NCBI GenBank assembly: GCA_012840345.1
Contig: DULO01000031.1
Location: 26,421-90,420 of the forward strand
Direction of reading: 5' to 3'
Origin: Candidatus Fermentithermobacillaceae bacterium
GTDB lineage: Bacteria > Bacillota > Sulfobacillia > Fermentithermobacillales > Fermentithermobacillaceae
Length of the DNA: 64,000 bases
The notes below the pieces were generated by a model. That model was not told the origin of the DNA. It worked only from the letters and a program-made list of their open reading frames with translations, and did not search any database. Below, piece by piece: positions 1 through 64,000 of the stretch; within the stretch, counting starts at the first letter, position 1; the number at the start of each line of letters is the position of its first letter. A program made the translations under genes and the position numbers.

Positions 1-865
1 CAGAACCCTTTTGAGCCAGCCTTCTGCCTAAGGCTTTCCTTGCCGCGTGCACGTTTTGCCCGTAGATGTCCGAATCCGGCCTGGCGAAGTAGATAAACTC
101 AAATACGCACAATGTTTGGGGTTTGGGCGGAAGGGCCCTGGAATACTCCAGAGCACACGAAGTTATCTTGCCTTCGGCATCCCTTTCGATCCTGGCGAAA
201 GCCATTTCCCCCGCGTCCATTTCTCGCAAAAACTTGGCGCCTACCGCGTCGAGGCCGCAAGTCTCGGACGAGAAGATATAGGCGCCGTCGAGTTCGCCCA
301 CACACAAGGGCCTAAAGCCGCGGGCGTCCTTGGCGGCCAAGACTCCCTCGGGCGTTACCAAAGCCAGGGCGTAGGCTCCTTCGAGCTTTTCCAGCACTTC
401 CTTGAAAGCGGCGACTATGTTGGCCTCTTTAGACCGGGCAAGCAGGTGGGCCACTACCTCGCTGTCTGAGGTTGCGTGGAATATGGAGCCCTCTCTCTCC
501 AGGGACTCCCTAAGCTCCGTGGCGTTTACCAAGTTTCCGTTATGGGCCAGAGAACACTGGCCGCGCCACATGTTCACGGTTATGGGCTGGGCGTTTTCTA
601 TGCGGCTTTCTCCCGCGGTTGAGTAACGCACGTGGCCTACGGCAACGTCCCCGGCCATGTGTTTTACGTCCTCCCCGCTCAGGACATCTGAAACCAGGCC
701 CATACCCTTCTTTGTCTTCAGCTTACCGCCGGTCCCGTAAGCGATGCCCGCGGACTCCTGGCCCCTATGCTGGAGCGCGTATAGCCCGTAGTAACAGAGT
801 TCAGCCGCGCGCGGATGGCCGGCCACGGCGAAAATACCGCATTCTTCATGTATCTCGTCGATCAT
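1..865 (-). CDS. purF: Amidophosphoribosyltransferase, N-terminal part (gene runs off window start)
   Basis: Minus-strand translation from the ATG at 865 gives MIDEIHEECGIFAV...HRGQESAGIAY...SLAHNGNL. This is a class-II glutamine amidotransferase N-terminus with the Cys after Met, typical of PurF. No stop occurs before position 1. Confidence 0.85.
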   Translation of the reverse strand, partial: MIDEIHEECGIFAVAGHPRAAELCYYGLYALQHRGQESAGIAYGTGGKLKTKKGMGLVSDVLSGEDVKHMAGDVAVGHVRYSTAGESRIENAQPITVNMWRGQCSLAHNGNLVNATELRESLEREGSIFHATSDSEVVAHLLARSKEANIVAAFKEVLEKLEGAYALALVTPEGVLAAKDARGFRPLCVGELDGAYIFSSETCGLDAVGAKFLREMDAGEMAFARIERDAEGKITSCALEYSRALPPKPQTLCVFEFIYFARPDSDIYGQNVHAARKALGRRLAQKGS

Positions 866-917
866 AGAGTTCACTCCCCGGCGGTAATGTGCCTTTGGCG
901 TGCTGCTTCTGAGAAGT

Positions 918-1460
918 CTAGGTCCTCCGCCACTGGGGCAAGCCTTTGGCGCTCACCAGATCGCCCTTCTTGAGGGTGTCCTCGGCTTGGCTTTGGCGAT
1001 AGCGCTCCAGTTTTTCCGAGATAGACGGGTCATAAGCGCCCAATATGCGGACTGCAAGGAGCGCCGCGTTCTTGGCGCCATCGATCCCTACAGTGCCTAC
1101 AGGCACTCCGGGAGGCATCTGGGCCATGGCCAACAGGGCGTCAACCCCTCTTAAGGGGCCGGCTTCAACGGGAAGACCTATGACAGGGAGGTCAACCAGC
1201 GCCGCGACAGCCCCGGGCAGGGCCGCGGACAGTCCCGCGGCGGCGATGATGACTTTAATGCCCCGCTCCTTGGCGGCGCTTGCGTACTCTGAAAGCAAAT
1301 CAGGGGTCCTATGGGCAGAGATGACCGCTACCTCATAGGGGACGCCAAAATCTTGAAGGGTTTGAAAGGCGGGCGAAACCCGGTCCAGGTCAGACGCGCT
1401 CCCTAAGAGCACCGACACCTCGGGTCGTCCTTTGGAGGTATTATCTTCCAAGCCTTGCAC
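918..1460 (-). CDS. purE: N5-carboxyaminoimidazole ribonucleotide mutase
   Basis: 180-aa ORF with VLLGSASDL...AHRTP...AAAGLSAALPG, the canonical PurE motifs. It sits immediately upstream of purF in the same orientation. Confidence 0.85.
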   Translation of the reverse strand: MQGLEDNTSKGRPEVSVLLGSASDLDRVSPAFQTLQDFGVPYEVAVISAHRTPDLLSEYASAAKERGIKVIIAAAGLSAALPGAVAALVDLPVIGLPVEAGPLRGVDALLAMAQMPPGVPVGTVGIDGAKNAALLAVRILGAYDPSISEKLERYRQSQAEDTLKKGDLVSAKGLPQWRRT

Positions 1461-1487
1461 CTCGCCTTCTGTGGTAGTCTCGCCGGT

Positions 1488-2036
1488 TTAGTCGGTCTGC
1501 TCGTCTAGCTCCTCAAGCACTCCAACGAAAGGCAAGCCCCGGTATTTCTCCGCGTAATCCAGGCCGTAGCCTACAACAAAAGCGTTGGGGATTATGAAGC
1601 CGTAATAATCAATGGCTACTCTGACCTGACGGCGGGCGGGCTTGTCCAAGAGCGTGCATACTCGAACGCTTGCCGGCTGTCTCGCCTTAAGGGCATCCAC
1701 AAGGTACCGGAGCGTGAGTCCGGTATCCACAATGTCTTCCACCAGCAATACGTGGCGGCCGGCCAAGTTCTGTTCCAGGTCTTTCGTTATTCTTACTTCT
1801 CCCGATGACTTGGTCGAGGCGCCGTAGCTGGAAATACCCATGAAGTCGACGCAGACGTGATAATCCAGGTGACGGATCAGATCAGCCAGGAAGATAAAGC
1901 TGCCCTTTAGGACCCCGATGATGATAAGGTCCAATCCGGCGTAATCGCGGGATATCTGCGCGGCCAATTCTTTGATGCGCTTATCCAGCTCTTCTTTGCT
2001 TATAAGAGTGCTTATCCTTTCCTTCGGACGGTCCAT
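1488..2036 (-). CDS. hpt: Hypoxanthine(-guanine) phosphoribosyltransferase
   Basis: 182-aa ORF with the PRPP-binding motif VLLVEDIVDTGLTL and typical Hpt length. Confidence 0.85.
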   Translation of the reverse strand: MDRPKERISTLISKEELDKRIKELAAQISRDYAGLDLIIIGVLKGSFIFLADLIRHLDYHVCVDFMGISSYGASTKSSGEVRITKDLEQNLAGRHVLLVEDIVDTGLTLRYLVDALKARQPASVRVCTLLDKPARRQVRVAIDYYGFIIPNAFVVGYGLDYAEKYRGLPFVGVLEELDEQTD

Positions 2037-2252
2037 TCTCTCACCCCACAGTCTTTAAACCAAACTTAACACTCAAACCCGGGTTTCGCAAGAAGTATTA
2101 CGACAGATGTAAAGTTGTAAAACAATTCGGCCCGCGACGGATACTCCCTCTGTGAGGGCACACTATTTGGCGAAGTGTGTTACCCCGGACGCGTCAAGAC
2201 GTACTAAAAGAGTGCTTGCGCAAGAATAGAACCCGAGAGAGCAGGTGCTGTA

Positions 2253-2447
2253 ATGAAGAGGCTTTACCGGTCGACTACCAGGCGCATGGTGGCGGGAGTC
2301 TGCGGAGGACTGGCCGAGTACTTCAACATAGATGAGACCATCGTACGCCTCGGAGTAGCGCTGATGACGGTAGTGACGGGCTTTGTCCCGGGCTTGGTGT
2401 TCTACTTCCTCGCCGCGATCATAATGCCCGAAACCCCAAACGGATAG
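2253..2447 (+). CDS. PspC-domain small membrane protein
   Basis: 64 aa, RRMVAGVCGGLAEYFNIDETIVRLGVAL followed by a hydrophobic helix. This matches the PspC-domain signature. Confidence 0.7.
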   Translation: MKRLYRSTTRRMVAGVCGGLAEYFNIDETIVRLGVALMTVVTGFVPGLVFYFLAAIIMPETPNG

Positions 2448-2478
2448 GAAAGGCTAAGCCGTGTTTCGCTGACAGGCG

Positions 2479-2519
2479 GGAAGGCGACGGGAGGCGGGTT
2501 CCCCCTCCTATCGCCTTCC
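2479..2519. terminator. Long imperfect hairpin between convergent genes (putative bidirectional terminator)
   Basis: GGAAGGCGACGGGAGG-cgggttccc-CCTCCTATCGCCTTCC, a 16-bp stem with 2 mismatches. It lies between the pspC-domain gene (+) and the barrel-protein gene (-), with a T-rich stretch downstream on the plus strand. Confidence 0.4.
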
Positions 2520-2524
2520 GGCCT

Positions 2525-3937
2525 TTATGCTTGCTCCCGGAATACCTCGAGGTTGGCCTCGGGGATGACCACGGTCTCCCCTGAGCCATCCAGCCGTACC
2601 ACGGCCACTTCCATCGGGCTTTCAGATTCCATGACCTTAAGTTCGGACGGAAGCTCTTCCACCGTCCCCCAAAGTCCGAAATAGGGCTCGCGGACACAGC
2701 GGACCTTGTCTCCCACTGTGAGGGAGACCGTCTCGTGCAAAGACACCTCAAAGGGCTCACCGAAGACGGGTTCTTGAGGAACGTCATCTCGCGGCGGCCC
2801 GCCTTCGCTAAACAGGATTTGGGGACGTATGGCCCCGGCGCGTATGTGGGTCGTTCCGTCCAGGGAAGCGACACGTCCGGCGTGAGAAGCCAGGAGCTCC
2901 CAAGCTCTCGGGCTCATAGGCAGCTCTCCAAACCCCTCTGTCACCACCACCGTGAGTCCGGGCTGTTCTTGCCCTGTCAACCCCACGTTTATCTCGTAAC
3001 CCAGGAACTGCACCAGGTCCAGGTTGTTGATCCCACCGACGACAAGGCCGGCGGCCCCGACGTCTCTCGCCTTGCGGAGCGCCTCCAGGCTCACCGAGCT
3101 TCCCGCCAAAAGGACGCTGCCCTTGTGGTTCTTGTCGATCCCGGCATCGCCGAGCGGTTCTGAGGGTCCGCCGCAAACCATGACAAGTTCCCCGTGCTTC
3201 TCGCCCCCTATGCCGAACACGCCCTCTAGGTACGCGCCCTGGGACTCCACGACGGCGCCGTAGTCAGGCAGGATCTCGGTCACTACCCCGGCGATATGGG
3301 CCAGAACCCTGGAAGGCTTGATCGGCCTAACAACCGTGATTGTGCCGGTCTTGGTGCATATCTTCTCGACCACGCCGCCCATGGGCGTGTAGACGTAGTC
3401 CACTCCCGCCTCGCCGATGAGGGGATTTACGACTGCCGAAGCCAACGCCTGCCCTTCGTACACCGTGTCGCCTTCCTTGACGTTGGTGTACATCCGGATC
3501 ATGGACGGCCATACCTTGAGTTTCTCCGCCACGTTCATTACGACAACCGGCTTGGACGACCTCGGGTCCTCCCTGATGACGACCCTGCCTTGGATCCTCG
3601 ATATCATCTCCACGATCCCGTCGCACGGGGCCTTGACATCAAAGATTTCCGACCAGAACCTCTTCTGGTGCCTGGCGATGGCCTGACCTTTGGTTACTTT
3701 GTCGCCAACTTTGACCAGCAGGACTTCATCCACCAGTTGAGGGGTGAGCCGCATGCGAAGTTCCGAGTTGAGGTCGATCACCCTGGGACTGCCCCGCACA
3801 AACTCGGTCTTGGCGATAACCGTCTCCGGGGTAACCAAGTCTCCCGGCTTAACCAGCACGTCCCCCGGCATGTTCAGCCTGCGCGCCTTTCTGAGCCTGG
3901 CGCGCGGCACTATTTTCGTGTTACAGGCGACGGCCAT
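2525..3937 (-). CDS. Hypothetical cytosolic protein with biotinyl/lipoyl-like hybrid-barrel motifs (paralog A); partner of GlmL-like ASKHA protein
   Basis: 470 aa. It carries VKVGDKVTKGQAIA...VKAPCDGIV and VKEGDTVYEGQALA hybrid-motif repeats but no biotinyl-lysine AMKM motif. It is clearly paralogous to the 11248..12405 product (shared APCDG-V, VVTEGFG/VVTEGYG and C-terminal KVG/LGDRV...GTV..EL blocks). No transmembrane segment. Confidence 0.6.
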   Translation of the reverse strand: MAVACNTKIVPRARLRKARRLNMPGDVLVKPGDLVTPETVIAKTEFVRGSPRVIDLNSELRMRLTPQLVDEVLLVKVGDKVTKGQAIARHQKRFWSEIFDVKAPCDGIVEMISRIQGRVVIREDPRSSKPVVVMNVAEKLKVWPSMIRMYTNVKEGDTVYEGQALASAVVNPLIGEAGVDYVYTPMGGVVEKICTKTGTITVVRPIKPSRVLAHIAGVVTEILPDYGAVVESQGAYLEGVFGIGGEKHGELVMVCGGPSEPLGDAGIDKNHKGSVLLAGSSVSLEALRKARDVGAAGLVVGGINNLDLVQFLGYEINVGLTGQEQPGLTVVVTEGFGELPMSPRAWELLASHAGRVASLDGTTHIRAGAIRPQILFSEGGPPRDDVPQEPVFGEPFEVSLHETVSLTVGDKVRCVREPYFGLWGTVEELPSELKVMESESPMEVAVVRLDGSGETVVIPEANLEVFREQA

Positions 3938-3953
3938 GTCACAAAACCTCCTC

Positions 3954-5750
3954 TCACGAAAGGCTGTCCGCGAACATGCTTTCAGGGTAGGCGTCCATCG
4001 CCTTGGCCCACCTCTTTAAGGCCATAACTCTCCTGCGGTTATCCTCTGGCAAGGATAACGGCCTCCCTCTCCCGTCGAGGATAAGGCCTACGATTCCTCC
4101 GGAAACGTTCGCCGTAACCGGTCTGCCCGGCCCGTTTCCGACATCGAAACCTCTCTTCGGGACGACCGTAACCGGAGCGGTGGTCTTGGGAGGAAGCGGT
4201 ATGACGCGAATCTCACCCGCCTCTATCGCGTAGGACGATTCCTCCATCTCAACCCTGGCGATGGACGAACCGGGCTGGGATGAATGGCCTGAAGGGGCGA
4301 TAACCGTTCCAAGCTCCACCAGCGCTTCAGCGGACATGAGCTCGTTAACGGTCTCAGGTTCGGAATCCATGAGGACGCCCAAATGCGGGAGGAGAAACTG
4401 GCTGTCCACCGCCAGTTCCGTGATGCCTAATGGTTGTAGGGCGTCCATCATCATTAGTGCCGCTTGTGCCCGTCTAGGAGCGTAACTCAACACGCCGCCC
4501 GAACCGATGATGAGCCCGGTCTTCATGAGGTCCACGAGGGTCGCTCCCGTGCCCAGCTGGTTGAAGACGTCCCCTACTTCTCTTTTCTGCTGGATGCCCT
4601 TTAGGTCTCTTATCAGGGAACAGTGGTGGTCCAAAGAAAGGCGCAAAGCTTCTCTGGCCACGGCCTGCTCAAATACCAGGTCTCTCATGGTCTGAGGCAA
4701 AGTGGTGGGCCTGATCATCTTGTTAAAACCCCAGTTGCGTACCGAGTTTTCGTCAGTCTCCCACGGAATCCACCTCAAGACCGACTCCACTTTTGCCTCC
4801 GCCAAGACGTTAGCCAAGCTGTAGGACATTCCCAAGTTGGCCGAGACTGTCCTGAAGAACTGGCCGGATATCACCGAAAATACGTCGGTGGTAGCCCCGC
4901 CAACGTCTACCCCCAAGACGTCGAGGCCGCGGGCCTTTGCCAGGCGGGTCAAGACATCTCCCACCGCGACCGGCGTCGGCTTGATCTTGCCGCCGGTCCA
5001 GGAAGCCAGGGTCTTGTACCCCGGAGCGCGCATCATGACGTGCTCCAGAAACAACCGGTGAATCTCTTCCCTTGCCGGCCCCAGCACCTCCGTCTCCAAG
5101 CTTGGGCGTATGTTGTCTGTCACGCTAAGGTCCAGCGCGTCGCCTATGGCCTCCTCAACGTATCCCCTGGCGTCGAGGTTTCCGGCGTAGATGACGGGGA
5201 TCTTGAAGTCCTTTCCGAACCTGGCTTCGGGGTTGGCCATTGCGATGTATTCAGCCATGGCGGCGACGTCAGAGATGTTGCCTCCGTCGGTACCGCCGGT
5301 CACCAGAATCATGTCCGGACGCACTTTCCGGATGATGTCTATCCGCTCCATGAGCACCCTGTTGTCGTCCAGAGACAGGATATCGGACACAATGGCTCCC
5401 GCCCCCAAGGCCGCCCTGTGGGCGGATTCGGCGGTCATGGTTTTAACCAGCCCGGTAACCAGCATCTGGAGCCCGCCGCCCGCGGAAGATGTCGCCACAA
5501 AAACATCGGTGCCGTCTTCATGGTGGGAAGGAAGGATCAGCCTGGACCCGTCCAAAAGTCTCCTGCCGGTCCTCCTCTCAAGCTTTGCCAAGGCGTTCCT
5601 AAGGCCTATCATGACGTCCAGGTCCGGAGCCTCGACGGTGGTGGGCGCGACGGCCTTCCCAAGGACGCGCCAGCCTTCTTTCCCTCTCTCAAAGAGAACC
5701 GCCTTGGTCGTAGTGCTGCCGACGTCCGCCGCGATGATCCGGTTCCTCAT
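3954..5750 (-). CDS. GlmL/MutL-family (EutA-like) ASKHA-fold protein, paralog A
   Basis: 598 aa. The N-terminal IIAADVGSTTTKAVLF and internal LGVDVGGATTDVFSV phosphate-binding motifs are characteristic of the glutamate-mutase-L / EutA reactivase-like family. It lies 17 nt upstream of barrel protein A on the same strand. Confidence 0.65.
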   Translation of the reverse strand: MRNRIIAADVGSTTTKAVLFERGKEGWRVLGKAVAPTTVEAPDLDVMIGLRNALAKLERRTGRRLLDGSRLILPSHHEDGTDVFVATSSAGGGLQMLVTGLVKTMTAESAHRAALGAGAIVSDILSLDDNRVLMERIDIIRKVRPDMILVTGGTDGGNISDVAAMAEYIAMANPEARFGKDFKIPVIYAGNLDARGYVEEAIGDALDLSVTDNIRPSLETEVLGPAREEIHRLFLEHVMMRAPGYKTLASWTGGKIKPTPVAVGDVLTRLAKARGLDVLGVDVGGATTDVFSVISGQFFRTVSANLGMSYSLANVLAEAKVESVLRWIPWETDENSVRNWGFNKMIRPTTLPQTMRDLVFEQAVAREALRLSLDHHCSLIRDLKGIQQKREVGDVFNQLGTGATLVDLMKTGLIIGSGGVLSYAPRRAQAALMMMDALQPLGITELAVDSQFLLPHLGVLMDSEPETVNELMSAEALVELGTVIAPSGHSSQPGSSIARVEMEESSYAIEAGEIRVIPLPPKTTAPVTVVPKRGFDVGNGPGRPVTANVSGGIVGLILDGRGRPLSLPEDNRRRVMALKRWAKAMDAYPESMFADSLS

Positions 5751-5767
5751 CTCTCACACCTCCGTCG

Positions 5768-6916
5768 CTAAAAACCTCCACAAAGTCCGCATTGAGCGCA
5801 GGATGGGTTGGAAAACGCGTATATGGCCTTGTTGTTCAAGAGTTGGTCGCAGGTCGCGTTTCTCGTGAGTCTCAAGGGAAGGAGCGCGCCTCCGGCCAAC
5901 GCCAGCGCTCCCATAACCGCCGACGCGGGAAAAGCCGCGGCCGGAACCGGCGCGGAAAGCCCGAGCTTGCACAGGGCAAACCCAATGACGAGCCCAACCG
6001 GGATCCCCGCGTACCCCAGGTACCAGCATTCAGCCAGGACGAGCCTCCTCAAGTCCGGCCGTGTGGCGCCAATCACTTTTAAGATACCCAACGCGCGTTT
6101 TCGTCCCAGGAAGGATACGGCTAGCACGCACGACACCGCGGACGCCGCCGTAAGGGCTACCATGACCGACACCGCCTGCCAGGGCAGATATGCTCTTAGC
6201 GCTGCCTTTCTGACGATGTGCCGGGTAAAACCATCCATGAACACCTTGGCTCCGGGATAGCTTCTGGACAGTTTGATGACCCGGGACAGGACGACGCTCG
6301 GGTCTCCCGTAACGTCAAAGGCGATCCCCGAAAGGTTTTCATGGCCTAGCGAGTCCGTCGATACCCATGCCCACCCCTCCGGATACTCACCTTCCGGCAG
6401 GTATTCACCGGTAGACCGGACCGTCCAGGTGCCTAACAAGCTCCCAGTGTCCGCGTCCCACACCTCAAGGCTTGAGCCCTCGCCGGCTTCTTTGGCCAAC
6501 GCCGGGCCGCACAGGAGGGTCCCCCTTTCCACCGAATCCAGGGCTCCGAGTACGAACAACGGCCCCAGCCGGGTGTCGGCGTTTACCCAAGGAAACCTCC
6601 TCAAGTTCGCGATGCCTTCGAAGCCCTCGGCTTCTTCCAGGGCCGAGACCGCTTCCTCGGCTGAGTCAAATATGATAATGGCTCCGGCAGGCAAGGACGG
6701 GGTAGCGACCTCTCTAGCCGCCGCGTCGCCGTTTTGAGAGACCATACAGACTACGGCCATGGAAGCCGCCACAGTAAGCGCCACTGACAAAGCCACAACA
6801 GCCGCCGCGCCGATCTCCCGCCTCAAGCGCCTCTTAGACATCAGCCTGGCCATCGACCAAGACAGCGCGGGCCGCAACCTCTCAGCCTGGGGGAGAAGCG
6901 CTCTACTTTTTGGCAT
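5768..6916 (-). CDS. ABC transporter permease, FtsX/MacB-like (4TM + extracytoplasmic domain)
   Basis: 382 aa with an N-terminal TM, a ~220-aa extracytoplasmic domain and C-terminal LKVIGATRPDLRRLVLAECWYLGYAG...TM helices, typical of FtsX-type permeases. Its start overlaps the ATPase gene stop. Confidence 0.7.
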   Translation of the reverse strand: MPKSRALLPQAERLRPALSWSMARLMSKRRLRREIGAAAVVALSVALTVAASMAVVCMVSQNGDAAAREVATPSLPAGAIIIFDSAEEAVSALEEAEGFEGIANLRRFPWVNADTRLGPLFVLGALDSVERGTLLCGPALAKEAGEGSSLEVWDADTGSLLGTWTVRSTGEYLPEGEYPEGWAWVSTDSLGHENLSGIAFDVTGDPSVVLSRVIKLSRSYPGAKVFMDGFTRHIVRKAALRAYLPWQAVSVMVALTAASAVSCVLAVSFLGRKRALGILKVIGATRPDLRRLVLAECWYLGYAGIPVGLVIGFALCKLGLSAPVPAAAFPASAVMGALALAGGALLPLRLTRNATCDQLLNNKAIYAFSNPSCAQCGLCGGF

Positions 6917-7610
6917 TCAGGACCTTCCTCTCGACGATCTCGCCGTCGGACAGGCGGATAAGCGTATCCGCGTAGTCCAAAAAACCGTCCTCGTGGGTAA
7001 CCACCACAAAGGTCTGTCCTTCCTCTTGGTTGAAGCGCTTAAACAGCTTCATTATCTCCTGGGACATCTTTGAATCCAGGTTTCCGGTAGGTTCGTCGGC
7101 CAGCACGATGGAAGGCCTGGGAGCCAGCGCCCGGGCTATGGCGACTCTCTGCTGCTCACCGCCGCTAAGCTCCACCGGGTAATGGTTCGCCCGGGCCGTC
7201 AACCCGGTAACCTCAAGAAGATGCATGACCCGGGACATGATGTCCCGCTCGTCCATCCGGGCTAGCCTCATGGGCATTCCGATGTTCTCGGCCGCGGTAA
7301 GTTCGGGCAAGAGGTTGAAGAACTGGAACACGATCCCCAACTCGCGGCGCCTCATCACCGCCAGGTCGTCCTCGCTCATTCTGGAGTACTTTCGGCCGTT
7401 TAGGAGGACCTCCCCGTGGGTGGGCCGGTCTATTCCGCCGAGTATGTTCAAGAGAGTGCTCTTGCCTGACCCGGACGGACCCATGATGACGACGAACTGT
7501 CCCCTCTCCACCTCAAGCTCTACGTTGGACAAGGCGAACAAGCCGTCGCCTACTGCATAGAACTTCGAGAGTTCGTGGCACGCGAGGATGGGTCCATGCC
7601 ATTCATTCAC
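6903..7610 (-). CDS. ABC transporter ATP-binding protein (MacB/LolD-type)
   Basis: 235 aa with Walker A GPSGSGKST, the LSGGEQQRVAIARAL signature and Walker B IVLADEPTGNLD. Confidence 0.85.
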   Translation of the reverse strand: MNEWHGPILACHELSKFYAVGDGLFALSNVELEVERGQFVVIMGPSGSGKSTLLNILGGIDRPTHGEVLLNGRKYSRMSEDDLAVMRRRELGIVFQFFNLLPELTAAENIGMPMRLARMDERDIMSRVMHLLEVTGLTARANHYPVELSGGEQQRVAIARALAPRPSIVLADEPTGNLDSKMSQEIMKLFKRFNQEEGQTFVVVTHEDGFLDYADTLIRLSDGEIVERKVLNAKK

Positions 7611-9069
7611 GCTTCAACACCTCCGCGCTGGGAACCCGCGCCGCCCACAGACCTACCGCCGTACCCAGGGCCAACGATATTCCCAAAGACATGCCGAAGA
7701 CCGAGATGAAGTCTATGAACGTAAGTTTGATCCACTCGGCGGCCGTAATCTCTGAGGCCAAGAGCGACCACAACGAAAGGACTTTTGCCGCTAAGAACCC
7801 TATGGCTGCTCCCGCGGCCGCGACGTATCCGACAATAGTCAGCACGTAGACCACGACATCTTTGCCTGTGGCGCCAATAACCCGTAAGAGGCCTATCTTT
7901 CTCTTCTGCTGGACCAGCATGATGTAGGAACTCCCGGCCACGATAACGCCGGAAAGCATAAAACCCTGAACCTGAAGAAGCCCGCCGGCGTCGAGCCCTT
8001 GGAACCTAAGAGCTGACCCCGATACCTGGAGTTTCTTGAGTTCAGGCACGGGGCAGACCTGAAAACCTTCTCCCAACTTCTCTTGAATCCCGGACGCTAT
8101 CGCCTTTGCCTCGGACATGCGGTCAACCGATATCAGGAGCTCATAGGTAGGCAGTTGGTTCAAATCCACAGCCGCCTGGGTTTGAGCCAGGATCTCCTGA
8201 AACGTCTCTTTGGTAACGAAAACCTCCGGCCTATCCCAAAAGCGCGCCTCTTCGCCGGGTGCCGGGAACTCGGGCAAAGCGGTGGCATCAGGTTCCAGTA
8301 CCTGGTTGGTGTTCACCCGGTACTTGCCGGATACTTCAAGCACAACCGAAGCCCCGTTGTCCCAATCCAGCCCGAGCCCGAAAGCACCCCCAACAAGTCG
8401 CGCGGGGTCTTTGGAAGAAGGCGCGGGGTTCACGACCAACCGCGGCACTCGAACCGGAACAGACGAGCCTACGAGGTTGTACTCAAGTCCTCCGAAGTTA
8501 GGGAAGAGAGCCTCCATTCCGGAGCCGGCCGCAGGCCCAGGATACTCGCCTTCCACGATGAAGCGGGCCATAGAAAGGGGAAAGCTCTCAGCATCCAAAG
8601 CGTCTCTCGCTCTTAGAATGGCCTGGACCGAACCCACCAAGCACGGCAAGGATACATAAGGTTCGACACGGGTTACGCCGGGGACGTCTTTGATCAGGTC
8701 CATTACTTCGCGTGGGTCAAAGGCGCGCCAACCTAAAGACCCTTCCGATATATAGCCTTCTTGAGAAAGCCGGTGAAAGTAGTAGAGCGCGTGGGACTGC
8801 CAATCCCGTCCCTCCCACGGTTTCACAGTGAGGTTTGCGCCGTTTCGGGACTCTACCCGGCTTGACAGTGGCAAGACGACCAGGTCGCCTCCGATAAACG
8901 CCCTTTCCGCCTGGCCAACGCCCCACGGATAACCCCGGGGGATCATGTGGGACACAACAAGCATCCACGCGGCAAGAGCGGTCGCGGCCAAAGCGACGCC
9001 GGTCCTGGTCCAGTTTCGCTTTATCTCGTTTCTGCCGAGGCGGATTAGGTCCAAAGCCCCACCCTCCAA
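7603..9069 (-). CDS. ABC transporter permease, FtsX/MacB-like with large extracytoplasmic domain
   Basis: 488 aa. TTG start. N-terminal TM, a ~300-aa extracytoplasmic domain and C-terminal LLRVIGATGKDVVVYVLTIVGYV...FtsX-type helices. Confidence 0.7.
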   Translation of the reverse strand: MEGGALDLIRLGRNEIKRNWTRTGVALAATALAAWMLVVSHMIPRGYPWGVGQAERAFIGGDLVVLPLSSRVESRNGANLTVKPWEGRDWQSHALYYFHRLSQEGYISEGSLGWRAFDPREVMDLIKDVPGVTRVEPYVSLPCLVGSVQAILRARDALDAESFPLSMARFIVEGEYPGPAAGSGMEALFPNFGGLEYNLVGSSVPVRVPRLVVNPAPSSKDPARLVGGAFGLGLDWDNGASVVLEVSGKYRVNTNQVLEPDATALPEFPAPGEEARFWDRPEVFVTKETFQEILAQTQAAVDLNQLPTYELLISVDRMSEAKAIASGIQEKLGEGFQVCPVPELKKLQVSGSALRFQGLDAGGLLQVQGFMLSGVIVAGSSYIMLVQQKRKIGLLRVIGATGKDVVVYVLTIVGYVAAAGAAIGFLAAKVLSLWSLLASEITAAEWIKLTFIDFISVFGMSLGISLALGTAVGLWAARVPSAEVLKRE

Positions 9070-9236
9070 TCACACCAATTCCGTATTCTTGGAGGATCTC
9101 CTTCTCGACAATTGCTGACATTGACATTCTACGAGTTTACAAGGGAAAAGGTGCCCACAGAGACTTGCTCGCAGCAATGCGCGGGGTGTCTTGAGGCACA
9201 ATGCCTCGGCTCCGTTTACGCCAGCAATCTTGCGAG

Positions 9237-9265
9237 GTAATACTGTACTGCTACGTAAACGTCAA
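9237..9265 (-). promoter_or_regulatory. Putative sigma-A-type promoter for the FtsX-ATPase-FtsX-GlmL-barrel operon
   Basis: Minus strand: TTGACG (9265..9260), a 17-nt spacer, then TATTAC (9242..9237). A GAGGCA-caat-TGCCTC hairpin sits in the predicted leader (9193..9209). The element lies between the XRE-TPR gene stop and the permease start. Confidence 0.3.
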
Positions 9266-9279
9266 GCGTTGGTGACAGG

Positions 9280-11247
9280 CTATGTTATCTTGGAGCGGGC
9301 CCACCGGCCCCTCTCGAGCATCACGCCGGCAAGGTCGTCTCCTTGGGAGTACAGGTGCTCTCCATAGGCCTCACAAGCGAGGCCCTCCAGGAAGGGATCG
9401 GAAAACAAACGGGAATCCCTGATAGCTTCCGCGAAATGGCGGTTGGCGGCGACAACGCTTCCGAAACGAGCCTCGGCCTCCCCCAAAGCCACGGAGGACA
9501 CTACTCTGCCTTCTTCATCGCCCAGGGCGTGAAGCGACGTCCACGCCGCGCGCGCCCTTTCCAGAAGGTCCTCTCCATTCTCTTGAAGCCTTAGCGCGCA
9601 CCTTACGGCCCACGCCTCGGCCAAGCACTCTCGCTCTCTATCGCTAAGTCCCCGGGAAAACGCCTTCACAAGCTCCAGTTGCCGCAGGGCTTCGGCGTAC
9701 GCTCCTTCACGGAACCTGACCTTGGCGATTTGCAGCCTCGTCCACGCCTCGGTGGAAGTGTCCCTACCTTCCGAAAGAGCCAGAGCCCTGTTCAGCGAAG
9801 TGACGCTCCTGCCAAGTTCGCCTTTTCGGTAAAAGGCGCGCCCGAGCCCCAATAGAGCGTGAGCCATTAGCGACTGATCTCTTAGTTTTGTAGCTTCGCT
9901 TAGGGCTTCCTCGAACTCCGCCTGGGCGTTTGTGAGCTGCCCTTTCTTAAGGAGTAAGTACGCGAGATCTATACGGGCCCGGGCGGTAAGGCCCGTGTCT
10001 CCCTCTGAAGCTCTAAGGGCTTTCTCCAGGGCTTCTTGGGCTTTTTCAGGCATTCCGAGCCTGGAGTAGAGGCCGCCGGCCACCGACAACCCCATGACAA
10101 GGTCCCTTCGCTTGGAGGTCCTTTCCCAATACGACAGGTTTCGTTCCTGGTATACCAGAGCCTCCTCTAAGTCTCCCAAGTTCGAGCATACGGTGACCAT
10201 CATTTGATACGCTACGGACCTTTGGTCGGGATCTGTCCTTAGGACGGCGTCCAGCGAAAGGACTACCTTCAACCTTTCTTTGGCTACTCTCCACCATCCG
10301 AGGCTCAAAGACTTCTCCGCCGACGCTCTGTACCAGGTCCTCGCCTTGGACAAGTCCTGGGCATCCAAATACAGCTGGGCCAAGATATCCGGGTCCGTAT
10401 CGGGGTACTTCTCCTCAAGGTACCGGGCCAGCGAACAAAGAGCCTCACGACGCGGTTCCAGCGGCACCCACGTCTTTAGGACTGAAGCCGGCACCCTTTC
10501 CGAGAGGCGGACGACCCCGTCCCCCGAAGACGTGGGGACGAGGGAAGCTATCCCTGCCGTGGACAGAGATTCCAACGCCCTAAGCACGCACTGGACGGGC
10601 AAGGCCGTGGCCGCCTCAAGGTACTCCAAAGGCACCTCCCGAAATATGCCTGCCAAACTGCCGAGAACCGCTCCCACGCGCCTTTCGGGAACTCCCAATT
10701 GGTGCTCGGGAATAAGAGCGCGGCCCTCCTGTTCCATCGTCTCGCCTTTAGCGGCCGCCTTGGACGCTTGCCACCGCGCGATAGTGTTCCGCAAGACGCT
10801 GCCCAGGCGGCGTACCTCGGCGTCAGTGAGGGTGTTGACCTCACGGTAAAAAGCGGCGACTAGATAGGGGTCGGTAAGATTCAGGGAGTTCAGGAAGTCT
10901 TCAAATGCCCCTGTATCCCGGACGTCCACGGGCTCTTGAAGCCCGTGCGTCTCCCGCGACCCGACATGCCCCGCCTCTTGGGGCTCAGGAGCGGTCGTGA
11001 CGTCTGAAACCTCCTCGTCCAAAGGCATGTAGAGGCTGGACACCGACACGTCAAGCGCCAAAGCCAGAGCGTCCTTGTGATGATCGCTCAGGTTTTCCCT
11101 CTCGCCCGAAAGGATCAATGAAAAATACGAGGGACTCAGGCCGGCCATCTCGGCCAGCTCCTTTACTTTCAATCCCCGTTCTTTCATGAGCCTCTTTATG
11201 TTGTTGCGGAAAAGCTCGCTTGACTTCATCGGCATCGCCGGCATCAC
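9280..11247 (-). CDS. XRE-family HTH + TPR-repeat transcriptional regulator
   Basis: 655 aa. The N-terminal LKVKELAEMAGLSPSYFSLILSGER is an HTH_XRE motif, and the C-terminal half holds multiple Ala/Leu-rich TPR-like repeats. The true start may be the internal MKSSELF at ~11229. Confidence 0.7.
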   Translation of the reverse strand: MMPAMPMKSSELFRNNIKRLMKERGLKVKELAEMAGLSPSYFSLILSGERENLSDHHKDALALALDVSVSSLYMPLDEEVSDVTTAPEPQEAGHVGSRETHGLQEPVDVRDTGAFEDFLNSLNLTDPYLVAAFYREVNTLTDAEVRRLGSVLRNTIARWQASKAAAKGETMEQEGRALIPEHQLGVPERRVGAVLGSLAGIFREVPLEYLEAATALPVQCVLRALESLSTAGIASLVPTSSGDGVVRLSERVPASVLKTWVPLEPRREALCSLARYLEEKYPDTDPDILAQLYLDAQDLSKARTWYRASAEKSLSLGWWRVAKERLKVVLSLDAVLRTDPDQRSVAYQMMVTVCSNLGDLEEALVYQERNLSYWERTSKRRDLVMGLSVAGGLYSRLGMPEKAQEALEKALRASEGDTGLTARARIDLAYLLLKKGQLTNAQAEFEEALSEATKLRDQSLMAHALLGLGRAFYRKGELGRSVTSLNRALALSEGRDTSTEAWTRLQIAKVRFREGAYAEALRQLELVKAFSRGLSDRERECLAEAWAVRCALRLQENGEDLLERARAAWTSLHALGDEEGRVVSSVALGEAEARFGSVVAANRHFAEAIRDSRLFSDPFLEGLACEAYGEHLYSQGDDLAGVMLERGRWARSKIT

Positions 11248-12405
11248 CTAACCCCGGTCTCTCAGAAGGATATTTGATACGGGAACCAAGAGCGTCTCAC
11301 CGGTTTCCGTCGCCACCTTAGCCCCCGGTAACAGGAGGTCGTTTTCGAGCTTCAACTCAGGCAGGATCTCCACCACCGTGCCTTCTTTCACGGCGGTTGT
11401 GAGGCCTAGGACGCTGACCCTGTCCCCAAGTCCGAGCTCTCCCAGGCGGCATACGGGTTTTTCGGCCTCCTTGGCGACGGCTCCGCCGTTCAGCGGGATG
11501 ACGACCGCGGGCTCATCCGACCCGTTTCCGCCTCCGTCTATGTAGACCGGGTTGCCCTCGCTCTCGGCCAAAAGGGCGAACGCTTCGCCGCCCATGGGCG
11601 AGTCTCCATAGCCCTCGGTTACCACCAATGCCGGTACAATCTCGCTGGGAGAAGGCTCCAAATCCCGGTTCTTGGCGTCCCTTGCCCAATATCTGGCCAG
11701 GAACTCGTCCCAGTCCAAAGACCCTGCAAGGTCCGAGTACCACTCAAATAACCCGCGGCTCACGCTGCCCGCGATGATGCCGGAAACCCTGAACCTTAGG
11801 CAAGCTTCTAGGACTTCTTTGGACACGGAACGGCCGGCAACTATCACTTTCCCCGCGTCGTCCGCCGTGAAGTCCCTGGCGCTTAACTTGTCCGACGGAG
11901 TCTTCGCCTTCATGGAAAGCACCCCCGCCCGACCGTAGCCGGCACCAACAGAAGCCTTAACCAGGTTGCCGTACGTTCTGACCCACACTCCCCTGGCTTC
12001 GTCGGTTTTCTCGACGATTCCGGGAAGGCGGCAATACAAGCTCACCGGCGCTTCCTTGATGGCAATCGAGCCTATGGAAGGAATGAGGGCTACCACTTCC
12101 CCATCACAAGGCGCTGTGTACTCGGTGTATCCCAGCCCAAAGAAGTATGAGTAGTACGCCAGCACCTCGCCGCGCTTTACCTTTTGGCCTTCTTGGACCA
12201 GAACCGTCGCCGAAAAACCTTCTCCCGACGATTCCACCCTGACTTGCCTGAGCCTTCTCCGAGAAGCGTACGTGCCTGCTAGTGTATCCCACGTGACCTC
12301 CGACCCGACGTCTACTTGGGGCTCGCCGATGGAACCAAAGGCCCTTAAGCGCACAATTGGGGTATTGCGGGCAACTCGGGGTTCGTTGAGGGCGTAAAGC
12401 GTCAT
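11248..12405 (-). CDS. Hypothetical cytosolic hybrid-barrel protein (paralog B of 2525..3937)
   Basis: 385 aa with VKRGEVLAYY...YTAPCDGEVVALI, ALVVTEGYGDSPMGGEAFALLAE and C-terminal LGDRVSVLGL...GTVVEILPEL. These blocks are colinear with paralog A. Its start overlaps the stop of the upstream GlmL-like gene (ATGA), and its stop abuts the XRE-TPR start. Confidence 0.6.
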   Translation of the reverse strand: MTLYALNEPRVARNTPIVRLRAFGSIGEPQVDVGSEVTWDTLAGTYASRRRLRQVRVESSGEGFSATVLVQEGQKVKRGEVLAYYSYFFGLGYTEYTAPCDGEVVALIPSIGSIAIKEAPVSLYCRLPGIVEKTDEARGVWVRTYGNLVKASVGAGYGRAGVLSMKAKTPSDKLSARDFTADDAGKVIVAGRSVSKEVLEACLRFRVSGIIAGSVSRGLFEWYSDLAGSLDWDEFLARYWARDAKNRDLEPSPSEIVPALVVTEGYGDSPMGGEAFALLAESEGNPVYIDGGGNGSDEPAVVIPLNGGAVAKEAEKPVCRLGELGLGDRVSVLGLTTAVKEGTVVEILPELKLENDLLLPGAKVATETGETLLVPVSNILLRDRG

Positions 12406-14132
12406 TGACCTCTCCCCCTCTCCCAGCCTGATAGAACTTGCTCGGGGAAGACGCCAAGGTTCCTGTACCAGCCTATGATTTCACGGGGAGAGATTCTCTC
12501 CAGGGTTCTAAGCTGCGGCCTGGGGCGTCCGTCCACATAAATCCGGGAAAAGCCGGGCGGAAGATCCCGCACGGTCTTTCGTCCGGGTCCCTCGCCCAAG
12601 TCTTCTTGGCGTGAAGGGTCCAACGTGATTTCCACGGCGGAACCATTTGCGATGGGAACTAACGTTATCTCGCCCATACTCACGGGCAGCTGCTCGTACG
12701 TCCCGTCCAATCTCGCCGAGGCCCATCCCGCGCCGACGCGGTCTCTGTCTTCGCCGGGGGCGACCAGGACGGCCAGAGGCAAGAGACTCTCCAGTATGTT
12801 TGCGCTTCCGGAAGGAAGCAGGCCGGCTACCTGCAGCGCGTTGCAAGTATCAAGGTAGACGCCCACGCCTCCCGCGACCTGCGCGCCGTCCATAACCAAA
12901 GACAGGACCGCTTCCCGGGAAAGGACCCGGGACAGGACGCCGGTCACGACTATCCGCCTCAAGGTAGGCATCTTCAAGAGCGTATCCCCGCCCGAGACTT
13001 CCACTTGGAAAGTCTCCCCTACCTGTCTTTGCCGGTGCACGCCGCGAAGTTCTATGGCGGTGGCCTTATGCTCGGCGATACCTTCCCTTATGGCTTCTTT
13101 CCAAACCGCGAGAAAGACCGATAACTCGTTCCAAGTGGTGGGCAAAACGTGCGGCCGGAGTACCAGGTTGCCTATGAAATCGCCCAGGTTTTCCGCCATT
13201 TGAGGGTGAGGAAGCCATTTGGCCACTTTGTTGGGGTTTACCTTGGCGACCGGGGTCACGGTTCTGGTGAACACTCCCTTGATGCCGGAGAAGACCTGCA
13301 CCGCGTCGCCGTCCAGGGACAGGCCCAAGACGTTCTCGCCCGTTTCCTCGTAGAGCCCCTCGAAAGCAAGGCCCGCCGCGTACCCCGACGGGAAGACTTC
13401 CGGCAAACCCAGCTTGCCTAGACCTTGGAACTTAGGGTCAGAGCGCACGTTTTCCGAAAACGAGCCTACGACCGCGTCGCGCGCTGAAGCTAAGTGCTCT
13501 TCCTCGAGCTTTGCCCTAACGTTGTCGGCCCAGATTATCTCGATATCCCCCAGGATCCTGGCCACTTCCTCCCGGGCTTCTTGAGAACCCGCGTAGACCA
13601 GGGGAATCCTGTCATCGCTCCATCCTTTCTTGGGCAACCCTTTGGCTAGGACTCTGGCGATGTTGAGGATCTGATGGGTTCCGGACTCCATAATTTCCTC
13701 GTCTACCCCGCCGGCCATGACGGCGACGGACACATCCTGGCGGCGCAAGTCCGAAATCCTCTCGAAATCCTGGCGGCCGTCATCGACGCAAACCAGATCG
13801 GTCACAGTGGCGCCGGCCAACAAAGCGGCTCTCTTGGCGGATTCCCCCGAGATGCCCTTGACTACTCCCGCGCATACCGCCTTGGGTTCCCCGCCTGCGC
13901 TAAGGGTCACCATGACGCCTTCATTCTCGTAAGAGGACTTGTCCTCTGACATTCGGGATCCGATGACGTCCAGTACCTCGCCCAACCCCAAAGTTCGTTC
14001 ATCTTTGCTCGCCGGCGGCGGAGTGGGACAGGAAACGCGCTCTAGCTGGACAATCCTGCCGCCCTCGATAGCCAGGGCGCGGGCTTCGGTAACCGTACTG
14101 CCTACGTCTATATGAAAGATACTCTTGGTCAT
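12402..14132 (-). CDS. GlmL/MutL-family (EutA-like) ASKHA-fold protein, paralog B
   Basis: The start is ATG MTKSIFHIDVGSTVTEARALA at 14132. This was chosen over the listed longer ORF because the ATG sits 1 nt after the upstream ATPase stop. ~576 aa, same family motifs as paralog A. Confidence 0.65.
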   Translation of the reverse strand: MTKSIFHIDVGSTVTEARALAIEGGRIVQLERVSCPTPPPASKDERTLGLGEVLDVIGSRMSEDKSSYENEGVMVTLSAGGEPKAVCAGVVKGISGESAKRAALLAGATVTDLVCVDDGRQDFERISDLRRQDVSVAVMAGGVDEEIMESGTHQILNIARVLAKGLPKKGWSDDRIPLVYAGSQEAREEVARILGDIEIIWADNVRAKLEEEHLASARDAVVGSFSENVRSDPKFQGLGKLGLPEVFPSGYAAGLAFEGLYEETGENVLGLSLDGDAVQVFSGIKGVFTRTVTPVAKVNPNKVAKWLPHPQMAENLGDFIGNLVLRPHVLPTTWNELSVFLAVWKEAIREGIAEHKATAIELRGVHRQRQVGETFQVEVSGGDTLLKMPTLRRIVVTGVLSRVLSREAVLSLVMDGAQVAGGVGVYLDTCNALQVAGLLPSGSANILESLLPLAVLVAPGEDRDRVGAGWASARLDGTYEQLPVSMGEITLVPIANGSAVEITLDPSRQEDLGEGPGRKTVRDLPPGFSRIYVDGRPRPQLRTLERISPREIIGWYRNLGVFPEQVLSGWERGRGQ

Positions 14133-14133
14133 C

Positions 14134-14838
14134 TCAGCCCTCCCGTGCCATTCCTCCGTCGTATACGCGGGTGATGCGCCCGTCGAGCATCTCCACAACC
14201 CGGTGCGCCCACCTGGTGATCGAAGGATCATGTGAAACCACGACAAAGGTCTGGCCTCTTTCTACATTGAGTCTGTGGAAGATCTCGCCGATCTCCGACG
14301 AAGTCTTGGAGTCCAGATTCCCGGTTGGCTCGTCGGCCAGCACTATCGCGGGTTGGTTGGCCAAGGCCCTGGCGATAGCCACTCGCTGCTGCTCCCCTCC
14401 GGATAGCTCTAAAGGCTTGTGATCTTGCCTTTGGCCTAGGCCTACTTGAACCAAGAGCTCTCTCGCCCGTTCAGTCATGGCCTTCTTGCTCATTCCGCCA
14501 AACCTCATGGGCAACATCACGTTCTCGAGCGCTGTGAAGTGGGCTATGAGGTTAAAGAACTGGAACACGAACCCGACCTTGTTCCGCCTGATCCGGGCCA
14601 GACCGCTTTCGGAAAGCTGGGAGTATCTCTGGCCGTCCAGGATGACATCCCCGCTCTGGGGCCTGTCTAACCCTCCCAAGAGCCCAAGGAGCGTGCTCTT
14701 GCCGCTGCCCGAGGGGCCCATCAAAACGATGAATTCGCCGCGGTCCACTACCAGGTTCACGTCGTTGACCGCGTAGATTGTCTGTCCCAAGTGAAAGGAT
14801 TTCTTGAGGTTCACTGTCCTCAGGATAGGCTCATCCAA
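14134..14838 (-). CDS. ABC transporter ATP-binding protein (MacB/LolD-type), second copy
   Basis: 234 aa with GPSGSGKST, LSGGEQQRVAIARAL and IVLADEPTGNLD. It is a paralog of 6903..7610. Confidence 0.85.
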   Translation of the reverse strand: MDEPILRTVNLKKSFHLGQTIYAVNDVNLVVDRGEFIVLMGPSGSGKSTLLGLLGGLDRPQSGDVILDGQRYSQLSESGLARIRRNKVGFVFQFFNLIAHFTALENVMLPMRFGGMSKKAMTERARELLVQVGLGQRQDHKPLELSGGEQQRVAIARALANQPAIVLADEPTGNLDSKTSSEIGEIFHRLNVERGQTFVVVSHDPSITRWAHRVVEMLDGRITRVYDGGMAREG

Positions 14839-14902
14839 TGGGAATACCCCCGCGTGGTTACTAAGTGACGCTTTTCACTATCCCGGTAGTTACTTCTTCG
14901 CA

Positions 14903-14986
14903 GGACACCCATATCCTTTCCGAGAATGCTTCGGGAACAGTAGGATCCCCTGGATAAAGGAGGTTCCCGGCAGGATACGGGTGTCC
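14903..14986. promoter_or_regulatory. Nested inverted-repeat (structured) element in the M20-ABC intergenic region
   Basis: Outer 14-bp arms GGACACCCATATCC (14903..14916) and GGATACGGGTGTCC (14973..14986) are reverse complements with 1 mismatch. Inner 7-bp arms are CGGGAAC (14932..14938) and GTTCCCG (14963..14969). The element lies in the leader of the ABC-ATPase/GlmL operon, or acts as a terminator of the M20 gene. Confidence 0.3.
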
Positions 14987-14998
14987 TCGTTCCCGTAC

Positions 14999-16204
14999 TT
15001 ATCCTTGGACTTTCTTTCTCAGGTACTCCTTGGCTTCGGCCAACAACTCGGGCTCCAGCAGGAGGTCCACGGCGCACAATGACAAGACCGAAGCGGCGTC
15101 CACGGTGGCGTCGATACCCTGGTCCGTGACGGTAGCGTCGGCCATGTCGGTCGAGTGGCCCCTGGCGTCGCCGATCCTGAAGCCGATTTGAATGGACGGA
15201 GTAACCCACGTTACGTTGCCGACATCGGTAACTCCGCCTCCGCCTCCGGTCTCCTGATTAAGCTCGTGCCCTATGTACTCAAAGTTCTTGCGGGCCAGTT
15301 CTTTCAGCACAGGGTGTTCCAGAGTGTCCCGGAATAGGTTTTCGTGATGCCGGAACTCCACGGTGGTTCCATTGGCCAACGCGGCGCCCTCCGCGCATCT
15401 CTTCACCCTGGGAATGATCACGTCCTCGAGGTAGCGCCAATCGGTGCAGCGCAAGGTGAACCTCATGACCGCCTTATCGGGGATGATGTTCTGAGCGTCT
15501 CCGCCGTGGGTGATGATGCCCGCGATCCTTACATCGTCTCTCAGGCTATGCCGGAGGTTGCGGATGGCGATGTAAGCTTGAACGCAGGCGTCTAGGGCGT
15601 TTATGCCGCCTTGAGGGTTGCCGCCCGCGTGGGCCGAGCGCCCGTGAAACGTGATCTCTATGGGGTGGGAAGCCCACGCCACGCCGCCGCCCACCGAGTC
15701 ACGCTGGCCGGGATGGGCGATAAACGCGGCGTCTATATCGTCAAAGACTCCCTGCTCGGACATGATTACTTTGCCTCCGACAGTCTCCTCGGCCGGCGTG
15801 CCCAACACTATCCATGACGGGCCGCCATCAGAAAGGCTTCCGGCAGGAATGACGGAACTGCAGGCGATGCCGGCCGCGACCGCGCAGGCCGCCATCAAGT
15901 TGTGACCGCACCCGTGTCCTATGGCCGGGAGCGCGTCGTACTCCGCCATGAACGCTATGGCAGGTTTGCCTGTTCCCTTGCGCGCGAAGAATGAGGTGGG
16001 TAGCCCCGCCAATCCCCGTTCCACCTGAAAGCCGTTCTCTTCAAGGATCCCGACAAGTTTGTCAGCCGCGAAGTACTCGTTGAGCCCCGTCTCAGGATGC
16101 TCGTAGAGGGACACCGCGATGTCAGAAACAAGAGGCCTAAGTACTTTTGCCGTCTCGACAATCTGCTTCCGAATCCGGTCTCTGTCACACGCTTCTTTTT
16201 TCAA
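14999..16204 (-). CDS. M20-family amidohydrolase / peptidase (aminoacylase-hippuricase-like)
   Basis: 401 aa with AIGHGCGHN metal-binding motif and the ArgE/DapE/ACY1/CPG2/YscS-type M20 dimerisation-domain layout. Confidence 0.75.
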   Translation of the reverse strand: MKKEACDRDRIRKQIVETAKVLRPLVSDIAVSLYEHPETGLNEYFAADKLVGILEENGFQVERGLAGLPTSFFARKGTGKPAIAFMAEYDALPAIGHGCGHNLMAACAVAAGIACSSVIPAGSLSDGGPSWIVLGTPAEETVGGKVIMSEQGVFDDIDAAFIAHPGQRDSVGGGVAWASHPIEITFHGRSAHAGGNPQGGINALDACVQAYIAIRNLRHSLRDDVRIAGIITHGGDAQNIIPDKAVMRFTLRCTDWRYLEDVIIPRVKRCAEGAALANGTTVEFRHHENLFRDTLEHPVLKELARKNFEYIGHELNQETGGGGGVTDVGNVTWVTPSIQIGFRIGDARGHSTDMADATVTDQGIDATVDAASVLSLCAVDLLLEPELLAEAKEYLRKKVQG

Positions 16205-16250
16205 TTATTTACCTCCTCCGGTCTCCGGGTCGAATGTCGGTCCCTAGGGC

Positions 16251-17597
16251 TTACACTCCCAAAAAAGTGGCCGCCAGGAGCCAAATCGCTTCTCCCCGGG
16301 TGACGCCGGTATCGCCGGCTTCTCGGGAACGCTTTAGAACCAAGGCTTTTCTTCTCGCGCATTCCTCCTCGTTTATGCTGAGATTGGAGATCACGTCCAA
16401 GCAAGCCTCCATGATGTCTTTCCTATCTACTCTCTTCGACTCACCGGAAAACCTTCCCGCCCGGCCCTTGGCAGCCATCCGCTGAGAGATGACTTGGAAC
16501 AGGCCGCGGTCGGAAGCGTCTTCGAGTTTCGAGTTTCTTTGGGCGGCGTACGGGACTCCGGCCGGAACGGACATCAGGTTTAGCTCACGGACCGTAATCG
16601 GCTTCGAGGGGCGGACCCGGTTGTCCGCGTAGGTCACTATGTATCCGGCGCGCAAGAGGGCTTCCGCCGCGGGATACAGGGGATCGTCAGGGGGCAAGTC
16701 GGTGAACTGGGACATTTTAAGAAGCTCGGAGACGGTAACGACCTCGTAGCCGTAGGCCTTCAACACCGCCAGCTGCCGCTTAAGCCCAAAAGGCGCGGGC
16801 GCTTCCGAGGACATGTTGTAACCGTCTTTGTGAAAGATTATGGAACCGTTAAGGCAGTCCGGATCGTTGGATAGAGCTTCTTCCAACGGTCGGACCATGT
16901 TTTCCACGTCTCTTTGGAAGTCGCCTGTGGAAGCCTGCCACCCGCCTCCGTCAAAGCTGGCTCCCAAGTACATGTAGCCCAGAGCACGGTACGCGTCGTA
17001 GGCGTCGTAGCCTCCCAAGATCCGGTCGATATAGTGGGGCGGCCTGCCCAGCTCCATTTTCACGCCGCAAAGGGACAAGACGAAGTCATCCAGCGCCCTA
17101 AGGTCCTCTACCACCGCGTCGAAACTTGGGAGAAACCCGCGGAACGCGTAAGGGTACTTGTTGGGGCCAAAGGCGGCGTGGCTGAACCCGTGGTTGGAAA
17201 GCTGGTGGCCCTCGGCGACTATGCGTTTCACGAGGTCAGGCTGGTTTACGGCGCCTCCAAGGTGGTCTTGCCCAAACTCAGGATAGTGGTCGTACCTTAC
17301 CCCATTCCAGTACGGGCCGCCGTTCTTCCCTTTCGTGTCCGGATACTTGAACTTGGTGGAGCCGATAATGTCAAAAGTGCCCTTAGCGCCAGCTTCCTTA
17401 AGCGTCTCAAGGATGGATAAAGTGAGAGGTTCGGGCCCCGGCCGGGCGGGGCCCGCGCAAGGCCCGTCGTCAAAGGTTATGGCCACTACCCTCCGCCCGG
17501 GCACGGGAGCCACCCGGTCTATCCTTCTCACCGGGCCGATTTTCTGCGACAGGCGGTAGTTCTTCAGTTTTCTGTATATTTCTCTAGGCCCTTGCAT
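16251..17597 (-). CDS. Polysaccharide deacetylase (NodB/CE4 domain) protein with C-terminal SLH-like segment
   Basis: 448 aa. AITFDDGP...TFDIIG is a NodB motif. A C-terminal FTDLPPDDPLYPAAEALLRAGYIVTYADNRVRPSKPITVRE resembles an S-layer-homology motif. Confidence 0.65.
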   Translation of the reverse strand: MQGPREIYRKLKNYRLSQKIGPVRRIDRVAPVPGRRVVAITFDDGPCAGPARPGPEPLTLSILETLKEAGAKGTFDIIGSTKFKYPDTKGKNGGPYWNGVRYDHYPEFGQDHLGGAVNQPDLVKRIVAEGHQLSNHGFSHAAFGPNKYPYAFRGFLPSFDAVVEDLRALDDFVLSLCGVKMELGRPPHYIDRILGGYDAYDAYRALGYMYLGASFDGGGWQASTGDFQRDVENMVRPLEEALSNDPDCLNGSIIFHKDGYNMSSEAPAPFGLKRQLAVLKAYGYEVVTVSELLKMSQFTDLPPDDPLYPAAEALLRAGYIVTYADNRVRPSKPITVRELNLMSVPAGVPYAAQRNSKLEDASDRGLFQVISQRMAAKGRAGRFSGESKRVDRKDIMEACLDVISNLSINEEECARRKALVLKRSREAGDTGVTRGEAIWLLAATFLGV

Positions 17598-18786
17598 GTC
17601 TTCTGAAAACTCCTCCCGTCAAGTGGATAAGTCCCGGCATTGGGTCCGAGAGGCTAAAGAGGCCGTCTCTTGGACGGTACTTGAGGAGGTCCCAAAGCCC
17701 CTTAGCGATGTAGCCGGCTCCGTTTCCGGGTAGACGCGAGTATTCGAACAGAGAGACGAAGTCGCCGGGGAAAAACCGCACCCTTACGCCGTCTTTCTGC
17801 CGCAAGGGAGCAATATCCTCCCCAAGGCAAGCGCGGTAATACAGAAGAGGAAAATCCACGCCTGCTTCAACAGCCAAAGCCAGGCTGCCCCAAAACCGCG
17901 GGTTCACCTCGAGAAAGCGGAACTTGCCGTCGAGGCCCCTCCTAAAGTCCAGCATGGCCATACCTCGCCAGTTGAGAGCCGAAAGCAAACGGTGGCTGTA
18001 GTCCACCAGCTCGGGGCAGTCCTCTGACACGCAATACACTGTGGGGCCAGCTCCCCTGGGCCTTTCACGTATGCTCCGGTAGGTAAACGAGGCAACCGGC
18101 CTTCCGTCCTTGTCGTAGAGGAGCGCGGCGCCGTAATCCTCGCCTGCCACGTATTCTTGGGCGATTGGAGCGGTTTGAACCGTTTCCATCTGACGGTACG
18201 CTTCCAATACTTCTTCCGGCGATGAGCACATTCGGTAACGTAAAGACGCGGGCAGCCCCGCGTCCTCGCCTGACCTGTATTTCAACATGACGGGGTAAGG
18301 AAGGTCTTGCGCCCACTTGAGCATGGCGGAGGCATCCCGGATGTCTACCCCGTTTTCCGCGGGCGAACTTGTTCGTGGGACCGGCACGCCCAGGCTTCGC
18401 GCCAGCTTTGTGCACCTCGCCTTGTCGTGGGCTTCTTCCAGGGCTGACGGTGTGGGGACCAGCGTTTTGGCCCGCCTCGCGATCTTAGGCTCGTCCCAAG
18501 ACATTTTAAACACGGCCGGGGTAAAGACGGGCACGAGCACTCCCCCTTCTCCCGCCGCCTCCAGCAGGGTTTCGACATCGGCGTCGGAGAGAGCGGTTTT
18601 GGCGCCGCGGCCGAGATTGACACTAGACTTGACATACTTGGAATGGAAGGCAAGCGGCCTGGGGGTGTCAGCCGCCTCGGCGGCGACAACATGTATCCCA
18701 GCCCGGCCCAGGGACCGGGCGATAGTAACCGCTATGCGAAGCCTCGCGTCGGTCACCACTGCCTTGGGTTTCTCGTAAACCGCCAT
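17584..18786 (-). CDS. ATP-grasp domain carboxylate-amine ligase
   Basis: 400 aa with an ATP-grasp core (PVMLKYRSGEDAG...EYVAG...MLDFR...FLEVNPRF). It overlaps the deacetylase start by 14 nt, as in an operon. Confidence 0.65.
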   Translation of the reverse strand: MAVYEKPKAVVTDARLRIAVTIARSLGRAGIHVVAAEAADTPRPLAFHSKYVKSSVNLGRGAKTALSDADVETLLEAAGEGGVLVPVFTPAVFKMSWDEPKIARRAKTLVPTPSALEEAHDKARCTKLARSLGVPVPRTSSPAENGVDIRDASAMLKWAQDLPYPVMLKYRSGEDAGLPASLRYRMCSSPEEVLEAYRQMETVQTAPIAQEYVAGEDYGAALLYDKDGRPVASFTYRSIRERPRGAGPTVYCVSEDCPELVDYSHRLLSALNWRGMAMLDFRRGLDGKFRFLEVNPRFWGSLALAVEAGVDFPLLYYRACLGEDIAPLRQKDGVRVRFFPGDFVSLFEYSRLPGNGAGYIAKGLWDLLKYRPRDGLFSLSDPMPGLIHLTGGVFRRHARA

Positions 18787-18900
18787 GCTCCACTCCCTTT
18801 AGTTGATTCTACCGATACCGGATGCCCCAGTCCACCAAAGCCAATTGGCACTACAATTGGGTCGTTGACACTCAATTATTCCGGTGTTAAACTCCATTAA

Positions 18901-20376
<1,476 letters not shown>

Positions 20377-20442
20377 ACGGTAGAAAGCGGAGCATGGCGC
20401 GGCCACGCGGTTCCGTACGTTAGGTTAACATAAAACCACGCT

Positions 20443-20489
20443 GGATACCTCCCGCGTATGTTGCGTTGGCACGTACGCGAGGAGGTATC
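20443..20489. terminator. Hairpin between guaB and the convergent YcaQ-like gene
   Basis: GGATACCTCCCGCGTA-15-nt loop-TACGCGAGGAGGTATC, a 15/16-bp stem, then TCTTTAT on the plus strand. Confidence 0.4.
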
Positions 20490-20515
20490 TTTATGAGTGA
20501 GAGCGGGGCGCGTGT

Positions 20516-21277
20516 CTATTTCAGCCATCCCAAAGCGCCGGAAGCGGCTCTCTCGTCCCCGCGCACGGACTCGCACCCCAGGAATCTCCTGAACTCGTCC
20601 AGGCAAGAAATGATGGCGGATCGCATATCCTGGTCGTCCGGGTCAACAGGCACGCGGCCATCCTGCCCTGTCTCCCACCACCAGTTGCGGATGACCAGTT
20701 CCTTTCTCTTTCGGTCCCGGACCGGCTCGCATCTGGCAATGAACCGGTCCCCGTACAAGACCGGCAGCACGTAGTACCCGTACCGCCGCTTGGACGGAGT
20801 CACGTAGACTTCCCAGGTATAGTCGAACTTGAAAAGCGTGGAGACAAGCCACCGGTCCCAAAGGAGATTGTCCAAGGGAGCTATGAAAGCGGCTTTCGGA
20901 GCGGAAGATTCCTCCTCGGCTTCGCGACTGAGCACAGCCTCGAGGGTAGGCTCGTCCTGGGCGCGCATGTACATAGGATGCGGGATGCCCTCCACGCTCA
21001 CTTGCTTAAGCTCCCTTTTCGCCAGGAGACGGGCGATGGACTCGGCTCTCCTGGAGCTGTTCGTGCCCTCAATTCCCAGCCATGCTTCGACGCCCCTGTT
21101 GGCAAGCAAACCCACGCTGCCGATTCTCCTGTGCACGTGCCAGTCGTGGTACTCCTCGTCGGTCGGGTTGGGCTCCGGAGCATTTAGCAGTTCAGGCGGA
21201 ATATGCCTTTCGGTCAGATCGTACGTTTTCCTGACTCCCGACTTGCTGTGGACGATCAGTTCACCCCAGAAGTACAT
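20516..21277 (-). CDS. YcaQ/AlkZ-like (DUF1006) winged-helix protein, apparently N-terminally short
   Basis: The C-terminal YGYYVLPVLYGDRFIARCEPVRDRKRKELVI block matches the YcaQ/AlkZ interstrand-crosslink glycosylase family. The listed ORF extends to 21457, but that extension is low-complexity (RIANRNPTPNARTRNPKT) and overlaps the start of the divergent FMN-binding gene. The start is therefore placed at MYFWGEL (21277). Confidence 0.5.
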   Translation of the reverse strand: MYFWGELIVHSKSGVRKTYDLTERHIPPELLNAPEPNPTDEEYHDWHVHRRIGSVGLLANRGVEAWLGIEGTNSSRRAESIARLLAKRELKQVSVEGIPHPMYMRAQDEPTLEAVLSREAEEESSAPKAAFIAPLDNLLWDRWLVSTLFKFDYTWEVYVTPSKRRYGYYVLPVLYGDRFIARCEPVRDRKRKELVIRNWWWETGQDGRVPVDPDDQDMRSAIISCLDEFRRFLGCESVRGDERAASGALGWLK

Positions 21278-21314
21278 GCCTTCCAAGGTCGCCCTGGCAT
21301 CAAAGGAGGGCAAC

Positions 21315-21740
21315 ATGAGGAGAATGTGGTGGTTATACGTTTTGGGGTTCCTGGTCCTCGCGTTGGGTGTGGGGTTCCTGTTTGCTATCCGGGGCCTGAA
21401 AGAAACTTTGGGACTTAAGATCAACCATGTCGACTTAAGCGGCGTCTCTGACGGCACGTATCAGGGAGAGTACGAGGCCGGACGTTTCAAGCTCACAGTC
21501 CAGGTTACCGTGAAGAACGGCTCCATAGCCAAAGTTGACATCATGGACTTCGACAAGTCCGGAGATGTCGGAAAGAAGATCTGGGAATCCGTTTATGGGC
21601 CGACGATAGACAGAATAGTCGAGTCCCAATCGCCCAACGTGGACATCATGTCTGGCGCGACCGCTACAACGAAGGCGCTGCTTAAGGCCGTAGAAAACGC
21701 GCTGGTGGAAGCGGGCGGAGAGATCTCGTCTTCCCGGTAA
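21315..21740 (+). CDS. FMN-binding domain membrane-anchored protein
   Basis: An AGGAGGG RBS precedes ATG 21315. The protein has an N-terminal TM helix (WWLYVLGFLVLALGVGFLFA) and the FMN_bind motif MSGATATTKAL. Confidence 0.7.
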   Translation: MRRMWWLYVLGFLVLALGVGFLFAIRGLKETLGLKINHVDLSGVSDGTYQGEYEAGRFKLTVQVTVKNGSIAKVDIMDFDKSGDVGKKIWESVYGPTIDRIVESQSPNVDIMSGATATTKALLKAVENALVEAGGEISSSR

Positions 21741-21804
21741 ACCTTCTCAGACGATACGGGGGCAGGCGGGCCTTAGGCCCTCATGCCCCCTGAAAAGACC
21801 AACT

Positions 21805-23181
21805 CTACTCCGCCGGAGGCACGTAGTTCACACCGTCCGTGTAGATGTTGGACGGGTTCCAAAGCATGAAAGTATAGATTCCGCGCTCGAACAGGGCGTT
21901 AATCTGCCCCTGCACTTCAGCTGGGCCGTACTTGATCCTCATAGAGAAGTCCTGCAGCCAAGGTCTGTTCTTCGCTCTGAGTCCCGCGGTCCTCTCTGCT
22001 GCCTCGTCCGCGGACTTCCCCACGACCTCGTACGGGTGAGCCTCGGGGACTTCGAAACCGTAGATCCCGGCGTTGTAGTAGTGAGACGGGTACACCATGG
22101 GAGATATGAAATCGACACAGTCGGCCACCTGTTCCAGCTTTTGGCCAATTCCCATGTCGTCCACGGCGATAGTGGTAAAGCCGAAAATGTCCGCGCTCAG
22201 TATGGCTTTGTCCTTTAGAGCATCGGACATGTAGTTGAGAAACGCCACGATGGCATCGCCCCGGCTCTCGTACTTCTCTCGCCCCGGCATCACAGTGGTG
22301 TTTTCTATCCCGGCTGCGCTGTCAGGGAAACGGACGTAGTCAAGCTGGATCTCGTGGAAACCCATCTCCACAGCCCACAAGGCTGTGGTCTTGATGTGCT
22401 CCCAGTTTCTTTCGTCGCACGGATTTAGCCACAATCGCCCGTCGCGGTCCCGCCACGGCGTGCCAGAAGGGGTGCGTATGGCCAGTTCGGGATAATTGGA
22501 CGCGATATAGGGGTCCTGGAAACACACGATGCGGGCGATAAGGTAGTACCCTTCCCGGCTTAGTTCCTTCACCAACGCGGGGTAGTGTTTGTAACCCGCC
22601 GAACGGGACGGCACTCCCTCAGGCGGATCGCACGGGACCATGCCGCTGTTGTCCCTCACGTCCATGACCAGAGCGTTAAGCCCTTCGTGTTTCCGCACAA
22701 AGGTGATGATGGAAGACATCTTTGAGACCGTCCCCGCCGCGGGGATTGTAACGTATACGGCGCGCGCTTCCTGCGCACGTTCCATTAGTGTGGGCCCCGG
22801 CGGTTCGATCTCTTCAGGGTCTTCTGTGTCGACCGGCACAGGATCGCCGGCGGGGCCCCAAGGCCCGGATATGCCGCTAAGGAATTCGACGCTCCCGTCA
22901 AATGGATAGGTGCCCGTCGCCCACAAAGCAACCGCCGCGCAAACGATCATCGCAAGACTGACCCAGACAAGTACCCCCGGACTTCCCCTCCGTCTGCGAC
23001 TCCTTCGTGAAGCGACAACAACCGCGCGCAAGTCCTCATTACCGGCATTCCCCGCCATCAAGGCTCCCCCGTCTCTCCTGAGATTCCCAGCCCAAGCTCC
23101 TCGGACATACTCCGACAGGCTTCTACAAGGGCTTCTACAGGGACGAACACAAACCTTCTTTTGTTCCAGCGTTTTGGGCAC
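21805..23181 (-). CDS. Putative glycoside-hydrolase-like (GHL/DUF4015-type TIM-barrel) membrane-anchored protein
   Basis: 458 aa with an N-terminal TM (VLVWVSLAMIVCAAVALWA) followed by HEIQLDYVRFP and TIAVDDMGIGQ motifs. These are seen in uncharacterised glycosyl-hydrolase-like families. Confidence 0.55.
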   Translation of the reverse strand: MPKTLEQKKVCVRPCRSPCRSLSEYVRGAWAGNLRRDGGALMAGNAGNEDLRAVVVASRRSRRRRGSPGVLVWVSLAMIVCAAVALWATGTYPFDGSVEFLSGISGPWGPAGDPVPVDTEDPEEIEPPGPTLMERAQEARAVYVTIPAAGTVSKMSSIITFVRKHEGLNALVMDVRDNSGMVPCDPPEGVPSRSAGYKHYPALVKELSREGYYLIARIVCFQDPYIASNYPELAIRTPSGTPWRDRDGRLWLNPCDERNWEHIKTTALWAVEMGFHEIQLDYVRFPDSAAGIENTTVMPGREKYESRGDAIVAFLNYMSDALKDKAILSADIFGFTTIAVDDMGIGQKLEQVADCVDFISPMVYPSHYYNAGIYGFEVPEAHPYEVVGKSADEAAERTAGLRAKNRPWLQDFSMRIKYGPAEVQGQINALFERGIYTFMLWNPSNIYTDGVNYVPPAE

Positions 23182-23258
23182 AGCCGGTTTGAGGTCAGGC
23201 CTAATGGTTGGTTAACGCCATGTGATTAGAATTGGGACAGGTAGCGGCTTCTCAGACT

Positions 23259-23747
23259 CTATTTCTTCGAGAGATACCTGAGCGCCACTGAAATCCCCAT
23301 GAATCCGACAGACAGTTCCAGAGGAATCACCAATCTTTGGATGTCCACCGTAGAAATTACGACACCTTTCCCGGCAATAACGGTCGGAGGCGTCAAATTA
23401 CACTGGAATCCGTAATCCTCGAGGCCGGCAGCGGCCTGCGCGGTGATGATGTTCCCCATCTCAGCGATAGCCGACTCGGCCAGTTGTCCAAAAACCGGGA
23501 CGGGTTCCCCTATGAGGATGGAGGCGATTTGCTTAGCGGTCTTCTCCGACATGCTGTAGAGGACGGTGCCCTCGGCCTCTCCGGCCACCCCGATGGCCAC
23601 GTTAACCTCTCCCGAAGTAGCCTTGGAGGACTCCAGCCTCAACTGGCCCCTGGTTACTTCCACTCTCAACTCCTCCTGCAGGAACCGGTAGGCAGACTCA
23701 ACGAACGGAATGACCAGGCCTGCCTTCATCATGGAAATCCCCTCCAA
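23259..23747 (-). CDS. cheX: CheX/CheC-family chemotaxis phosphatase
   Basis: 162 aa with CheC-like fold motifs (GEAEGTVLYSMSE...AEMGNIITAQAA). It lies in the che operon directly downstream of cheR. Confidence 0.6.
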   Translation of the reverse strand: MEGISMMKAGLVIPFVESAYRFLQEELRVEVTRGQLRLESSKATSGEVNVAIGVAGEAEGTVLYSMSEKTAKQIASILIGEPVPVFGQLAESAIAEMGNIITAQAAAGLEDYGFQCNLTPPTVIAGKGVVISTVDIQRLVIPLELSVGFMGISVALRYLSKK

Positions 23748-23756
23748 ACGGCAAAT

Positions 23757-24644
23757 TCACATAGCTTGATAGAAAAACGGCATTATCTGAGTAAGCCCGT
23801 ATTTGTTCGCGTCCACAATCGCTTCGGTAGAACCGGCGAAAAACACACCTTCAGGAACCAAAGACTTACTTAAGTTTCGAAGCACATGGTCTTTGCCGGC
23901 GGCGGTGAAGTAGATCATGACGTTTCGGCACAAGACAAGGCCGACTCCTGACGGGTAGGGGTCCGACAGCAGGTTGTGGCGCTCGAATGTAACCAGGCGT
24001 CTAAGCGAAGGCTTGACGGTGTACGCGGCGCCGTCCCTGCTGAAGTACGCGTTCAGAATCTCCGGAGGTATCCCCTGAACTTCGTCCTCGGAATATCGCC
24101 CTGAGGACGCCTTATCCAGACTTGGCCGGTGGATGTCGGTACCCAGCACGCGGAACCGTCTCCCCATATGCCGGTCCAGCGCCATAGCCACGGAGTAGGC
24201 CTCTTGGCCGCCTGACGAGCCCGCGCTCCAAACGAATACCTCCCGGTTTCGGTCCGCCAACTTCCGGAGAATGGGCACGATCCGGCGGACCAACCCCTCC
24301 CATTGCTCCGTGTCTCGGAAAAACCCGGAGACGTTGATGGTTATGTAGTCCAGAAGACTCCCTAGGCTCTCGCGGTCTCTTTCCAGCGAGGACGCCAGGG
24401 CGTAGAAACTGGGAAAACCCTGCCTCTGGCGGTACGCGTTGAGCCTCCTGTGCATCTGCTGGCCTTTGTACCTGGAAAGATCGATCCCGGTCCGCTCCAG
24501 TATTATTTTGCACACGCAGGAATAACCGGGTCCGTAGACCCGAGCGTCATCACCACACAAAGCGCCGGGGTTCACCTGAACCGGACCGGAACGCCGGACC
24601 TGTTGGTGAGGAAGATACGGGGTCTCGAGGTTCACCCCTGACAC
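23757..24644 (-). CDS. cheR: Chemotaxis protein methyltransferase
   Basis: 295 aa with the CheR N-terminal helical domain and SAM-binding VWSAGSSGGQEAYSVAM. Confidence 0.8.
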   Translation of the reverse strand: MSGVNLETPYLPHQQVRRSGPVQVNPGALCGDDARVYGPGYSCVCKIILERTGIDLSRYKGQQMHRRLNAYRQRQGFPSFYALASSLERDRESLGSLLDYITINVSGFFRDTEQWEGLVRRIVPILRKLADRNREVFVWSAGSSGGQEAYSVAMALDRHMGRRFRVLGTDIHRPSLDKASSGRYSEDEVQGIPPEILNAYFSRDGAAYTVKPSLRRLVTFERHNLLSDPYPSGVGLVLCRNVMIYFTAAGKDHVLRNLSKSLVPEGVFFAGSTEAIVDANKYGLTQIMPFFYQAM

Positions 24645-25000
24645 TGCTTTCGCACCGCTTCCAAGAGCTTATCGGGCTCGAAGGGTTTTATCACGAAGTC
24701 CCTGGCCCCCGCCCTAATCGCCTCAAGGACCATGCTCCTTTGGCTGATCGCGGTAACCATAATCACCTTGGCTTCCGGGTCTTTTTCCCTTATGGCTTTG
24801 ACCGCTTCTATTCCTCCCATAACTGGCATGGTGATGTCCATGAGGACCACGTCCGGCTTCACGTCGAAGTACTTGTCCACGGCGTCGGCACCGTTAACCG
24901 CCTCGTAGATTTCGTACCCTTGACCCGCGAGAAGCCTCGCCGCTTTAGTTCTCATGAACAAAGCGTCGTCAACGCATAAGACCTTAGCCACGGCCACCAA
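24632..25000 (-). CDS. cheY: Chemotaxis response regulator
   Basis: 122 aa single REC domain (VLCVDDALFMR...DVVLMDITMP...K...). It lies between cheA and cheR. Confidence 0.85.
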   Translation of the reverse strand: MVAVAKVLCVDDALFMRTKAARLLAGQGYEIYEAVNGADAVDKYFDVKPDVVLMDITMPVMGGIEAVKAIREKDPEAKVIMVTAISQRSMVLEAIRAGARDFVIKPFEPDKLLEAVRKQCQG

Positions 25001-25037
25001 CTCCCCTCATCTTGTCCTGGCCGATCGTCTGAAACTC

Positions 25038-27050
25038 TCACAGAATCCGGTTGATGTCCAAGATTACCGCCGGGTCACCTTCAGCGAGTATGGTCGCCCC
25101 GGCTACTCCCCTGACGCGCGAAAGGAGGCCTCTCAATTCTTTGACCACGATCTCCTCCTCGCCCAGCAATTCTTCTACTCCAAGCGCCACGGGCTGAGCC
25201 TGGGTCCTGGTAAGGAGCGCGTAACGGCTTCCGTCGCGCTGCCAGGGCGAGTCGCTCAAGACTCCTTTGAGGGAGACAAGCGGGACTATCCTGTCTCTCA
25301 CTTTCATGGCCTGCTTGCCCCGCACGCTCCCTATGGACTGGTCCTTAAGGGAGAAGATTTCCTCAACCGAGGAGGTCGGTATGGCGTAAACCTCGTCTGC
25401 GCATTTCACCAACAGGGCCCGCATGATGGAAAGTGTAAGGGGCAGCCTGAGGGTCACTTGAGTACCTTCGCCCGGGCGGGTCCAAAGCTCGATCCGGCCG
25501 TTCACTCGTTCAAGGTTTTGGCGGGCCACGTCCATGCCCACTCCCCGCCCCGACACTTCGGTCGTCTCGGACGCGGTCGAAAGACCGGGGAGAAAAACCA
25601 GTTCGCAGATTTCCTGTTCCGAAAGCTTGCGGCTGGCCTCTTCCGTAATAAGCCCCTTCTTCACGGCAGTTCTACGAATCCTTTCAGGATCCATGCCCGC
25701 CCCGTCGTCCTCAACCCTTACGAGGATCTGGTTGTCTTCATACCAGGCCGAAAGGCGGATGTTCCCCGCCTTGGGTTTCCCAAGCCTCTCCCGTTCATCA
25801 GGCATTTCGATACCGTGATCAACCGCGTTCCTCAAGAGGTGGATCAGGGGATCGTCAATAGCTTCAAGAACCGTGCGGTCCATCTCGGTTGACTCTCCGG
25901 TCATGCTGAATACAGTCTCTTTGCCGCAGCGCCGCGAAAGGTCCCTGACCATTCTTGGGAATTTGCCGACTATGCTCTTTAGCGGGAGCAGCCTTGCCCG
26001 CATGAGTCCGTCTTGAAGCTCCGAACTGGTCCTTTGGAGGTGGGATGCCAGAGAGCTTATTTCGCTGCCCACTGCCGCCGTTTCGCTGTTGGACATGAGC
26101 CTTGCCGCTATCTGGCTGAGCCTGGTCCTGTCTATCACCAGTTCTCCTACCATGTTCATTAGAGAGTCCAGAAGGGCCACATCGACGCGAACGGTCTTCC
26201 CCAGCGCGGTCTTTTCCACTCTTATTTCCGGCTTTTTGTCAGGCGAAGACGCGCCGGCGATGGTGGTGTTTACCGTATACCTTCGCACAGACACTTCCAC
26301 TACATCCTGAACCGTGGCAGCTATCCTTTGGGCTTGTTCCGACTCCTTTTCTCCCACGACGTACAAAGTCAGAGCGTCGCTGGCCTTGTCGTTTTCGATG
26401 TCCTCCAACGACGGCGAGGAGCCGGCCACTTCCGCCACTTCTTCCACCAGCGTCAGCACTTGAAAGCACCTTACTGAGAGCAGGGGAGCGTCCGTTCTGA
26501 ACCTGACCGTTAGTACGTAGACAGGGTTGCCTTGAGATACAAGCGCCTCCAAAGAAGCGGTCAAGGCGCCGGCCGCGCCCTTGGCGGGAAGCTTCTCGCA
26601 CGTTTCAGGCCATTTCAGGGGGACATTACTCTGGGGACCTTCCGACGGTGACGGGCATATCTGGAGGGCTTCAACAACCGGGAGTATCCCGGACGCCGGA
26701 GGGCCTTCCGCGCCTTCCCCGATGGCGTTACGCCAGTCCTTAAGCCAGTCTAAGACCTTGAACAGGCCGTTCATCATCTCGGAAGTGACGGAACGCTGGC
26801 CGGTCCTCACCTCGTCCAATACGGTCTCCATCCCGTGGCAAACGGAAACGGCTTCTTCCAGACCTAGGGTCGCCGCGCCGCCTTTCAATGTGTGCATCGC
26901 CCTGAACAGTTCCTGAAGCAGGGCGCTGTCAGATGGCGCTTTCTCAAGCAGTACAAGGTTCTGCTCGGTGTTGGCCAGGATCTCGTCGGTTTCGGCAAGC
27001 AAAACCTCGAGGTCTTTCGCGTACTCCTTCGCTTCCGCTTCTCTGATCAT
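25038..27050 (-). CDS. cheA: Chemotaxis histidine kinase
   Basis: 670 aa with an HPt domain (AMHTLKGGAATLGL), dimerisation and HATPase domains (HLLRNAVDHG...GRGVGMDV) and a C-terminal CheW-like domain. Confidence 0.9.
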   Translation of the reverse strand: MIREAEAKEYAKDLEVLLAETDEILANTEQNLVLLEKAPSDSALLQELFRAMHTLKGGAATLGLEEAVSVCHGMETVLDEVRTGQRSVTSEMMNGLFKVLDWLKDWRNAIGEGAEGPPASGILPVVEALQICPSPSEGPQSNVPLKWPETCEKLPAKGAAGALTASLEALVSQGNPVYVLTVRFRTDAPLLSVRCFQVLTLVEEVAEVAGSSPSLEDIENDKASDALTLYVVGEKESEQAQRIAATVQDVVEVSVRRYTVNTTIAGASSPDKKPEIRVEKTALGKTVRVDVALLDSLMNMVGELVIDRTRLSQIAARLMSNSETAAVGSEISSLASHLQRTSSELQDGLMRARLLPLKSIVGKFPRMVRDLSRRCGKETVFSMTGESTEMDRTVLEAIDDPLIHLLRNAVDHGIEMPDERERLGKPKAGNIRLSAWYEDNQILVRVEDDGAGMDPERIRRTAVKKGLITEEASRKLSEQEICELVFLPGLSTASETTEVSGRGVGMDVARQNLERVNGRIELWTRPGEGTQVTLRLPLTLSIMRALLVKCADEVYAIPTSSVEEIFSLKDQSIGSVRGKQAMKVRDRIVPLVSLKGVLSDSPWQRDGSRYALLTRTQAQPVALGVEELLGEEEIVVKELRGLLSRVRGVAGATILAEGDPAVILDINRIL

Positions 27051-27068
27051 TTCTTCCTCACTAGAAAA

Positions 27069-27620
27069 CTAAGGGTTTTTAGCCTCTTTGAGCGTCCTCT
27101 TCTCGGCGTCCGAGATGATCTTGGTCAGGTCTACAAGGACGATTAGATCATCGTCAACCTTGGCGATGCCTTCTATGTACTCGACATCGGGACCCACGAT
27201 CACTTGAGCCGGGGGCTCGATAGAGTCCACGGGAATCTGCATGACGGAAGACACCGCGTCAACGACTACCCCTATGCTGTCATACTCGTCCTCAACCAAA
27301 ATGATCCGCTGGTCTTCAGCCGATTGGGAGCGTGGGAGGCCGAAGTGCTTTCTTAGGTCCAGAACGGGGATAACCCGTCCCCGCAAGTTTATGATGCCTT
27401 CCACAAACTCGGGCGCCCTGGGCACCCGAACGATCTTCTGGCTGGGAATGATCTCCCGGACCTTGGAGATATCCACTCCGTAAAGCTCCGAGCCCAAAGA
27501 AAAGGCGACGATTTGCCGTTCCGCGCTTATTTGAACAGGTGGCCCTGACAATTGTGTAGCCAAAAGAAAAACCCCCTCCCGAGGGTTTATCGAAACCTGC
27601 GAGGGGGAATTAACTGACAA
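27069..27620 (-). CDS. cheW: Chemotaxis coupling protein
   Basis: 183 aa CheW domain (IVAFSLGSELYGVDISKVREI). Confidence 0.8.
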   Translation of the reverse strand: MSVNSPSQVSINPREGVFLLATQLSGPPVQISAERQIVAFSLGSELYGVDISKVREIIPSQKIVRVPRAPEFVEGIINLRGRVIPVLDLRKHFGLPRSQSAEDQRIILVEDEYDSIGVVVDAVSSVMQIPVDSIEPPAQVIVGPDVEYIEGIAKVDDDLIVLVDLTKIISDAEKRTLKEAKNP

Positions 27621-27623
27621 GAG

Positions 27624-29303
27624 TTACTTTACATATTCGTCTATGACATCCCAAACGTCCAGGGTCTCGAAACCCCGTCTCCAAGCCGCCACGCCCGCCA
27701 GTCCGTACTTGTCAGCCAGTTCCAGCCTGGCCTTTATTGAATCCTTGTCCTCTATCCATACCTTGTAGTTGTCCTGGCCGATCTTCTTCTCGGCGTACCT
27801 CACGCCGGTTTCGGGGTCAAACACAGGGGTCACCCCGTTCCTGGACAACCAGTTGTTTAACCCGTTCATGCTGTAGGCCTCTTGAGAAACCTTTATCGCG
27901 CCGCCCGACTCCGTCTCCCGCCACAACCTGGTGTAGAACGGAATGCCCAAGACCAGCTTCTCGGCCGGAACTTCCTCCAGAGTCCTCTGGATGGTCCATT
28001 CCGCCCAGGGAATGGCCGACACCGGTCCCGCCACAGGTGAGCTGGCCCAATACTGGTCGTAAGCCATTAGCATCATGTAGTCGACCGATTCCGCCAAACG
28101 GTCCCGCTCGTAACACAAAGACCAGTTCTCGCTTTGGGAACGGACGGTCACGTCCATTGACACCGTAAGCCCCTGCTGGTGCAACAGCGGGGTGAGTTCC
28201 CGCACGAACTGGGTGAGATATGGGGCGTCGGCCATGTATACGTTCTCAAAGTCCAGGTTGATGCCGTCCAGAGAGTAGATCTCGGCCAAAATCAGTATTT
28301 GAGAGGCGACTTTGTCGCGAAGCGAAGAATTCCTAAGCACGGCGCGGGTCAAGTCCGGGTCGAAGGAGTTTGAGAACAAAGCCCACACCTGGTACCCGTT
28401 ATCGTGGGCCCAGTCAACGTAACGCATATCGGCGAGGTTGACGATTTCCCCCGGAGTCGGCCCCAGGTGGAACCAAGTCGGAGACACTACGTTTAGGCCT
28501 TTCATCTTGGGAAGGGTCGCGGGGTCCGGGTTCTTGTTTATCACATGTTCCCATACAAGGCTTACTTTACGGCCAGGGATCGGCTTAGGCGTGTAGGGCT
28601 TTCCTTCCGGCGCTCTAGGGGGCTTGGCCTCTATGCCGTAGACATCCCTCGCTCTAAGGTAGCCGAACAGCCCGTCCGAAGACTCGACCCTAAGCCAGTC
28701 GCCGTCGGTGTGAAACACTTCCACCTCGTCGCCAACGTCCAAATTACCGCGCCTCCTCGCGAGGGACGAGGGCTTTTCCCTCAAAATGGCCAATTGCTTG
28801 ACGGTGCCCCTCATCACCCAAGCGTCATTCCTCTTGAGCTGCACCGTCCCTGCTTCCGGGGAATGAAACAAGTTCAGTGAGTATACGGTTTCAAGGACGG
28901 CCGCGGGAATATACGGCTCGTTGCCCTCAAGTATTACAGGCAGTCTTAGTTCTACCGGGTTTTGATTGACGTAGGCGGTCAGAGAGTCGGTCTTAAGTTT
29001 CACGACTTTATCTTTTGTGGTGATGATCACTTCTCCTCCATCCCACACAGCATCCGGGTCCACGATCTCCTTAACGAAAGTGAAAGGGATGTAGGCCTCT
29101 TCGCTTTGCGCGACCACGGGAAAACCCTGGACTACCCCTTGGTACACCAGATAGGGGCGGGAATCGGGCGGCTTTGGGATATAAGTGAAGGAAGGAGCCA
29201 GCAAAGTCACGGCGCCGCCAAGGAGCAACAAGACGGGCAGCCACCACCACATCTGGGAAGGCGCCCGACGCCTCACAGCTCTCGGGGGAATAGACATAAT
29301 CAT
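27624..29303 (-). CDS. GH18-family glycosyl hydrolase with SH3-like domain (YaaH/SleL/YdhD-like spore peptidoglycan hydrolase-like)
   Basis: 559 aa with a signal-anchor, an SH3b-like segment (GDEVEVFHTDGDWLRVESSDGLFGYL) and GH18 catalytic motif DGINLDFE. Confidence 0.65.
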   Translation of the reverse strand: MIMSIPPRAVRRRAPSQMWWWLPVLLLLGGAVTLLAPSFTYIPKPPDSRPYLVYQGVVQGFPVVAQSEEAYIPFTFVKEIVDPDAVWDGGEVIITTKDKVVKLKTDSLTAYVNQNPVELRLPVILEGNEPYIPAAVLETVYSLNLFHSPEAGTVQLKRNDAWVMRGTVKQLAILREKPSSLARRRGNLDVGDEVEVFHTDGDWLRVESSDGLFGYLRARDVYGIEAKPPRAPEGKPYTPKPIPGRKVSLVWEHVINKNPDPATLPKMKGLNVVSPTWFHLGPTPGEIVNLADMRYVDWAHDNGYQVWALFSNSFDPDLTRAVLRNSSLRDKVASQILILAEIYSLDGINLDFENVYMADAPYLTQFVRELTPLLHQQGLTVSMDVTVRSQSENWSLCYERDRLAESVDYMMLMAYDQYWASSPVAGPVSAIPWAEWTIQRTLEEVPAEKLVLGIPFYTRLWRETESGGAIKVSQEAYSMNGLNNWLSRNGVTPVFDPETGVRYAEKKIGQDNYKVWIEDKDSIKARLELADKYGLAGVAAWRRGFETLDVWDVIDEYVK

Positions 29304-29441
29304 ACCTCCGGTCGTTATGGGCTACCTTAGATAATGACCTTCGTTGCTAATCCTGGCAAAGCCCTTTTTGTGGATCCCTGAAGGATTGGTCGCCCTGGTA
29401 AAGAAAGTATCTCTGTTGATTGTTAACTCACTGGAAGGGAC

Positions 29442-30284
29442 GTGTTTACCTTGCCAAACGACACTGCCCTAGACATCCTGTGGAACACCATGGAACAAGA
29501 CCTTAACCGGCGGTGCTCTTCGGTGGGCGCCGGAGTCATGGGCTACTCTTTGTGCGATTTGACGACAGGAAAAACGGCCAAGTTCCAAGAACAGGTAGTC
29601 TTTCCGACAGCAAGCACCATAAAGATAGCCATCCTGTTGGCGGTGGCCACCAAAGTCCACGCCGGCCAGCTGGACTGGCAGAGCCGCTACAACACGGCCG
29701 GACTCCCCAAGGTAGGCGGCAGCGGGATCTTGTCGCTCCTTCGAGATCCGGTTGAGTTGTCCCTCTGGGATCTATCATCGTTGATGATAGCCCTATCCGA
29801 TAACGATGCCACAAACGCGTGTATTGACCTGGCTGGAATGGATTACGTCAACTCCCTTCTGTCCTCCTTGGGCCTGAAAAAGACCCTTTTGCGCCGGAAG
29901 ATGATGGACGGGGAAGCCGTCTTGAGAGGGGACGAAAACGTCTCGACTCCTGAGGAACTCATGAAGCTGGTCTCGATGATAGAGAAACGAGACGGAATCC
30001 CGGACGCCGTCTGCAAAGATGTCCTGACCATCTTGAGCCTAGAAAAAGACGGGGCCTTCACCCAAGGGCTGCCTCCCCACGTCAAGAGGGCCAACAAACC
30101 GGGAGGGCTGGACCACGTGGCGGTGGACGCGGGCTTAATCTACCTTAGGGACCGGACCGTGGCGTTGGGGGTCATGGCCTGTTTCGTGGAAGAGAAGCCT
30201 ACCGAGACCGTCGCGGATCTGATCCGAACAGCGTACCGCTACCTAAACCTCATATCCGAGTGCACCGAGTACGGAAGGGCTTAG
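29442..30284 (+). CDS. Class A beta-lactamase-like serine hydrolase (no obvious signal peptide)
   Basis: 280 aa with STIK (SxxK) and SDND (SDN) motifs. Confidence 0.6.
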   Translation: MFTLPNDTALDILWNTMEQDLNRRCSSVGAGVMGYSLCDLTTGKTAKFQEQVVFPTASTIKIAILLAVATKVHAGQLDWQSRYNTAGLPKVGGSGILSLLRDPVELSLWDLSSLMIALSDNDATNACIDLAGMDYVNSLLSSLGLKKTLLRRKMMDGEAVLRGDENVSTPEELMKLVSMIEKRDGIPDAVCKDVLTILSLEKDGAFTQGLPPHVKRANKPGGLDHVAVDAGLIYLRDRTVALGVMACFVEEKPTETVADLIRTAYRYLNLISECTEYGRA

Positions 30285-30389
30285 GGCGCGCGTAGATCAC
30301 TTGTACAACAAGACCGGACATTTCTTCCGGCACGGAGAAGCGGGTGACGGGAGAAACGTCCGGTCGTTTTCTTGTCGCCGGGAACGCTC

Positions 30390-31391
30390 CTAGCCGATTA
30401 CCTCACGGTACACCCTAAGCCAGTTGCCTCCAAGAACCTTCTTGACCTCTTCCTCGGTGTATCCCCTGGACAGAAGCTCGGCCGTCAACGCGGGCAACTC
30501 GCTCACGTCCTTCATCACAACAGGTTTGCCGGGAACGGGGGTATATCCGTCAAAGTCAGAACCTAAAGCCACACAGTCGATGCCGCCGATGCTCTTGATG
30601 TGATCTATGTGATCGCAAAGCCTCGCGAGGGAGACGTTGTCCGGGTTATCGTCCACGAAACCGGGCGCGAAAACCACGCCGATAACTCCGCCTTTCTTGG
30701 CCAAGGCTTCTATTTGCTGATCGGTCAGGTTTCTCCGGTGAGAGGCAAGCGCCCTGGCGTTGGAGTGAGAAGCGATGTACGGCCTTTCCGCGACCTTGTC
30801 CAGAGACCAGAAGCTGGCGTCTGACAGGTGGGATACGTCCACCAACATGCCGAGGCGCTCCATCTCCTTGACCACTGACACTCCGAAGTCGGTCAAACCC
30901 GACCCGCCCGATCTCTCTCCTACACCGTCAGCTATGTCATTGCGCTGGTTCCAGGTGAGCCCCATGGCGCGGACGCCGAGCTTATAGAACCCGCGCAAGA
31001 GCGCGAGGCTCCCTTCCACCGCTTCCCCTCCTTCAATGCTCAGGAGAAAAGCTACCTTGTCCGCCGCCTTCGCCGCCTCGATGTCCGCCGCCCGGGTCGC
31101 GAGCATGAGTTCCTCTGAGCTTTCCACCAGAGCGTGGAGCGCGTCAAGCAACTCGAGAGCCCGCCTGGCGGAGCGAGCGGGTTTGTAGTGGTCCTCTATG
31201 TAAGCCGCCATTACCTGGCAGGTCACGCCGCCTTCCTTGAGTCTCGGGAGGTCGATCATGCCGGTGTCTCCGCGGGCGAAGAAATCCCTGGGCCTTTGCC
31301 CCATGAAGCCCCGGCCCGTGACCGTCAAAATGGTGTCGCAGTGGCCGTCGATGATAATCGCTTCTTTATGGAGTCTCTCGGCGTCTTCCAC
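30390..31391 (-). CDS. Membrane dipeptidase (peptidase M19)
   Basis: 333 aa with IIDGHCDT...HLSD..., the renal-dipeptidase family signature. Confidence 0.8.
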   Translation of the reverse strand: MEDAERLHKEAIIIDGHCDTILTVTGRGFMGQRPRDFFARGDTGMIDLPRLKEGGVTCQVMAAYIEDHYKPARSARRALELLDALHALVESSEELMLATRAADIEAAKAADKVAFLLSIEGGEAVEGSLALLRGFYKLGVRAMGLTWNQRNDIADGVGERSGGSGLTDFGVSVVKEMERLGMLVDVSHLSDASFWSLDKVAERPYIASHSNARALASHRRNLTDQQIEALAKKGGVIGVVFAPGFVDDNPDNVSLARLCDHIDHIKSIGGIDCVALGSDFDGYTPVPGKPVVMKDVSELPALTAELLSRGYTEEEVKKVLGGNWLRVYREVIG

Positions 31392-31498
31392 TTGGAACCC
31401 CTCCTGTACTTGAATGCCAGGTCCGGGTATTCCGGCCTGGCATTCATTTAGACTGCTTTTAGACTGCTGTGACTTCTGGCACCGTACCGCAGAATGCC

Positions 31499-31717
<219 letters not shown>

Positions 31718-31750
31718 TTACTTCATGTCTGGATTATAACACAGGCAAGG

Positions 31751-33193
31751 CTAGAGGGACGTGCTAGTTGGGGAACTTACTGGAAGGGTAAAGAAAAAAC
31801 TGGAGCCTTGTCCCAGAACGCTTTCGGCCCAGATCCTTCCGCCGTGCCGCTCCACAACCTTCTTGGCTATCGCCAAGCCCAATCCCGAGCCGCCCGTGGC
31901 CCGCGCCCTTGATTTATCGCCCCTGAAAAACCGCTCAAACACCCTGGGCAAGTCTTCGGGAGCTATTCCTTCCCCGGTGTCGGTCACCTCGAAGGTCACA
32001 AAGGGTTCCGTTTCTTTATCATGATCGCTCCCGTACCCTTTATAAGCGCGAATGGTGATGGTCCCGCCTGAAGGCGTATACCTGAAGGCATTGGACAAGA
32101 GGTTTGAGAACACCTGGCTCACCGCGTCCAAGTCCGCTTGAACCGGCGGAAGGCCTTCTTCCACCCGCTGCTCTACGGCGATGCCCTTACCGGATGAAAG
32201 GCCTTGTACAGACGCCGCGGCCCTTGAGACTAGCTCGGAAGGAAGAACGGGCACTGTTTTGAGGGCAGGCGATGCCTGAACCATATCCAACTGGTCCAGG
32301 TTGGCCAAGAGTCCCTCCAGACGGGTCACCTCGTTGGACATAGCGTTGATGGTATCTTCGTCGGGCTCTGAGATGCCCAGGGAAATGGCCTCCAGGTTCC
32401 CTTTGATTATGGTGAGAGGCGTCCGGACTTCATGGGCCACGTCCGATAGAAACTCCCTCTTGTTTTGCTCTTGGGCTTTGAGCTCCCTCGACATGTAGTT
32501 AAAAGACCTTACGAGCTCTCGCATATCCATTGGCGCCCCGGGCACGTCGGCTACCTGGTGGCCGAAATCGCCTTGAGCCACTTTTGAAGAAGCGTCGCGA
32601 AGGGCCTCGAGGGGGCTGGAAATACCTTTCGACAGCCTGACGGCCAAGAACAAAGCCACCGCCATGGACACCGCGCCCGTGGCCAAGGACGCGCGCCTGA
32701 CGCGCGACAGGAAGGCCTGCTCCAAGAACCCCAGGTCCCCGGACGCCGATAGCGCCGTGACCAGGACGTATCCAACCCTGTTTCCTCTCACGGTGATGGC
32801 CGCCGCGTGTTGCAAAGCCTCCGCGTTTAGCGGCAATATGCCGGCGGCCGAGTCGTAGACCAAATAACCGCGGGCATCAAGGAGAATGATCCTCTCGTAA
32901 TCCTGGCATTCGCTCTGAACGCCCCAGCGGTCCGCCCAACCCGGGTTGAAAGTAATGGAAGGCATCCGCAGGATGAGGCCGACGCCTTCCCACCCTCCCG
33001 TCAACTCATAAAACTGGGACAAGACCGGCACAAGAGATGCCGTGCGAAGGGCGTATTGGTCCTGCACATATCCGTGAAAGGTATCTCCGGTGGCCCACAT
33101 GGCGCCAAGCCAGACCAGCGCCACCCCGATGGCTGATACTAAGAGGAACTGGATGATGAGACGGCCCCTGACGTTGGACATGTCACTTACCAC
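31751..33193 (-). CDS. Sensor histidine kinase (periplasmic sensor-HAMP-HisKA-HATPase)
   Basis: 480 aa with two TMs, H-box LSDVAHEVRTPL and G-boxes. It overlaps the response-regulator stop. Confidence 0.85.
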   Translation of the reverse strand: MVSDMSNVRGRLIIQFLLVSAIGVALVWLGAMWATGDTFHGYVQDQYALRTASLVPVLSQFYELTGGWEGVGLILRMPSITFNPGWADRWGVQSECQDYERIILLDARGYLVYDSAAGILPLNAEALQHAAAITVRGNRVGYVLVTALSASGDLGFLEQAFLSRVRRASLATGAVSMAVALFLAVRLSKGISSPLEALRDASSKVAQGDFGHQVADVPGAPMDMRELVRSFNYMSRELKAQEQNKREFLSDVAHEVRTPLTIIKGNLEAISLGISEPDEDTINAMSNEVTRLEGLLANLDQLDMVQASPALKTVPVLPSELVSRAAASVQGLSSGKGIAVEQRVEEGLPPVQADLDAVSQVFSNLLSNAFRYTPSGGTITIRAYKGYGSDHDKETEPFVTFEVTDTGEGIAPEDLPRVFERFFRGDKSRARATGGSGLGLAIAKKVVERHGGRIWAESVLGQGSSFFFTLPVSSPTSTSL

Positions 33194-33860
33194 TCTTGTA
33201 GCCGACGCCGAACACCGTCAGCACGTATTGAGGTTTTGACGGGTCGGGCTCGATTTTCTTTCTGAGGCTCCAGATATGGGTGTCAATGGTCCTTTCGTAG
33301 CTCTCGTAGATGTCCCCCGCTACGGCGTTCAACAGTTCTTCCCTGGTGAACACCTTTCCGGGCCTGGAGTAAAGGGTCTTAAGAAGCTGAAACTCAGTCC
33401 TGGTTAAGTCTACCTTCTTGCCCGCTATGCTGACTTCCATCTTTTCAGGGTCCAATACCAGGTCCCCAAAGACCATGGGCTTTTGATAAACTTGCCCTGC
33501 CGTCCGCCTCATAATGGCGCGTATCCTAAGGCTAAGCTCCCTGAGGCTGAAAGGCTTGGTCACGTAGTCGTCTGCGCCTAAGCCCAAACCGGCGATCTTG
33601 TCTTCTTCCAGAGACCTCGCCGTAAGAAGCAATACGGGTACCTGGCTGTCTTCGCGAAGGCGCTTAAGGACCTCCCACCCGTTTAGCCTCGGGAGCATGA
33701 TATCCAGCACCACGATATCGGGCTGCTCCTTTTTGAAGACTTCCAGGGCGGAAACCCCGTCGTACGCCAAAGCGACGGAAAAGCCGTCCTTCTCGAGGAA
33801 CTTCCGTATCATCTGGACGATTCCCGGCTCGTCGTCAACGACCAAGACCTTTGGGCTCAA
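33183..33860 (-). CDS. OmpR-family response regulator
   Basis: 225 aa with REC (VLVVDDEP...VVLDIMLP) and a winged-helix trans_reg_C domain. Confidence 0.9.
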   Translation of the reverse strand: MSPKVLVVDDEPGIVQMIRKFLEKDGFSVALAYDGVSALEVFKKEQPDIVVLDIMLPRLNGWEVLKRLREDSQVPVLLLTARSLEEDKIAGLGLGADDYVTKPFSLRELSLRIRAIMRRTAGQVYQKPMVFGDLVLDPEKMEVSIAGKKVDLTRTEFQLLKTLYSRPGKVFTREELLNAVAGDIYESYERTIDTHIWSLRKKIEPDPSKPQYVLTVFGVGYKSGK

Positions 33861-33916
33861 GGCTATCCCCTCCCCAAAGTATTACCTACCGGATGTCAAG
33901 ATGGCGTCAAGGAGCG

Positions 33917-34630
33917 TTACCTTACCCTCGCTTTGGCCAGCGCGTCGCTGACCGCCTCGATCCATCCGGTAGAGCTCCTGGTCGCTCCGGCAAAGGCATC
34001 CACACCGGCCTCTCCTTTGGCCACAAAAGCCTTCTCCATGGCGTCCTTGGCTTCCAGCGCCTTTGTGTAGGTGTAGGTGATCCAGTCTCTGAACTGGCCG
34101 TCTTTGGAAACTTCGTTAAGTATTACCTCGGTTATTCTGTCTTCCTTAATCGTCACCCACGCCACCTGATAACCCTCTTCCGTGCCACGGGAGATACCGT
34201 AAAACACCCCGTCGAAGTATGTCGAGGTGACTGTGGGGGTCATTCTCGCTTTCTCAAGGGCCCATCCCACGGCCTCTTTGTACTTTCGAGAGGACTTAGT
34301 GGCGCCCGCGTAGGCGTCAACGGCGGCGTCCTGCCTGCCCAAAAACCGCTTAGCCATTTCAGCGTTGGCTTCTTTCGCTGGCTCGTACTCGTACGTGTCC
34401 AGGTCCTTCTCCCGTCCGTACCGGTCAAACTCGGTTAGTTCCACAGAAACGATCTTGTCTTTCTCGACCGACACCTCCGCCAAGACGTACCCGGTATCGT
34501 CAGCGGAAGAATAAGCCCTGTAAGTGCCGTCGTTGTACACTTTGGGCCCACAAGCGGCAAGAACTACCGAAACCGCCAACGCCAAAAAGCAAAGCACCGC
34601 CGCCTTGGAACAATAACGCGCCCTGTTCAT
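33917..34630 (-). CDS. Lipoprotein with two FMN-binding-like domains
   Basis: 237 aa with a lipobox LAACG and two repeats ending AYAGATKSS / AFAGATRSS (FMN_bind-type). Confidence 0.6.
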   Translation of the reverse strand: MNRARYCSKAAVLCFLALAVSVVLAACGPKVYNDGTYRAYSSADDTGYVLAEVSVEKDKIVSVELTEFDRYGREKDLDTYEYEPAKEANAEMAKRFLGRQDAAVDAYAGATKSSRKYKEAVGWALEKARMTPTVTSTYFDGVFYGISRGTEEGYQVAWVTIKEDRITEVILNEVSKDGQFRDWITYTYTKALEAKDAMEKAFVAKGEAGVDAFAGATRSSTGWIEAVSDALAKARVR

Positions 34631-35227
34631 CCAGAAGACCTCCCGCCCCGCAGGACTTTCTAAGTGTTTGTGTAGAAGGATGGCTTATTCGGAGACTGTT
34701 GACGATTCTTGTCCAACGCACGAAAGCCAGCCAGTCTCAGTGTCGCTCCCCGAAACCCCGGCTGTCAAGGACAAGAAAGTACGCGCACGCTGTCGGTAAG
34801 CGTCGAACGATTCTTTCTTGTCCACAAGGGTATCCACAAAGATGCCTTCGAACTCTATGCATCCCAAAGACCGTGACGCGGTGAATCTACGGGAGGCGGT
34901 AATAGTCAATGAGCAACACGGTAAAGGAAACGTCCAGGTCCTTCGTGGATGGGGAACGAGAGTTCTTTTTGACTTACAGGCTCTCTGCCCAGACAACCGG
35001 TGACGGCCGGGACCAAAGGCACTCCATAACAGCTTTTTCGGTGGAAAAAAGCAAAGCGAGCACACAAAAAGAGTCAACGTGCTCGGTTCACATAATGAAC
35101 CTGTCCGCGGAAACCAGCCTCAGGCTATTTGAGCTCATAGCCCAAGCGGAGAGCCCTGTCTTCCCATGTCACCTGGCCGACATCGTACGGGACCAGATCC
35201 ACGGTATGAGCTTTTGCGAAGTCACCC

Positions 35228-35851
35228 CTAGCGCTGCGAAGGTATGACCCTCGATATCTGAGGCAAAAGGTCGTAGAGCTCGATGAACTCGTCGGCGGCG
35301 TCGACAAGTTCGTCGGCAGCCTTGAAGTTGCACCGGGCGTAGGCGTCGGGATGCTGTGTGGATAACACCTGTATCCTGACGCCTCTCTGGGCGACGGCCT
35401 TTATGAGCGGGACAAAGTCCCCGTCCCCCGACACAAGCACGTACTTGTCGCACCGGTCGACCAGGGACAACATATCGATGGCAAGCTCGAGATCTAAGTC
35501 CGCCTTAATGGAACCTCCGGCGAACACCTTGAGGGGCTTTCTGACCACCATGTAACCGTTTCTGTTGAGGAACCGGTGGAACGACTGGGACCGTCTTCTC
35601 TGGGCGTCCAGCTCTTCTCTTACGGCCTGGGGATCAGGGGAATTTGTCAGCTTAACGTATTGCTCAATGCTGTCGGTAGTCCATTCGCCAGTGTAGTAGT
35701 AAGCTCTGATTAAAATGCTGTCTTTGCTAAGGATCTCAAGGAGTTTTACGAAGTCGACGTGGATTCCAAAGGAGTCATAGGTAGCGTACTTGAAGTTCCA
35801 ACCGTCGACAAAAAAAGCTAGGCGCGATGCGGGAGTAGTGACGTTTTTCAT
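35228..35851 (-). CDS. NYN-domain (LabA-like) protein
   Basis: The start at 35851 is preceded by a GGAGGA RBS. FFVDGWN...VLVSGDGDF are LabA/NYN motifs. A GAGCAC...GTGCTC hairpin plus T-tract ~130 nt downstream of the stop (35055..35090) is a plausible terminator. Confidence 0.75.
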   Translation of the reverse strand: MKNVTTPASRLAFFVDGWNFKYATYDSFGIHVDFVKLLEILSKDSILIRAYYYTGEWTTDSIEQYVKLTNSPDPQAVREELDAQRRRSQSFHRFLNRNGYMVVRKPLKVFAGGSIKADLDLELAIDMLSLVDRCDKYVLVSGDGDFVPLIKAVAQRGVRIQVLSTQHPDAYARCNFKAADELVDAADEFIELYDLLPQISRVIPSQR

Positions 35852-35908
35852 TTGAATCCTCCAGGATACGCACGCGGGGCCAAAGCTACCGTGCGTGGTG
35901 GCGGAAGT

Positions 35909-35985
35909 TGGTGCGCCCGGCGCGATTCGAACGCGCAACCTCTGGCTCCGGAGGCCAACACTCTATCCGATTGAGCTACGGGCGC
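35909..35985 (-). tRNA. tRNA-Arg (anticodon CCG)
   Basis: The reverse complement folds as a cloverleaf: acceptor GCGCCCG/CGGGCGC, D-arm, anticodon stem TTGGC/GCCAG with loop CTCCGGA (anticodon CCG), T-arm GCGCG-TTCGAAT-CGCGC, discriminator A and encoded CCA. Confidence 0.85.
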
Positions 35986-36010
35986 ACACCACATCACCCA
36001 TTATACAGTC

Positions 36011-36346
36011 CTAAATGCGACCTAACAATATCAGGGCGCCTATTACCAGGAACCCGCCTCCTGCGACCGTCTTGATGATACTCTGGGGAACGACCCTGTA
36101 AAGGGTGTCTCCTACCAGTACGCCGATTAGCGAAGACAGGACCAACGCGACCGCGGAACCCAGGAACACGCTCAGAGGAGCCTTCTTGGACGAAGCCAGC
36201 ATCATGGTGGACAACTGGGTCTTGTCTCCCAGTTCGGCGAAAAACACCGCTATGAACGTAGAAAACACTACTTGCCAGTTCAATATGTACGAGCCTCCGG
36301 CTCGTCCCTCCTCCCTGGTTGCCGTAGTTAGAGAGAACGCCGCCAA
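36011..36346 (-). CDS. UPF0016 / GDT1(TMEM165)-like small membrane protein
   Basis: 111 aa with the ELGDKTQL signature motif of UPF0016 cation-transporter halves. Confidence 0.6.
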   Translation of the reverse strand: MAAFSLTTATREEGRAGGSYILNWQVVFSTFIAVFFAELGDKTQLSTMMLASSKKAPLSVFLGSAVALVLSSLIGVLVGDTLYRVVPQSIIKTVAGGGFLVIGALILLGRI

Positions 36347-36399
36347 AATACTATATTAACCCGCAAGAACTGTCCAGAAACGGTTTGAGCGGGAAGGTC

Positions 36400-37734
36400 C
36401 TACGACAGCCCCAATGACTTCGCTTTCTCGTCAATAGCGTCTTGAAGCGTAGGCCGGCCGATCTCCTGAAGTTCGTAGCGGACCCTGGTCCAGGGTTTGT
36501 CTATTTTGGCTATCCTGCTCAAGTCTATGGGCGTGGCCACTACTACCCCATCGCAAGGCGTCTTCCGGATCGTCTCTTCCAGGTCCCTCACTTGCCCCTC
36601 TCCGTATCCCATAGCAGGCAGCAAAGTGCCGATCCTGGGATAAGTCCGGTATGTTTCCAAGATGCTCTTTACGGCGTACTCCCTGGGATCCACCAGTGAT
36701 TCCGCTCTGTAACGTTTGGCGGCGACCACACCCGCGCCAAAGGTCATCTCCCCGTGGGTAAGCGTTGGCCCGTCCTCAATGACCAGCACTTTCTTTCCTC
36801 TGATAACCTCGGGGTTATCCACGAAAATGGGCGAAGCGGCTTCTACCACGATGGCGTCGGGATTAAGGGAATCGATGCTTTCCCTGACTCTCTCCACCCC
36901 GTCGGGCGACGCGGTGTCGACCTTGTTTATTACGATGATGTCAGCCATGCGCAGGTTAGTCTCGCCCGGATGGTAACGCTCCTCGTGTCCCGGGCGGTGA
37001 GGATCGACCAGTACGATGTGAATGTCGGGACGGTAGAACGGTATGTCGTTGTTGCCGCCGTCCCACAAGATGATATCGGACTCAGCTTCCACTCCCCGGA
37101 GTATCCGCTCGTAGTCGACTCCCGCCCATACGACCAGCCCCCGGTCAACTATGGGTTCGTACTCCTCTCGTTCCTCGATGGTGCACTTGTGGATGTCCAT
37201 GTCTTCATAGGTGGCGAATCTCTCCGCGGCTTGAGCCAGAAGGTCCCCGTAAGGCATAGGATGGCGGACGACCCCCACCTTACGGTTCTTGGAGACCAGG
37301 ATATCGGCGACCCTCCGGGTGGTCTGGCTTTTGCCAACACCGGTTCTCACGGCGGTCACCGCGATGACCGGCTTAGTCGACTTCAGCATGGTAGTCTTCG
37401 GGCCCATGATGCGGAAGTCGGCGCCGGCTGCCGCGCACATTGAAGCCTTGTGCATCACGTACTCGTGGGGTACGTCGCTGTACGCGAAGACTACCTCGTC
37501 AACATCATGGGAAGCGATTAGCCGGGGGAGGTCCGCTTCCGGGTAAATGGGAATGCCGTCCTCGTAACCGGGACCCGCCAGTTCCGGAGGGTACCTGCGC
37601 CCCGCTATGTCCGGGATTTGGGCCGCCGTGAAAAACAACACCCTGTAGTCAGGGTTCCCGCGGAAATACACGTTGAAGTTGTGGAAGTCCCTGCCTGCCG
37701 CCCCCATGATCGCGACCTTTTTGGGGTTCCCCAC
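36400..37734 (-). CDS. Cyclic 2,3-diphosphoglycerate synthetase-like (BioD/CobQ-like deviant-Walker-A ATPase) protein, paralog 1
   Basis: 444 aa. GTG start 7 nt after GGAGGA. Deviant P-loop AVTAVRTGVGKSQTT and ILWDGGNND motifs. ~70% identical to the 39917..41239 product. Confidence 0.6.
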   Translation of the reverse strand: MGNPKKVAIMGAAGRDFHNFNVYFRGNPDYRVLFFTAAQIPDIAGRRYPPELAGPGYEDGIPIYPEADLPRLIASHDVDEVVFAYSDVPHEYVMHKASMCAAAGADFRIMGPKTTMLKSTKPVIAVTAVRTGVGKSQTTRRVADILVSKNRKVGVVRHPMPYGDLLAQAAERFATYEDMDIHKCTIEEREEYEPIVDRGLVVWAGVDYERILRGVEAESDIILWDGGNNDIPFYRPDIHIVLVDPHRPGHEERYHPGETNLRMADIIVINKVDTASPDGVERVRESIDSLNPDAIVVEAASPIFVDNPEVIRGKKVLVIEDGPTLTHGEMTFGAGVVAAKRYRAESLVDPREYAVKSILETYRTYPRIGTLLPAMGYGEGQVRDLEETIRKTPCDGVVVATPIDLSRIAKIDKPWTRVRYELQEIGRPTLQDAIDEKAKSLGLS

Positions 37735-37759
37735 TTTTCATTCCTCCTTGAAATCGGCT

Positions 37760-39748
37760 CTAACTGACCGCCCTCGTCTCTTCTGTCCTCGGGGTCTTGA
37801 CCCAGGCCTTGGGTTCTTTCCCCATAGACTTCAACACCAGCGCGCTGGTATATGGCACAGGGAACATGAACGCCGCCAAAGGCAAAAGGAACAATCCCAT
37901 GTAGACACAGAACCTGCCCAACCAGGAGTTGGGACAGCAGCTGTTGTCAAGATGAGCGCTGTACCTGCGAAACGCGTAGAAAGTGAACCCGAGATAGATG
38001 GCGGAAAACCCGCTCAGCATCCACTGTCCCGCCGCCGGCACAAGAGTGGCGTCCATAAGGTCCTGGTGGTGCAACACCATGGCTATTGGCGGCACAAAGG
38101 TGGCCAGTTGGTACAGGACCCACTCCAGCTGGCCCTTGATAATGAGACTCAGGCGCAGCCGTCGTTGGGCTGATCTCTCCACATCCTTATAGGTTAGGAC
38201 CTTGTCGACCACCTGAAGATGTCCGGTGCCCCACCTAAGCCTCTGGCGAAAGAAGGCTTTAAAAGTCGGAGGTGTCTGCTCTGATGACGAATAAGGAAGG
38301 TATTCGGGCCAGGCTCCTCTCAAGAGATAAGCTCTCGTCCCGAACTCAAGGTCTTCTGTGAGTACGTGACAGTCCCACCCTCCTACCTCTCTTAAGAGGT
38401 CGTGAGCTATGAAGACGTTGGTCCCGCCGACAAAAGGCAAGGTGCGGAACAGCCAAGGAAGGTACCAATCGTGGGCGACGGCCTGATACAGGGCGGCAAT
38501 GCGGCAGAAGGGCGTCATCTGGTAGAAGTTCCTTACCTGGAACACGGGGCCTTGCAAGACTCTTGACTTCTCGGGGTCCATCATTCTCCTGTAGCCCACA
38601 TATAGAAGGACATCCTTATGAGGCCTGCTCTCCGCGTCGTAGAACCCGACGACTTCGGTCCTGGGGTCCAGGTAGTTGATTCCCCAGTTCAAAGCCCTAC
38701 CCTTGGTGGACGGTACCGGTCTTCCCGTCTTTTTTCCGTTGAGAGCGCCGTCAAAGTCGTAGGGCACGACCACGTGCCTCACGGCCGGAACGCCTGGTTT
38801 TTGGGCGGCTTCCGAGGCGACTCTGTCCACCACTTCTTGGGTGGTAGGGTATAGATCCAAGAGAGCGTGGCGTATCTTATCCCGTATTTCGCCCGTCCTA
38901 GACGCCTTGCGGACGGCTTGGCACACCCGTTTGGCTATCAAGTCGGTCATCCGCCGGATGATGTCTTGAGTCAGGTCATGGTTCGCCTTGATTGTGTGCT
39001 GAATGGTCCTCCTTAAGATCTTCCGGCTCGATTCGTCGCAGATCTCGGAGTACGCCGCTATGACCGGCACGGCTACCGCCAAGCAAGCGGGATACAGCCT
39101 CTCGATGTCCAGTTCGGAAAGCCACGGACAAGTCTTTTTCAGTATGCCCTTGAGCCTCCCCGCCTGAGGGGCCCCGTGAGAAGCGAGTATGGCGATGCTG
39201 ATGCCTCTCACCACGGCGTGGCGTTCGAGCCCGGGAAGCAGATAGAGCTCGGACGCTCCCGACGGGTAGTCTTTTTGAAAGCCTTTGGACAGGTATTCCC
39301 TCAACGCGTACTCGGAGAGGCAGGATACTATAACGGCCCGGAGTTCCACCTCGTGTCTTGACCGGACTCCTTCCCTTTCCCCCGACAAGATCTCCACGGC
39401 CAAAGCCTCCAAGGCTTTACGGTCTTCTTGAGCCGCCAGGATCTCTTTTTCGTCGGTCACCACCATGACTTCGTAACGGCCTTGCGGGTACCGCAAGGAA
39501 AGCAAATGGTTGATTGTGTTTTCAATGACCAGGGATTCGTTTCGGGCCGGGACCATGATGCTGATAAAAGGAACGGGCCTACCCAGTGAAGCCGCCGTCT
39601 CTTCTATGAAGGCGGGCTTTAGAGTCGGCTTCCTATTCCAGTACTTTCGTTCGCTGTAGTGCTTCCAGACCAGAAACCTGGCAAATAACAAAAAGAACAC
39701 AAGATAAACCGCGTACGCGACGAGGTACAGAGTCTGGGCGGGCGTCAT
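37760..39748 (-). CDS. Processive family-2 glycosyltransferase (membrane, QxxRW type) with large insertion
   Basis: N-terminal TM, SIMVPARNES GT-A motif, DAE(D) motifs, QRLRWGTG and C-terminal TM helices. The start is placed at ATG MTPAQTLY (39748), because the listed TTG at 39844 lies inside the upstream terminator's U-tract. Confidence 0.75.
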   Translation of the reverse strand: MTPAQTLYLVAYAVYLVFFLLFARFLVWKHYSERKYWNRKPTLKPAFIEETAASLGRPVPFISIMVPARNESLVIENTINHLLSLRYPQGRYEVMVVTDEKEILAAQEDRKALEALAVEILSGEREGVRSRHEVELRAVIVSCLSEYALREYLSKGFQKDYPSGASELYLLPGLERHAVVRGISIAILASHGAPQAGRLKGILKKTCPWLSELDIERLYPACLAVAVPVIAAYSEICDESSRKILRRTIQHTIKANHDLTQDIIRRMTDLIAKRVCQAVRKASRTGEIRDKIRHALLDLYPTTQEVVDRVASEAAQKPGVPAVRHVVVPYDFDGALNGKKTGRPVPSTKGRALNWGINYLDPRTEVVGFYDAESRPHKDVLLYVGYRRMMDPEKSRVLQGPVFQVRNFYQMTPFCRIAALYQAVAHDWYLPWLFRTLPFVGGTNVFIAHDLLREVGGWDCHVLTEDLEFGTRAYLLRGAWPEYLPYSSSEQTPPTFKAFFRQRLRWGTGHLQVVDKVLTYKDVERSAQRRLRLSLIIKGQLEWVLYQLATFVPPIAMVLHHQDLMDATLVPAAGQWMLSGFSAIYLGFTFYAFRRYSAHLDNSCCPNSWLGRFCVYMGLFLLPLAAFMFPVPYTSALVLKSMGKEPKAWVKTPRTEETRAVS

Positions 39749-39839
39749 GATGTCGGCTTCCACTCCCTTGTCGGTTAACGCTTTCTGTGCCCAACCAGTA
39801 TTGTTGCGCTTGCCGGATGGGGCTATGCGCCAGCGTAAC

Positions 39840-39873
39840 CTCAAAAGGAAAGCGGTCCCTGTTCGGGACCGCT
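39840..39873 (-). terminator. Rho-independent terminator downstream of cpgS-like paralog 2
   Basis: Minus strand: GCGGTCCC-gaaca-GGGACCGC, a perfect 8-bp stem, followed by TTTCCTTTTGAGG. Confidence 0.6.
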
Positions 39874-39916
39874 CCCAAAAGCCCTCTCAATATCCTTTCT
39901 GGAAGCCTACCGCCTC

Positions 39917-41239
39917 TTAGAGGACGCCTCCCACCGCTTCTATGGCTTCTTTGAGCGTAGGAGTCCCCACCTCTTGAAGTTCATACCGCACGCGCATTGA
40001 CGGCTTGTCGATCTTCATGATCCGCCGCAAGTCTATTGGGGTTGCCACAAGCACTAGGTCACACGGGGTGCGCGCCACCGTCTCTTCCAGTTCCGACACC
40101 TGTTTGGGTGAGTACCCCATTGCCGGAAGCACGGGTCCCAGGTGGCTGTACTTCTCGAAAGTGCGGGCAATGCTGCCTACGCTGTACGGCCGCGGGTCAA
40201 CCAGTTCCAGCGCTCCCCACTTCCGCGCTGCCATAACGCCGGCCCCGTAAGCCATCTCGCCGTGGGTGAGAGTCGGGCCGTCTTCTATGACCAGCACCCG
40301 CTTGCCTGTGATTTCCTGTCCCCTCTCAGGGAACACGGGGGAAGCGGCTTCGACTATTATGGCCTTGGGATTAAGTTTCCTGACGTTGTCCCTGACCGCG
40401 TCCACATTGGCCTTGTCCGCCGTGTCTATCTTGTTGATCACCACTATGTCGGCCATGCGAAGGTTGGTCTCACCGGGATGGTACGAAACCTCGTGCCCGG
40501 GCCTGTGCGGGTCAACCAACACTATGTGACAGTCTGACTTATAGAACGGGATGTCGTTGTTGCCGCCATCCCAGAGGATCACCTGGGATTCTTCCTCCGC
40601 ACGCTTTAGTATTTCGCCGTAGTCAACCCCGGCGTACACAATAATCCCGCGGTCGATGTGGGGTTCGTATTCTTCCCGCTCTTCGATGGTGCACTCGTGA
40701 AGATCCAGGTCCGCGTAGGTTTCGAACCGCTGGCAAGCCTGCTTAGCCAAGTCTCCGTAGGGCATTGGGTGGCGAATAGCGGCCACTTTTTTCCCTGAAG
40801 CGCGCAGGAGCTCCGCGACTTTCCTGGTGGTCTGGCTCTTACCCACGCCCGTTCGCACGGCGCAGACCGAAATCACCGGGTTCCTCGATTTTATGGCGGT
40901 CGCGTTGTACCCGATGAGTTTGAAATCGGCTCCCGCGGAAAGAACTATGGACGCTTTGTGCATAACGTCCACGTGGCTTATGTCGCTGTAGGAAAAGACA
41001 ACTTCATCGACCTTGTGCTTTACTATGAGGTCCGGCAGTTCTTCCTCCGGGTAAATGGGGATGCCGTCTGGGTACCGCTCTCCCGCCAATTCGGGAGGAT
41101 AGCGCCTTCCCTCAATGTTAGGTATTTGCGTGGCGGTGAAGCAGACGACTTCGCTTTGGGGATCGTTCCTGTAAACCGTGTTGAAGTTGTGGAAATCCCT
41201 GCCCGCTGCCCCCATAATGATGACCTTCTTGGCACACAT
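39917..41239 (-). CDS. Cyclic 2,3-diphosphoglycerate synthetase-like protein, paralog 2
   Basis: The start is ATG MCAKKVIIMGAAG at 41239 with a GGAGGAGGAG RBS, colinear with paralog 1. Same P-loop and DGGNND motifs. Confidence 0.6.
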   Translation of the reverse strand: MCAKKVIIMGAAGRDFHNFNTVYRNDPQSEVVCFTATQIPNIEGRRYPPELAGERYPDGIPIYPEEELPDLIVKHKVDEVVFSYSDISHVDVMHKASIVLSAGADFKLIGYNATAIKSRNPVISVCAVRTGVGKSQTTRKVAELLRASGKKVAAIRHPMPYGDLAKQACQRFETYADLDLHECTIEEREEYEPHIDRGIIVYAGVDYGEILKRAEEESQVILWDGGNNDIPFYKSDCHIVLVDPHRPGHEVSYHPGETNLRMADIVVINKIDTADKANVDAVRDNVRKLNPKAIIVEAASPVFPERGQEITGKRVLVIEDGPTLTHGEMAYGAGVMAARKWGALELVDPRPYSVGSIARTFEKYSHLGPVLPAMGYSPKQVSELEETVARTPCDLVLVATPIDLRRIMKIDKPSMRVRYELQEVGTPTLKEAIEAVGGVL

Positions 41240-41277
41240 GAGAAACGCTCCTCCTCCGGTTATACTGGTCTTTTCTC

Positions 41278-42309
41278 CTATCGCGCCCAAACCTCTCCCA
41301 CTATTTCAAGAGGTCTCCGGCACTTGGGACACGCCTTACCGTCCAGGTAAGATGCTTCCAGCTCCATTCCTCCCCGTTCCAGCAAGAGTTCTCCGCATTT
41401 CGGGCACCTCGTGTCCGCGTAACCTGTTTTCCAAGCGTTGCCTATGTAAACATAGTGAAGGTTTCTAAGAGCCACTTCCCTAAGCCTCTCCAAAGTCTCC
41501 GTGGGCGTCACCTGCTCTCGCGACTTGTAGGCGGGAAAGTATCTAGATAGGTGCAAGGGTATGGCGGGGCTCAGGGAACCAAGCCAGCCGGACAGGCCCT
41601 CCATGTCTTCGTCTCTATCGTTCTGGCCGGGTATGACCAGACACGTTACCTCCACCCAAGCACCGTACCTGACGGCGCGTTCCACGGTCTTCTTCACGGG
41701 CTCTAAGCGGCCTCCCGCCAGATCGCGGTAGAAATCCTCATCCCAAGCCTTCACGTCTATGTTGAAGGCGCCTACAAGCGGCAGGACCTCTTCCAGAGCC
41801 TTTGGGGAAATGAACCCGTTGGTTACCATGACGTTCAGAAGCCCCTGTTCGTTTGCCAAACGGGCGGAATCAAGAACAAACTCCAGCCCAACCGTGGGTT
41901 CGTTGTAGGTGTAGGCTATCCCCACCACCCGCCGGTCCGCCTGCCTCCTTTGGGACGCGCAAAGCACGATTTCCTCAGGCTCAAACACCTCACAGTAAGG
42001 CCGGGCCTGGGATATCTGCCAGTTTTGACAAAACTCGCACCGGAAGTTGCACCCGAAAGACCCTACCGATAGCAGCATCCCCCCGGGATGGACGTGAAAG
42101 AGGGGTTTTTTCTCTACCGGGTCTAAGGCCAGCGACGTAACCGCCCCGTAATTCCGGCTTACCAGCTTCCCGTCCAGGTTTTGCCTGACCCTGCAAATGC
42201 CGTACTTGCCGGGCGGGATTACGCAGCCGTGGGGGCAAAGCTCGCAGGCCACCTTGCCTCCCTCTTGGCTCCGGTAAAACCTGGCCTCAGTCGACGGCAA
42301 GCTATCCAT
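41278..42309 (-). CDS. AmmeMemoRadiSam-system-type radical SAM enzyme (PFL-activase-like)
   Basis: 343 aa with CNFRCEFC (CxxxCxxC) radical-SAM cluster motif, an N-terminal CELCPHGC and a C-terminal CPKCG...CPKC zinc-ribbon. Confidence 0.8.
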   Translation of the reverse strand: MDSLPSTEARFYRSQEGGKVACELCPHGCVIPPGKYGICRVRQNLDGKLVSRNYGAVTSLALDPVEKKPLFHVHPGGMLLSVGSFGCNFRCEFCQNWQISQARPYCEVFEPEEIVLCASQRRQADRRVVGIAYTYNEPTVGLEFVLDSARLANEQGLLNVMVTNGFISPKALEEVLPLVGAFNIDVKAWDEDFYRDLAGGRLEPVKKTVERAVRYGAWVEVTCLVIPGQNDRDEDMEGLSGWLGSLSPAIPLHLSRYFPAYKSREQVTPTETLERLREVALRNLHYVYIGNAWKTGYADTRCPKCGELLLERGGMELEASYLDGKACPKCRRPLEIVGEVWAR

Positions 42310-42322
42310 GGCGCAACGCCTC

Positions 42323-43735
42323 TCAATGGTATCTGGTTACTTTGAAACGATACAGCCTTACGTCCTTCTCCCTCTCACCTATGCCGGCCTTGCGCTTGGC
42401 GATGGAGACTTGTTCCTCCACCGTGTTGACGCCTGGCAAGTCGGGCAGCAGCAGGCCTCTGCGCCGTCCCTTTTCACAGATAACCCCATATACCTTAGGG
42501 TCAAGGTCCGAGAGAGACTCGACGGGCTCGGAAGGCGAAAGAACGTCCACAGAGTAGTCCAGGTAGTCCAACTCGGAAGAGTCTACCGGTTCGAACCTCG
42601 GGTCCCTCGCGGCCGCGCTGACGGCGTTGGATATGATCTCCGCCGCCAAGCTGGACGTGGTGGCCTCCGTGGTCCCAATGCACCCTCGAAGGTCTCCCTC
42701 TTTATGGATGGATACGAAGACCCCGCCCCGCTCCAGGAACTCAGCGGGCACATCCTTGGGAACTCCTATGATCCTGCCCGTCTTTACGTACTCCTCCACC
42801 GCCTTTCTCGCCAGGGAGACGGGATAGGACTCGCCGCTCCGGATGGAGTTCATACGTTCCTGGCGCTTGCGGTTGATCTCATCCAAACGGGGGGCCTTGA
42901 GTTCTCCCTTTGGAGTAAACAGGGCCACCGAGTACCCTACCCCGAAAGGTCCTTCGTAAGACAGGACCTGGGACGAAACCTCCACGCGGTCCAAGATGCC
43001 CAGCATGAGGGCGATGGGCCTGAGCCCGCATTCGCCCGCCTCTTCTATCAGGTCTTTGGGCAGCGTCAGTATCTTGGAAGGCTCGAAGTCTCTTAGCAGG
43101 TTTATCAGTTCCCGGTCGAAGACCTCGCCCTTGGGGCTGTACCCCGCGGGAGCATCACGAGTAAGCCTGTGGGACAGATCGCCTGAGCACAACACGGCCA
43201 CCCGGCGTCCCAAGCTCCGGCATGCCCGCTCCACGGCTATGCCCGCTCTGTAAAGGTCCAGAAGGGAAAGGAACCCGATGTTGAGCACTACCATACGCCC
43301 GGCAAAGCCCTTTCGCGCAAGGAAACTCACGGGCACGACGACCCCGTGGTCGAGACGGTCGCCTATCATGTACCGGGAGCGTGTATTCCTGTCCAACAGG
43401 ACGGCCGGGGTGCTAGGGTCTTTGGAGAGCTCCCGAACTAACGCGGAAGCCAGGTCGGAGTCGTTTAGGTAGCGTACGCGGACTTCGGGGGCTCCGAACC
43501 CCGACAGGTCCCCGATAAGCTCCGCTTCATCCCTCACCGACAGGGCATCTCTGAATACCGGGCCGTGGGGGGTGATGACCAACAGGGTTTCAGGTCCGGC
43601 GTCTATGAAGGCGGAAGCGAGCCGGTCCATTGCCCGTCGCGTAGCCAGAACCTTTCTCTCTTCGCCGCGCCCCACCTCGGGGAGCAATATCGCCGGATGC
43701 GGGGCCAGTCCGCACAAGACCACGCTTGTCGTCAC
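42323..43735 (-). CDS. Fusion protein: class-III extradiol-dioxygenase-like (Memo/LigB superfamily) domain + AMMECR1 domain (AmmeMemoRadiSam proteins B+A)
   Basis: A GTG start 2 nt after the racemase stop, with an AAGGTGG RBS. N-terminal CGLAPHPAILLPE...ITPHGPVF...SGDLSHRL (LigB/Memo-like). C-terminal RGCIGT...DPRF (AMMECR1). Confidence 0.7.
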   Translation of the reverse strand: MTTSVVLCGLAPHPAILLPEVGRGEERKVLATRRAMDRLASAFIDAGPETLLVITPHGPVFRDALSVRDEAELIGDLSGFGAPEVRVRYLNDSDLASALVRELSKDPSTPAVLLDRNTRSRYMIGDRLDHGVVVPVSFLARKGFAGRMVVLNIGFLSLLDLYRAGIAVERACRSLGRRVAVLCSGDLSHRLTRDAPAGYSPKGEVFDRELINLLRDFEPSKILTLPKDLIEEAGECGLRPIALMLGILDRVEVSSQVLSYEGPFGVGYSVALFTPKGELKAPRLDEINRKRQERMNSIRSGESYPVSLARKAVEEYVKTGRIIGVPKDVPAEFLERGGVFVSIHKEGDLRGCIGTTEATTSSLAAEIISNAVSAAARDPRFEPVDSSELDYLDYSVDVLSPSEPVESLSDLDPKVYGVICEKGRRRGLLLPDLPGVNTVEEQVSIAKRKAGIGEREKDVRLYRFKVTRYH

Positions 43736-43736
43736 G

Positions 43737-44801
43737 TCAGCGCACCACCTTTTCCACAAATGGAGACGTCGCCGCCTGCAAAAGGGAACTGTAAGCGGGG
43801 ATGAACCGCAGCATTGAGCCAACCTTCACATCCCCCGCGTCCTGAACGTCCAAAATGAGATGGTCTGAAGACGCTCCTAATACCTGCACTCCCGGTTCCA
43901 GAGGGGTCAGCCCGTCAGGATCTATGTCCTGCCGTCCCGCGGCACAGATGGCTCTCTTGCGGATTCCCCGGTCTGGAAAAGTAACCACGAGACCGAAAGC
44001 GTTTTGCCCGACCTGTCCTTCCGGTTTTGAGGGCTTGGTTTGGACTTCTATGACTTCCGCGACTATGGTAAAGGCGTCTGGGTAACACCCGGGGACAGGA
44101 GACCTATGGACCGCTTCCGTCCCCAAAAGCACGCTTTCGCCTATGCGGAGTTCGGTTATCCCCGCGGGCATCTCCTTGTTCATCACCAGGGGCATGTTGG
44201 CCGAATTGCCGCCTGACACGGTTTCCAGCTTTAGTCCTAGGCTCGACTCGATATCGTCCCTTACTTTGAGCAATGCCTCCATCTTCTCCCGGGTCGGGAT
44301 TACCCCGCCGTAGCAAGCCAGGTTCACCCCGATACCCGCCAGCTTCACGCCGTCTTCTGAGCTCATGGCTTTGGCGGTTTCCACTGCCTTGTGGACGGGA
44401 ACTCCCTCCCGGAGGTCTCCCAGGTCCACCATGAGTACCACCTTGTGGGTCCTGTTTGCCTTCCTCGCCGCCTTGGCCAGCATCCTGACGACTTCCACTT
44501 CAGAGTTTAGGCTCACGTCGGCGACCGCTACCGCTTCGTCCACTCGGCTGGGCGCCGGGGACCTCAGGAGCACCGTTTCCCCCGCGTATCCGCCCTCTCT
44601 TGCCCTGGCGAGGTTCTCAACCCGGGAATCAGCTATAGCGGCGGCACCGCCCTCAACCATGGCCTTCACAACCGCGGGGTGACCCAGTACGGACTTGGGA
44701 ACGCCGACCAGCCTCATGCCCAACTCGCCCAGCATAGACGACACCACGCGGGTGTTGTGCCTGATTTTGGCCGTGTCGATAACCAATGCAGGTAGCTTCA
44801 T
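43737..44801 (-). CDS. PLP-dependent alanine-racemase-fold protein (ornithine racemase / YhfX-like)
   Basis: 354 aa, N-terminal TIM-barrel PLP domain (VLGHPAVVKAMVEGGAAAIADSRVENL...VVLMVDLGDLREG) and a C-terminal beta domain. Confidence 0.7.
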   Translation of the reverse strand: MKLPALVIDTAKIRHNTRVVSSMLGELGMRLVGVPKSVLGHPAVVKAMVEGGAAAIADSRVENLARAREGGYAGETVLLRSPAPSRVDEAVAVADVSLNSEVEVVRMLAKAARKANRTHKVVLMVDLGDLREGVPVHKAVETAKAMSSEDGVKLAGIGVNLACYGGVIPTREKMEALLKVRDDIESSLGLKLETVSGGNSANMPLVMNKEMPAGITELRIGESVLLGTEAVHRSPVPGCYPDAFTIVAEVIEVQTKPSKPEGQVGQNAFGLVVTFPDRGIRKRAICAAGRQDIDPDGLTPLEPGVQVLGASSDHLILDVQDAGDVKVGSMLRFIPAYSSLLQAATSPFVEKVVR

Positions 44802-46144
44802 TAGACCAACCCCAGACTTGTCTTTAGAATTGTCATGGCCTCACTCGGCTTTTCTCTGGAAAGCACGCCGCATGCCGCCATGATGTAGTCCTTGTCTATA
44901 AGGATGCGGGCGTCTTTCGGGTAAAGCTCCCTTCCGGCGCCCTGCCCGATCAGTCTCTTCAGTATCTCTTCCCCGCCTGGAAGCCTGGTTAGGGCCCCGC
45001 CTGTTCCGATGATCGTTCCTACGCTAGATAGGTCTTTCCCGCTTGCGACGGCCTGTCTGCCCGACGGCCCGTAAAGATACCGGATTCTGCCGGCGTGCCG
45101 CGAAAACGCGATCTCGCAGGCGGCCTTGGTAAGATACGACACCAAGCGGGATTCACGATCCGAGGGTATCACGCTGAGTTTGTCCAAAAGAGGCTCGGGA
45201 TCAAAGCCAAGCTCAAGAACTGCTCTATCCTTCACTTCTTCATAGACGTTCTTGGCGTTGATGAACACTCCCAAGTCCCCTTCAACGGTCCGTTTGGCCA
45301 AGGGCTCAGGGTTCTCCAGGATGGCCTGGATTTCGGGGCTCCCTTTTGCCACCGAGTGAACGTCGGTCGTGGCGCCGCCCACGTCGAGAGCGCACAAGTC
45401 TCCCAAATCCTCCCACAAGACCTTACACGCTTCCATAACGGCGCCGGGCGTCGGCATTATGGGCCCGTCCACCATTTCCCTGATAGTATCCATCCCCGGG
45501 GCTTTGGTAATGTGCTCCTCAAACGCCGCCTGTATCACCTTTCTGGCGGGCTCCACCACCAGTTCGTCAACTCGCGGAAATACGTTTTCAACAAAGTACA
45601 CCTTGCCCCCGTGGTCCTTGAGGATGTCCGCCACTTCCTGCCTGGCGGCTATATTGCCGGCGTAGATGATTGGGACATCGGGCAGAACTTCGTGAAGCAC
45701 CCTCGCGTTATGCAAGGCGGTAGATTTCTCGCCGTAATCCACCCCTCCGGCCAAGAGCGCTATCTTGGGCTTCACCTTCTGAAGACGCAGAGCGTCGGAC
45801 GAGGTCATCTCGCCGGCGGTTATGAATCTAATCACCGCTCCCGCTCCCAACGCCGCTTCCTTGGCGGCCCTGACGGTCATGTCGTATACCAGGCCGTGGA
45901 CGCTCATGGAAAGCCCTCCGGCCGCGCTGGAAACCGCCATCATGCGGTCGTAGTCCAGCGAACCGGCGCCAAGGGACTCCTTTAGCCGGTCCAAAGCCTT
46001 GCGCAGCCCTAGAGTGACGTCTCCTTGGGCGACAGTGGTCTCCGACACCCCCTGCCCAAGAAACCGCGGGTCTTTCGAAAGGTCAAAAGCGTTCACTACT
46101 GTGGTTGTGCTGCCGATCTCGGCGACCAATGCATGGACTTTCAT
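44801..46144 (-). CDS. Glutamate mutase L (GlmL/MutL)-family ASKHA protein, paralog C
   Basis: 447 aa with N-terminal ALVAEIGSTTTVVNAF and ALDVGGATTDVHSV, the length and motifs of the GlmL family. The preceding RBS is AAGGAGAGG. Confidence 0.75.
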   Translation of the reverse strand: MKVHALVAEIGSTTTVVNAFDLSKDPRFLGQGVSETTVAQGDVTLGLRKALDRLKESLGAGSLDYDRMMAVSSAAGGLSMSVHGLVYDMTVRAAKEAALGAGAVIRFITAGEMTSSDALRLQKVKPKIALLAGGVDYGEKSTALHNARVLHEVLPDVPIIYAGNIAARQEVADILKDHGGKVYFVENVFPRVDELVVEPARKVIQAAFEEHITKAPGMDTIREMVDGPIMPTPGAVMEACKVLWEDLGDLCALDVGGATTDVHSVAKGSPEIQAILENPEPLAKRTVEGDLGVFINAKNVYEEVKDRAVLELGFDPEPLLDKLSVIPSDRESRLVSYLTKAACEIAFSRHAGRIRYLYGPSGRQAVASGKDLSSVGTIIGTGGALTRLPGGEEILKRLIGQGAGRELYPKDARILIDKDYIMAACGVLSREKPSEAMTILKTSLGLV

Positions 46145-46310
46145 TATCGCGACTCCCGCCTCTCCTTAAGCCGCTATTAGCATCAAAACCTCCACCCTCA
46201 TGCATTCTTGCATGAGAGGTGAATTCCTGCCAAAATAAGGGCTCTTAAGGCGTCGCGGGGTTTTCGCGGGTTCGTGGGGTAACCGGACGTTGGGTTAACA
46301 TGGCTCTATA

Positions 46311-47057
46311 CTAGCTGGACGAGTGGACGAAAGAAATGACGGCTTGCCTTATGCATTCCGCAAGCTTCTGTTGGTAAGCGGGCGAACCCAGAAGGGCCTC
46401 CTCCTCAGGGTTTGATAGAAATCCCAGTTCCACGGTGGCCGCGGGGACGTTCCCATAGTTCAACATGAAATGGTCGAGGCGGGCCGAGTGTTCCCTGTCG
46501 GTATCCGTCTCTTTTCTGAGGATTTCTTGGATTAGCCTTGCCAGCTTCTCGGAGTCAGGGTGCTTCTTGGCGTTGTAGAACGTCTGTGCCCCTCTTTCCC
46601 TCGGATCGGTGAACGCGTTGCAGTGGAGAGACAGCACTATGGTGGCCCCTGAGGAGTCGATAAGGCGCTGCCTGGCGGTAACGTCGTCGATTTCGTCGGA
46701 TTCCAGGTCGTAATCTCCCGTGCGGGAGTATACGACCTTGGCCCCGCTCTTCTCCAGCCTGACCCCCAGGTACAAAGCCACGTTCAGGGCTATGTCTTTC
46801 TCGAGGTACCGGCTTCCGCAGGCCCCGGGATCGATCCCGCCGTGGCCGGGGTCTATGTATATAACCTGACCCTCCAGGGGTTTGGTGGTATCCGCCGGCT
46901 CTCCGGCCGAGATCACTCCCCGTTCAATGAGAAACGGGCGTGAAGCGGCGTAGGCGACCAACGCCAGCGCCAGAGACACGGCCACGGACAGTACAGTGTT
47001 CTTATGGACAATAACAAAAAGGGGCCGGCCGGTTTGCCTGCCCCTTCTTCTCGCCAT
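46311..47057 (-). CDS. cwlD: N-acetylmuramoyl-L-alanine amidase, CwlD-like (germination-specific)
   Basis: 248 aa with a signal anchor and Amidase_3 motifs (IYIDPGHGG...LSLHCNA...E). Its position after rplM-rpsI matches Bacillus. Confidence 0.8.
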   Translation of the reverse strand: MARRRGRQTGRPLFVIVHKNTVLSVAVSLALALVAYAASRPFLIERGVISAGEPADTTKPLEGQVIYIDPGHGGIDPGACGSRYLEKDIALNVALYLGVRLEKSGAKVVYSRTGDYDLESDEIDDVTARQRLIDSSGATIVLSLHCNAFTDPRERGAQTFYNAKKHPDSEKLARLIQEILRKETDTDREHSARLDHFMLNYGNVPAATVELGFLSNPEEEALLGSPAYQQKLAECIRQAVISFVHSSS

Positions 47058-47154
47058 ACAAAATCCCCCGCGTGTTGCTTAAGTTACTCCAAAAGATATA
47101 CGGTCGGGCAAGGAAAAATGACAGACCCAACGCCTGTCAGATCCTTCCCAAAGG

Positions 47155-47544
47155 TTAACGCTTGGAGAACTGCGGAGCCTTCCTAGCCTTTTTCAGACCG
47201 TACTTGCGGCGCTCCTTCATGCGCGGGTCCCTGGTCAGGTAACCGGCTTTCTTCAGAGGAGTATGGAAGTTCTCGTCCACTTGGAGTAGAGCGCGGGCTA
47301 CTCCGTGCCTGCACGCTCCCGCCTGGCCGCTTAGGCCTCCGCCGATGACGTTTACCACGAGATCGAACTTGCCCTCGGTCTCCGTCACTCTGAAAGGCGC
47401 GATTACTTCCTGCTCCAAGCTGGGATTCATGAAGTAGCTCGATAGGTCCTTGCCGTTTATCGAGATATTGCCCGAACCCGGGGCAATCCTAACCCTGGCC
47501 ACAGCGTTTTTCCGGCGACCGGTCGCGGAAATGGTCTCTGCCAC
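47155..47544 (-). CDS. rpsI: 30S ribosomal protein S9
   Basis: A GTG start overlaps the rplM stop (TAGTG), with an AGGAGGAG RBS. TGRRK...[10 protein letters not shown]...[16 protein letters not shown]. Confidence 0.85.
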
Positions 47545-47984
47545 TACAATTCTCCTCCTTGCCACACCGAAGGCTTCTGCGACTCGTGGGGATGAGTGCC
47601 GCCTCTGTAAACAAACAACCGTTTCATGAGTTTCCGTGAAAGGCGCGTGTGAGGGAGCATCCCCTTAACGGCCGTCTCAATCACCCTCTCAGGGTGCTTC
47701 TTGATCATGAACTTGTAAGGAGTAAGGCGGGCGCCTCCTGGATAGCCGGAGTGGGTGAAGAACATCTTCTGCTCCATTTTCTTGCCGGTCAGCTTGACCT
47801 TCGAAGCGTTCAATATGATAACACTATCCCCCATGTCAACCGAGGGTGTATAGGTTGGCTTGTGTTTGCCTCGGAGTATTGTCGAAACCAAGGTCGCGAG
47901 CCTTCCCAAGGGCTTTCCCTCTGCGTCAATAACCCACCATTTCCTCTGGTCAGGACTGGGTTTCGCCATGTACGTCTCGCCCAA
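47544..47984 (-). CDS. rplM: 50S ribosomal protein L13
   Basis: TTG start. [30 protein letters not shown] is colinear with the B. subtilis L13 N-terminus. Confidence 0.9.
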
Positions 47985-48051
47985 TCTAATGAAACCTCCT
48001 TAGTGCCGCCCTAGCAAGCACCATACATTCTAACTTCGTGACCTATCCCGG

Positions 48052-48810
48052 TCAAGAGAAGGCCACCTCTTCGAGGCATAAGCCTTTCCCGGGAAGGCAC
48101 ATGCCCCTCTCTACGCTCTCTCCCAAAAGCACTCTCTTGACTTGCCCCGGAGGCAACCGCCCCCTACCTACATCAACTAGCGTTCCAACAATGAGGCGCA
48201 CCATCTTGTACAGAAAGCCGTCGGCCGTTATGAAAAACTCCCACAGTTCGCCCTGAGAGCATTCCCTACGCGCCCACCTTGCCTTAAAGACCTCTCTCAC
48301 GGTAGTCACAGCGGACGACCCTTCCGCCCTAAAGCCCCTAAAATCGTGTTTCCCCACTAGTTCCGCCGTCTCGGCCACCATCAGGTCCCAGTCCAAGACC
48401 CCCCGGTAAGGGTAGGAGAACCTGGACCAAAACACGTCCTCAAAAGGTCCCCTCCAGATCCGGTAACAATACGTCTTGCTGACGGCGTCCCTTAAGGGAT
48501 CGAAAGACGCCGGGACTTCCTCGCACCGGTCTACCAGCACATCCGGAGGAAGCGCACCGCTGAGCGCCTCCGGCAACCTTTGGGCCGGGATGGGGTTGTG
48601 GGTAAGGAACGATACCACCTGACCCCTGGCGTGCACTCCCGCGTCGGTGCGCCCCGCGCCCCTCACGGTCACTTGATGCCCCAAGAGAGACCCGAGGCAC
48701 TCTTCCAGAACTCCTTGCACGGTTCTAGCCGATTTTTGACGCTGGAAACCGGAAAAGCAGGTGCCGTCGTACTGGACTCTGGCCTTAAGGCGACGCGTGC
48801 GGTCTTCCAG
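48052..48810 (-). CDS. truA: tRNA pseudouridine(38-40) synthase
   Basis: The listed ORF starts MQGVLEE, but the conserved N-terminus (LKARVQYDGTCFSGFQRQ) continues in-frame upstream with no ATG/GTG/TTG. The only start-like codon after the ecfT stop is CTG at 48810, which has a GGGAGG RBS 9 nt upstream. Confidence 0.7.
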   Translation of the reverse strand: MEDRTRRLKARVQYDGTCFSGFQRQKSARTVQGVLEECLGSLLGHQVTVRGAGRTDAGVHARGQVVSFLTHNPIPAQRLPEALSGALPPDVLVDRCEEVPASFDPLRDAVSKTYCYRIWRGPFEDVFWSRFSYPYRGVLDWDLMVAETAELVGKHDFRGFRAEGSSAVTTVREVFKARWARRECSQGELWEFFITADGFLYKMVRLIVGTLVDVGRGRLPPGQVKRVLLGESVERGMCLPGKGLCLEEVAFS

Positions 48811-48822
48811 AAGGCTACCTCC

Positions 48823-49650
48823 CTAGAGAGGCCTGGTAATAACCGGGCCAAACTTGATCCTTACGTAAATCACCAGCGCTGTTACCACACCGAGATACAC
48901 GAACGCAAGGTAATCCCTTAGGGCCAAATGGAACTCCCGCATCCTCGTGCGGCCTTCCCCGCCCCTATAGCCCCTGGCCTCCATCGCCATGGCAAGATCG
49001 TCGGCTCTCCGGAAAGCGCTCACGAACAAGGGCACAAGCAGCGGCACAAGGCTTTTCGCTCTTTTCACAATGTTGCCCGACTCAAAGTCGGCTCCCCTGG
49101 CCATCTGGGCTTTCATGATTCTCTCAGCTTCCTCGAGAAGCGTCGGGATGAACCTCAAGGCGATGGTCATCATCATCGCAAGCTCGTGGGCCGGCACACC
49201 CAGCCTGGCAAAAGGCTTCAAAATATCCTCAAGGCCGTCGGTGAGCTCGATGGGCGAGGTGGTGAGAGTCAGAAGCGATGTGAACATAATAAGAATCACC
49301 AGCCTAAGCCCAACGAACAAGCCCTGCACCAACCCTGCCCAGGTGGCCTTCGCGGGCCCTATCTGGAAAATGACCGGGCCGGGCGTAAGGAACAGGTGCA
49401 AAACCAGGGTGAAGAGCAGTATGAATAAGACCGGCCTTAGCCCCCTGACCAGCAACCTGATAGGAACCCTGGACAAGTAGATCGCGAGAGCGGCGAAAGC
49501 GCCCATAACAAGGAAAGCCCAGAAGTTGTTGCCGATGAACAAAACGACCATGAAAACAACCGCGATAATTATCTTGGCACGAGGGTCCATGGAGTGGACC
49601 GGTGACAAGACGGGGTAGTATTGCCCCATTATCGCCCCGCCGCCTATCAT
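48823..49650 (-). CDS. ecfT: ECF transporter transmembrane (T) component
   Basis: 275 aa multi-TM protein with a CbiQ/EcfT-type ARG signature region (AMAMEARGY). Confidence 0.8.
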   Translation of the reverse strand: MIGGGAIMGQYYPVLSPVHSMDPRAKIIIAVVFMVVLFIGNNFWAFLVMGAFAALAIYLSRVPIRLLVRGLRPVLFILLFTLVLHLFLTPGPVIFQIGPAKATWAGLVQGLFVGLRLVILIMFTSLLTLTTSPIELTDGLEDILKPFARLGVPAHELAMMMTIALRFIPTLLEEAERIMKAQMARGADFESGNIVKRAKSLVPLLVPLFVSAFRRADDLAMAMEARGYRGGEGRTRMREFHLALRDYLAFVYLGVVTALVIYVRIKFGPVITRPL

Positions 49651-50507
49651 CGCGCCTCTTTCCTCCTGCCCAGTTCCTTCATTATCTCAGCGAACGCTTC
49701 CTCCACGTTCACTACGTCGACCCTAACGTCCCAGCCGCGGTTCCTGAGCCCTTCCATGAGCGCCACCACTTCGGGCGGCCTTAGCCCTATCTCTTTCACA
49801 AACTCCAACCTGCTGAAAATGTCCCGAGGAACGCCGTCGGCCACCAAACGGCCTTCGTTAAGGACTAAGAGCCTCTGGCAGAGTCTTGCCACGTCCTCCA
49901 TGTTGTGGGAAACCAGAATCACGGTCATTCCCATCCGGTGCATCTTGGAAACGTTCATGAGCACGTCGTCCCGACCGCGAGGGTCAAGCCCCGCGGCGGG
50001 TTCGTCCAGAACCAATACCTTGGGTCTCATGGAGACGACGCCCGCTATGGCTACTCTCCTAAGCTGCCCGCCTGACAACTCAAACGGGGACCTGTCCAAG
50101 AGGTCCTCGGAGAGACCTACCATCCCGCACGCCTCTCTCACCCGCCGGTCTATCTCCTCAGGGCTCAGTCCGAGGTTTTTCGGGCCGAACGCGATGTCCT
50201 CGCGAACCGTCTCCTCAAACACTTGTTGTTCGGGGAACTGGAAAACCAGCCCGACCTTTTGCCTGAGCGTTCGAAGGCTCATCCCCTTCTGCCAAATGTC
50301 CACACCGTCAACCAGCACTTGCCCGGAACTGGGCTTAAGGAGCCCGTTAAGGTGCTGGATGAGGGTGGACTTGCCCGATCCCGTGGGACCTATGAGGCCC
50401 ACAAACTCACCGTCTTCGATACGGAAAGAAACGCCCGACAGGGCGCGAGATTCAGATGTGCTGCCCTTGTTGTATATATGGGTTAAGTCCCTGACTTCAA
50501 TCGGCAT
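49647..50507 (-). CDS. ecfA2: ECF transporter ATPase component A2
   Basis: 286 aa with [23 protein letters not shown] and [11 protein letters not shown]. Confidence 0.85.
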
Positions 50508-51337
50508 AGTTCATCCACCAGTTCGTCAACTGAAAGGGCGTCAGGTCTTACGTTGACTCCGGCCGCGGCCAGCATAGCCGAGAGTTTGCCCAACTGGGGA
50601 ACGTCAAGCCCCAAAGACAAGAGCTCGTCTCTCTTCTGAAATACCTCTCTAGGCGGCCCTTCCATAATCACTTTTCCTCGGTCCATGACCAGAACTCTAT
50701 CGGCGAACAGCGCCTCGTCCATGTAGTGGGTAATGTGGATCACAGTGAGCCCGTGTTCCTTGTTGATCTGGCGGACCGCGTTCATCACTTCGACCCTTCC
50801 GCGGGGATCCAGCATGGCCGTAGGCTCGTCCAAAATCACGCACATAGGCTCCATGGCAAGTACGCCCGCTATGGCAACCCTTTGCTTCTGTCCTCCCGAC
50901 AACAGGTGTGGAGCATGACGACGGTAAGACAGCATTCCGACAAAGCCTAGGCATTTTTCGACCCTCTGCCTGATCTCAGCCGGCTTGACCCCAAGGTTCT
51001 CCGGGCCAAAGGCCACGTCTTCCTCGACCACTGTCGCCACTATCTGGTTGTCGGGGTTTTGAAACACCATTCCCGCGTTCTTGCGGATTTCCCAGGTGTG
51101 GGCCGGGTCTTTGGTGTTCATGCCGAAGACCACGACGTCTCCCTGGTCTGGAAGCAATAGGGCGTTAAAATGCTTGGCCAGGGTAGACTTGCCCGACCCG
51201 TTGGGCCCGATAATCACGAGGAATTCTCCTCGCGATACCTTGATATCCACCCCGGCCAGCGCTATTACCTGTTGAGCCTCGCCTACTTCGTACTTGTGGT
51301 AAAGCCCTGTGGTTTCGATTCCGGTCTCCTCAACCAT
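50483..51337 (-). CDS. ecfA1: ECF transporter ATPase component A1
   Basis: 284 aa with [25 protein letters not shown] and [10 protein letters not shown]. Confidence 0.85.
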
Positions 51338-51350
51338 TTCGGCTTGCCAC

Positions 51351-51701
51351 TTACTTCTCCGGCTTTACCAGTTCAACTATGGCCATGGGCGCTCCGTCCC
51401 CGCGCCTCTGGCGGGTTTCCAGAATCCTGGTGTAACCACCTTGACGGTGGGCATACCGCGGGCCAAGGGTTTCAAAGAGCTTCTTTACCACGTCCTCGTC
51501 GTAAAGGTAGGCTAGAGCTCTCCGGCGCGCTGCCAGGTTGTCCTGTTTGGCCAGACTTATCATTTTTTCGGACAGGGTCTGAGCGGCTTTTGCCTTGGTC
51601 AGAGTCGTCTCAACCCGCTCCGTTTTCAACAGCGATGTAACCAACCCGCGCAATAGGGCCTTGCGCTGGGCAGTGGAACGATCAAAACGCGAGTAACCCA
51701 A
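51351..51701 (-). CDS. rplQ: 50S ribosomal protein L17
   Basis: A TTG start ([18 protein letters not shown]) follows an AAGGGGGAAG RBS, giving 116 aa. The listed longer ORF has an atypical N-extension. Confidence 0.8.
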
Positions 51702-51714
51702 ATCTACTTCCCCC

Positions 51715-52698
51715 TTACTCTTCCTCAGGGCGGAAAGCCAATCCCATCTCGGCAAGCTTGTTCTTGACTTCCTCTAGGGATTTCTTGCCCATGTTCCTTA
51801 CCTTGGAGATCTCTTCTTCGGTCTTCTGAATGAGTTCTCCGACAGTGTTGATGCCCGCTCTCTTTAGGCAGTTGAAAGACCGCATGGAGAGTTCCAGTTC
51901 CTCAATGGGCATCTCCAGCACTTTCTCGACTTCGGACTTCTCGACGTACTCCTCGTCACCCCTGTCTTCCTTGACACGGGCCGAGAGGTCTATAAACATG
52001 CGGAAGTGGCCTATGAGAATGTCGGCAGCCCTCTCCAACGCCTCGTCGGGGCGAATGCTTCCGTCGGTCCAGATCTCCAGCGTCAGCTTGTCAAAGTCCG
52101 TCCTCTGCCCTACACGAGTATTCTCTATCGTATAGTTCACCTTAGTGACGGGGGTAAAACGGGAGTCAATGGCGATCATCCCGATGGGCTGGTTGGGGAT
52201 CTTGTTGGCCTCCGCCGTCACGTAACCCCTGCCTTCTTCGATGGTAAGCTCAATGAAGAGCCTCCCGCCCACGTCGATCTCGGCTATGTGAAGGTCGGGG
52301 TTGATTATCTCGACGTCGGGGTCACAGATGATGTCCCTGCCCGTAACCTCTGCCGGCCCTTCTTTCTCTATCCTGGCCACTTTTGGTCCTGGGCTGTGAA
52401 GCTGGACCACAAGTTCCTTGAGGTTAAGGATGATATCTGTTACGTCCTCTTTGACAGCGGGAATAGTCGAAAACTCGTGCAACACACCGTCAATGCTTAG
52501 CCTGGTGACCGCTGCCCCGGGGAGCGACGACAGGAGTACTCGCCGCAAGGAATTGCCCACAGTGACTCCGTAGCCGGGCTCCAACGGCTCGACGACGAAT
52601 CGACCGTACCGCTTGTCCGGCGCTATTTCCTCGCACTCCACTCTCGCCTCTATCAAATCTAACACTCTGGCAGTGCCCCCTTCAATTTCAAGGCTCAA
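51715..52698 (-). CDS. rpoA: DNA-directed RNA polymerase alpha subunit
   Basis: 327 aa with NTD motifs and a C-terminal [20 protein letters not shown]-like helix-hairpin-helix. Confidence 0.9.
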
Positions 52699-52709
52699 TC
52701 GGGGTGAGC

Positions 52710-53330
52710 TTACTTAGAGTAGAGCTCAACGATCAAACGCTCGTCTACCGGCGCGTCTACTTCATCCCGTTCCGGCAACCGGAGGATGGTGCACTTCCAG
52801 TTCTGCGCGTCCAAAGACATCCAAGCCGGAACGTTGTGCCCCTGAAGCCCTTCCGCCATGGCCTTGAACTTGTCGGATTTCAGAGCGCGTGGACGAACGG
52901 CAATCACATCGCCCGGAGAGACCAGGTACGAAGGAATGTCGACCTTGTGGCCGTTGACCTCCAAGTGCCCGTGTCCGATAAGCTGCCTGGCTTCCTTTCT
53001 GGACTGCGCGAAACCGGCGCGGTAGACCACGTTATCCAACCTTCGCTCCAACAAGATCATGAGGGTCTCGCCGGTGACGCCGCGAGTCCTGGTGGCGCGG
53101 GCGAAATAGTTTCTAAACTGTCTCTCCCCGACCCCGTAAAACCTTCTGGCCTTCTGCTTCTCGCGAAGCTGAGTGCCGTACTCGCTCGGTCGTCTTACTC
53201 TTCCGTGGACACCGGGAGGAGTCGACCTCTTCTCGAAGGTGCACTTGGTGAAGCACTTCTCGCCCTTCAAGTAAAGTTTCTGACTCTCGCGCCTGCATAG
53301 CCTGCAGGAAGGTCCTGTATACCTGGACAT
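52710..53330 (-). CDS. rpsD: 30S ribosomal protein S4
   Basis: 206 aa beginning [15 protein letters not shown]. Confidence 0.9.
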
Positions 53331-53341
53331 ATTGTGCCTCC

Positions 53342-53731
53342 TTACACCCTTCGTCTCTTAGGCGGCCGGCATCCGTTGTGGGGAACCGGGGTAACGTCCT
53401 TGATCATCGTTACCTCGAGACCCGCGGCTTGCAGCGCTCGGATGGCGGCTTCTCTGCCCGCTCCAGGGCCTTTGACCATGACTTCAACTTCCCTCATGCC
53501 CTGGTCAATAGCGGCTTTGGCCGCGGATTCGGCCGCGAGCTGAGCGGCAAAAGGCGTGCTCTTCCTGGAGCCCTTAAAACCCTGCTTGCCCGCGGTCGAC
53601 CATGAGACGGTCCCGCCCTGGGTATCGGTAATGCTGACTATGGTGTTGTTAAAAGTCGATTTGATGTGGGCTACGCCCTTTTCCACGACCCTGCGTTCTC
53701 TTCTTCTGGGCCGCTGTTCCCTCTTAGCCAA
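53342..53731 (-). CDS. rpsK: 30S ribosomal protein S11
   Basis: 129 aa with [18 protein letters not shown]. Confidence 0.9.
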
Positions 53732-53752
53732 CTCTATCGCGCCTCCCTACCG

Positions 53753-54124
53753 TTACTTCTTCCGCCTGACCCCAACCGTCTTCTTGGGACCTTTACGAGT
53801 TCTCGCGTTGGTTTGGGTCCTTTGGCCTCTGACGGGAAGGCCTCTGCGGTGACGCAGACCCCTGTAGGTGCCTAGGTCGATCAACCTCTTTATGTTGAGC
53901 TGAGTCTCGGTACGGAGGTCTCCCTCGACCTTAAAGTTGTTGTCGATGTACTCCCTGATACGCGCTATTTCCTCTTCAGTGAGGTCACGCACGCGAGTGT
54001 CCGGGCTCACCCCGGTCTTGGTCAAAATCTCTTTCGCCCTGGTAGGTCCTATTCCATAAATATACGGTAGGGCGGCTTCCACCCTCTTGTCTCTCGGCAA
54101 GTCCACTCCGGCTATACGAGCCAT
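53753..54124 (-). CDS. rpsM: 30S ribosomal protein S13
   Basis: 123 aa beginning [16 protein letters not shown]. Confidence 0.9.
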
Positions 54125-54139
54125 TACCTCACCCCCTGC

Positions 54140-54253
54140 TTAACCCTGTTTCTGCTTGTGCTTCGGATTGGAGCACAAGACCATTATCCTACCGTGCCGT
54201 TTGATGATGCGGCACTTCTCGCATATCCTCTTAACCGAAGGTCTAACCTTCAC
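54140..54253 (-). CDS. rpmJ: 50S ribosomal protein L36
   Basis: Not in the ORF track. Manual translation from a GTG start gives [37 protein letters not shown] (37 aa, zinc-ribbon CxxC...C). Confidence 0.8.
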
Positions 54254-54294
54254 GATTGAACCCCCCTCTTTGAAAGGACACTCCCGCGAATGTC

Positions 54295-54513
54295 CTATCT
54301 CATCCGCCGGACAATCCTGCCGCGGGTGAGATCGTACGGGCTAAGCTCTAGGAGAACCCTGTCTCCGGGAAGGATCTTGATGAAGTTAATCCTCATCTTG
54401 CCCGAAATGTGGGCCAGGACCTTGTGCCCTCCCTCAATCTCCACCCGAAACATGGCATTGGGTAGCGGCTCTACGACTCTGCCTTCGACCTCAATGCTGT
54501 CTTGCTTCGGCAT
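54295..54513 (-). CDS. infA: Translation initiation factor IF-1
   Basis: [41 protein letters not shown]..., 72 aa. The listed 107-aa ORF carries a spurious 5' extension into map. Confidence 0.9.
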
Positions 54514-54562
54514 GTTATTCCCCCTCGTATCCCTAAGGAAAGTCTGTCCACGCGCTGGGAAC

Positions 54563-55306
54563 TTATACCAAAGTAAGGCACCTCGGGCCGTCGGATGTGA
54601 CAGCCACCGTGTGCTCAAAGTGCGCCGACAAAGACCCGTCGCGGGTCACGACCCGCATATTGGGATAAGTCACTACTTCCCAGGTGCCTACGTTGACCAT
54701 GGGTTCTATGGCGATTACCATGCCCCTTCTAAGACGGGGCCCCATCCCGGGTATCCCGAAGTTGGGGACGCTCGGCTCCTCGTGCATGTCCCTGCCTACG
54801 CCGTGTCCGGCGTAGTCGCGGACGACGCTAAAGCCGTACTTCCTTACATGCTGGCTAATCGCGTAACCGATGTCGCCTATGAACCCGTTCTCTCTGACTT
54901 GAGCAATGCCAAGGGCTAAAGCTTCGCTCGTAGCCTTCAACAGTCTAGAGGCTTCCGGAGAGATCTTCCCTACCGGGAAAGTCATGGCGGTGTCACCGAC
55001 AAAACCGCCGTAAGTCGCCCCTACGTCTATTGAGACAATGTCGCCTTCTTTTAGCCGGGTATCGTCAGGAGTCCCGTGGACGACTACCTCATTTACGGAC
55101 GCGCAGATGGTAGCGGGAAACCCTTGGTAACCCTTGAAAGTGGGTATCGCGCCGTGTTTCCTGATAAATGCTTCAGCGGCCGCGTCGAGTTCCCGGGTGG
55201 TTATGCCCGGCTCGATCATTGACCCCACCATCTGGAGGCACAGCCCGGCGATTCGGCCTGCCTGAGCCATAACCTCTATTTCGCTATCGCTCTTAAGAAA
55301 TATCAT
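54563..55306 (-). CDS. map: Methionine aminopeptidase type I
   Basis: 247 aa with the pita-bread metal ligands (D..D..H..E..E context) and an FRGHGVG-type motif (YAGHGVG). Confidence 0.9.
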
Positions 55307-55331
55307 TTGTGCATCTCATCTCGGTCTTTGT

Positions 55332-55994
55332 TCACGGTTTCACCGCTTGACGTTTCAAAACGGCCGAGACCACCGCCGAAGTCACTTCCGCGGGAGGCCG
55401 GCACCCGTCCACAGTCACGAGTTCTCCTTTGTTGGCGTAGTACTCGACCAACGGTTCGGAGTACTTGTGATAGACCCGGCACCTTTCAATAACCGTTTCT
55501 TCCGCGTCGTCTGCCCTGGCGACAAGTTCGCCGCCGCACCGATCACATTTCCCGGCTACCGCCGGGGGATGCGACGCCAGGTTGTAGGGGGCGCCGCATA
55601 CGGAACACACCCTTCTATTCCTGGCCCGCTCTAAGATGGCCTCTTCCGTCACCTCAAGATTCACAGCGCAGTCCAGCCTCTTACCCAGCTTAGCGAGGAT
55701 CTCATCCAACGCTTCGGCCTGGGCTAGGTTCCTGGGGAACCCATCCAACACGAATCCCGAGTCGCACTCTTTGGACGACAGGCTCTTTTCCATGAGCTTT
55801 ATTGTCACGCTGTCGTCCACCAGCTCGCCTTTGGCCATGGCGGTCTCAACCAGACGCCCTAATTCGGTACCGGCCTTTACCTCCCGTCGAAACATGTCTC
55901 CGGGAGATATATGCGCGATCCCAAACCTCTCGGCCAACGCCTTGGCTTGGGTGCCCTTCCCGGAACCCGGCGGGCCCAACAGCACTAGATTCAC
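55332..55994 (-). CDS. adk: Adenylate kinase (zinc-lid type)
   Basis: 220 aa with GPPGSGKGTQ and a Cys4 lid (CSVCG...CDRCG). Confidence 0.9.
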   Translation of the reverse strand: MNLVLLGPPGSGKGTQAKALAERFGIAHISPGDMFRREVKAGTELGRLVETAMAKGELVDDSVTIKLMEKSLSSKECDSGFVLDGFPRNLAQAEALDEILAKLGKRLDCAVNLEVTEEAILERARNRRVCSVCGAPYNLASHPPAVAGKCDRCGGELVARADDAEETVIERCRVYHKYSEPLVEYYANKGELVTVDGCRPPAEVTSAVVSAVLKRQAVKP

Positions 55995-56006
55995 AACGAT
56001 CGCCTC

Positions 56007-57269
56007 TTACTTCAGGAACCCTTGATAGTTCCTCATGACCAGCTGGGCTTCGATCTGTTTCATAACATCCAAAGCCACGCCCACCACGATTAGGAGAGCT
56101 GTCCCGCCTAGAGCGTGAAATCCCGGAAGACCCGTAAGCTGGATCATGAAGTTCGGCAGAATCGCCACTAAGGCTAAGAACAAGCCTCCGACTACGGTGA
56201 TTCTGGTCACAACCCTTGAAAGCGCGTCCGCGGTGGGCCTGCCCGGTCTTATGCCGGGGATAAACCCGCCGTACTTCCTCATGTTGTCCGCGATGTCAAA
56301 CGGGTTGAAGATCATGCCCGTGTAGAAAAAGGTGAAACCGAATATCAACAGGGCATACAACGCAGTATACCACGGCTGAGTATAGTCGAAAATCTCTCCC
56401 AGCTTTTGCGCCCACGGCGCCTTAACGAACGACGCGATGGTGGCCGGGAACGACAAGAGGGACGAAGCGAAGATGACCGGGATGACTCCCGCCTGGTTGA
56501 TCTTGATAGGAATGTGGGTGGAGTAGCCCCCCATCATCTTCCTTCCTACTACCCTCTTAGAATACTGAACCGGGATCCTTCTCTCGCCCTCCGTAATCCA
56601 GATGACCAAGAAAATGGTGAGCACTGAGATTACGAGCATGGCCAATACGTTGTACCACGCGGTCTGACCCGCCTTAAGCAGGGTGTAAATCTGGTACAAC
56701 TCCGCGGGCATCTCCGTGATGATACCTCCGAATATGAACAGGGAGATGCCGTTGCCGATGCCCTTCTCGGTGATGAGTTCGCCAAGCCACATAAGAAACG
56801 CGGTGCCTGCCACGAGGCTCAACATAGCTTCTATCGCCAGCCATACGGACTGGGAAACAAGAGCGCCTCTCGCCCGAATGGCCCACGTCATGCCAAACGC
56901 CTGGATAGACGCCAGTATGACGGTCGCGTACCTCGTATAACCCTGAAGCGTCTTGCGCCCGTCCTCGTCCTTGGACATCTCTTCCCACTTGGGGATAACC
57001 ATCTGGAGGAGCTGCATAATAATCGAGGCGTTGATGTAGGGATAAATCCCCATGGCAAACACCGAATAGTTGCTGAGCGCTCCGCCAGAGAAGAGGTCCA
57101 TGAACGCGAATAAGGTTCCCTCTCCAAAAAGGGTCGCAATGACCCCAGGCACTATTCCCGGAACGGGAACGGCGACTCCTGCCCTGTACACTATGAGCAT
57201 GCCGACAGTAACCAGGATCCTCTTTCGAAGATCTGGGACGCGCCACGCGTTGCGCAGGGTGGCGAACAT
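56007..57269 (-). CDS. secY: Preprotein translocase subunit SecY
   Basis: 420 aa, 10-TM SecY signature. Confidence 0.9.
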   Translation of the reverse strand: MFATLRNAWRVPDLRKRILVTVGMLIVYRAGVAVPVPGIVPGVIATLFGEGTLFAFMDLFSGGALSNYSVFAMGIYPYINASIIMQLLQMVIPKWEEMSKDEDGRKTLQGYTRYATVILASIQAFGMTWAIRARGALVSQSVWLAIEAMLSLVAGTAFLMWLGELITEKGIGNGISLFIFGGIITEMPAELYQIYTLLKAGQTAWYNVLAMLVISVLTIFLVIWITEGERRIPVQYSKRVVGRKMMGGYSTHIPIKINQAGVIPVIFASSLLSFPATIASFVKAPWAQKLGEIFDYTQPWYTALYALLIFGFTFFYTGMIFNPFDIADNMRKYGGFIPGIRPGRPTADALSRVVTRITVVGGLFLALVAILPNFMIQLTGLPGFHALGGTALLIVVGVALDVMKQIEAQLVMRNYQGFLK

Positions 57270-57710
57270 CTATATCACCTCGACCTTGCCGCCAGCGGTC
57301 TCGATTTTCTCCTTTGCCGACTGTGAGAAGGCATGGGCCTTGACGGTAAGGGCCTTGTCCAAAGAGCCTTCTCCCAAGACTTTAAGGAAGGAAGCGTTTC
57401 TTCTCATGAGGCCCGCGGCCTTAAGCTCCTCGGGACCAACCTCAGCGCCTTCGTCGAACCTCGTGAGAGAGCCCACGTTAACCAGGTCGTAGACCACGGC
57501 GAACTTGTTGTGGAACCCGCGCTTGGGGAGCCTCATGGTGAGCCTCATCTGGCCGCCTTCAAAGCCGGGACCCTTGGTGCCGCCCGAACGCGACTTTTGG
57601 CCTTTGTGGCCGCGTCCCGCGGTCTTTCCGTTACCGGATCCAAGCCCTTGTCCCTTGCGCTTGGCCTTCTTTACGGAACCCGGGATTGGTTTAAGATCAT
57701 GCAGTTCCAT
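57270..57710 (-). CDS. rplO: 50S ribosomal protein L15
   Basis: The start is placed at [30 protein letters not shown] (57710). The listed ORF carries a 5' extension overlapping rpsE. Confidence 0.85.
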
Positions 57711-58302
57711 TGGAAGTGACCTCCGCTTCCCCACCCGTTTGCGCCTTTGCCTGCTTGCCGCGAAGCTCAAACACCTTCTGGGCGCTTCTTAGCTCTTTTA
57801 GAGCCTGGATGGTAGCATAAACCACGTTGTACGGGTTCTCGGAACCCAACGACTTCGCCAAGACGTCCTGAATCCCCGCAAGCTCCATGAGGGGGCGCAC
57901 ACCGCGTCCGGCGATGATGCCGGTACCGGGCGACGCGGGCTTCAACAAAACCATGCCGGCGCCGAACTGGCCCAAGACTTCGTGGGGGATGGTATTCTCA
58001 TGCCTGGGAACCTCAATCAGGTTCTTCTTGGCGTCTTCAATTCCTTTTCTTATAGCGTCGGTAAGGTCGAGAGCTTTACCGAGGCCGGCTCCTACCTTTC
58101 CGTTCCCGTTCCCGACGACTACCAGGGCGCGGAAGCTGCGCCTGCGGCCGCCCTTGACGGTCTTGGAGACGGGGCCTACTGAAACGACCTCATCCCTAAA
58201 TTCGTCGCCCTGGCGATCCACGGGACCCTCTTTAGGGGGGTTCTCGTTACGACCTCTGCCTTTTGGACGTGACGGATTATCCACCAAGTAATCACCCCGC
58301 AT
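57697..58302 (-). CDS. rpsE: 30S ribosomal protein S5 (with Arg/Gly-rich N-terminal extension)
   Basis: The core [28 protein letters not shown] matches S5. The ATG immediately follows the rplR TAA, and an alternative GTG start lies ~27 codons in. The gene runs directly into rplO with no rpmD between. Confidence 0.85.
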
Positions 58303-58668
58303 TTAAAAATCCAGCCCGCCTTCACGAGCGGCATCTGCCAACGCTTTCACTCTTCCGTGATAGAGGTAGCCGCCCCGGTCGAAGACTACCTGCTTAATGC
58401 CTTTATCTAGGGCTCTCTGGGCAATCATCTTTCCGACCGCCTGAGCCGCGGCGATGTTCCCGCCGCTCTTGTGGGTCTCTCTGAAAGCCGGTTCGTTTGA
58501 GGACGCGAAGGCCAAAGTTACCCGAGCGGTGTCGTCCACAACCTGAGCGTATATATGGTTCAGGCTTCGAAACACGCACAGCCTAGGCCTCTCGGGCGTT
58601 CCCACGACTTTCTTTCGCACCCTAAGGTGGCGCCTGACCCTCTTTTCTTCCTTTCCTTTCACAGCCAT
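58303..58668 (-). CDS. rplR: 50S ribosomal protein L18
   Basis: 121 aa. Confidence 0.9.
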
Positions 58669-58697
58669 AGAAGGTCTATCCTCCCTGCTCTTTCCCG

Positions 58698-59234
58698 CTA
58701 CTTAGCGCTCTTCGCGGCCTTGCGTCGTATCTTCTCGCCGACGTACTTAACACCCGTGCCCTGGTACGGCTCGGGCGGCCTTAGTCTCCTGATGTTGGCC
58801 GCGATCTGCCCCACTACTTCCTTGTCGATACCGCGAATGGTAACGCTGGTCGGGGTCGGGACGTCTATTTCGACGTCCTTGGGCGGGACGATCTCCACAG
58901 GTCTGATGAACCCAAGGTTTAGGACCAACTTGTCTCCTTGCTTCTGCGCGCGGTAACCCATACCCGAAATCTCTAGGCCCTTGGAGTAGCCTTCGGTTAC
59001 TCCGGTGATCATGTTGGCCAGGAGAGTGCGGGTAAGCCCGTGCATTGCCCTGTGAGTCTTGTCGTCGCTGGGCCTCTCGACCGTGGCGGTATTGCCCTCG
59101 ACGGTAATCTTCATGTCCGGATGAAAACGCCTAGTAAGGGTCCCCTTAGGTCCCTTGACCGTGACCTCTCCATCCTTCTGGGTCACGACGACCCCTGACG
59201 GGATCGGTATTGGTTTGCTGCCTATTCGAGACAC
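58698..59234 (-). CDS. rplF: 50S ribosomal protein L6
   Basis: 178 aa. Confidence 0.9.
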
Positions 59235-59256
59235 GTCAAAGACCTCCCGAGGATTC

Positions 59257-59652
59257 TTACCATACGTAGCAGATTACTTCTCCGCCCAATCCGCGCGCCC
59301 GGGCCTCTTTGTCCGTCATAATCCCCTGGGAAGTGGAGACCACGGCTATGCCGAGACCTCCCAATACCCTCGGGATTTCGTCCTTTCGGGCGTAAACGCG
59401 GAGTCCGGGCTTTGAGATCTGCTTAATGCCGGTAATCGCTCTGGTCCTGCCCGCGCCGTACTTCAGGTAAATCTTCAGCTTAGCCACGGGCTTTTCCGGG
59501 ATTACCTCGTAATCTCTTATATAACCCTCCGCCTTGAGAACGCTCGCGATCCTCTCTTTGAGCTTGGAGGTGGGAAACTCCAGCTTCTCATGCCTGGCCA
59601 TGCCGGCGTTGCGGAGCCTCGTCAGCATATCCCCAACAGGGTCGTGTGTCAC
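59257..59652 (-). CDS. rpsH: 30S ribosomal protein S8
   Basis: 131 aa beginning [16 protein letters not shown]. Confidence 0.9.
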
Positions 59653-59665
59653 GGTGATCCCCCTC

Positions 59666-59851
59666 CTACCAACTGGCCTTGGTTACGCCAGGAATCTCTC
59701 CACGGTGAGCCAACACCCTGAAGCAGTGCCTGCAGAGCCCAAACTTGCGCATTACCGAGTGGGAGCGTCCGCAGATCTGGCACCTGTTGACTCTCTGAGT
59801 CCGGTATTTTGGCTCCTTTTTTGCCTTGTTGATTTTGGCTATAGACGCCAA
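59666..59851 (-). CDS. rpsZ: 30S ribosomal protein S14 type Z (zinc-binding)
   Basis: 61 aa with [10 protein letters not shown]...CRHCFR. Confidence 0.9.
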
Positions 59852-59863
59852 GTAATCTCCTCC

Positions 59864-60415
59864 TTACTGCCTAAACGGCATTCCTAGGGCCTTAAGAAGG
59901 AACAAGCCCTCTTCATCGGTCCTGGCGGTTGTCGTAAGGGTGATGTTCATTCCCCGGATCTTGCTGACCTTGTCGTACTCGATCTCAGGGAAGATGATCT
60001 GTTCTCTGAGCCCAAGGGAGAAGTTGCCTCTCCCGTCAAAACCGTCAGTCGAAATTCCTCTAAAGTCCCTGATACGGGGCATGACCACATTGAAAAGCTT
60101 CTCAAGGAAGTCGTACATGCGGTCCCCGCGCAAGGTTACCTTGCAGCCTACGTTCATTCCCGCCCTCACTTTGAACGCGGAGATGGAACGTTTGGCCTTG
60201 GTAATGACCGGCTTCTGGCCGGCAATCTTCATGAGGTCCGAAACCGCGCCCTCAATCGCGTCGGCGTTCTGGGTGGCTTCACCCACTCCCATGTTGATGG
60301 TGACCTTGGTTATCTTGGGCACCTGCATTTCGTTCCGGTACCCAAAGGCCTTCATCATCGCTGGGACGACCTCTTTACGGTATAGTTCCTTTAGGGCCAC
60401 GTCACTCGACCTCAC
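59864..60415 (-). CDS. rplE: 50S ribosomal protein L5
   Basis: 183 aa. Confidence 0.9.
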
Positions 60416-60738
60416 TTGTCAATGGCTTCTCCACATTTGTGGCAGACACGGACTTTCTTGTCTGGGCCTACCCTGAATCCTAGCCTCGTGGGCTTGGAGC
60501 ACTTCGGGCATACCAGCATTACGTTTGACCTGTGGATTGGCCCTTCGCTTTCTATAATGCCGCCCTGCTGAACGTCCTTGGTCGGCCGCTGGTGCTTTTT
60601 CCTGATGTTGACGCCCTCAACTATCAGGTAACCCTTAGCGGGCATGGCCCTCATGACCTTGCCCTTCTTGCCCTTGTACTTACCGGTGATAACCAGGACC
60701 GTATCGTCCTTGCGAATATCCATAAGACACTGCACCAC
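60412..60738 (-). CDS. rplX: 50S ribosomal protein L24
   Basis: 108 aa KOW-domain protein with a C-terminal CxxC...CxxC extension. Confidence 0.85.
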
Positions 60739-60747
60739 CCTTCCGTC

Positions 60748-61116
60748 CTATATGACTTCGGGGGCCAAAGAGATAATCTTGGTGTACCTCTTATCCCTGA
60801 GCTCCCTGGCCACGGGCCCAAAAATGCGCGTCCCCTGTGGCTCCTTCTCATCACGAAGGATGACGGCGGCGTTGTCGTCAAATTTGATGTAGGTACCGTC
60901 GGGCCTTCTCACATTCTTCGTGGTCCTGACCACGACCGCCCTCACTACCTGACCCTTCTTGACAACGCCTCCGGGAGTGGCCTCTTTAACGGTGCAGACG
61001 ATAATGTCGCCGAGACCCGCGTAACGGCGGTGGGCGCCGCCCAAGACCTTGATGCACATAACCTTCTTGGCTCCCGTGTTGTCGGCCACGTTCAACCTGG
61101 TTTGAACCTGAATCAC
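60748..61116 (-). CDS. rplN: 50S ribosomal protein L14
   Basis: 122 aa beginning [17 protein letters not shown]. Confidence 0.9.
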
Positions 61117-61400
61117 GAGGCGTCACCTCCGACGGGAGTTCCATCGCGGTCGGTGAGAATCTCGGCTATTCGCCATCTCTTTTGCGCCGAAAGGGGCCTT
61201 GTCTCAACCAGACGCACTTTGTCGCCGACTTTCGCGGCGTTGTTCTCATCATGAGCCTTCACCCTGTGCGTGGAGAGCACTCTCTTGCGGTAGATGGGAC
61301 TGACCTTCCATGACTCGATGCGGACCACACGGGTCTTATCCATCTTGTCGCTCACTACCACGCCGGTGACTTCCTTGCGCTTCGCGCGTTCCATGATCAA
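61113..61400 (-). CDS. rpsQ: 30S ribosomal protein S17
   Basis: 95 aa. Confidence 0.9.
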
Positions 61401-61612
61401 CCCTCCTGAGGGAGCTTCGCGAGTTCCCGCTGGCGCTGAATGGTCTTCACCCTGGCGATGGACCGCTTGACCTCCCGAATGCGCATTACGTCGTCAAGCT
61501 GCCCTGTGGTCATCTGAAAACGCAGGTTGAAGAGCTCCTCCTGAAGGTCCAAAAGCCTCTTTTCCAGATCCGCGTCACTTAGACTCCTAATCTCCTGCGC
61601 CTTCATTCTCAT
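61397..61612 (-). CDS. rpmC: 50S ribosomal protein L29
   Basis: 71 aa. Confidence 0.85.
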
Positions 61613-62051
61613 TCACCGCCTTCTCAAGCGTCTCTCCGGTCACTTCGCGCCGCGCCTGAAACTTAGTTCGGATGGGGAGCTTAGTGCCGGCAAGCCGCAA
61701 GGCTTCCCTTGCGTCGGCCTCTGGCACCCCGGCTATCTCAAACAGAATGCGTCCGGGCTTGACCACAGCCACCCAGTATTCGGGGTTACCCTTTCCGCCG
61801 CCCATACGAGTTTCCGCAGGCTTCTTGGTCACAGGCTTGTCGGGGAAGATCCTGATCCAAACCTTGCCGCCTCTCCTGATGTAACGGGTGAGAGCCACCC
61901 TAGCGGCCTCAATCTGCCTGTCGGTAATCCAGGCGGGGTCCAAAGCCTGCAAACCGTACTCCCCGTAAAACACTTCGTTGCCGCGCTTGGCCTCACCGTG
62001 CATCTTGCCGCGGTGTTGCTTGCGCCACTTAAATCTCTTGGGCATCAACAT
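61587..62051 (-). CDS. rplP: 50S ribosomal protein L16
   Basis: 154 aa beginning [15 protein letters not shown]. Confidence 0.9.
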
Positions 62052-62054
62052 GGC

Positions 62055-62717
62055 TTAGTTCCCTCCCTCTGTCGCGACGGGTCTCTGCTTAGCGGGAAGG
62101 ATGTCGCCCTTGTAGATCCACACTTTGATGCCGATCCGTCCGTAAGTCGTGTGGGCTTCGGAAAACCCGTAGTCGACATCGGCGCGGAGCGTATGAAGGG
62201 GAACGGTCCCCTCGCCGGCGCGCTCGCTGCGCGCGATTTCGGCTCCCTGCAACCTTCCGGAAATCCTAATCCTAATACCCTTCGCTCCCGCTCTCATGGC
62301 CCTCAGCATCGCCTGCCGCATTGCCCTGCGGTAAGACACTCGTCTCTCGATGGATTCCGCGATGTTATCGGCCACAAGCTGAGCGTCCATCTCAGGGTTC
62401 TTCACCTCGACGGCGTGAAGGATGACCCTCTTCTTGGTAAGTTCCGCCAGCTCTTTGCGGACGGTCTCAATGCCGGTGCCGCCTCGGCCGATAACGATGC
62501 CGGGCTTGGCGGCATGGATCGTGACCGTAACTTCTTGAGGCTTTCTCTCAATGACGACCCGTGAGATGCCGGCCAAAGGCAAACGCTTCTTGATGAAGTC
62601 CCTGATTTTCTTGTCTTCCAGCAAGAGTTCTGAGAAGTCTTTGCGGGCAAACCACCGGGAGTCCCAGTCGTAGATAACCCCGACTCTAAACCCTTTCGGA
62701 TGAACCTTCTGTCCCAA
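62055..62717 (-). CDS. rpsC: 30S ribosomal protein S3
   Basis: 220 aa beginning [13 protein letters not shown]. Confidence 0.9.
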
Positions 62718-62719
62718 GG

Positions 62720-63061
62720 TTAGCCCTCCCCTCTTTCTCTGACGACCACAGTAATGTGGGACGTCTTTTTCAAAATCGGAAACGCTTGACCTCTCTGGCG
62801 CGGGTGGAACCTCTTGAGCGTAGGCCCTTGGTCCACGTAAATCTCGGACACCACGAGAGAATCCCTGTCCATCTCCATGTTGTTCTCAGCGTTGGCCGCC
62901 GCCGAAGTGATGACCTTCTCCAACCAGCGACTGGCACGCTTCGGCGTGTATTTCAATATGGCCAGCGCGTCCTTGACGGGCTTTCCCCGAACGAGATCCG
63001 CTACGATTCGTACTTTCGAAGGGGAAATCCTCAAGTGCTTCAAATAAGCTCTGGCTTCCAT
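62720..63061 (-). CDS. rplV: 50S ribosomal protein L22
   Basis: 113 aa. Confidence 0.9.
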
Positions 63062-63079
63062 GATTGCCGGATTACCCCC

Positions 63080-63364
63080 CTACTTGAGCGCGGTCGAACG
63101 CTCTGTGTGATGACCGTGACCTCTAAATGTACGAGTGGGAGCGAATTCGCCAAGCTTGTGACCTACCGCGTCTTCGGTGATATACACAGGAACGTGCTTT
63201 CTACCGTCATGAACCGCGATGGTGTGCCCCAGCATCTCAGGCACTATGGTGCAATCCCGTGCCCAGGTCCGTATCACTCGCTTCTCGTTCTTCCTGTTCA
63301 TCTCCCGGATTTTCTCAATCAATTTGGGATCGACATACGGTCCCTTCTTGGTTGACCGGCTCAC
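63080..63364 (-). CDS. rpsS: 30S ribosomal protein S19
   Basis: 94 aa beginning [15 protein letters not shown]. Confidence 0.9.
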
Positions 63365-63388
63365 AATCGCCCCCTCCTTCCCCTTGTG

Positions 63389-64000
63389 TTATTTCCTGCG
63401 CTTAACGATCAACTTGTCAGATGCCTTGTTCTTCTTCCTTGTCTTGTATCCAAGGGCAGGCTTACCCCAAGGAGTTAGAGGCCCGGGATGCCCGATGGGC
63501 GACTTGCCCTCGCCTCCGCCGTGGGGGTGATCCACCGGGTTCATAACCACACCGCGAACGGTCGGTCTCCAACCCATGTGACGCCTGATTCCAGCCTTGC
63601 CCAATGAGATGTTCTCATGCTCGACGTTGCCAACTTGGCCCACGGTCGCCTTGCACATTACAGGCACTTTCCTCTGCTCTCCAGAGGGAAGCCTCAGGAG
63701 GGCGAACCCGCCTTCCTTGGCCATCAACTGGGCCTGCTGTCCGGCGCTTCGCACCAGCTGAGCTCCCTTGCCGGGAACCAGCTCGATGTTGTGGACCATT
63801 GTGCCGGTGGGGATGCTGTCCAGCGGCAAGGCGTTACCCACCTTTATGTCGGCGTCGGGGCCCGAGCGGACCACGTCGTTAACCGCGAGTCCCGCGGGGG
63901 CCAAAATGTAACGCTTCTCGCCGTCTGCGTACACGAGCAGAGCCAACCTGGCGGTCCTGCCGGGATCGTACTCAATGGCGGCCACTCTGGCAGGAATGCC
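63389..64000 (-). CDS. rplB: 50S ribosomal protein L2, C-terminal part (gene continues past window end)
   Basis: [24 protein letters not shown]-terminus. The ORF has no start within the window. Confidence 0.9.

Follow-up and report, generated by a model that had tools for sequence, protein, structure and literature searches.

Two pairs of genes in the window, a 64,000-nucleotide stretch of DNA from a Candidatus Fermentithermobacillaceae bacterium, each encode an actin-fold (ASKHA) protein, which we call ASK, and a barrel protein, which we call BAR. Both pairs lie among ABC transporter genes. This raises the question of whether ASK is a chaperone-like ATPase that serves clients, as a sequence-only reading of the window had suggested, or one half of a fixed two-protein system. 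Alignments, trees and gene neighbourhoods identify the two modules as diverged paralogues, in clades C and D, of a single uncharacterised two-protein unit that is widespread, and place these two extra copies within a nine-gene array that is conserved in this Bacillota lineage.

Layout of the nine-gene array

All four ASK and BAR open reading frames are present on the minus strand. They form part of a tightly packed array with the order ABC2-ASK2-BAR2-HTH/TPR followed by FtsX-ABC1-FtsX-ASK1-BAR1. The features of the locus are as follows.

2479..2519, unstranded: GC-rich inverted repeat (GGAAGGCGA...TCGCCTTCC) directly past the BAR1 stop codon, between BAR1 and a convergent PspC-like gene
2525..3937, minus strand: BAR1, 470 aa, clade C; predicted to contain a pair of sandwich-barrel-hybrid units, a beta region, an alpha/beta domain of the swivelling type and, at the C-terminus, a KOW/SH3-like domain
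3954..5750, minus strand: ASK1, 598 aa, clade C; predicted ASKHA ATPase with all nucleotide-binding motifs intact and a family-specific C-terminal beta domain (about residues 477-598)
5768..6916, minus strand: FtsX-family permease A (PF02687, 32.0 bits, cut-off 25.5); four transmembrane segments and an extracytoplasmic domain of about 180 aa, predicted from hydropathy
6903..7610, minus strand: ABC1, MacB/LolD/FtsE-type ABC ATPase (PF00005, 4.6e-35) with all ATPase motifs intact
7603..9069, minus strand: FtsX-family permease B (PF02687, 28.9 bits, cut-off 25.5); extracytoplasmic domain of about 350 aa between transmembrane segments 1 and 2
9070..9279, minus strand: the one intergenic gap of appreciable size in the array, with a promoter-like TTGACG-17-TATTAC
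9280..11247, minus strand: XRE-type HTH and TPR protein (matches to HTH_26, HTH_3, TPR_12 and TPR_MalT)
11248..12405, minus strand: BAR2, 385 aa, clade D; single-barrel partner that has lost the hallmark motifs of the family
12402..14132, minus strand: ASK2, 576 aa, clade D; divergent ASKHA protein of Pfam MutL/GlmL and probable pseudo-ATPase
14134..14838, minus strand: ABC2, MacB/LolD/FtsE-type ABC ATPase with no permease gene adjoining

From the coordinates, one base separates the stop codon of ABC2 (14134-14136) from the start of ASK2 (14132), and ASK2 and BAR2 overlap by 4 bp, which bears out the overlapping stop and start codons described earlier for this pair. The ATG at 14132 is the right start for ASK2, as databases contain an identical protein of 576 aa and about 35 orthologues with lengths of 560-581 aa. 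The HTH/TPR gene begins at the base following the end of BAR2. Overlaps of 8 and 14 bp occur within FtsX/ABC1/FtsX, and gaps of 17 and 16 bp separate FtsX from ASK1 and ASK1 from BAR1. The promoter-like element in the gap at 9070..9279 was read directly from the sequence and was not among the matches of the consensus promoter scan; a second transcription unit may begin there. The inverted repeat probably marks the end of the operon; it is followed by no T-tract and is absent from the terminator scan list. Across the locus, the promoter and terminator scan gave no more matches than shuffled sequence.

The flanking genes have the FtsX domain, topology and nucleotide-binding domain type of type VII ABC transporters (MacB/FtsX superfamily). 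The best relatives of ABC1 in the PDB were MJ0796, LolD, YtrE, MacB, BceA and FtsE. ABC2 (PF00005, 1.7e-34) is 53% identical to ABC1 and has intact Walker A, Q-loop, LSGGEQQR, Walker B and H-switch motifs. The two ATPases scored 242-251 bits against LolD (250.9 for ABC2 against TIGR02211), a level that indicates the family and lies under the equivalog cut-off. Hydropathy placed the first transmembrane segment of permease B at residues 24-44 and segments 2-4 at 404-475, and this protein had no sequence relative in the PDB; the closest solved chain to permease A was YtrF (E 2e-4). The HTH-TPR protein is likely a regulator. Its gene has the same position in seven other loci (L005-L007, L009, L011, L088 and L090) and is missing from one (L089). 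A PADLOC search gave no matches for ASK1, ASK2, BAR1, BAR2 or either FtsX protein and only generic HTH/TPR matches for the regulator, ruling out a known anti-phage defence system.

An intact and a degenerate pair

ASK1 and ASK2 aligned end to end with 29% identity (E 2e-57). BAR1 and BAR2 were 26% identical over 331 residues (pairwise E 6e-15), with a second colinear segment at E 3e-8, and the sequence-only reading was thus correct that the pairs are mutual paralogues in the same gene order. Residues 95-174 of BAR1 are missing from BAR2, as in the ancestral 375-aa form. Both ASK proteins fall in the Pfam MutL/GlmL family (PF13941, cut-off 27) with 389.3 bits for ASK1 and 130.4 bits for ASK2; this assignment, made previously, was sound, as the hydantoinase A match is confined to a sub-match of 37 residues. 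Each also carries an extra C-terminal domain of about 120 aa (approximately 477-598) with conserved D536, G538, G540, G542, D559, R561, R563 and W581.

An active ASKHA ATPase is recognised by its phosphate-1 (DxGxT), phosphate-2 (DxGGxTxD) and adenosine (GxGG) motifs. ASK1 contains all three, as DVGSTTTK, DVGGATTD and GSGG, and is predicted to be catalytic. ASK2 has SLDGDAVQ where DIGGATTD is expected, an 11-residue SANLGMSYS loop is deleted, and the adenosine GSGG has become xTG, so that the active-ATPase motif set is broken. These losses are common to the whole ASK2 clade (38 matches, of which the named ones are all Bacillota/Firmicutes MAGs). BAR2 lacks GxTQIRAGxxRPE, REPYFG and RRLPxPGEVLV, and these motifs are likewise missing from each of the five orthologues examined. 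By these alignments, pair 1 retains all catalytic and family motifs, whereas in pair 2 the ATP-binding motifs of ASK2 and the hallmark motifs of BAR2 were lost together. Pair 2 is probably a pseudo-enzyme scaffold. The degeneracy of this pair had gone unremarked in the earlier reading, and the colinear barrel-protein motifs quoted there are real family motifs.

The ASK proteins are not typical GlmL proteins. ASK1 scored under the curated cut-off for NF040745 (233 against 475 bits), TIGR01319 (173 against 204) and NF040744 (215 against 600), and ASK2 did so with 70, 58 and 56 bits respectively. GlmL and Or-4 proteins are about 450 aa long, end with the MutL domain and are encoded with glutamate mutase genes (GlmS/GlmE) or ornithine-degradation genes; ASK1 and ASK2 continue into the extra domain and adjoin ABC, FtsX, BAR and HTH-TPR genes. 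Three GlmL paralogues with different partners had been proposed for the window, and a third PF13941 gene does exist:

44801-46144: Or-4 gene (NF040744, 632 bits, cut-off 600), adjoining a gene for an Orr-like racemase

However, this third paralogue has no counterpart of the C-terminal domain of ASK1 and ASK2 and is, as judged by its score and neighbour, an ordinary, canonical Or-4 ornithine-degradation protein.

Among Pfam families, the barrel proteins matched only barrel-sandwich-hybrid families (RnfC_N at 36.8 bits for BAR1 and sub-threshold matches for BAR2). The biotinyl/lipoyl model PF00364 reached 25 bits over whole BAR protein, with no single stretch passing alone, and no lysine was found among the invariant or near-invariant columns of a 49-sequence BAR family alignment that could serve as the modifiable lysine of an MKM or DKA motif. 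Comparison with PDB structures gave no whole-chain analogue of BAR, sequence searches of the PDB with BAR1 and ASK1 returned nothing meaningful, and no recognisable catalytic domain was found in BAR. We also considered a PTS-like phosphorelay with an EIIA-like barrel and an EI-like swivel domain and dropped it, since the would-be phosphohistidine of TxH/QIRAG is Gln in most members.

A co-evolving unit in many phyla

The BAR family has at least 929 matches, and 1,209 representative clusters (50% identity) were found at E<=1e-30. Its genes occur at more than 600 genome loci from about 15 bacterial phyla and five archaeal MAGs (Thermoproteota). The trees of ASK and BAR are congruent with four matching clades, ASK is directly upstream of BAR in 65 of the 78 testable cases, and in one lineage the two are naturally fused into a 995-aa protein. 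In this protein (P0317), ASK1 aligned with 48% identity over residues 12-604 and the BAR profile matched at 678-994; eight distinct 995-aa variants were recovered on 18 contigs from ENA, Logan and NCBI. Because of this congruence, adjacency and fusion, ASK-BAR is a fixed, co-evolving unit and not a chaperone with interchangeable clients, and the theme of an ASKHA activase with varying clients was not supported. The co-occurrence of PF13941 genes with the partner family, recommended as a check in the sequence-only reading, has exceptions: about one-sixth of BAR genes have no adjoining ASK, as seen in WOR-3 and Armatimonadota, and therefore BAR can function, or be encoded, apart from ASK.

Outside this lineage, the usual neighbours of the unit are genes for a small cytoplasmic protein of about 120 aa and four membrane proteins. 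One of the four is DUF6754, two others have five and six TM segments, and the last is bitopic, with a conserved DRR at its cytoplasmic N-terminus. The order n123-ASK-BAR-DUF6754-n216-n280-n249 recurs in Nitrospirota, Planctomycetota, Elusimicrobiota, Eisenbacteria, Fermentibacteria, Bacillota and Thermoproteota. Neither Pfam nor NCBIfam has a match for n123, n216, n280 or n249, and PDB profile searches with the four membrane partners found only an N-terminal Fn3 domain, in DUF6754. An NqrD/NqrE-like duplicated pair was removed from consideration, as n216 and n249 have no detectable mutual homology.

The embedding of both pairs in ABC and FtsX genes, which the earlier reading emphasised, is true of this window but not general. 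It was found at 3 of 80 genome loci and is confined to one Bacillota lineage, where the nine-gene synteny is kept down to about 47% identity (L088, L090, L009 and L011). An ABC ATPase gene precedes ASK2 in all orthologous loci with visible upstream sequence (L088, L089 and L090). At L089, ABC2-ASK2-BAR2 occurs alone, showing that this triad persists where the FtsX genes are absent. On one contig (L020), clade-A and clade-B pairs occur together with a clade-C pair, the four membrane-protein genes and a fragment of an FtsX gene. Other clade-C pairs (L008, L012, L013 and L033) have unrelated neighbours, and upstream of the FtsX-less pairs at L012, L013 and L033 there was no alternative recurrent partner, the genes there encoding HisRS, an ArsR-type protein, a solute-binding protein, DprA and an MFS transporter.

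Proposed role and comparison with known systems

We tentatively propose, with slightly less confidence than doubt, that an ASK-BAR heterocomplex docks on a membrane machine, here of the FtsX/ABC type, and controls it through an ATP cycle, with gene order as the sole link between the complex and these transporters or the DUF6754 proteins. Hydropathy indicates that ASK and BAR have no transmembrane segment and that their usual partners are membrane proteins. ASK and BAR would form a stable cytoplasmic complex that docks at the cytoplasmic face of the type VII transporter, and by analogy with FtsA-FtsEX and PilM-PilN the ATP cycle of ASK would control the assembly or activity of the docked machine. 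The TQIRAG/RP arginines of BAR may act at the nucleotide site of ASK, a suggestion prompted by the joint loss of both motif sets in pair 2. ASK2-BAR2, attached to ABC2, would then be a scaffold or regulator with no catalysis of its own. A broader reading, which we consider doubtful, is that ASK-BAR, DUF6754 and the three other membrane proteins make up an unrecognised membrane machine of many bacterial phyla and Thermoproteota, driven or gated by an actin-fold rather than a P-loop ATPase; the window would hold spare copies of its engine, one active and one a pseudo-enzyme, grafted onto a type VII ABC transporter.

An alternative in line with the chaperone or reactivase resemblance first attributed to ASK is that this protein, as a GlmL-type factor, reactivates a radical or B12 enzyme at the expense of ATP, with BAR as client or swivel subunit and the ABC genes as mere neighbours. 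In diol dehydratase reactivase an ASKHA domain and a swivelling domain occur together, which gives this idea a precedent, but no mutase or B12 enzyme gene was found in the neighbourhoods whose called genes bear Pfam labels, and the top structural neighbours of ASK in the PDB were FtsA and PilM. We regard it as unlikely. Less likely again is a peptide signalling or immunity system in which the HTH-TPR protein is an RRNPP-like peptide sensor, FtsX/ABC serves, in the manner of Bce/Ytr systems, to export or sense a peptide or cell-wall antibiotic, and ASK-BAR makes or modifies the signal. The XRE-HTH and TPR architecture of the regulator, its conservation inside the array and the finding of YtrF and BceB as the closest solved permease chains fit such a system. 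However, neither a gene for a precursor peptide nor a modification-enzyme domain was found, BAR has no catalytic domain of its own that could be recognised, ASK-BAR overwhelmingly occurs without the regulator or ABC system, and L089 retains ABC2-ASK2-BAR2 without the regulator. Finally, we give almost no credence to the barrel proteins being MacA/YknX/HlyD-type adaptors of a MacB-like exporter, in an ordinary tripartite-type efflux or bacteriocin system: both have charged N-termini, hydropathy and sequence revealed no hydrophobic segment in either and thus no signal peptide, lipobox or TM anchor, and neither the adaptor model (HlyD, MacA, YknX; TIGR01730) nor the set of alpha-hairpin, beta-barrel and membrane-proximal domains was matched, so the BAR proteins are predicted to be cytoplasmic and, as first supposed, match no ABC adaptor or named enzyme family.

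The docking model, if true, would have several consequences. Automatic pipelines label ASK "glutamate mutase L" or "methylaspartate mutase", so that a unit of more than 1,000 clusters at 50% identity in bacteria and archaea would be mislabelled, with a gene neighbourhood that speaks against the mutase label. Actin-fold proteins with an obligate partner and a link to membrane complexes would constitute a new class, adding to the filaments, chaperones and kinases already known in the actin superfamily, and DUF6754 and three unnamed membrane-protein families would gain a function. The locus itself would be a natural experiment with an active and a degenerate pair side by side and a tractable ABC/FtsX partner class, and the correlated motif loss in pair 2 would mark residues worth mutating. 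The ASK-BAR unit and its gene neighbourhood, though not the duplication as such, are provisionally new, given that literature and database searches of the available libraries yielded nothing relevant on the unit; one review lists glutamate mutase among non-polymerising actin-fold families and says no more (PMC5597319).

Several known systems resemble parts of this one. GlmL/MutL and Or-4 belong to the same Pfam family, share with ASK an ASKHA core with an inserted flavodoxin-like domain, and have the same three intact motifs as ASK1. Unlike them, ASK lies under all curated cut-offs, has the additional C-terminal domain and is always paired with BAR, and unlike GlmL it has no adjoining mutase genes in the neighbourhoods examined. 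GlmL itself, to our knowledge, likewise has no proven function. FtsA (with FtsEX and FtsN) and PilM (with PilN), the closest solved folds to ASK, are built on the actin fold and attach to membrane machines from the cytoplasmic side; ASK is not matched by their family models and lies outside division or pilus gene contexts. With the N-terminal barrel-sandwich hybrid of NqrA/RnfC, the biotinyl/lipoyl carriers and the adaptor barrels, BAR aligns over only about 100 residues, and unlike those proteins it lacks a cofactor-bearing lysine as well as NADH-binding and Fe-S domains. The membrane partners of ASK-BAR have no detectable similarity to Nqr/Rnf subunits or any PDB chain. The flanking ATPases and permeases belong with the type VII ABC systems (MacB, LolCDE, FtsEX, YtrEF and BceAB), sharing four TM segments and an extracytoplasmic domain, and the two different permease genes side by side recall LolC/LolE. 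We know of no type VII system that includes an ASKHA-BAR pair. Unlike the known systems, this locus has highly divergent permeases (best PDB E 2e-4, or no match) and two distinct ATPase genes, one of which stands apart from the permeases and is joined to the degenerate pair.

A minus-strand array with two ASK-BAR pairs

Between 2525 and 14838 the window contains a closely packed array of minus-strand genes with, by their coordinates, hardly any spacers. It holds two long MutL/GlmL-family actin-fold (ASKHA) proteins, ASK1 and ASK2, each followed by a cytoplasmic sandwich-barrel partner, BAR1 or BAR2. In transcription order the genes are:

14134-14838, minus: ABC2, ATPase
12402-14132, minus: ASK2
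11248-12405, minus: BAR2
9280-11247, minus: HTH-TPR protein, followed by a 210-bp gap
7603-9069, minus: FtsX-B, permease, first gene past the gap
6903-7610, minus: ABC1, ATPase
5768-6916, minus: FtsX-A, permease
3954-5750, minus: ASK1
2525-3937, minus: BAR1, last gene of the array

Both ASK proteins match MutL (PF13941) in Pfam. ABC1 and ABC2 are MacB/LolD/FtsE-type ATPases according to Pfam and NCBIfam; they share 53% identity, and neither lacks any catalytic motif. FtsX-A and FtsX-B contain an FtsX domain (Pfam/NCBIfam), with four transmembrane segments and an ectodomain by hydropathy. ABC2, an intact ABC ATPase, lacks an adjacent permease gene.

A promoter-like TTGACG-17 nt-TATTAC lies at 9230-9262 on the minus strand, directly 3' of the HTH-TPR stop codon, leaving a leader of about 130 nt before the first FtsX gene; it is absent from the consensus-scan list. 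At the other end, a small PspC-domain gene (2240-2440) is convergent with BAR1, a position kept in relatives L088 and L089, and the stretch between them (2479-2519) has a perfect 9-bp GC-rich inverted repeat with an inner GGAGG/CCTCC pair. Upstream of the array (14999-20376) are genes for an M20 peptidase, a polysaccharide deacetylase with an SLH domain, an ATP-grasp protein and a divergent IMP dehydrogenase, a block that is syntenic in L088.

Paralogy and degeneration of the second pair

The sequence-only reading had described the two pairs as mutual paralogues, and alignment bears this out: BAR1 and BAR2 are 26% identical (E 6e-15) and ASK1 and ASK2 29% over their full length (E 2e-57). It had also joined them to a third GlmL paralogue in one modular theme, which we do not retain. 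The third gene (44801-46144) is an ordinary Or-4 subfamily member, passing that equivalog with 632 bits vs 600, and stands outside any common theme. Its product lacks the roughly 120-residue beta domain conserved at the C-terminus of ASK1 and ASK2, in which D536, G538, G540, G542, D559, R561, R563 and W581 are near-invariant. The genomic context of this Or-4 gene is unusual. It adjoins an Orr-like racemase scoring below the Orr cut-off, and the six genes scanned included none for ornithine aminomutase. The two genes (43737-46144) are bordered on one side by a gene for a CwlD-like amidase and on the other by an AmmeMemoRadiSam system. The latter (41278-43822) encodes a 499-aa protein that joins a LigB/Memo-like domain to AMMECR1, then the radical SAM enzyme of the system, and adjoins a CobW-like GTPase gene (39917-41290).

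Alignment showed that ASK1 and the broad family retain DxGSTTTK, DIGGATTD and GSGG. The entire ASK2 clade has SLDGDAVQ in place of the phosphate-2 motif, has lost the SANLGMSYS loop through an 11-residue deletion and is missing the adenosine glycines. This clade is narrow, with 38 matches at 45% identity or more before a drop to 29%, and its named members are all Bacillota/Firmicutes MAGs. BAR2 and the five orthologues checked (5/5) lack the motifs that are strongest in the family, namely GxTQIRAGxxRPE, the KOW-domain REPYFG and the N-terminal RRLPxPGEVLV. This loss of motifs from both partners suggests functional coupling between these BAR motifs and the nucleotide site of ASK, and a non-catalytic status for the derived ASK2-BAR2 pair. 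BAR1 carries an additional 80-residue barrel unit (residues 95-174) that is absent from BAR2 and from the ancestral 375-aa form. Since the family has no conserved lysine, BAR was excluded as a biotin or lipoate carrier.

Distribution and neighbourhood of ASK-BAR genes

The ASK-BAR pair is not restricted to this locus. Relatives of BAR1 number at least 929 in a collection clustered at 90%, with no informative name among the best 120 of these matches, and a BAR profile found 1,209 clusters at E<=1e-30 among 1.84 billion representatives. ASK1 is 53-55% identical to proteins as far as Brocadia and Thermodesulfobacteriota. A genome scan with the pattern GxTQIRAGxxRPE gave >600 loci, from which 80 were fetched. 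These are from Bacillota, Chloroflexota, Armatimonadota, Planctomycetota, Nitrospirota, Elusimicrobiota, Eisenbacteria, Fermentibacteria, Cloacimonadota, WOR-3, Zixibacteria, Hydrothermota, Stahlbacteria, Myxococcota and Eremiobacterota, and from five archaeal MAGs (Methanomethylicia, Culexarchaeum and other Thermoproteota). Neighbour-joining trees of ASK and BAR from identical loci gave four matching clades:

Clade A: Bacillota, placed after membrane genes, BAR of ~445 aa
Clade B: the universal form, n123-ASK-BAR, BAR of ~375 aa, archaeal members included
Clade C: ASK1/BAR1 and relatives
Clade D: long-branched, holding ASK2/BAR2

A representative search also returned a 995-aa protein (P0317; cluster members P0429-P0438, all outside the window) in which residues 12-604 align to ASK1 (48% identity) and 678-994 match the BAR profile. 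Because eight distinct full-length variants occur on 18 contigs from three sources (ENA, Logan and NCBI), this fusion is genuine rather than a sequencing artefact. Taken together, the adjacency, co-evolution and fusion of ASK and BAR indicate that they probably function as a complex, which such fusions would offer ready-made for structural work.

We predicted ORFs across all loci, then compared them with the window proteins and the neighbours from a Nitrospira locus. ASK is immediately upstream of BAR in 65 of the 78 testable cases. DUF6754 is in the flank at half of the loci (40/80), usually in the order n123-ASK-BAR-DUF6754-n216-n280-n249, where the n-numbers stand for unnamed proteins; this seven-gene cluster occurs at L001:5794-12751 (Nitrospira) and about 40 further loci (such as L021, L041 and L047). 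Hydropathy points to two or more strongly hydrophobic segments in DUF6754, about five transmembrane segments in n216, about six in n249, and one at either end of n280, where a nearly invariant cytoplasmic D-R-R stands just N-terminal of the first. The only Pfam, NCBIfam or PDB matches for these four were the DUF6754 family itself and an Fn3 domain at the N-terminus of that protein.

FtsX genes are present at only 3 of the 80 loci. The nine-gene order is kept in relatives down to ~47% identity (L005-L007, L009, L011, L088 and L090), the closest named ones being Candidatus Fermentithermobacillaceae; other clade-C pairs have unrelated neighbours. At L089 (9272-12903) there is just an ABC2-ASK2-BAR2 triad with no FtsX genes nearby, making ABC2 the most persistent neighbour of ASK2-BAR2 and hinting that the ATPase may itself partner with this degenerate pair. 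The same MAG carries a canonical A+B double pair (L025). On a single contig, L020 combines a fragment of an FtsX gene, a pair from clade C, the canonical set of four membrane-protein genes and both the A and the B pair, which connects the ABC-linked copies with the general ASK-BAR system.

A possible membrane-docking role

As the likeliest explanation, with slightly less than even confidence in its mechanistic part, we tentatively propose that ASK-BAR is a cytoplasmic ATPase-adaptor complex that would dock on membrane machines. In this lineage the machine would be a type VII ABC transporter, served by one active pair (pair 1) and one pseudo-enzyme pair (pair 2). All of the alternatives are weaker. 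A role in peptide signalling has the HTH-TPR regulator as its sole point in favour. Pipelines label ASK1 relatives "glutamate mutase L" or "methylaspartate mutase"; the idea that ASK is a reactivase is weakened by failed family cut-offs, the absence of mutase genes from the neighbourhoods with Pfam-labelled genes, and neighbours that are membrane proteins. BAR as a periplasmic adaptor fails on both localisation and domain content. Neither the literature searched nor the curated family libraries compared yielded a description of the ASK-BAR unit and, judged against both, we therefore rate it as new in kind.

What the first reader, a model, noticed from the sequence alone, without database searches (positions are those of the whole stretch)
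5768..18786. Possible biosynthesis/export island: ATP-grasp ligase, NodB deacetylase (with SLH-like motif), M20 amidohydrolase, two MacB-type ABC systems and an XRE-TPR regulator on one strand
All genes from 18786 down to 2525 run on the minus strand. The ATP-grasp and deacetylase genes overlap by 14 nt, and the M20 gene follows 46 nt later. A lone ABC ATPase follows and is translationally linked (1-nt spacer) to GlmL-like paralog B. A sigma-A-like promoter (TTGACG-17-TATTAC, 9237..9265) with a leader hairpin sits between the regulator and the FtsX-ATPase-FtsX genes. A peptide- or amide-forming ligase, a deacetylase and a deacylase combined with extracytoplasmic-domain FtsX permeases suggest synthesis or remodelling and export of a cell-envelope or secreted amide-linked product. 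FtsX-like permeases are also known to control wall hydrolases.
Basis: inference. Interest (0 to 1): 0.55.

Follow-up and report, generated by a model that had tools for sequence, protein, structure and literature searches.

The report
Modular ABC / GlmL-like ATPase gene block
The twelve same-strand genes are real and stay together in related uncultured digester bacteria, but they look like three separate units rather than one make-and-export pathway, and the recurring theme is a widespread, unstudied ATPase-plus-partner gene pair wired here to FtsX-type ABC transporter parts.

Summary
The block is conserved: the full 12-gene order recurs in two other metagenome-assembled Bacillota at 49-80% protein identity, and large parts recur in five more. 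The host is probably related to class DTU015 / Ca. Fermentithermobacillia.

The block is modular. Spacing suggests three units:
- ATP-grasp, CE4 deacetylase and M20D amidohydrolase.
- An orphan MacB-type ATPase, a GlmL-like protein B, a barrel-sandwich partner B and the XRE-TPR regulator.

These units occur separately in other genomes, and three relatives lack the block entirely. None of the three enzymes has a predicted signal peptide. The proposed promoter is not conserved, and the leader fold is no more stable than shuffled sequence.

The real core is the GlmL-like ATPase plus partner pair. It is adjacent in 56 of 70 loci across many bacterial and archaeal phyla, is sometimes fused into one protein, and carries no functional annotation. 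Pair B has lost the family's invariant nucleotide-binding motifs. FtsX2 carries an invariant cysteine-rich cytoplasmic tail.

The "biosynthesis plus export" reading is only partly supported. The mechanism remains inferred.

The parts
17584..18786 (-). ATP-grasp ligase (400 aa, COG3919-like / ATPgrasp_Ter). First gene of unit 1.
   Evidence: Pfam and NCBIfam hits. E293-x-N295 and K169 are invariant among 22 homologues. No TM segment.
18806..18834 (-). Promoter-like site TGGACT-17-TAGAAT upstream of the ATP-grasp gene, in the divergent IMPDH intergenic region.
   Evidence: Consensus scan, 9 of 12 matches. Function not shown.
16251..17597 (-). CE4/NodB-family deacetylase (448 aa) with a long C-terminal extension holding one SLH-like repeat. 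No signal peptide.
   Evidence: Pfam. The motifs TFDDG, HGFSH, RPPHY and IIFH can be read in the translation. No TM segment. It overlaps the ATP-grasp gene by 14 nt. Orthologues 42-49% identical sit next to distant ATP-grasp genes.
14999..16204 (-). M20D amidohydrolase (401 aa).
   Evidence: TIGR01891 at 195 bits, above the cut-off of 154. Absent in L012, and present without ATP-grasp/NodB in L174.
14134..14838 (-). Orphan MacB/LolD-type ABC ATPase (ABC_B). First gene of unit 2.
   Evidence: ABC_tran 1.7e-34. 54% identical to ABC_A. It directly precedes GlmL_B in the window, L013, L174 and L175.
12402..14132 (-). GlmL-like ASKHA protein B (576 aa from the ATG at 14132). A degenerate paralogue.
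   Evidence: PF13941 1e-37. 29% identical to A. It and 10 orthologues all lack the family-invariant nucleotide-binding motifs.
11248..12405 (-). Barrel-sandwich (BSH) partner protein B (385 aa). A degenerate paralogue.
   Evidence: 26% identical to partner A. It lacks the FGIGGE, TQIRAGVIRPE and PYFG motifs and keeps TEGFG, as do 7 orthologues. 4-nt overlap with GlmL_B.
9280..11247 (-). XRE-type HTH plus TPR regulator (655 aa). Last gene of unit 2.
   Evidence: Pfam HTH_3/HTH_26 and TPR_12. Spacer to partner B is 0-32 nt in the window and four relatives.
9165..9177 (.). Palindrome TTGCT-N3-AGCAA in the FtsX1 leader. Candidate operator.
   Evidence: TTGCT is invariant in 6 aligned leaders. Only exact copy in the window; two matches at up to one mismatch is within chance expectation. 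Function inferred.
9126..9131 (-). Conserved -10-like hexamer TAGAAT.
   Evidence: TA and the final T are invariant in 6 aligned leaders; the middle positions vary. No good -35 by eye. Inferred.
7603..9069 (-). FtsX-domain permease 1 (488 aa, extracytoplasmic domain of about 320 aa).
   Evidence: Pfam FtsX, TM profile, conserved C-terminus ...RIPxAEVLKRE.
6903..7610 (-). MacB/LolD/FtsE-type ABC ATPase (ABC_A).
   Evidence: ABC_tran 4.6e-35. Overlaps both FtsX genes, by 8 and 14 nt.
5768..6916 (-). FtsX-domain permease 2 (382 aa, extracytoplasmic domain of about 190 aa). It has an invariant Cys-rich cytoplasmic C-terminal tail at 5771..5857.
   Evidence: Pfam FtsX, 4 TM segments. Best PDB sequence match is YtrF, 2e-4. 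The tail ...CDQLLNN..SNPSCxxCGxCGG[FI] is near-invariant in the window and 6 orthologues.
3954..5750 (-). GlmL-like ASKHA ATPase A (598 aa), with all family motifs intact.
   Evidence: PF13941 3e-116. Below all GlmL NCBIfam cut-offs. AF2 model pLDDT 82; nearest folds are hydantoinase/acetone-carboxylase ASKHA subunits. 17-nt spacer after FtsX2.
2525..3937 (-). BSH/KOW partner protein A (470 aa).
   Evidence: Weak RnfC_N and Biotin_lipoyl hits. AF2 model pLDDT 83. Foldseek gives only domain-level matches to sandwich-barrel hybrid and KOW domains. The family has 1121 clusters at E<=1e-10.
2253..2447 (+). Small PspC-domain membrane protein (64 aa), convergent with partner A.
   Evidence: ORF and sequence. 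A PspC gene sits in the same position in L008, L009, L010, L011, L174 and L175.

Best explanation
The locus is a modular, vertically inherited block in a variable slot between guaB (IMPDH) and the hpt-pur operon of an uncultured Bacillota lineage, probably related to DTU015 / Ca. Fermentithermobacillia. It probably contains three transcription units.

**Unit 3: FtsX1-ABC_A-FtsX2-GlmL_A-partner_A.**
- It encodes a heteromeric type VII (MacB/LolCDE/FtsEX-class) ABC mechanotransducer.
- Its genes are operonic with a cytoplasmic GlmL-like ASKHA ATPase and its barrel-sandwich/KOW partner, so the proteins probably interact physically.
- That two-protein module is ancient and widespread. In other phyla it sits with a different set of integral membrane proteins.
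- I infer that the pair is a cytoplasmic ATP-using module that works at a membrane complex. In this lineage the complex is the FtsX transporter, possibly contacted through the invariant Cys-rich tail of FtsX2.

**Unit 2: ABC_B-GlmL_B-partner_B-XRE/TPR.**
- It is a diverged copy in which both pair proteins have lost the family's invariant motifs.
- It is tied to an orphan ABC ATPase and a regulator.
- I infer a regulatory or scaffolding role, perhaps controlling unit 3 through the conserved palindrome in its leader.

**Unit 1: ATP-grasp-CE4 deacetylase-M20D.**
- It is a cytoplasmic enzyme set.
- The logic I infer is that the deacetylase frees an amine, the ligase acylates it, and the amidohydrolase reverses or trims the product.
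- Its link to units 2 and 3 is confined to one clade, so it is optional.

**Shown:** gene content, spacing, synteny pattern, motif loss, fusions, topology.

**Inferred:** physical coupling, regulatory role, substrates.
For: **Spacing.** The gaps define three tight groups (-14, 46 | 160 | 1, -4, 0 | 210 | -8, -14, 17, 16 nt).

**Synteny.**
- The whole order is conserved in L175. It is conserved up to a contig end in L013. Units 2 and 3 are conserved in L009, L010/L012, L016 and L018.
- Unit 3 alone occurs in L019 and L076, in other genomic contexts and at only 33-50% identity.
- Unit 2 without its regulator occurs in L174.
- The pair alone sits between guaB and hpt in L008 and L015 (L011 is cut upstream of the pair).

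**The pair as a conserved module.**
- The GlmL-like gene lies directly upstream of the partner in 56 of 70 assessable loci from Bacteria and Archaea.
- Three proteins of about 1000 aa are natural fusions of the two.
- Elsewhere the pair sits with DUF6754 and three further multi-TM proteins.

**Motifs.**
- The nucleotide-binding motifs are intact in A-type proteins across phyla and lost in the window's GlmL_B and all 10 orthologues.
- The partner B motifs are lost in parallel.

**Other features.**
- The FtsX2 tail is invariant.
- The leader palindrome and -10-like element are conserved.
- No predicted TM or signal segment in ATP-grasp, NodB, GlmL or partner proteins.
Against: - No experiment or transcript data exist. 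Operon boundaries are inferred from spacing only.
- Gene order around guaB...hpt-pur is conserved in this class generally, so part of the synteny may be inertia.
- Physical interaction of the pair with FtsX/ABC proteins is untested.
- The pair exists without any ABC genes in most genomes: only 3 of 78 loci had FtsX hits.
- The Cys-rich tail has no demonstrated partner.
- Motif loss in pair B shows divergence, not a regulatory function.
- The palindrome occurs once and is not statistically unusual in the window.
- The substrates of the ATP-grasp, CE4 and M20 enzymes are unknown.
Confidence: 0.45

Rival explanations
1. All genes form one pathway. The ATP-grasp, deacetylase and M20 enzymes build or remodel an amide-linked envelope or secreted product. 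The two ABC systems export it under control of the XRE-TPR regulator.
For: - The complete 12-gene order is kept at 49-60% identity in L175 and, up to a contig end, in L013.
- ATP-grasp and GlmL_B homologues share contigs in at least five assemblies, judged from matching contig lengths.
- The deacetylase has an SLH-like repeat.
Against: - The units occur separately. M20 and ABC_B are lost in L012.
- ATP-grasp and NodB have no predicted signal or TM segment, and M20's only hydrophobic stretch is internal to the domain.
- The SLH hit is single and fades in orthologues.
- FtsX/MacB-class permeases are not known as exporters of cytoplasmic products (own knowledge).
- The model gives no role to four of the twelve genes, the two GlmL/partner pairs.
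Confidence: 0.2
2. Synteny without shared function. The units are unrelated genes that accumulated in a permissive slot between guaB and the pur operon. They stay together only because the lineages are related.
For: - The backbone guaB...PspC-hpt-purE is conserved across the class with different inserts.
- L174 carries unrelated HTH/PIN/PD40/NTP-transferase genes in the same slot.
- Composition is uniform.
Against: - The five-gene unit FtsX-ABC-FtsX-GlmL-partner recurs outside this backbone in L019 and L076 at low identity.
- An ABC ATPase is joined to a GlmL/partner pair twice independently (A and B), with 1-17 nt spacers.
- The regulator is always 0-32 nt behind partner B.
Confidence: 0.2
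3. An FtsEX-like wall-hydrolase controller. The FtsX-ABC-FtsX complex activates an extracytoplasmic peptidoglycan hydrolase or modifying enzyme. The GlmL/partner pair is only a co-regulated housekeeping module.
For: - FtsE is among the best NCBIfam matches of ABC_A (223 bits against a cut-off of 265).
- The best solved relative of FtsX2 is YtrF.
- Both permeases have large extracytoplasmic domains.
Against: - No secreted hydrolase gene lies in the block. The NodB protein lacks a signal peptide.
- ABC_A is below the FtsE equivalog cut-off.
- The heteromeric permease-ATPase-permease layout is LolCDE-like rather than FtsEX-like (own knowledge).
Confidence: 0.12

Closest known systems
Type VII ABC systems (MacB, LolCDE, FtsEX, YtrEF/YknYZ of Bacillus)
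   Same: - The ATPases match LolD, MacB and FtsE best.
- The permeases carry the FtsX domain with a 4-TM topology and a large loop between TM1 and TM2.
- The permease-ATPase-permease gene order matches lolC-lolD-lolE (own knowledge).
- The nearest solved sequence to FtsX2 is YtrF.
   Different: - All equivalog cut-offs are missed.
- The extracytoplasmic domains match no Pfam family.
- There is no membrane-anchored adaptor protein.
- FtsX2 has an invariant Cys-rich C-terminal tail.
- The genes are operonic with a GlmL-like ATPase and a BSH/KOW protein.
- There is a second, permease-less ATPase.
GlmL/MutL accessory protein of glutamate (methylaspartate) mutase, and the GlmL-related ornithine-degradation protein
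   Same: PF13941 domain over its full length (3e-116). ASKHA nucleotide-binding motifs.
   Different: - Below NF040745, NF040744 and TIGR01319 cut-offs.
- About 120 extra C-terminal residues.
- No mutase genes among the scanned neighbours.
- An obligate partner gene that true GlmL lacks.
Hydantoinase A / N-methylhydantoinase / acetone and acetophenone carboxylase ASKHA subunits
   Same: - Best Foldseek matches of the GlmL_A model are 9h03, 5svc_B and 5l9w.
- Weak Hydantoinase_A Pfam hits.
- Like HyuA/HyuB, the two genes are adjacent or fused (the parallel is my own knowledge).
   Different: TM-scores are only about 0.3. The partner is not a Hydantoinase_B homologue.
Deacetylase-then-ligase logic of mycothiol and bacillithiol synthesis (MshB/MshC, BshB/BshC)
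   Same: Analogy only, from my own knowledge. A cytoplasmic de-N-acetylase is encoded next to an ATP-dependent amide-forming ligase.
   Different: The enzyme families differ (CE4 instead of LmbE; ATP-grasp instead of Cys-tRNA-synthetase-like). There is no glycosyltransferase. Not tested.
Poly-gamma-glutamate and teichuronopeptide clusters
   Same: Amide-forming ligase in a Bacillota envelope context.
   Different: No Mur-ligase-type PgsB/CapB domain, no PgsC/PgsA-like membrane proteins and no glycosyltransferases were detected among the 12 proteins.

Membership tests
Type VII (MacB/FtsX-class) ABC system | Cytoplasmic ABC ATPase of the LolD/MacB/FtsE subgroup | tested here: met
   ABC_tran at 1e-34 to 1e-35. 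The best NCBIfam matches are LolD, MacB, FtsE and DevA, although all are below equivalog cut-offs.
Type VII (MacB/FtsX-class) ABC system | FtsX-domain permease with 4 TM segments and a large extracytoplasmic loop between TM1 and TM2 | tested here: met
   Pfam FtsX is above its cut-off for both proteins (28.9 and 32.0 bits against 25.5). The hydropathy profile gives 4 TM segments in FtsX2 and 3 clear plus one weaker in FtsX1.
Type VII (MacB/FtsX-class) ABC system | Recognisable MacB-type periplasmic core domain (Porter/Sabre) | tested here: inconclusive
   No Pfam hit in either extracytoplasmic domain. No PDB sequence hit for FtsX1. No structure was predicted for them.
Tripartite MacAB-type pump (with adaptor such as MacA/YknX) | Membrane-anchored or secreted barrel-sandwich adaptor protein | tested here: not met
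   The BSH proteins give only faint precomputed BSH_YknX/BSH_RND hits. They have no TM or signal segment.
GlmL (methylaspartate mutase accessory protein) family | Score above the NCBIfam glmL_fam / GlmL equivalog cut-offs | tested here: not met
   GlmL_A scores 233 against 475, 215 against 600 and 173 against 204. GlmL_B scores 69, 56 and 57.
GlmL (methylaspartate mutase accessory protein) family | Encoded between or next to B12-dependent mutase subunits | tested here: not met
   None of the genes scanned between 918 and 24644 has a mutase or B12-binding domain. The same holds in the related loci.
CE4 / NodB polysaccharide deacetylase | Polysacc_deac_1 domain with the metal and catalytic motifs | tested here: met
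   52.5 bits against a cut-off of 23.1. TFDDG, HGFSH, RPPHY and IIFH were read by eye in the translation.
SLH-anchored wall protein | Secretion signal plus SLH repeats able to bind the wall polymer | tested here: not met
   One SLH repeat only, at 26.9 bits. No signal peptide. The SLH hit is faint or absent in orthologues.
M20D amidohydrolase (TIGR01891) | Score above the curated subfamily cut-off | tested here: met
   195.3 bits against 153.75.
ATP-grasp carboxylate-amine ligase | ATP-grasp fold with conserved Mg/ATP residues | tested here: met
   ATPgrasp_Ter at 40.6 bits against 29.1. K169, E293 and N295 are invariant in 22 homologues. The substrate cannot be tested here.
Single biosynthetic/export gene cluster | All components co-occur as a unit across genomes | tested here: not met
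   The full set occurs in the window and L175, and up to a contig end in L013. The units are separable in L012, L014, L019, L076, L113, L116 and L174.

The most novel reading that the evidence does not exclude
The GlmL-like ASKHA ATPase plus barrel-sandwich/KOW partner is the cytoplasmic engine of a so far undescribed membrane-associated machine.
- It is found across many bacterial and archaeal phyla. There it is operonic with a small conserved protein, DUF6754 and three other multi-TM proteins.
- In one Bacillota lineage, probably related to DTU015, this engine has been re-coupled to a MacB/FtsX-type ABC mechanotransducer. The coupling may run through the invariant Cys-rich tail of FtsX2.
- The engine has also spawned an ATPase-dead regulatory copy tied to an orphan ABC ATPase and an XRE-TPR regulator.
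Probability: 0.3. Interest if true: 0.8.

Novelty: new variant of a known kind. Interest (0 to 1): 0.5.

Why it matters
- **Type VII ABC systems.** MacB, LolCDE and FtsEX are known to transmit ATP-driven movement to partners outside the membrane. Dedicated cytoplasmic accessory proteins of the kind seen here are not part of the known picture, as far as I know. If the coupling is confirmed, it would add a new input or output layer to that class.
- **An unannotated pan-prokaryotic family.** The GlmL-like/partner pair forms more than 1,100 clusters at 50% identity. It was found in at least 589 genome stretches from about 15 phyla, including Archaea. Every source annotation seen is "hypothetical", apart from generic labels such as "glutamate mutase L" and one "glycine cleavage system H" label. 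Its repeated linkage to membrane proteins makes its function testable.
- **A natural control.** The motif-dead pair B offers a built-in separation-of-function comparison.
- **The enzyme trio.** The ATP-grasp/CE4/M20 trio on its own is an ordinary uncharacterised enzyme cluster.

Tried and rejected
**Literature.** Full-text searches for PF13941, DUF6754, GlmL and COG3919/ATPgrasp_Ter/PF15632 found nothing relevant. The GlmL hits were "g/ml" artefacts.

**Databases.**
- PADLOC: no defence-system match except generic HTH/TPR hits.
- Rfam at gathering threshold: no riboswitch or leader RNA in the region; the only hit is a tRNA at 35912.
- PDB by sequence: no relative of GlmL_A, partner A or FtsX1.
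- Foldseek of the partner A model: only domain-level hits (NusG domain II, RNAP Si3, BesA, Spt5 KOW) and no whole-protein analogue.

**Regulatory elements.**
- The palindrome TTGCT-N3-AGCAA is not repeated before units 1 or 2.

**Ideas considered and dropped.**
- The partner as a periplasmic adaptor. Rejected because it has no TM or signal segment.
- The partner as a biotin/lipoyl carrier. No MKM-type motif was seen by eye; not formally tested.
- DUF6754 and the other membrane neighbours being present in the window. tblastn found none.
- A recently acquired island. Composition is uniform and there are no mobility genes in the block.

**Limits.**
- Distant ATP-grasp homologues (80 metagenome loci) mostly gave no information on the cluster, because the contigs are short or the contexts unrelated.
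- I could not see upstream of GlmL_B in L009, L016 and L018 because of flank or contig limits.

Full report
**1. Observation**

The ORF map confirms an unbroken run of twelve minus-strand genes from 18786 to 2525. Pfam and NCBIfam confirm each assignment:

| Gene | Coordinates | Assignment |
|---|---|---|
| ATP-grasp | 17584-18786 | ATPgrasp_Ter / ATP-grasp_3 |
| NodB | 16251-17597 | CE4 deacetylase with one SLH-like repeat |
| M20 | 14999-16204 | M20D amidohydrolase, TIGR01891 above cut-off |
| ABC_B | 14134-14838 | ABC ATPase |
| GlmL_B | 12402-14132 | PF13941 MutL/GlmL-like protein |
| partner B | 11248-12405 | 385-aa protein without a significant Pfam hit |
| regulator | 9280-11247 | XRE-HTH plus TPR |
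| FtsX1 | 7603-9069 | FtsX-domain permease |
| ABC_A | 6903-7610 | ABC ATPase |
| FtsX2 | 5768-6916 | FtsX-domain permease |
| GlmL_A | 3954-5750 | second PF13941 protein |
| partner A | 2525-3937 | 470-aa protein with weak barrel-sandwich hits |

The spacers are exactly those reported: a 14-nt overlap, 46 nt, and 1 nt between ABC_B and GlmL_B. There are also two larger gaps, 160 nt before ABC_B and 210 nt before FtsX1.

- The proposed promoter TTGACG-17-TATTAC is in the sequence. It lacks the final T of the -10, is not reported by the consensus scan, and is not conserved.
- The 167-nt leader folds no better than shuffles (z = -0.69).
- No Rfam family matches the region.
- Composition is the same as in the flanks.

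**2. Origin and conservation**

Identical proteins occur on sewage, bioreactor and digester metagenome contigs. The nearest named relatives are Ca. Fermentithermobacillaceae, of the uncultured class DTU015 / Ca. Fermentithermobacillia in Bacillota (PMC10215811 read).

The backbone CheR-CheX-DUF4015-guaB ... PspC-hpt-purE is shared with relatives. What lies between guaB and PspC varies:

- **Pair alone.** Only GlmL_A-partner_A lies between guaB and hpt in L008 and in Ca. F. carboniphilus (L015). L011 shows the pair next to hpt-purE, but its contig is cut upstream of the pair.
- **Full order.** All twelve genes are present in L175, at 49-55% identity. L013 shows the same order up to FtsX1, where the locus ends.
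- **Partial loss.** L012/L010 has the same order minus M20, with only a 158-aa remnant of ABC_B.
- **Units 2 and 3.** These are present in L009, L016 and L018. Their upstream sequence was out of reach.
- **Reduced unit 2.** L174 has only M20 plus ABC_B-GlmL_B-partner_B, interrupted by unrelated genes.
- **Unit 3 elsewhere.** L019 and L076 carry FtsX-ABC-FtsX-GlmL-partner in different contexts.
- **ATP-grasp elsewhere.** A 49%-identical ATP-grasp stands alone in L014. Two distant ATP-grasp genes are followed by a PHP phosphoesterase and an orthologue of this NodB protein, 42-49% identical, with no ABC or GlmL genes.

The block is nonetheless assembled from separable units.

**3. The conserved core**

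Partner A belongs to a large family.
- The word-indexed search found 929 relatives.
- The exhaustive search found 1121 clusters at 50% identity with E<=1e-10.
- A genome scan found at least 589 matching stretches.
- The record titles name Bacillota, Chloroflexota, Armatimonadota, Nitrospirota, Elusimicrobiota, Planctomycetota, WOR-3, Eisenbacteria and others. They also name Archaea: Methanomethylicia, Culexarchaeum, Bathyarchaeota and Thermoproteota.
- Where the partner protein carries a source name, it is "hypothetical protein" in all but one case, which reads "glycine cleavage system H lipoate-binding protein".

The pair behaves as one unit.
- In 56 of 70 loci with enough upstream sequence, a GlmL-like gene lies directly upstream on the same strand.
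- Many Bacillota carry two or three tandem pairs.
- Three representatives of about 1000 aa are GlmL-partner fusions. This is a classic sign that the two proteins act together.

Outside Bacillota the pair is commonly followed or preceded by other conserved genes.
- These are a small conserved protein of about 120 aa, DUF6754, and three further proteins of about 216, 280 and 249 aa.
- Each occurs in 20-30 of the loci.
- DUF6754 and the three others have 2-5 predicted TM segments.
- None of them is encoded in the window.

**4. The two proteins**

*GlmL_A.*
- It matches PF13941 end to end but falls below all NCBIfam GlmL cut-offs.
- No mutase gene is nearby.
- Its AF2 model (pLDDT 82, pTM 0.85) resembles the ASKHA subunits of N-methylhydantoinase, acetone carboxylase and acetophenone carboxylase most closely. 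Sugar kinases, Hsp70, PilM and diol-dehydratase reactivase follow.

*Partner A.*
- Its AF2 model (pLDDT 83) is multidomain.
- Foldseek finds only sandwich-barrel-hybrid domains (NusG domain II, RNAP Si3, the adaptor BesA) and a C-terminal KOW-like domain.
- Neither protein has a TM segment.

**5. Pair B is degenerate**

GlmL_A-type proteins from Bacteria and Archaea keep near-invariant motifs: DxGSTTTK, SSAGGGLQM, GGTDGG, VDxGGATTDVFS, GSGGxLSHAP and NLGMSYS. The window's GlmL_B and its 10 orthologues carry SLDGDxVQVFS and T-GxLS instead. They lack NLGMSYS altogether and have a variable first motif.

Partner B and its seven orthologues have lost FGIGGE, TQIRAGVIRPE and PYFG but keep TEGFG.

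Pair B is 26-29% identical to pair A, while the two ABC ATPases are 54% identical. Wherever its upstream gene could be seen, pair B follows an ABC_B gene (a truncated remnant in L012). Everywhere except L174, the XRE-TPR regulator follows within 0-32 nt. I infer a non-catalytic, regulatory or scaffolding role. This is not shown.

**6. The ABC parts**

- Both ATPases match LolD, MacB and FtsE best, but below the equivalog cut-offs.
- The two permeases are very different from each other. They have the MacB/LolC-type topology, with extracytoplasmic loops of about 320 and 190 aa that match no family.
- The nearest solved sequence to FtsX2 is B. subtilis YtrF.
- FtsX2 ends in a cytoplasmic tail, R-N-A-T-C-D-Q-L-L-N-N-x-x-V-Y-x-x-S-N-P-S-C-x-x-C-G-x-C-G-G-F. 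The tail is essentially invariant in the window and six orthologues whose remaining sequence is only 33-63% identical. One of these orthologues has lost the whole extracytoplasmic domain. Four cysteines in this arrangement suggest a metal site or a docking element. That is inference.
- In the FtsX1 leader, six genomes share a TTGCT-N3-AGnAA palindrome (9165-9177). About 35 nt downstream of it they share a TAnnAT element (9126-9131).

**7. The enzymes**

- ATP-grasp and NodB have no predicted signal or TM segment. The single hydrophobic stretch in M20 lies inside the domain.
- The CE4 catalytic motifs can be read in the sequence.
- The ATP-grasp keeps its invariant Lys and E-x-N residues.
- Only the ATP-grasp-NodB coupling is old. 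M20 comes and goes.
- The single SLH-like repeat is unlikely to be a wall anchor in a protein with no export signal.
- The reaction logic (deacetylate, then acylate the freed amine; amidohydrolase as the reverse or trimming step) is inference from family chemistry. The substrate is unknown.

**8. Verdict**

A unified biosynthesis-export pathway is not supported.

The best-supported description is a three-unit modular block. Its organising theme is the coupling of MacB-type ABC components to an ancient, uncharacterised GlmL-like ATPase/partner pair. One copy of the pair is active and one is degenerate.

I rate it as a new variant of a known kind, with moderate interest. The more novel reading is that the pair drives an undescribed, widely distributed membrane machine. 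That reading remains open at roughly 0.3 probability.

Noticed in passing
window 5771..5857 (minus strand; C-terminus of FtsX2): A cytoplasmic tail, ...CDQLLNNxxVYxxSNPSCxxCGxCGG[FI]-stop, is almost invariant in the window and six orthologues that otherwise share only 33-63% identity. One of them (L175) has lost the extracytoplasmic domain. It may be a metal-binding or docking motif, and I am not aware of it in other FtsX-family proteins.
   Followed up: partly
L006 7794-16045 (Nitrospira) and about 20-30 other loci among L015-L093: Outside Bacillota, the GlmL-like/partner pair sits in a larger conserved gene set. The set comprises a small protein of about 120 aa, DUF6754 (2 TM), and proteins of about 216 aa (4 TM), 280 aa (2 TM) and 249 aa (5 TM), sometimes with a Memo-like protein. 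None of these has a described function.
   Followed up: partly
P0344, P0378, P0406: Natural fusion proteins of about 1000 aa, with the PF13941 GlmL-like domain at the N-terminus and the partner protein at the C-terminus.
   Followed up: yes
window 2253..2447 (+): A 64-aa PspC-domain membrane protein lies convergent with partner A. A PspC gene is conserved in this position in six related loci, whichever units are present upstream.
   Followed up: partly
window 9165..9177 and 9126..9131: The palindrome TTGCTGCGAGCAA and a TAGAAT -10-like element are conserved in the FtsX1 leader of six genomes.
   Followed up: partly
L012 3776-4252: In GCA_964565305.1 the orphan ATPase ABC_B is reduced to a 158-aa ORF (88% identical over the retained part) and M20 is missing. 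The rest of the block is intact.
   Followed up: yes
L113 909-1736; L116 10974-11900 and 8868-9776: In two distant metagenome contigs, a PHP-domain phosphoesterase lies between the ATP-grasp gene and the NodB orthologue. L116 also has a PIG-L/LmbE-type deacetylase upstream. Other homologues of this ATP-grasp are fused to low-molecular-weight phosphatase domains.
   Followed up: partly
L022-L030, L089 (Bacillota, including a Symbiobacterium thermophilum MAG, L029): Two or three tandem GlmL-like/partner pairs, one with the long and one with the short form of the partner, sit among housekeeping genes (YjeF, peptidases C26 and S58, TsaB/RimI/TsaD). A cultivable species may therefore be available for genetics.
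   Followed up: partly
window 8717..9127 (minus strand): A 136-aa ATG-started ORF in another frame overlaps the TTG start of FtsX1, just behind a strong GAAGGAGA Shine-Dalgarno-like sequence. It is probably spurious, but the true start of FtsX1 is not settled.
   Followed up: no
window 35912..35985 (minus strand): A tRNA gene, the only Rfam match in the 64-kb window.
   Followed up: no

Follow-up and report, generated by a model that had tools for sequence, protein, structure and literature searches.

Do eight consecutive genes on one strand form a single operon serving a single pathway? The question is raised by positions 36011–46144 of a 64,000-nucleotide stretch of DNA (here called the window), where eight consecutive open reading frames (ORFs), all on the minus strand, were confirmed as real. 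In gene order they encode Or-4, an Orr-like racemase, a LigB/Memo–AMMECR1 fusion, a radical SAM enzyme (rSAM), the P-loop protein cpgA, a membrane glycosyltransferase (GT2), a second P-loop protein (cpgB) and the transporter subunit GDT1. The earlier note had listed all eight and read them as one operon with a new pathway, which might use radical chemistry to make a glycan or small molecule in modified or cyclic-phosphorylated form. Profile searches together with sequence and fold comparison upheld most of its family calls. The single pathway itself we regard as extremely improbable, and the comparative data already largely refute it. It is likely that the run consists of two adjacent transcription units drawn from four separable modules. 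The first would comprise Or-4, Orr, LigB/Memo–AMMECR1, rSAM and cpgA, the second GT2, cpgB and GDT1.

Gene layout, transcription signals and conservation

With start codons corrected against homologues, Or-4 and Orr overlap by 1 nt (TAATG), and 1, 13, 38 and 25 nt separate Orr/LigB–AMMECR1, LigB–AMMECR1/rSAM, rSAM/cpgA and GT2/cpgB, respectively. The spacing of 0–40 nt or overlapping codons described earlier thus applies to five of the seven junctions, while two are long (168 nt for cpgA/GT2 and 53–119 nt for cpgB/GDT1). Shared orientation and five tight junctions would favor a single operon, and the packing had been taken as the signature of translational coupling. However, closely spaced genes facing the same way are the norm throughout the window and no special mark of the run. 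Of its 64 greedy ORFs, 55 share the minus strand; spacers between same-strand neighbors have a median of 25 nt, and 60% of them do not exceed 40 nt. In addition, a terminator-like hairpin lies inside the run, which leaves one translationally coupled operon unsupported.

The downstream boundary is a tRNA-Arg(CCG) gene (35909–35985, minus strand; ARAGORN, Rfam RF00005 66 bits). It is absent from the earlier note, and the next long ORF wrongly extends into it. At the other end, the 166-nt spacer between cwlD and Or-4 contains a candidate sigma-70-like promoter (46204–46233, minus strand; TTGGCA-18-AAGAAT with TG upstream), obtained by consensus scan only (9/12 matches).

Within the cpgA/GT2 junction lies an intrinsic-terminator-like element (39842–39874, minus strand), in which a 10-bp GC-rich hairpin (39874–39850) is followed by UCCUUUUG. 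The hairpin has a centroid energy of -20.5 kcal/mol (z -2.6), and an equivalent hairpin with a T-tail is found 3′ of the upstream cpg gene in 20 of 27 relatives, where the sequences differ. Alignment also revealed a conserved promoter-like block 5′ of GT2 (39788–39829, minus strand; GCATAG-N17-AACAATA) with the family consensus CGAATAG...GCGCAACACTA...TGGGC. The motif occurs at 26 of 31 group A loci and 6 of 10 group B loci, at 2 of 40 other GT2 loci and in 0.18% of background windows; it may resemble a sigma-G/F promoter. The predicted terminator and promoter separate cpgA from GT2 and argue against a single pathway. We infer that GT2, cpgB and GDT1 are transcribed apart from the upstream genes, the second unit beginning past the terminator at its own promoter-like element; read-through past the predicted terminator could yield one long mRNA.

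Co-occurrence was examined at 80 loci from genomes and 80 from metagenomes, all comparison genomes being MAGs, and there the run splits into separable modules. A single pathway would find support in the gene order, kept across about 30 Fermentithermobacillaceae-type species, and in several components having no known function. Nevertheless, all eight families occur together at only 3 of 80 species loci, which also carry oraSE and OTC. GT2 stands alone, with no recurrent partner, at 42 loci (more than 40 species), and the same genomes contain GT2 paralogues elsewhere; two loci (L094 and L112) have the supercluster without GT2. Among the 80 species loci, Or-4, Orr, OTC and each of the two cpg copies are variously present or missing: Or-4 or Orr is absent from some, one (L011) lacks any cpg copy, and of the Fermentithermobacillaceae-type loci only 6 carry the cpg copy downstream of GT2. 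An undescribed eight-gene glycan pathway is therefore unsupported. The order Orr / AmmeMemoRadiSam / (arcC, OTC) / cpg / GDT1 is kept even where proteins are only 46–53% identical; this exceeds usual passive synteny, and some functional coupling between modules may exist.

The upstream genes and ornithine fermentation

Or-4 (44801–46144, minus strand) is a GlmL-related ASKHA protein (PF13941, 521 bits) of the ornithine degradation cluster. It matches the NF040744 'Or-4' model over its whole length with 632 bits (cutoff 600) and is a putative chaperone or reactivase of D-ornithine aminomutase. The adjacent PLP racemase (43737–44801, minus strand; PF01168, Ala_racemase_N) matches the Orr model NF040742 at full length with 396 bits, short of the 480-bit cutoff, and is a probable ornithine racemase. 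Judging from family membership and context, Orr would convert L- to D-ornithine and Or-4 would assist the B12-dependent aminomutase.

The oxidative ornithine pathway has an established gene set (PMC8803604). Or-4 and Orr form the tail of this known operon and are not members of a new pathway. In relatives, oraS-oraE lie immediately 5′ of Or-4–Orr, with ortAB and ord farther upstream. The complete operon precedes Or-4 in L084 and many group A loci, as well as in L005, which belongs to the same subclade as the window; in the deeply diverged L094, oraS-oraE likewise directly precede Or-4. None of oraSE, ortAB and OTC was found anywhere in the 64-kb window, and ord too is missing both from the locus and from the rest of the 64 kb. 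The lack of a mutase, previously seen as an unusual trait, reflects this missing upstream part: a reactivase stands without its mutase because ord-ortAB-oraSE, present in relatives, are missing here. Or-4 and Orr are intact and conserved like their neighbors (71–81% versus 60–91% identity), and are therefore probably still in use. A mutase gene may lie in another part of this genome, in which case 'reduced' would mean 'split', not 'lost'.

The LigB/Memo-type–AMMECR1 fusion (42323–43735, minus strand; AmmeMemoRadiSam proteins B and A) has a probable GTG start 1 nt past the Orr stop. It matches PF02900 (124 bits) and PF01871 (158 bits), and its sequence shows the motifs RGCIG and DPRF. The radical SAM enzyme follows (41278–42309, minus strand; PF04055), with CNFRCEFC as its CxxxCxxC motif. 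Profile searches confirmed AMMECR1 (TIGR04335, 143 against a cutoff of 99) and the radical SAM enzyme (TIGR04337, 293 bits against 220), whereas the Memo model TIGR04336 scored only 19 (cutoff 26). The two genes are the already described AmmeMemoRadiSam module. It had been called typically archaeal or function-unknown; however, it is not confined to archaea, and both the AMMECR1/radical SAM/LigB-type neighborhood and the LigB-type fusion were described in 2007 (PMC2034487).

The first unit would thus be the distal end of a conserved supercluster for ornithine/citrulline fermentation in thermophilic, spore-forming Bacillota; the class is made up of amino-acid-fermenting spore formers (PMC10215811). 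The full form of the supercluster in relatives reads ord-ortA-ortB-oraS-oraE-or4-orr, memo/ammecr1-rSAM, (arcC)-(OTC)-cpg. In this genome the locus lacks both OTC and the catalytic core (ord, ortAB, oraSE). The AmmeMemoRadiSam pair is a known module that accompanies the ornithine genes in several lineages of Bacillota.

The cpg-like GTPases and the glycosyltransferase trio

Both cpgA (39917–41239) and cpgB (36400–37734), on the minus strand, are P-loop GTPase-like proteins with the fold of cyclic-2,3-diphosphoglycerate synthetase (cDPGS), and profile searches gave no curated family match for either. They are 65% identical and fall into separate clades of a rough NJ tree (as is the GT2 tree): cpgA, upstream of GT2, into a lineage-specific clade, and cpgB, downstream, into a generic bacterial type that shares ~70% identity with homologues from Chloroflexota and Koleobacter. 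GxGKS and NKxD are invariant in the family, and cpgA has weak P-loop matches to cobW/MeaB/HypB. In a PDB sequence search with cpgB, cDPGS was the only match (35 bits, partial); it is also the best fold match of the AF2 model (8oru, E 6e-16, 15% identity). The earlier call of two cpgS-like ATPases holds for the fold. As cDPG synthetases the proteins were rejected, given the low identity, the partial match and the NKxD motif; they are a separate family with the same fold.

In 80 diverse metagenome cpg loci, carbamate kinase and/or OTC are adjacent in 19, AmmeMemoRadiSam in 1 and GT2 in none; the OTC and carbamate kinase assignments are sound (TIGR00658 438 bits and TIGR00746 418 bits, respectively). 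Close relatives of the window carry OTC between rSAM and cpgA, and cpgA comes after OTC in 7 relatives. Carbamate kinase and ornithine carbamoyltransferase being the usual partners, a role around carbamoyl phosphate and citrulline–ornithine conversion is suggested, which is a new point; partners of this kind, not glycosyltransferases, again speak against one glycan pathway. In the proposed first unit, cpgA would be a highly conserved GTP-binding protein near carbamoyl phosphate metabolism.

We consider it unlikely that AmmeMemoRadiSam, the cpg GTPases and GDT1 form an accessory system of ornithine/citrulline fermentation, with functional synteny and GT2 as the sole passenger, by which aminomutase, OTC or carbamate kinase might be matured, repaired or supplied with metal or cofactor. 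What would fit this is that three lineages separated by deep divergence (group A; L094; L112 together with group B) all keep the order Orr / LigB-AMMECR1 / rSAM / (arcC) / (OTC) / cpg / (cpg) / GDT1, with Orr/LigB-AMMECR1 junctions of 1–32 nt, and that the G3E metallochaperones HypB, MeaB and UreG are the nearest folds to cpg after cDPGS and LpxK. In L094 (oraS-oraE-Or4-Orr-LigB/AMMECR1-rSAM-arcC-OTC-cpg-cpg-DUF421-GDT1), an ATP:cob(I)alamin adenosyltransferase is encoded 4 kb farther downstream. However, AmmeMemoRadiSam adjoins cpg at the single diverse locus mentioned above, both co-occur without any ornithine genes in Koleobacter, and AmmeMemoRadiSam is widespread among organisms lacking the ornithine pathway (PMC2034487). 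The window retains AmmeMemoRadiSam and two cpg genes despite the absence of mutase and OTC from the locus, and the conservation of cpg across phyla suits an enzyme whose small substrate is fixed more than a client-specific chaperone.

GT2 (37760–39748, minus strand; PF13632/PF13641) starts at an ATG at 39748, backed by homologue lengths of 660–665 aa. Invariant PARNE, DEKE, STKGRALN, FYDAESRP (with DAE), TED and QRLRW motifs and an AF2 model (pLDDT 86.6) bear out its earlier assignment as a processive enzyme; Foldseek matches include hyaluronan synthase 7sp9 (E 3e-7), BcsA, chitin synthases and PcManGT. GDT1 (36011–36280, minus strand) belongs to UPF0016, as proposed (PF01169, 82 bits; AELGDKTQ), and is a half-size, single-repeat cation transporter subunit. 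A ribosome binding site and TTG start were read from the sequence; the longest ORF would begin at 36346, and homologues have about 90 aa.

GT2, cpg and GDT1 recur as a trio, a new point: they are found in unrelated context at L096/L097, and also in group B. In the preferred two-unit reading, the membrane GT2 would polymerize and export a glycan, and its neighbors would encode a second GTPase of the cpg type and a half-size subunit for Mn2+/Ca2+ transport; the trio would move between genomic contexts as a unit and would have been inserted between two cpg paralogues of an older cluster. It is very unlikely that all adjacencies, the trio included, are meaningless synteny passively inherited 3′ of the ribosomal-protein/cwlD region, even if group A members, group B and L112 share the position (truA-rplM-rpsI-cwlD) and unrelated downstream genes (NYN, FMN_bind, M19 dipeptidase) are just as syntenic within the family. 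Against this, the trio recurs beside type IV pilus genes, where GT2 identity is only about 50%; 19 of the 80 diverse loci show cpg-arcC-OTC adjacency; Or4-Orr and oraSE together make up a known operon; and 1–38-nt junctions are kept over large divergence.

Comparison with known systems

With the oxidative (Stickland) L-ornithine degradation cluster of the Clostridium sticklandii / C. difficile type (orr, oraS, oraE, or-4, ord, ortA, ortB), the window shares Or-4, above the NCBIfam equivalog cutoff, and the full-length racemase, below the curated cutoff, but it lacks ord, ortAB and oraSE at the locus. Relatives extend that cluster by AmmeMemoRadiSam, (arcC/OTC), cpg and GDT1, the window by AmmeMemoRadiSam, cpg and GDT1. 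To our knowledge, these genes have not been described as members of ornithine clusters.

As in the AmmeMemoRadiSam system of Balaji and Aravind 2007, above-cutoff radical SAM and AMMECR1 proteins are encoded by adjacent genes, the AMMECR1 motifs RGChG and DxR[aromatic] are present, and AMMECR1 is fused to a dioxygenase-fold domain. In contrast, the B component fits Pfam LigB, not the Memo model, and the pair sits within an amino acid fermentation cluster.

The cpg proteins share length, two-domain layout and Walker A motif (GxxGxGK[ST]) with cDPGS (PDB 8ORK/8ORU/9SXB), whereas the guanine-specificity motif NKxD is lacking in the latter. Furthermore, cDPG has been reported only from hyperthermophilic methanogens, while the cpg family is bacterial, widespread and linked to carbamate kinase/OTC.

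GT2 shares D, DxD-like (DAE), TED and Q(R)xRW motifs and N- and C-terminal transmembrane helices with membrane-integrated synthases (hyaluronan synthase, BcsA, chitin synthase, PgaC/NodC type; fold-match probability 1.0). It differs by an all-helical insert of about 215 residues splitting the GT-A domain, and by its partners, which are a GTPase with the cDPGS fold and a UPF0016 protein of half size in place of PilZ, BcsB or PgaABD. Lastly, GDT1 shares PF01169 and the E-x-G-D-K-T motif with the UPF0016 / GDT1 / TMEM165 / MneA Mn2+(Ca2+) transporters. A two-repeat form of 209 aa is found in L037; the window protein is one ~89-aa repeat from a single gene, and would thus have to form a homodimer.

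Gene order and the cpgA/GT2 junction

The run under study comprises eight consecutive minus-strand genes (36011-46144), and ORF listing and translation bear out the co-directional set described in an earlier note. In order of transcription, these are Or-4, Orr, a LigB/Memo-AMMECR1 fusion, a radical SAM gene (rSAM), cpgA, GT2, cpgB and GDT1. Start codons, adjusted by comparison with homologues before the junctions were measured, remain inferred. After correction, the junctions along the run measure -1, 1, 13, 38, 168, 25 and 53-119 nt. The spacers of 0-40 nt or overlapping codons described earlier are found at five of these seven junctions but not at cpgA/GT2 (168 nt) or cpgB/GDT1 (53-119 nt). 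Close packing of the eight genes is not distinctive within the window, where the minus strand holds 55 of the 64 greedy ORFs and same-strand spacers have a median of 25 nt, 60% of them being 40 nt or shorter. The sole clear plus-strand genes encode an IMP dehydrogenase (18922-20376) and a beta-lactamase-family protein (29442-30284). Elsewhere on the minus strand, an M20 peptidase, a polysaccharide deacetylase with an SLH domain and an ATP-grasp protein (PF15632) at 14999-18786 may form a cell-wall modification set. The segment 21805-29303 (minus strand) encodes a DUF4015 putative glycosyl hydrolase, CheR, CheA and a GH18 protein with Cu_amine_oxidN1 and SH3 domains.

Full-length GT2 relatives occur in 203 species genomes, nearly all of uncultured Bacillota. 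The nearest belong to Candidatus Fermentithermobacillaceae, and none in the species-genome collection exceeds 85% GT2 identity. The class is described as thermophilic, spore-forming and amino-acid fermenting (PMC10215811). The whole comparison covers 80 GT2 genome loci with 10-kb flanks and 80 metagenome cpg loci (L098-L177). All window proteins were placed on the GT2 loci by tblastn, with a query set enlarged by proteins of the relatives as these were encountered. The comparison genomes are MAGs, and the GT2 and cpg trees are rough NJ trees. Below, group A denotes Fermentithermobacillaceae-type loci and group B a more distant locus group. Two contigs are probably mis-binned or mislabelled: L036/L085 (JBLNBR010000018.1), labelled Ignavibacteriales, shows Firmicutes-type truA-rplM-rpsI-cwlD synteny together with the same cluster, and L063 (CAYQIY010000019.1), labelled Pseudomonadota, carries the Orr/AmmeMemoRadiSam/carbamate kinase/GT2/cpg part and a GT2 that groups with group B.

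A 10-bp GC-rich hairpin (39874-39850) lies in the spacer between cpgA and GT2, with UCCUUUUG after it. A comparable hairpin with a T-tail lies 20-60 nt past the stop codon of the upstream cpg gene in 20 of 27 relatives, although the sequences are unrelated. On the 3′ side of the hairpin, alignment reveals a promoter-like block common to almost all relatives, CGAATAG...GCGCAACACTA...TGGGC (39829-39788, minus strand). A loose form of the motif precedes GT2 in 26 of 31 group A loci, 6 of 10 group B loci and 2 of 40 other GT2 loci, and occurs in 0.18% of random windows; as group A supplied the motif, the group B count is an independent check. The block is not found upstream of GT2 genes standing alone. 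The forespore sigma-G/F consensus is GAATA-N17/18-CATACTA, and we take the resemblance of the block to it as a lead. Such a likeness would fit the presence of cwlD next door and that of a gene of DUF421, the family to which the Bacillus spore-membrane protein YetF belongs, in the corresponding position of the related locus L094. The conserved TGGGCA block was also considered as a sigma-54 element and rejected by eye, the GG/GC spacing being wrong.

Sigma-70-like sites are predicted ahead of Or-4 and ahead of GDT1. The run is closed, 25 nt past GDT1, by a tRNA-Arg(CCG) gene (35909-35985, minus strand), which has a good sigma-70-like site of its own (TTGTTA-17-TATAAT, 36028-36000). For the NYN-domain gene 3′ of this tRNA, the longest ORF (35228-35938, minus strand) wrongly begins inside the tRNA. 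Rfam searches of the spacers for riboswitches and leaders, at gathering thresholds and at E<=1, returned the tRNA alone; neither a yybP-ykoY Mn riboswitch ahead of GDT1 nor a c-di-GMP element ahead of GT2 was found.

The predicted hairpin, U-tract and conserved promoter-like block speak against the single operon proposed earlier, and the region is best read as two units split between cpgA and GT2. That the junction tolerates insertions is shown by group B loci, which carry, between the upstream cpg gene and GT2, a nucleotidyltransferase/HEPN toxin-antitoxin pair as well as an ArsP permease with an HTH regulator (L085, 7824-9824).

The proposed upstream unit: ornithine genes and the AmmeMemoRadiSam pair

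Profile searches confirmed most family assignments of the earlier note. Or-4 is a GlmL-related ASKHA protein, as had been proposed (PF13941, 521 bits; NF040744, 632.1 bits against a cutoff of 600, residues 4-444 of 447). The PLP racemase aligns over its full length with the Orr model NF040742 at 395.6 bits, under the cutoff of 480, and its assignment is supported by gene context in relatives. In most Fermentithermobacillaceae-type loci, oraS-oraE, encoding D-ornithine 4,5-aminomutase, lies immediately 5′ of Or-4, with ortA/ortB and ord farther upstream. This arrangement of ord, ortAB and oraSE is that of the known oxidative ornithine pathway (PMC8803604).

By tblastn, oraSE, ord, ortAB and OTC (ornithine carbamoyltransferase) are all absent from the 64-kb window. 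The description of Or-4 as a reactivase homologue without a mutase therefore stands for the 64 kb, but not as an oddity, as oraSE precedes Or-4 in relatives. L005, from the same subclade as the window, keeps oraE ahead of Or-4; the window and L011 read cwlD-Or4-Orr, and L013 and L026 read cwlD-Orr. Several sublineages therefore lack the upstream part of the operon, and the endpoints differ between them. Or-4 and Orr are intact and conserved to a level like that of their neighbours, and may still be used, given a mutase encoded elsewhere in the genome. The unit Or4-Orr-LigB/AMMECR1-rSAM-cpgA is best read as what remains of the distal part of an ornithine/citrulline fermentation supercluster. 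The orphan reactivase is thereby accounted for, and an ornithine operon appears to have been trimmed repeatedly and independently in one bacterial class. The window contains three PF13941 paralogues, Or-4 included. The other two, at 3954-5750 (598 aa, 389 bits) and 12402-14246 (614 aa, 130 bits), both on the minus strand, have no mutase nearby; the former adjoins a 470-aa RnfC_N-like protein (2525-3937) and FtsX/ABC transporter genes (5768-9069).

The next two genes were checked against the three AmmeMemoRadiSam profiles. Those for AMMECR1 (TIGR04335, 143.2 bits against a cutoff of 99) and for the radical SAM protein (TIGR04337, 292.6 against 220, with CxxxCxxC present) score above their cutoffs, but the Memo model does not (TIGR04336, 19 bits against 26), the corresponding domain matching PF02900 LigB at 123.5 bits. 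LigB and Memo are related families, and a weak Memo match is seen in the Koleobacter orthologue. RGChG and DxR[aromatic] motifs are present in the window's protein. A neighbourhood of AMMECR1, radical SAM and ring-opening-dioxygenase-fold genes, fusions included, was described in 2007, and a base-modification role was proposed (PMC2034487). Our literature search for 'AmmeMemoRadiSam' returned nothing beyond incidental mentions.

The pair accompanies cpg in several Bacillota lineages, namely Koleobacter (LigB/AMMECR1-rSAM-cpg, ornithine genes absent), group B (cwlD-LigB/AMMECR1-rSAM-OTC-cpg) and the metagenome locus L112; it adjoins cpg in only 1 of the 80 diverse metagenome loci. Its persistent embedding in the cluster in a few Bacillota lineages is a new, if modest, observation. 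For a system with human-disease homologues (AMMECR1, MEMO1), a stable position within an amino-acid fermentation cluster in several lineages provides a weak new lead. Two unrelated lineages encode, close to AmmeMemoRadiSam-cpg, an unusual ArgE/DapE-like M20 peptidase of ~550 aa (L009 6590-8245 and L020 5338-6981, both minus strand; also L087/L088/L091). Some Fermentithermobacillaceae have its gene inserted between rSAM and cpg; in Koleobacter the gene precedes those for SpoIIM, the CCA enzyme and LigB/AMMECR1.

The cpg family and its genomic partners

CpgA and CpgB are P-loop proteins outside any curated family in profile searches. Their mutual identity of 65% and their separate clades in the rough NJ tree rule out a recent tandem duplication. 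The family is very large, with ~70% identity between phyla. The earlier label of cpgS-like ATPases is sound as to fold: the AlphaFold model of CpgB (pLDDT 89) finds its best PDB matches in cyclic 2,3-diphosphoglycerate synthetase (cDPGS; 8oru/8ork, E 6e-16, Foldseek), with 506 aligned columns at 15% identity, followed by LpxK, HypB and MeaB. For cDPGS itself, LpxK, UreG and HypB have been reported as the nearest relatives in structure (PMC10690619).

The synthetase identity fails. Sequence similarity to cDPGS is weak and partial, at about 33-35.5 bits, the upper value coming from a profile of 14 family members and covering residues 212-321 only. In addition, GxGKS and NKxD are invariant in the family; in P-loop GTPases such motifs indicate GTP binding, which we presume here too, and the NKxD (N270-K271-x-D273) points to GTP rather than ATP. 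Partial match, fold and NKxD together therefore argue that the cpg proteins have the cDPGS fold and are not cDPG synthetases. Some homologues carry the NCBI name 'cyclic 2,3-diphosphoglycerate synthase', which is unlikely to be right and is misleading.

Seven close relatives have a bona fide OTC (TIGR00658, 438 bits) between rSAM and cpgA, and in L044 and L063 this slot is taken by carbamate kinase. A metagenome scan, led by a consensus sequence so as to avoid bias to the window's lineage, yielded 80 diverse loci. Carbamate kinase and/or OTC lies directly beside cpg in 19 of these, asp23-nusB lies 5′ of cpg in nine others, one reads cwlD-LigB/AMMECR1-rSAM-cpg-GDT1, and GT2 is beside cpg in none. 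Carbamate kinase often follows cpg directly, with OTC after it (e.g. L151, L156, L162 and L172). The 19 adjacencies make the enzymes of carbamoyl phosphate and citrulline-ornithine conversion the chief recurrent partners of cpg. This linkage is new, though modest, and supplies a concrete biochemical hypothesis for a very large and very conserved family; a literature search on the function of these 'predicted GTPases', COG2403 included, found nothing.

The GT2-cpg-GDT1 trio and known systems

The call of GT2 as a processive glycosyltransferase is upheld by PF13632/PF13641 matches and by synthase motifs invariant in 17 homologues (D99, D371-A-E373, T464-E465-D466 and Q502-R-L-R-W506), as well as by fold matches of its model. 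The UPF0016 call for GDT1 is also upheld (PF01169, 82.5 bits against 27; the ExGD(K/R)(T/S) motif reads AELGDKTQ).

A single undescribed pathway of eight genes, as suggested earlier, is unsupported. GT2 stands without any other window gene nearby in 42 of the 80 genome loci, and no family recurs beside these lone copies in more than 10 loci. Conversely, L094/L095 carry oraS-oraE-Or4-Orr-LigB/AMMECR1-rSAM-arcC-OTC-cpg-cpg-DUF421-GDT1, arcC being carbamate kinase, with proteins 46-67% identical to those of the window and GT2 absent. On this comparison, the most economical view is that an older cluster acquired GT2 by insertion between two of its cpg paralogues. L096/L097 have GT2-cpg-GDT1 alone beside type IV pilus genes, with a GT2 ~50% identical to all other groups, and the trio recurs in group B too; it therefore behaves as a unit of its own. 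We best read GT2-cpgB-GDT1 as a mobile three-gene module.

Duplication is frequent in the GT2 family. Second GT2 copies exist elsewhere in the same genome (L040 with L016, from one MAG; L083 with L010), and the distant second copies in Fermentithermobacillaceae genomes have none of the partner genes beside them. Tandem copies 200-500 nt apart occur in L042 and L069. A conserved racemase was considered as a GT2 partner, since Dethiobacter-type loci (L048, L051, L086) carry a divergent Ala_racemase_N protein beside GT2; it has no tblastn match to the window at E<=1e-3 and is no close relative of Orr.

The eight genes thus fall apart into known modules, with no eight-gene biosynthetic cluster to pursue. 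New, again modestly, are the trio and its conserved promoter-like element, a defined unit of synthase, GTPase and UPF0016 protein in uncultured thermophilic spore formers. Speculatively, and we think rather improbably, the trio could be an undescribed three-component glycan-synthase system of spore-forming Bacillota, perhaps with forespore expression driven by a sigma-G/F-type promoter. The GTP-dependent cpg protein of cDPGS fold and the Mn2+/Ca2+ transporter subunit would then serve the processive synthase, e.g. by modifying or energising the polymer or by supplying metal. If this were true, cpg (COG2403-type 'predicted GTPases') would be a broadly conserved component of carbamoyl-phosphate metabolism that has so far been missing.

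Lastly, the locus can be set against known systems. Like the oxidative ornithine cluster, it has an Or-4 above the curated cutoff, whereas its Orr falls below and oraSE, ord and ortAB are lacking. The cpg proteins share with cDPGS an N-terminal domain and a P-loop kinase-like domain in the predicted model, with no full-length sequence similarity; cDPGS is ATP-dependent and binds 2,3-DPG through K145, R146 and E45′ in M. fervidus. UPF0016/GDT1 proteins require two repeats, either within one chain or from two half-size genes, whereas the window's GDT1 is a single gene with a single repeat, and neither a second repeat nor a half-size partner gene is present in the locus. The GT2 model (pLDDT 86.6) matches hyaluronan, cellulose and chitin synthases in its predicted fold, transmembrane part included (7sp9, E 2.8e-7; 5ej1, 4p00 and 8k3w; probability 1.0). 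The TM-scores reach just 0.3-0.5 because its GT-A domain bears an all-helical insert of ~215 residues.
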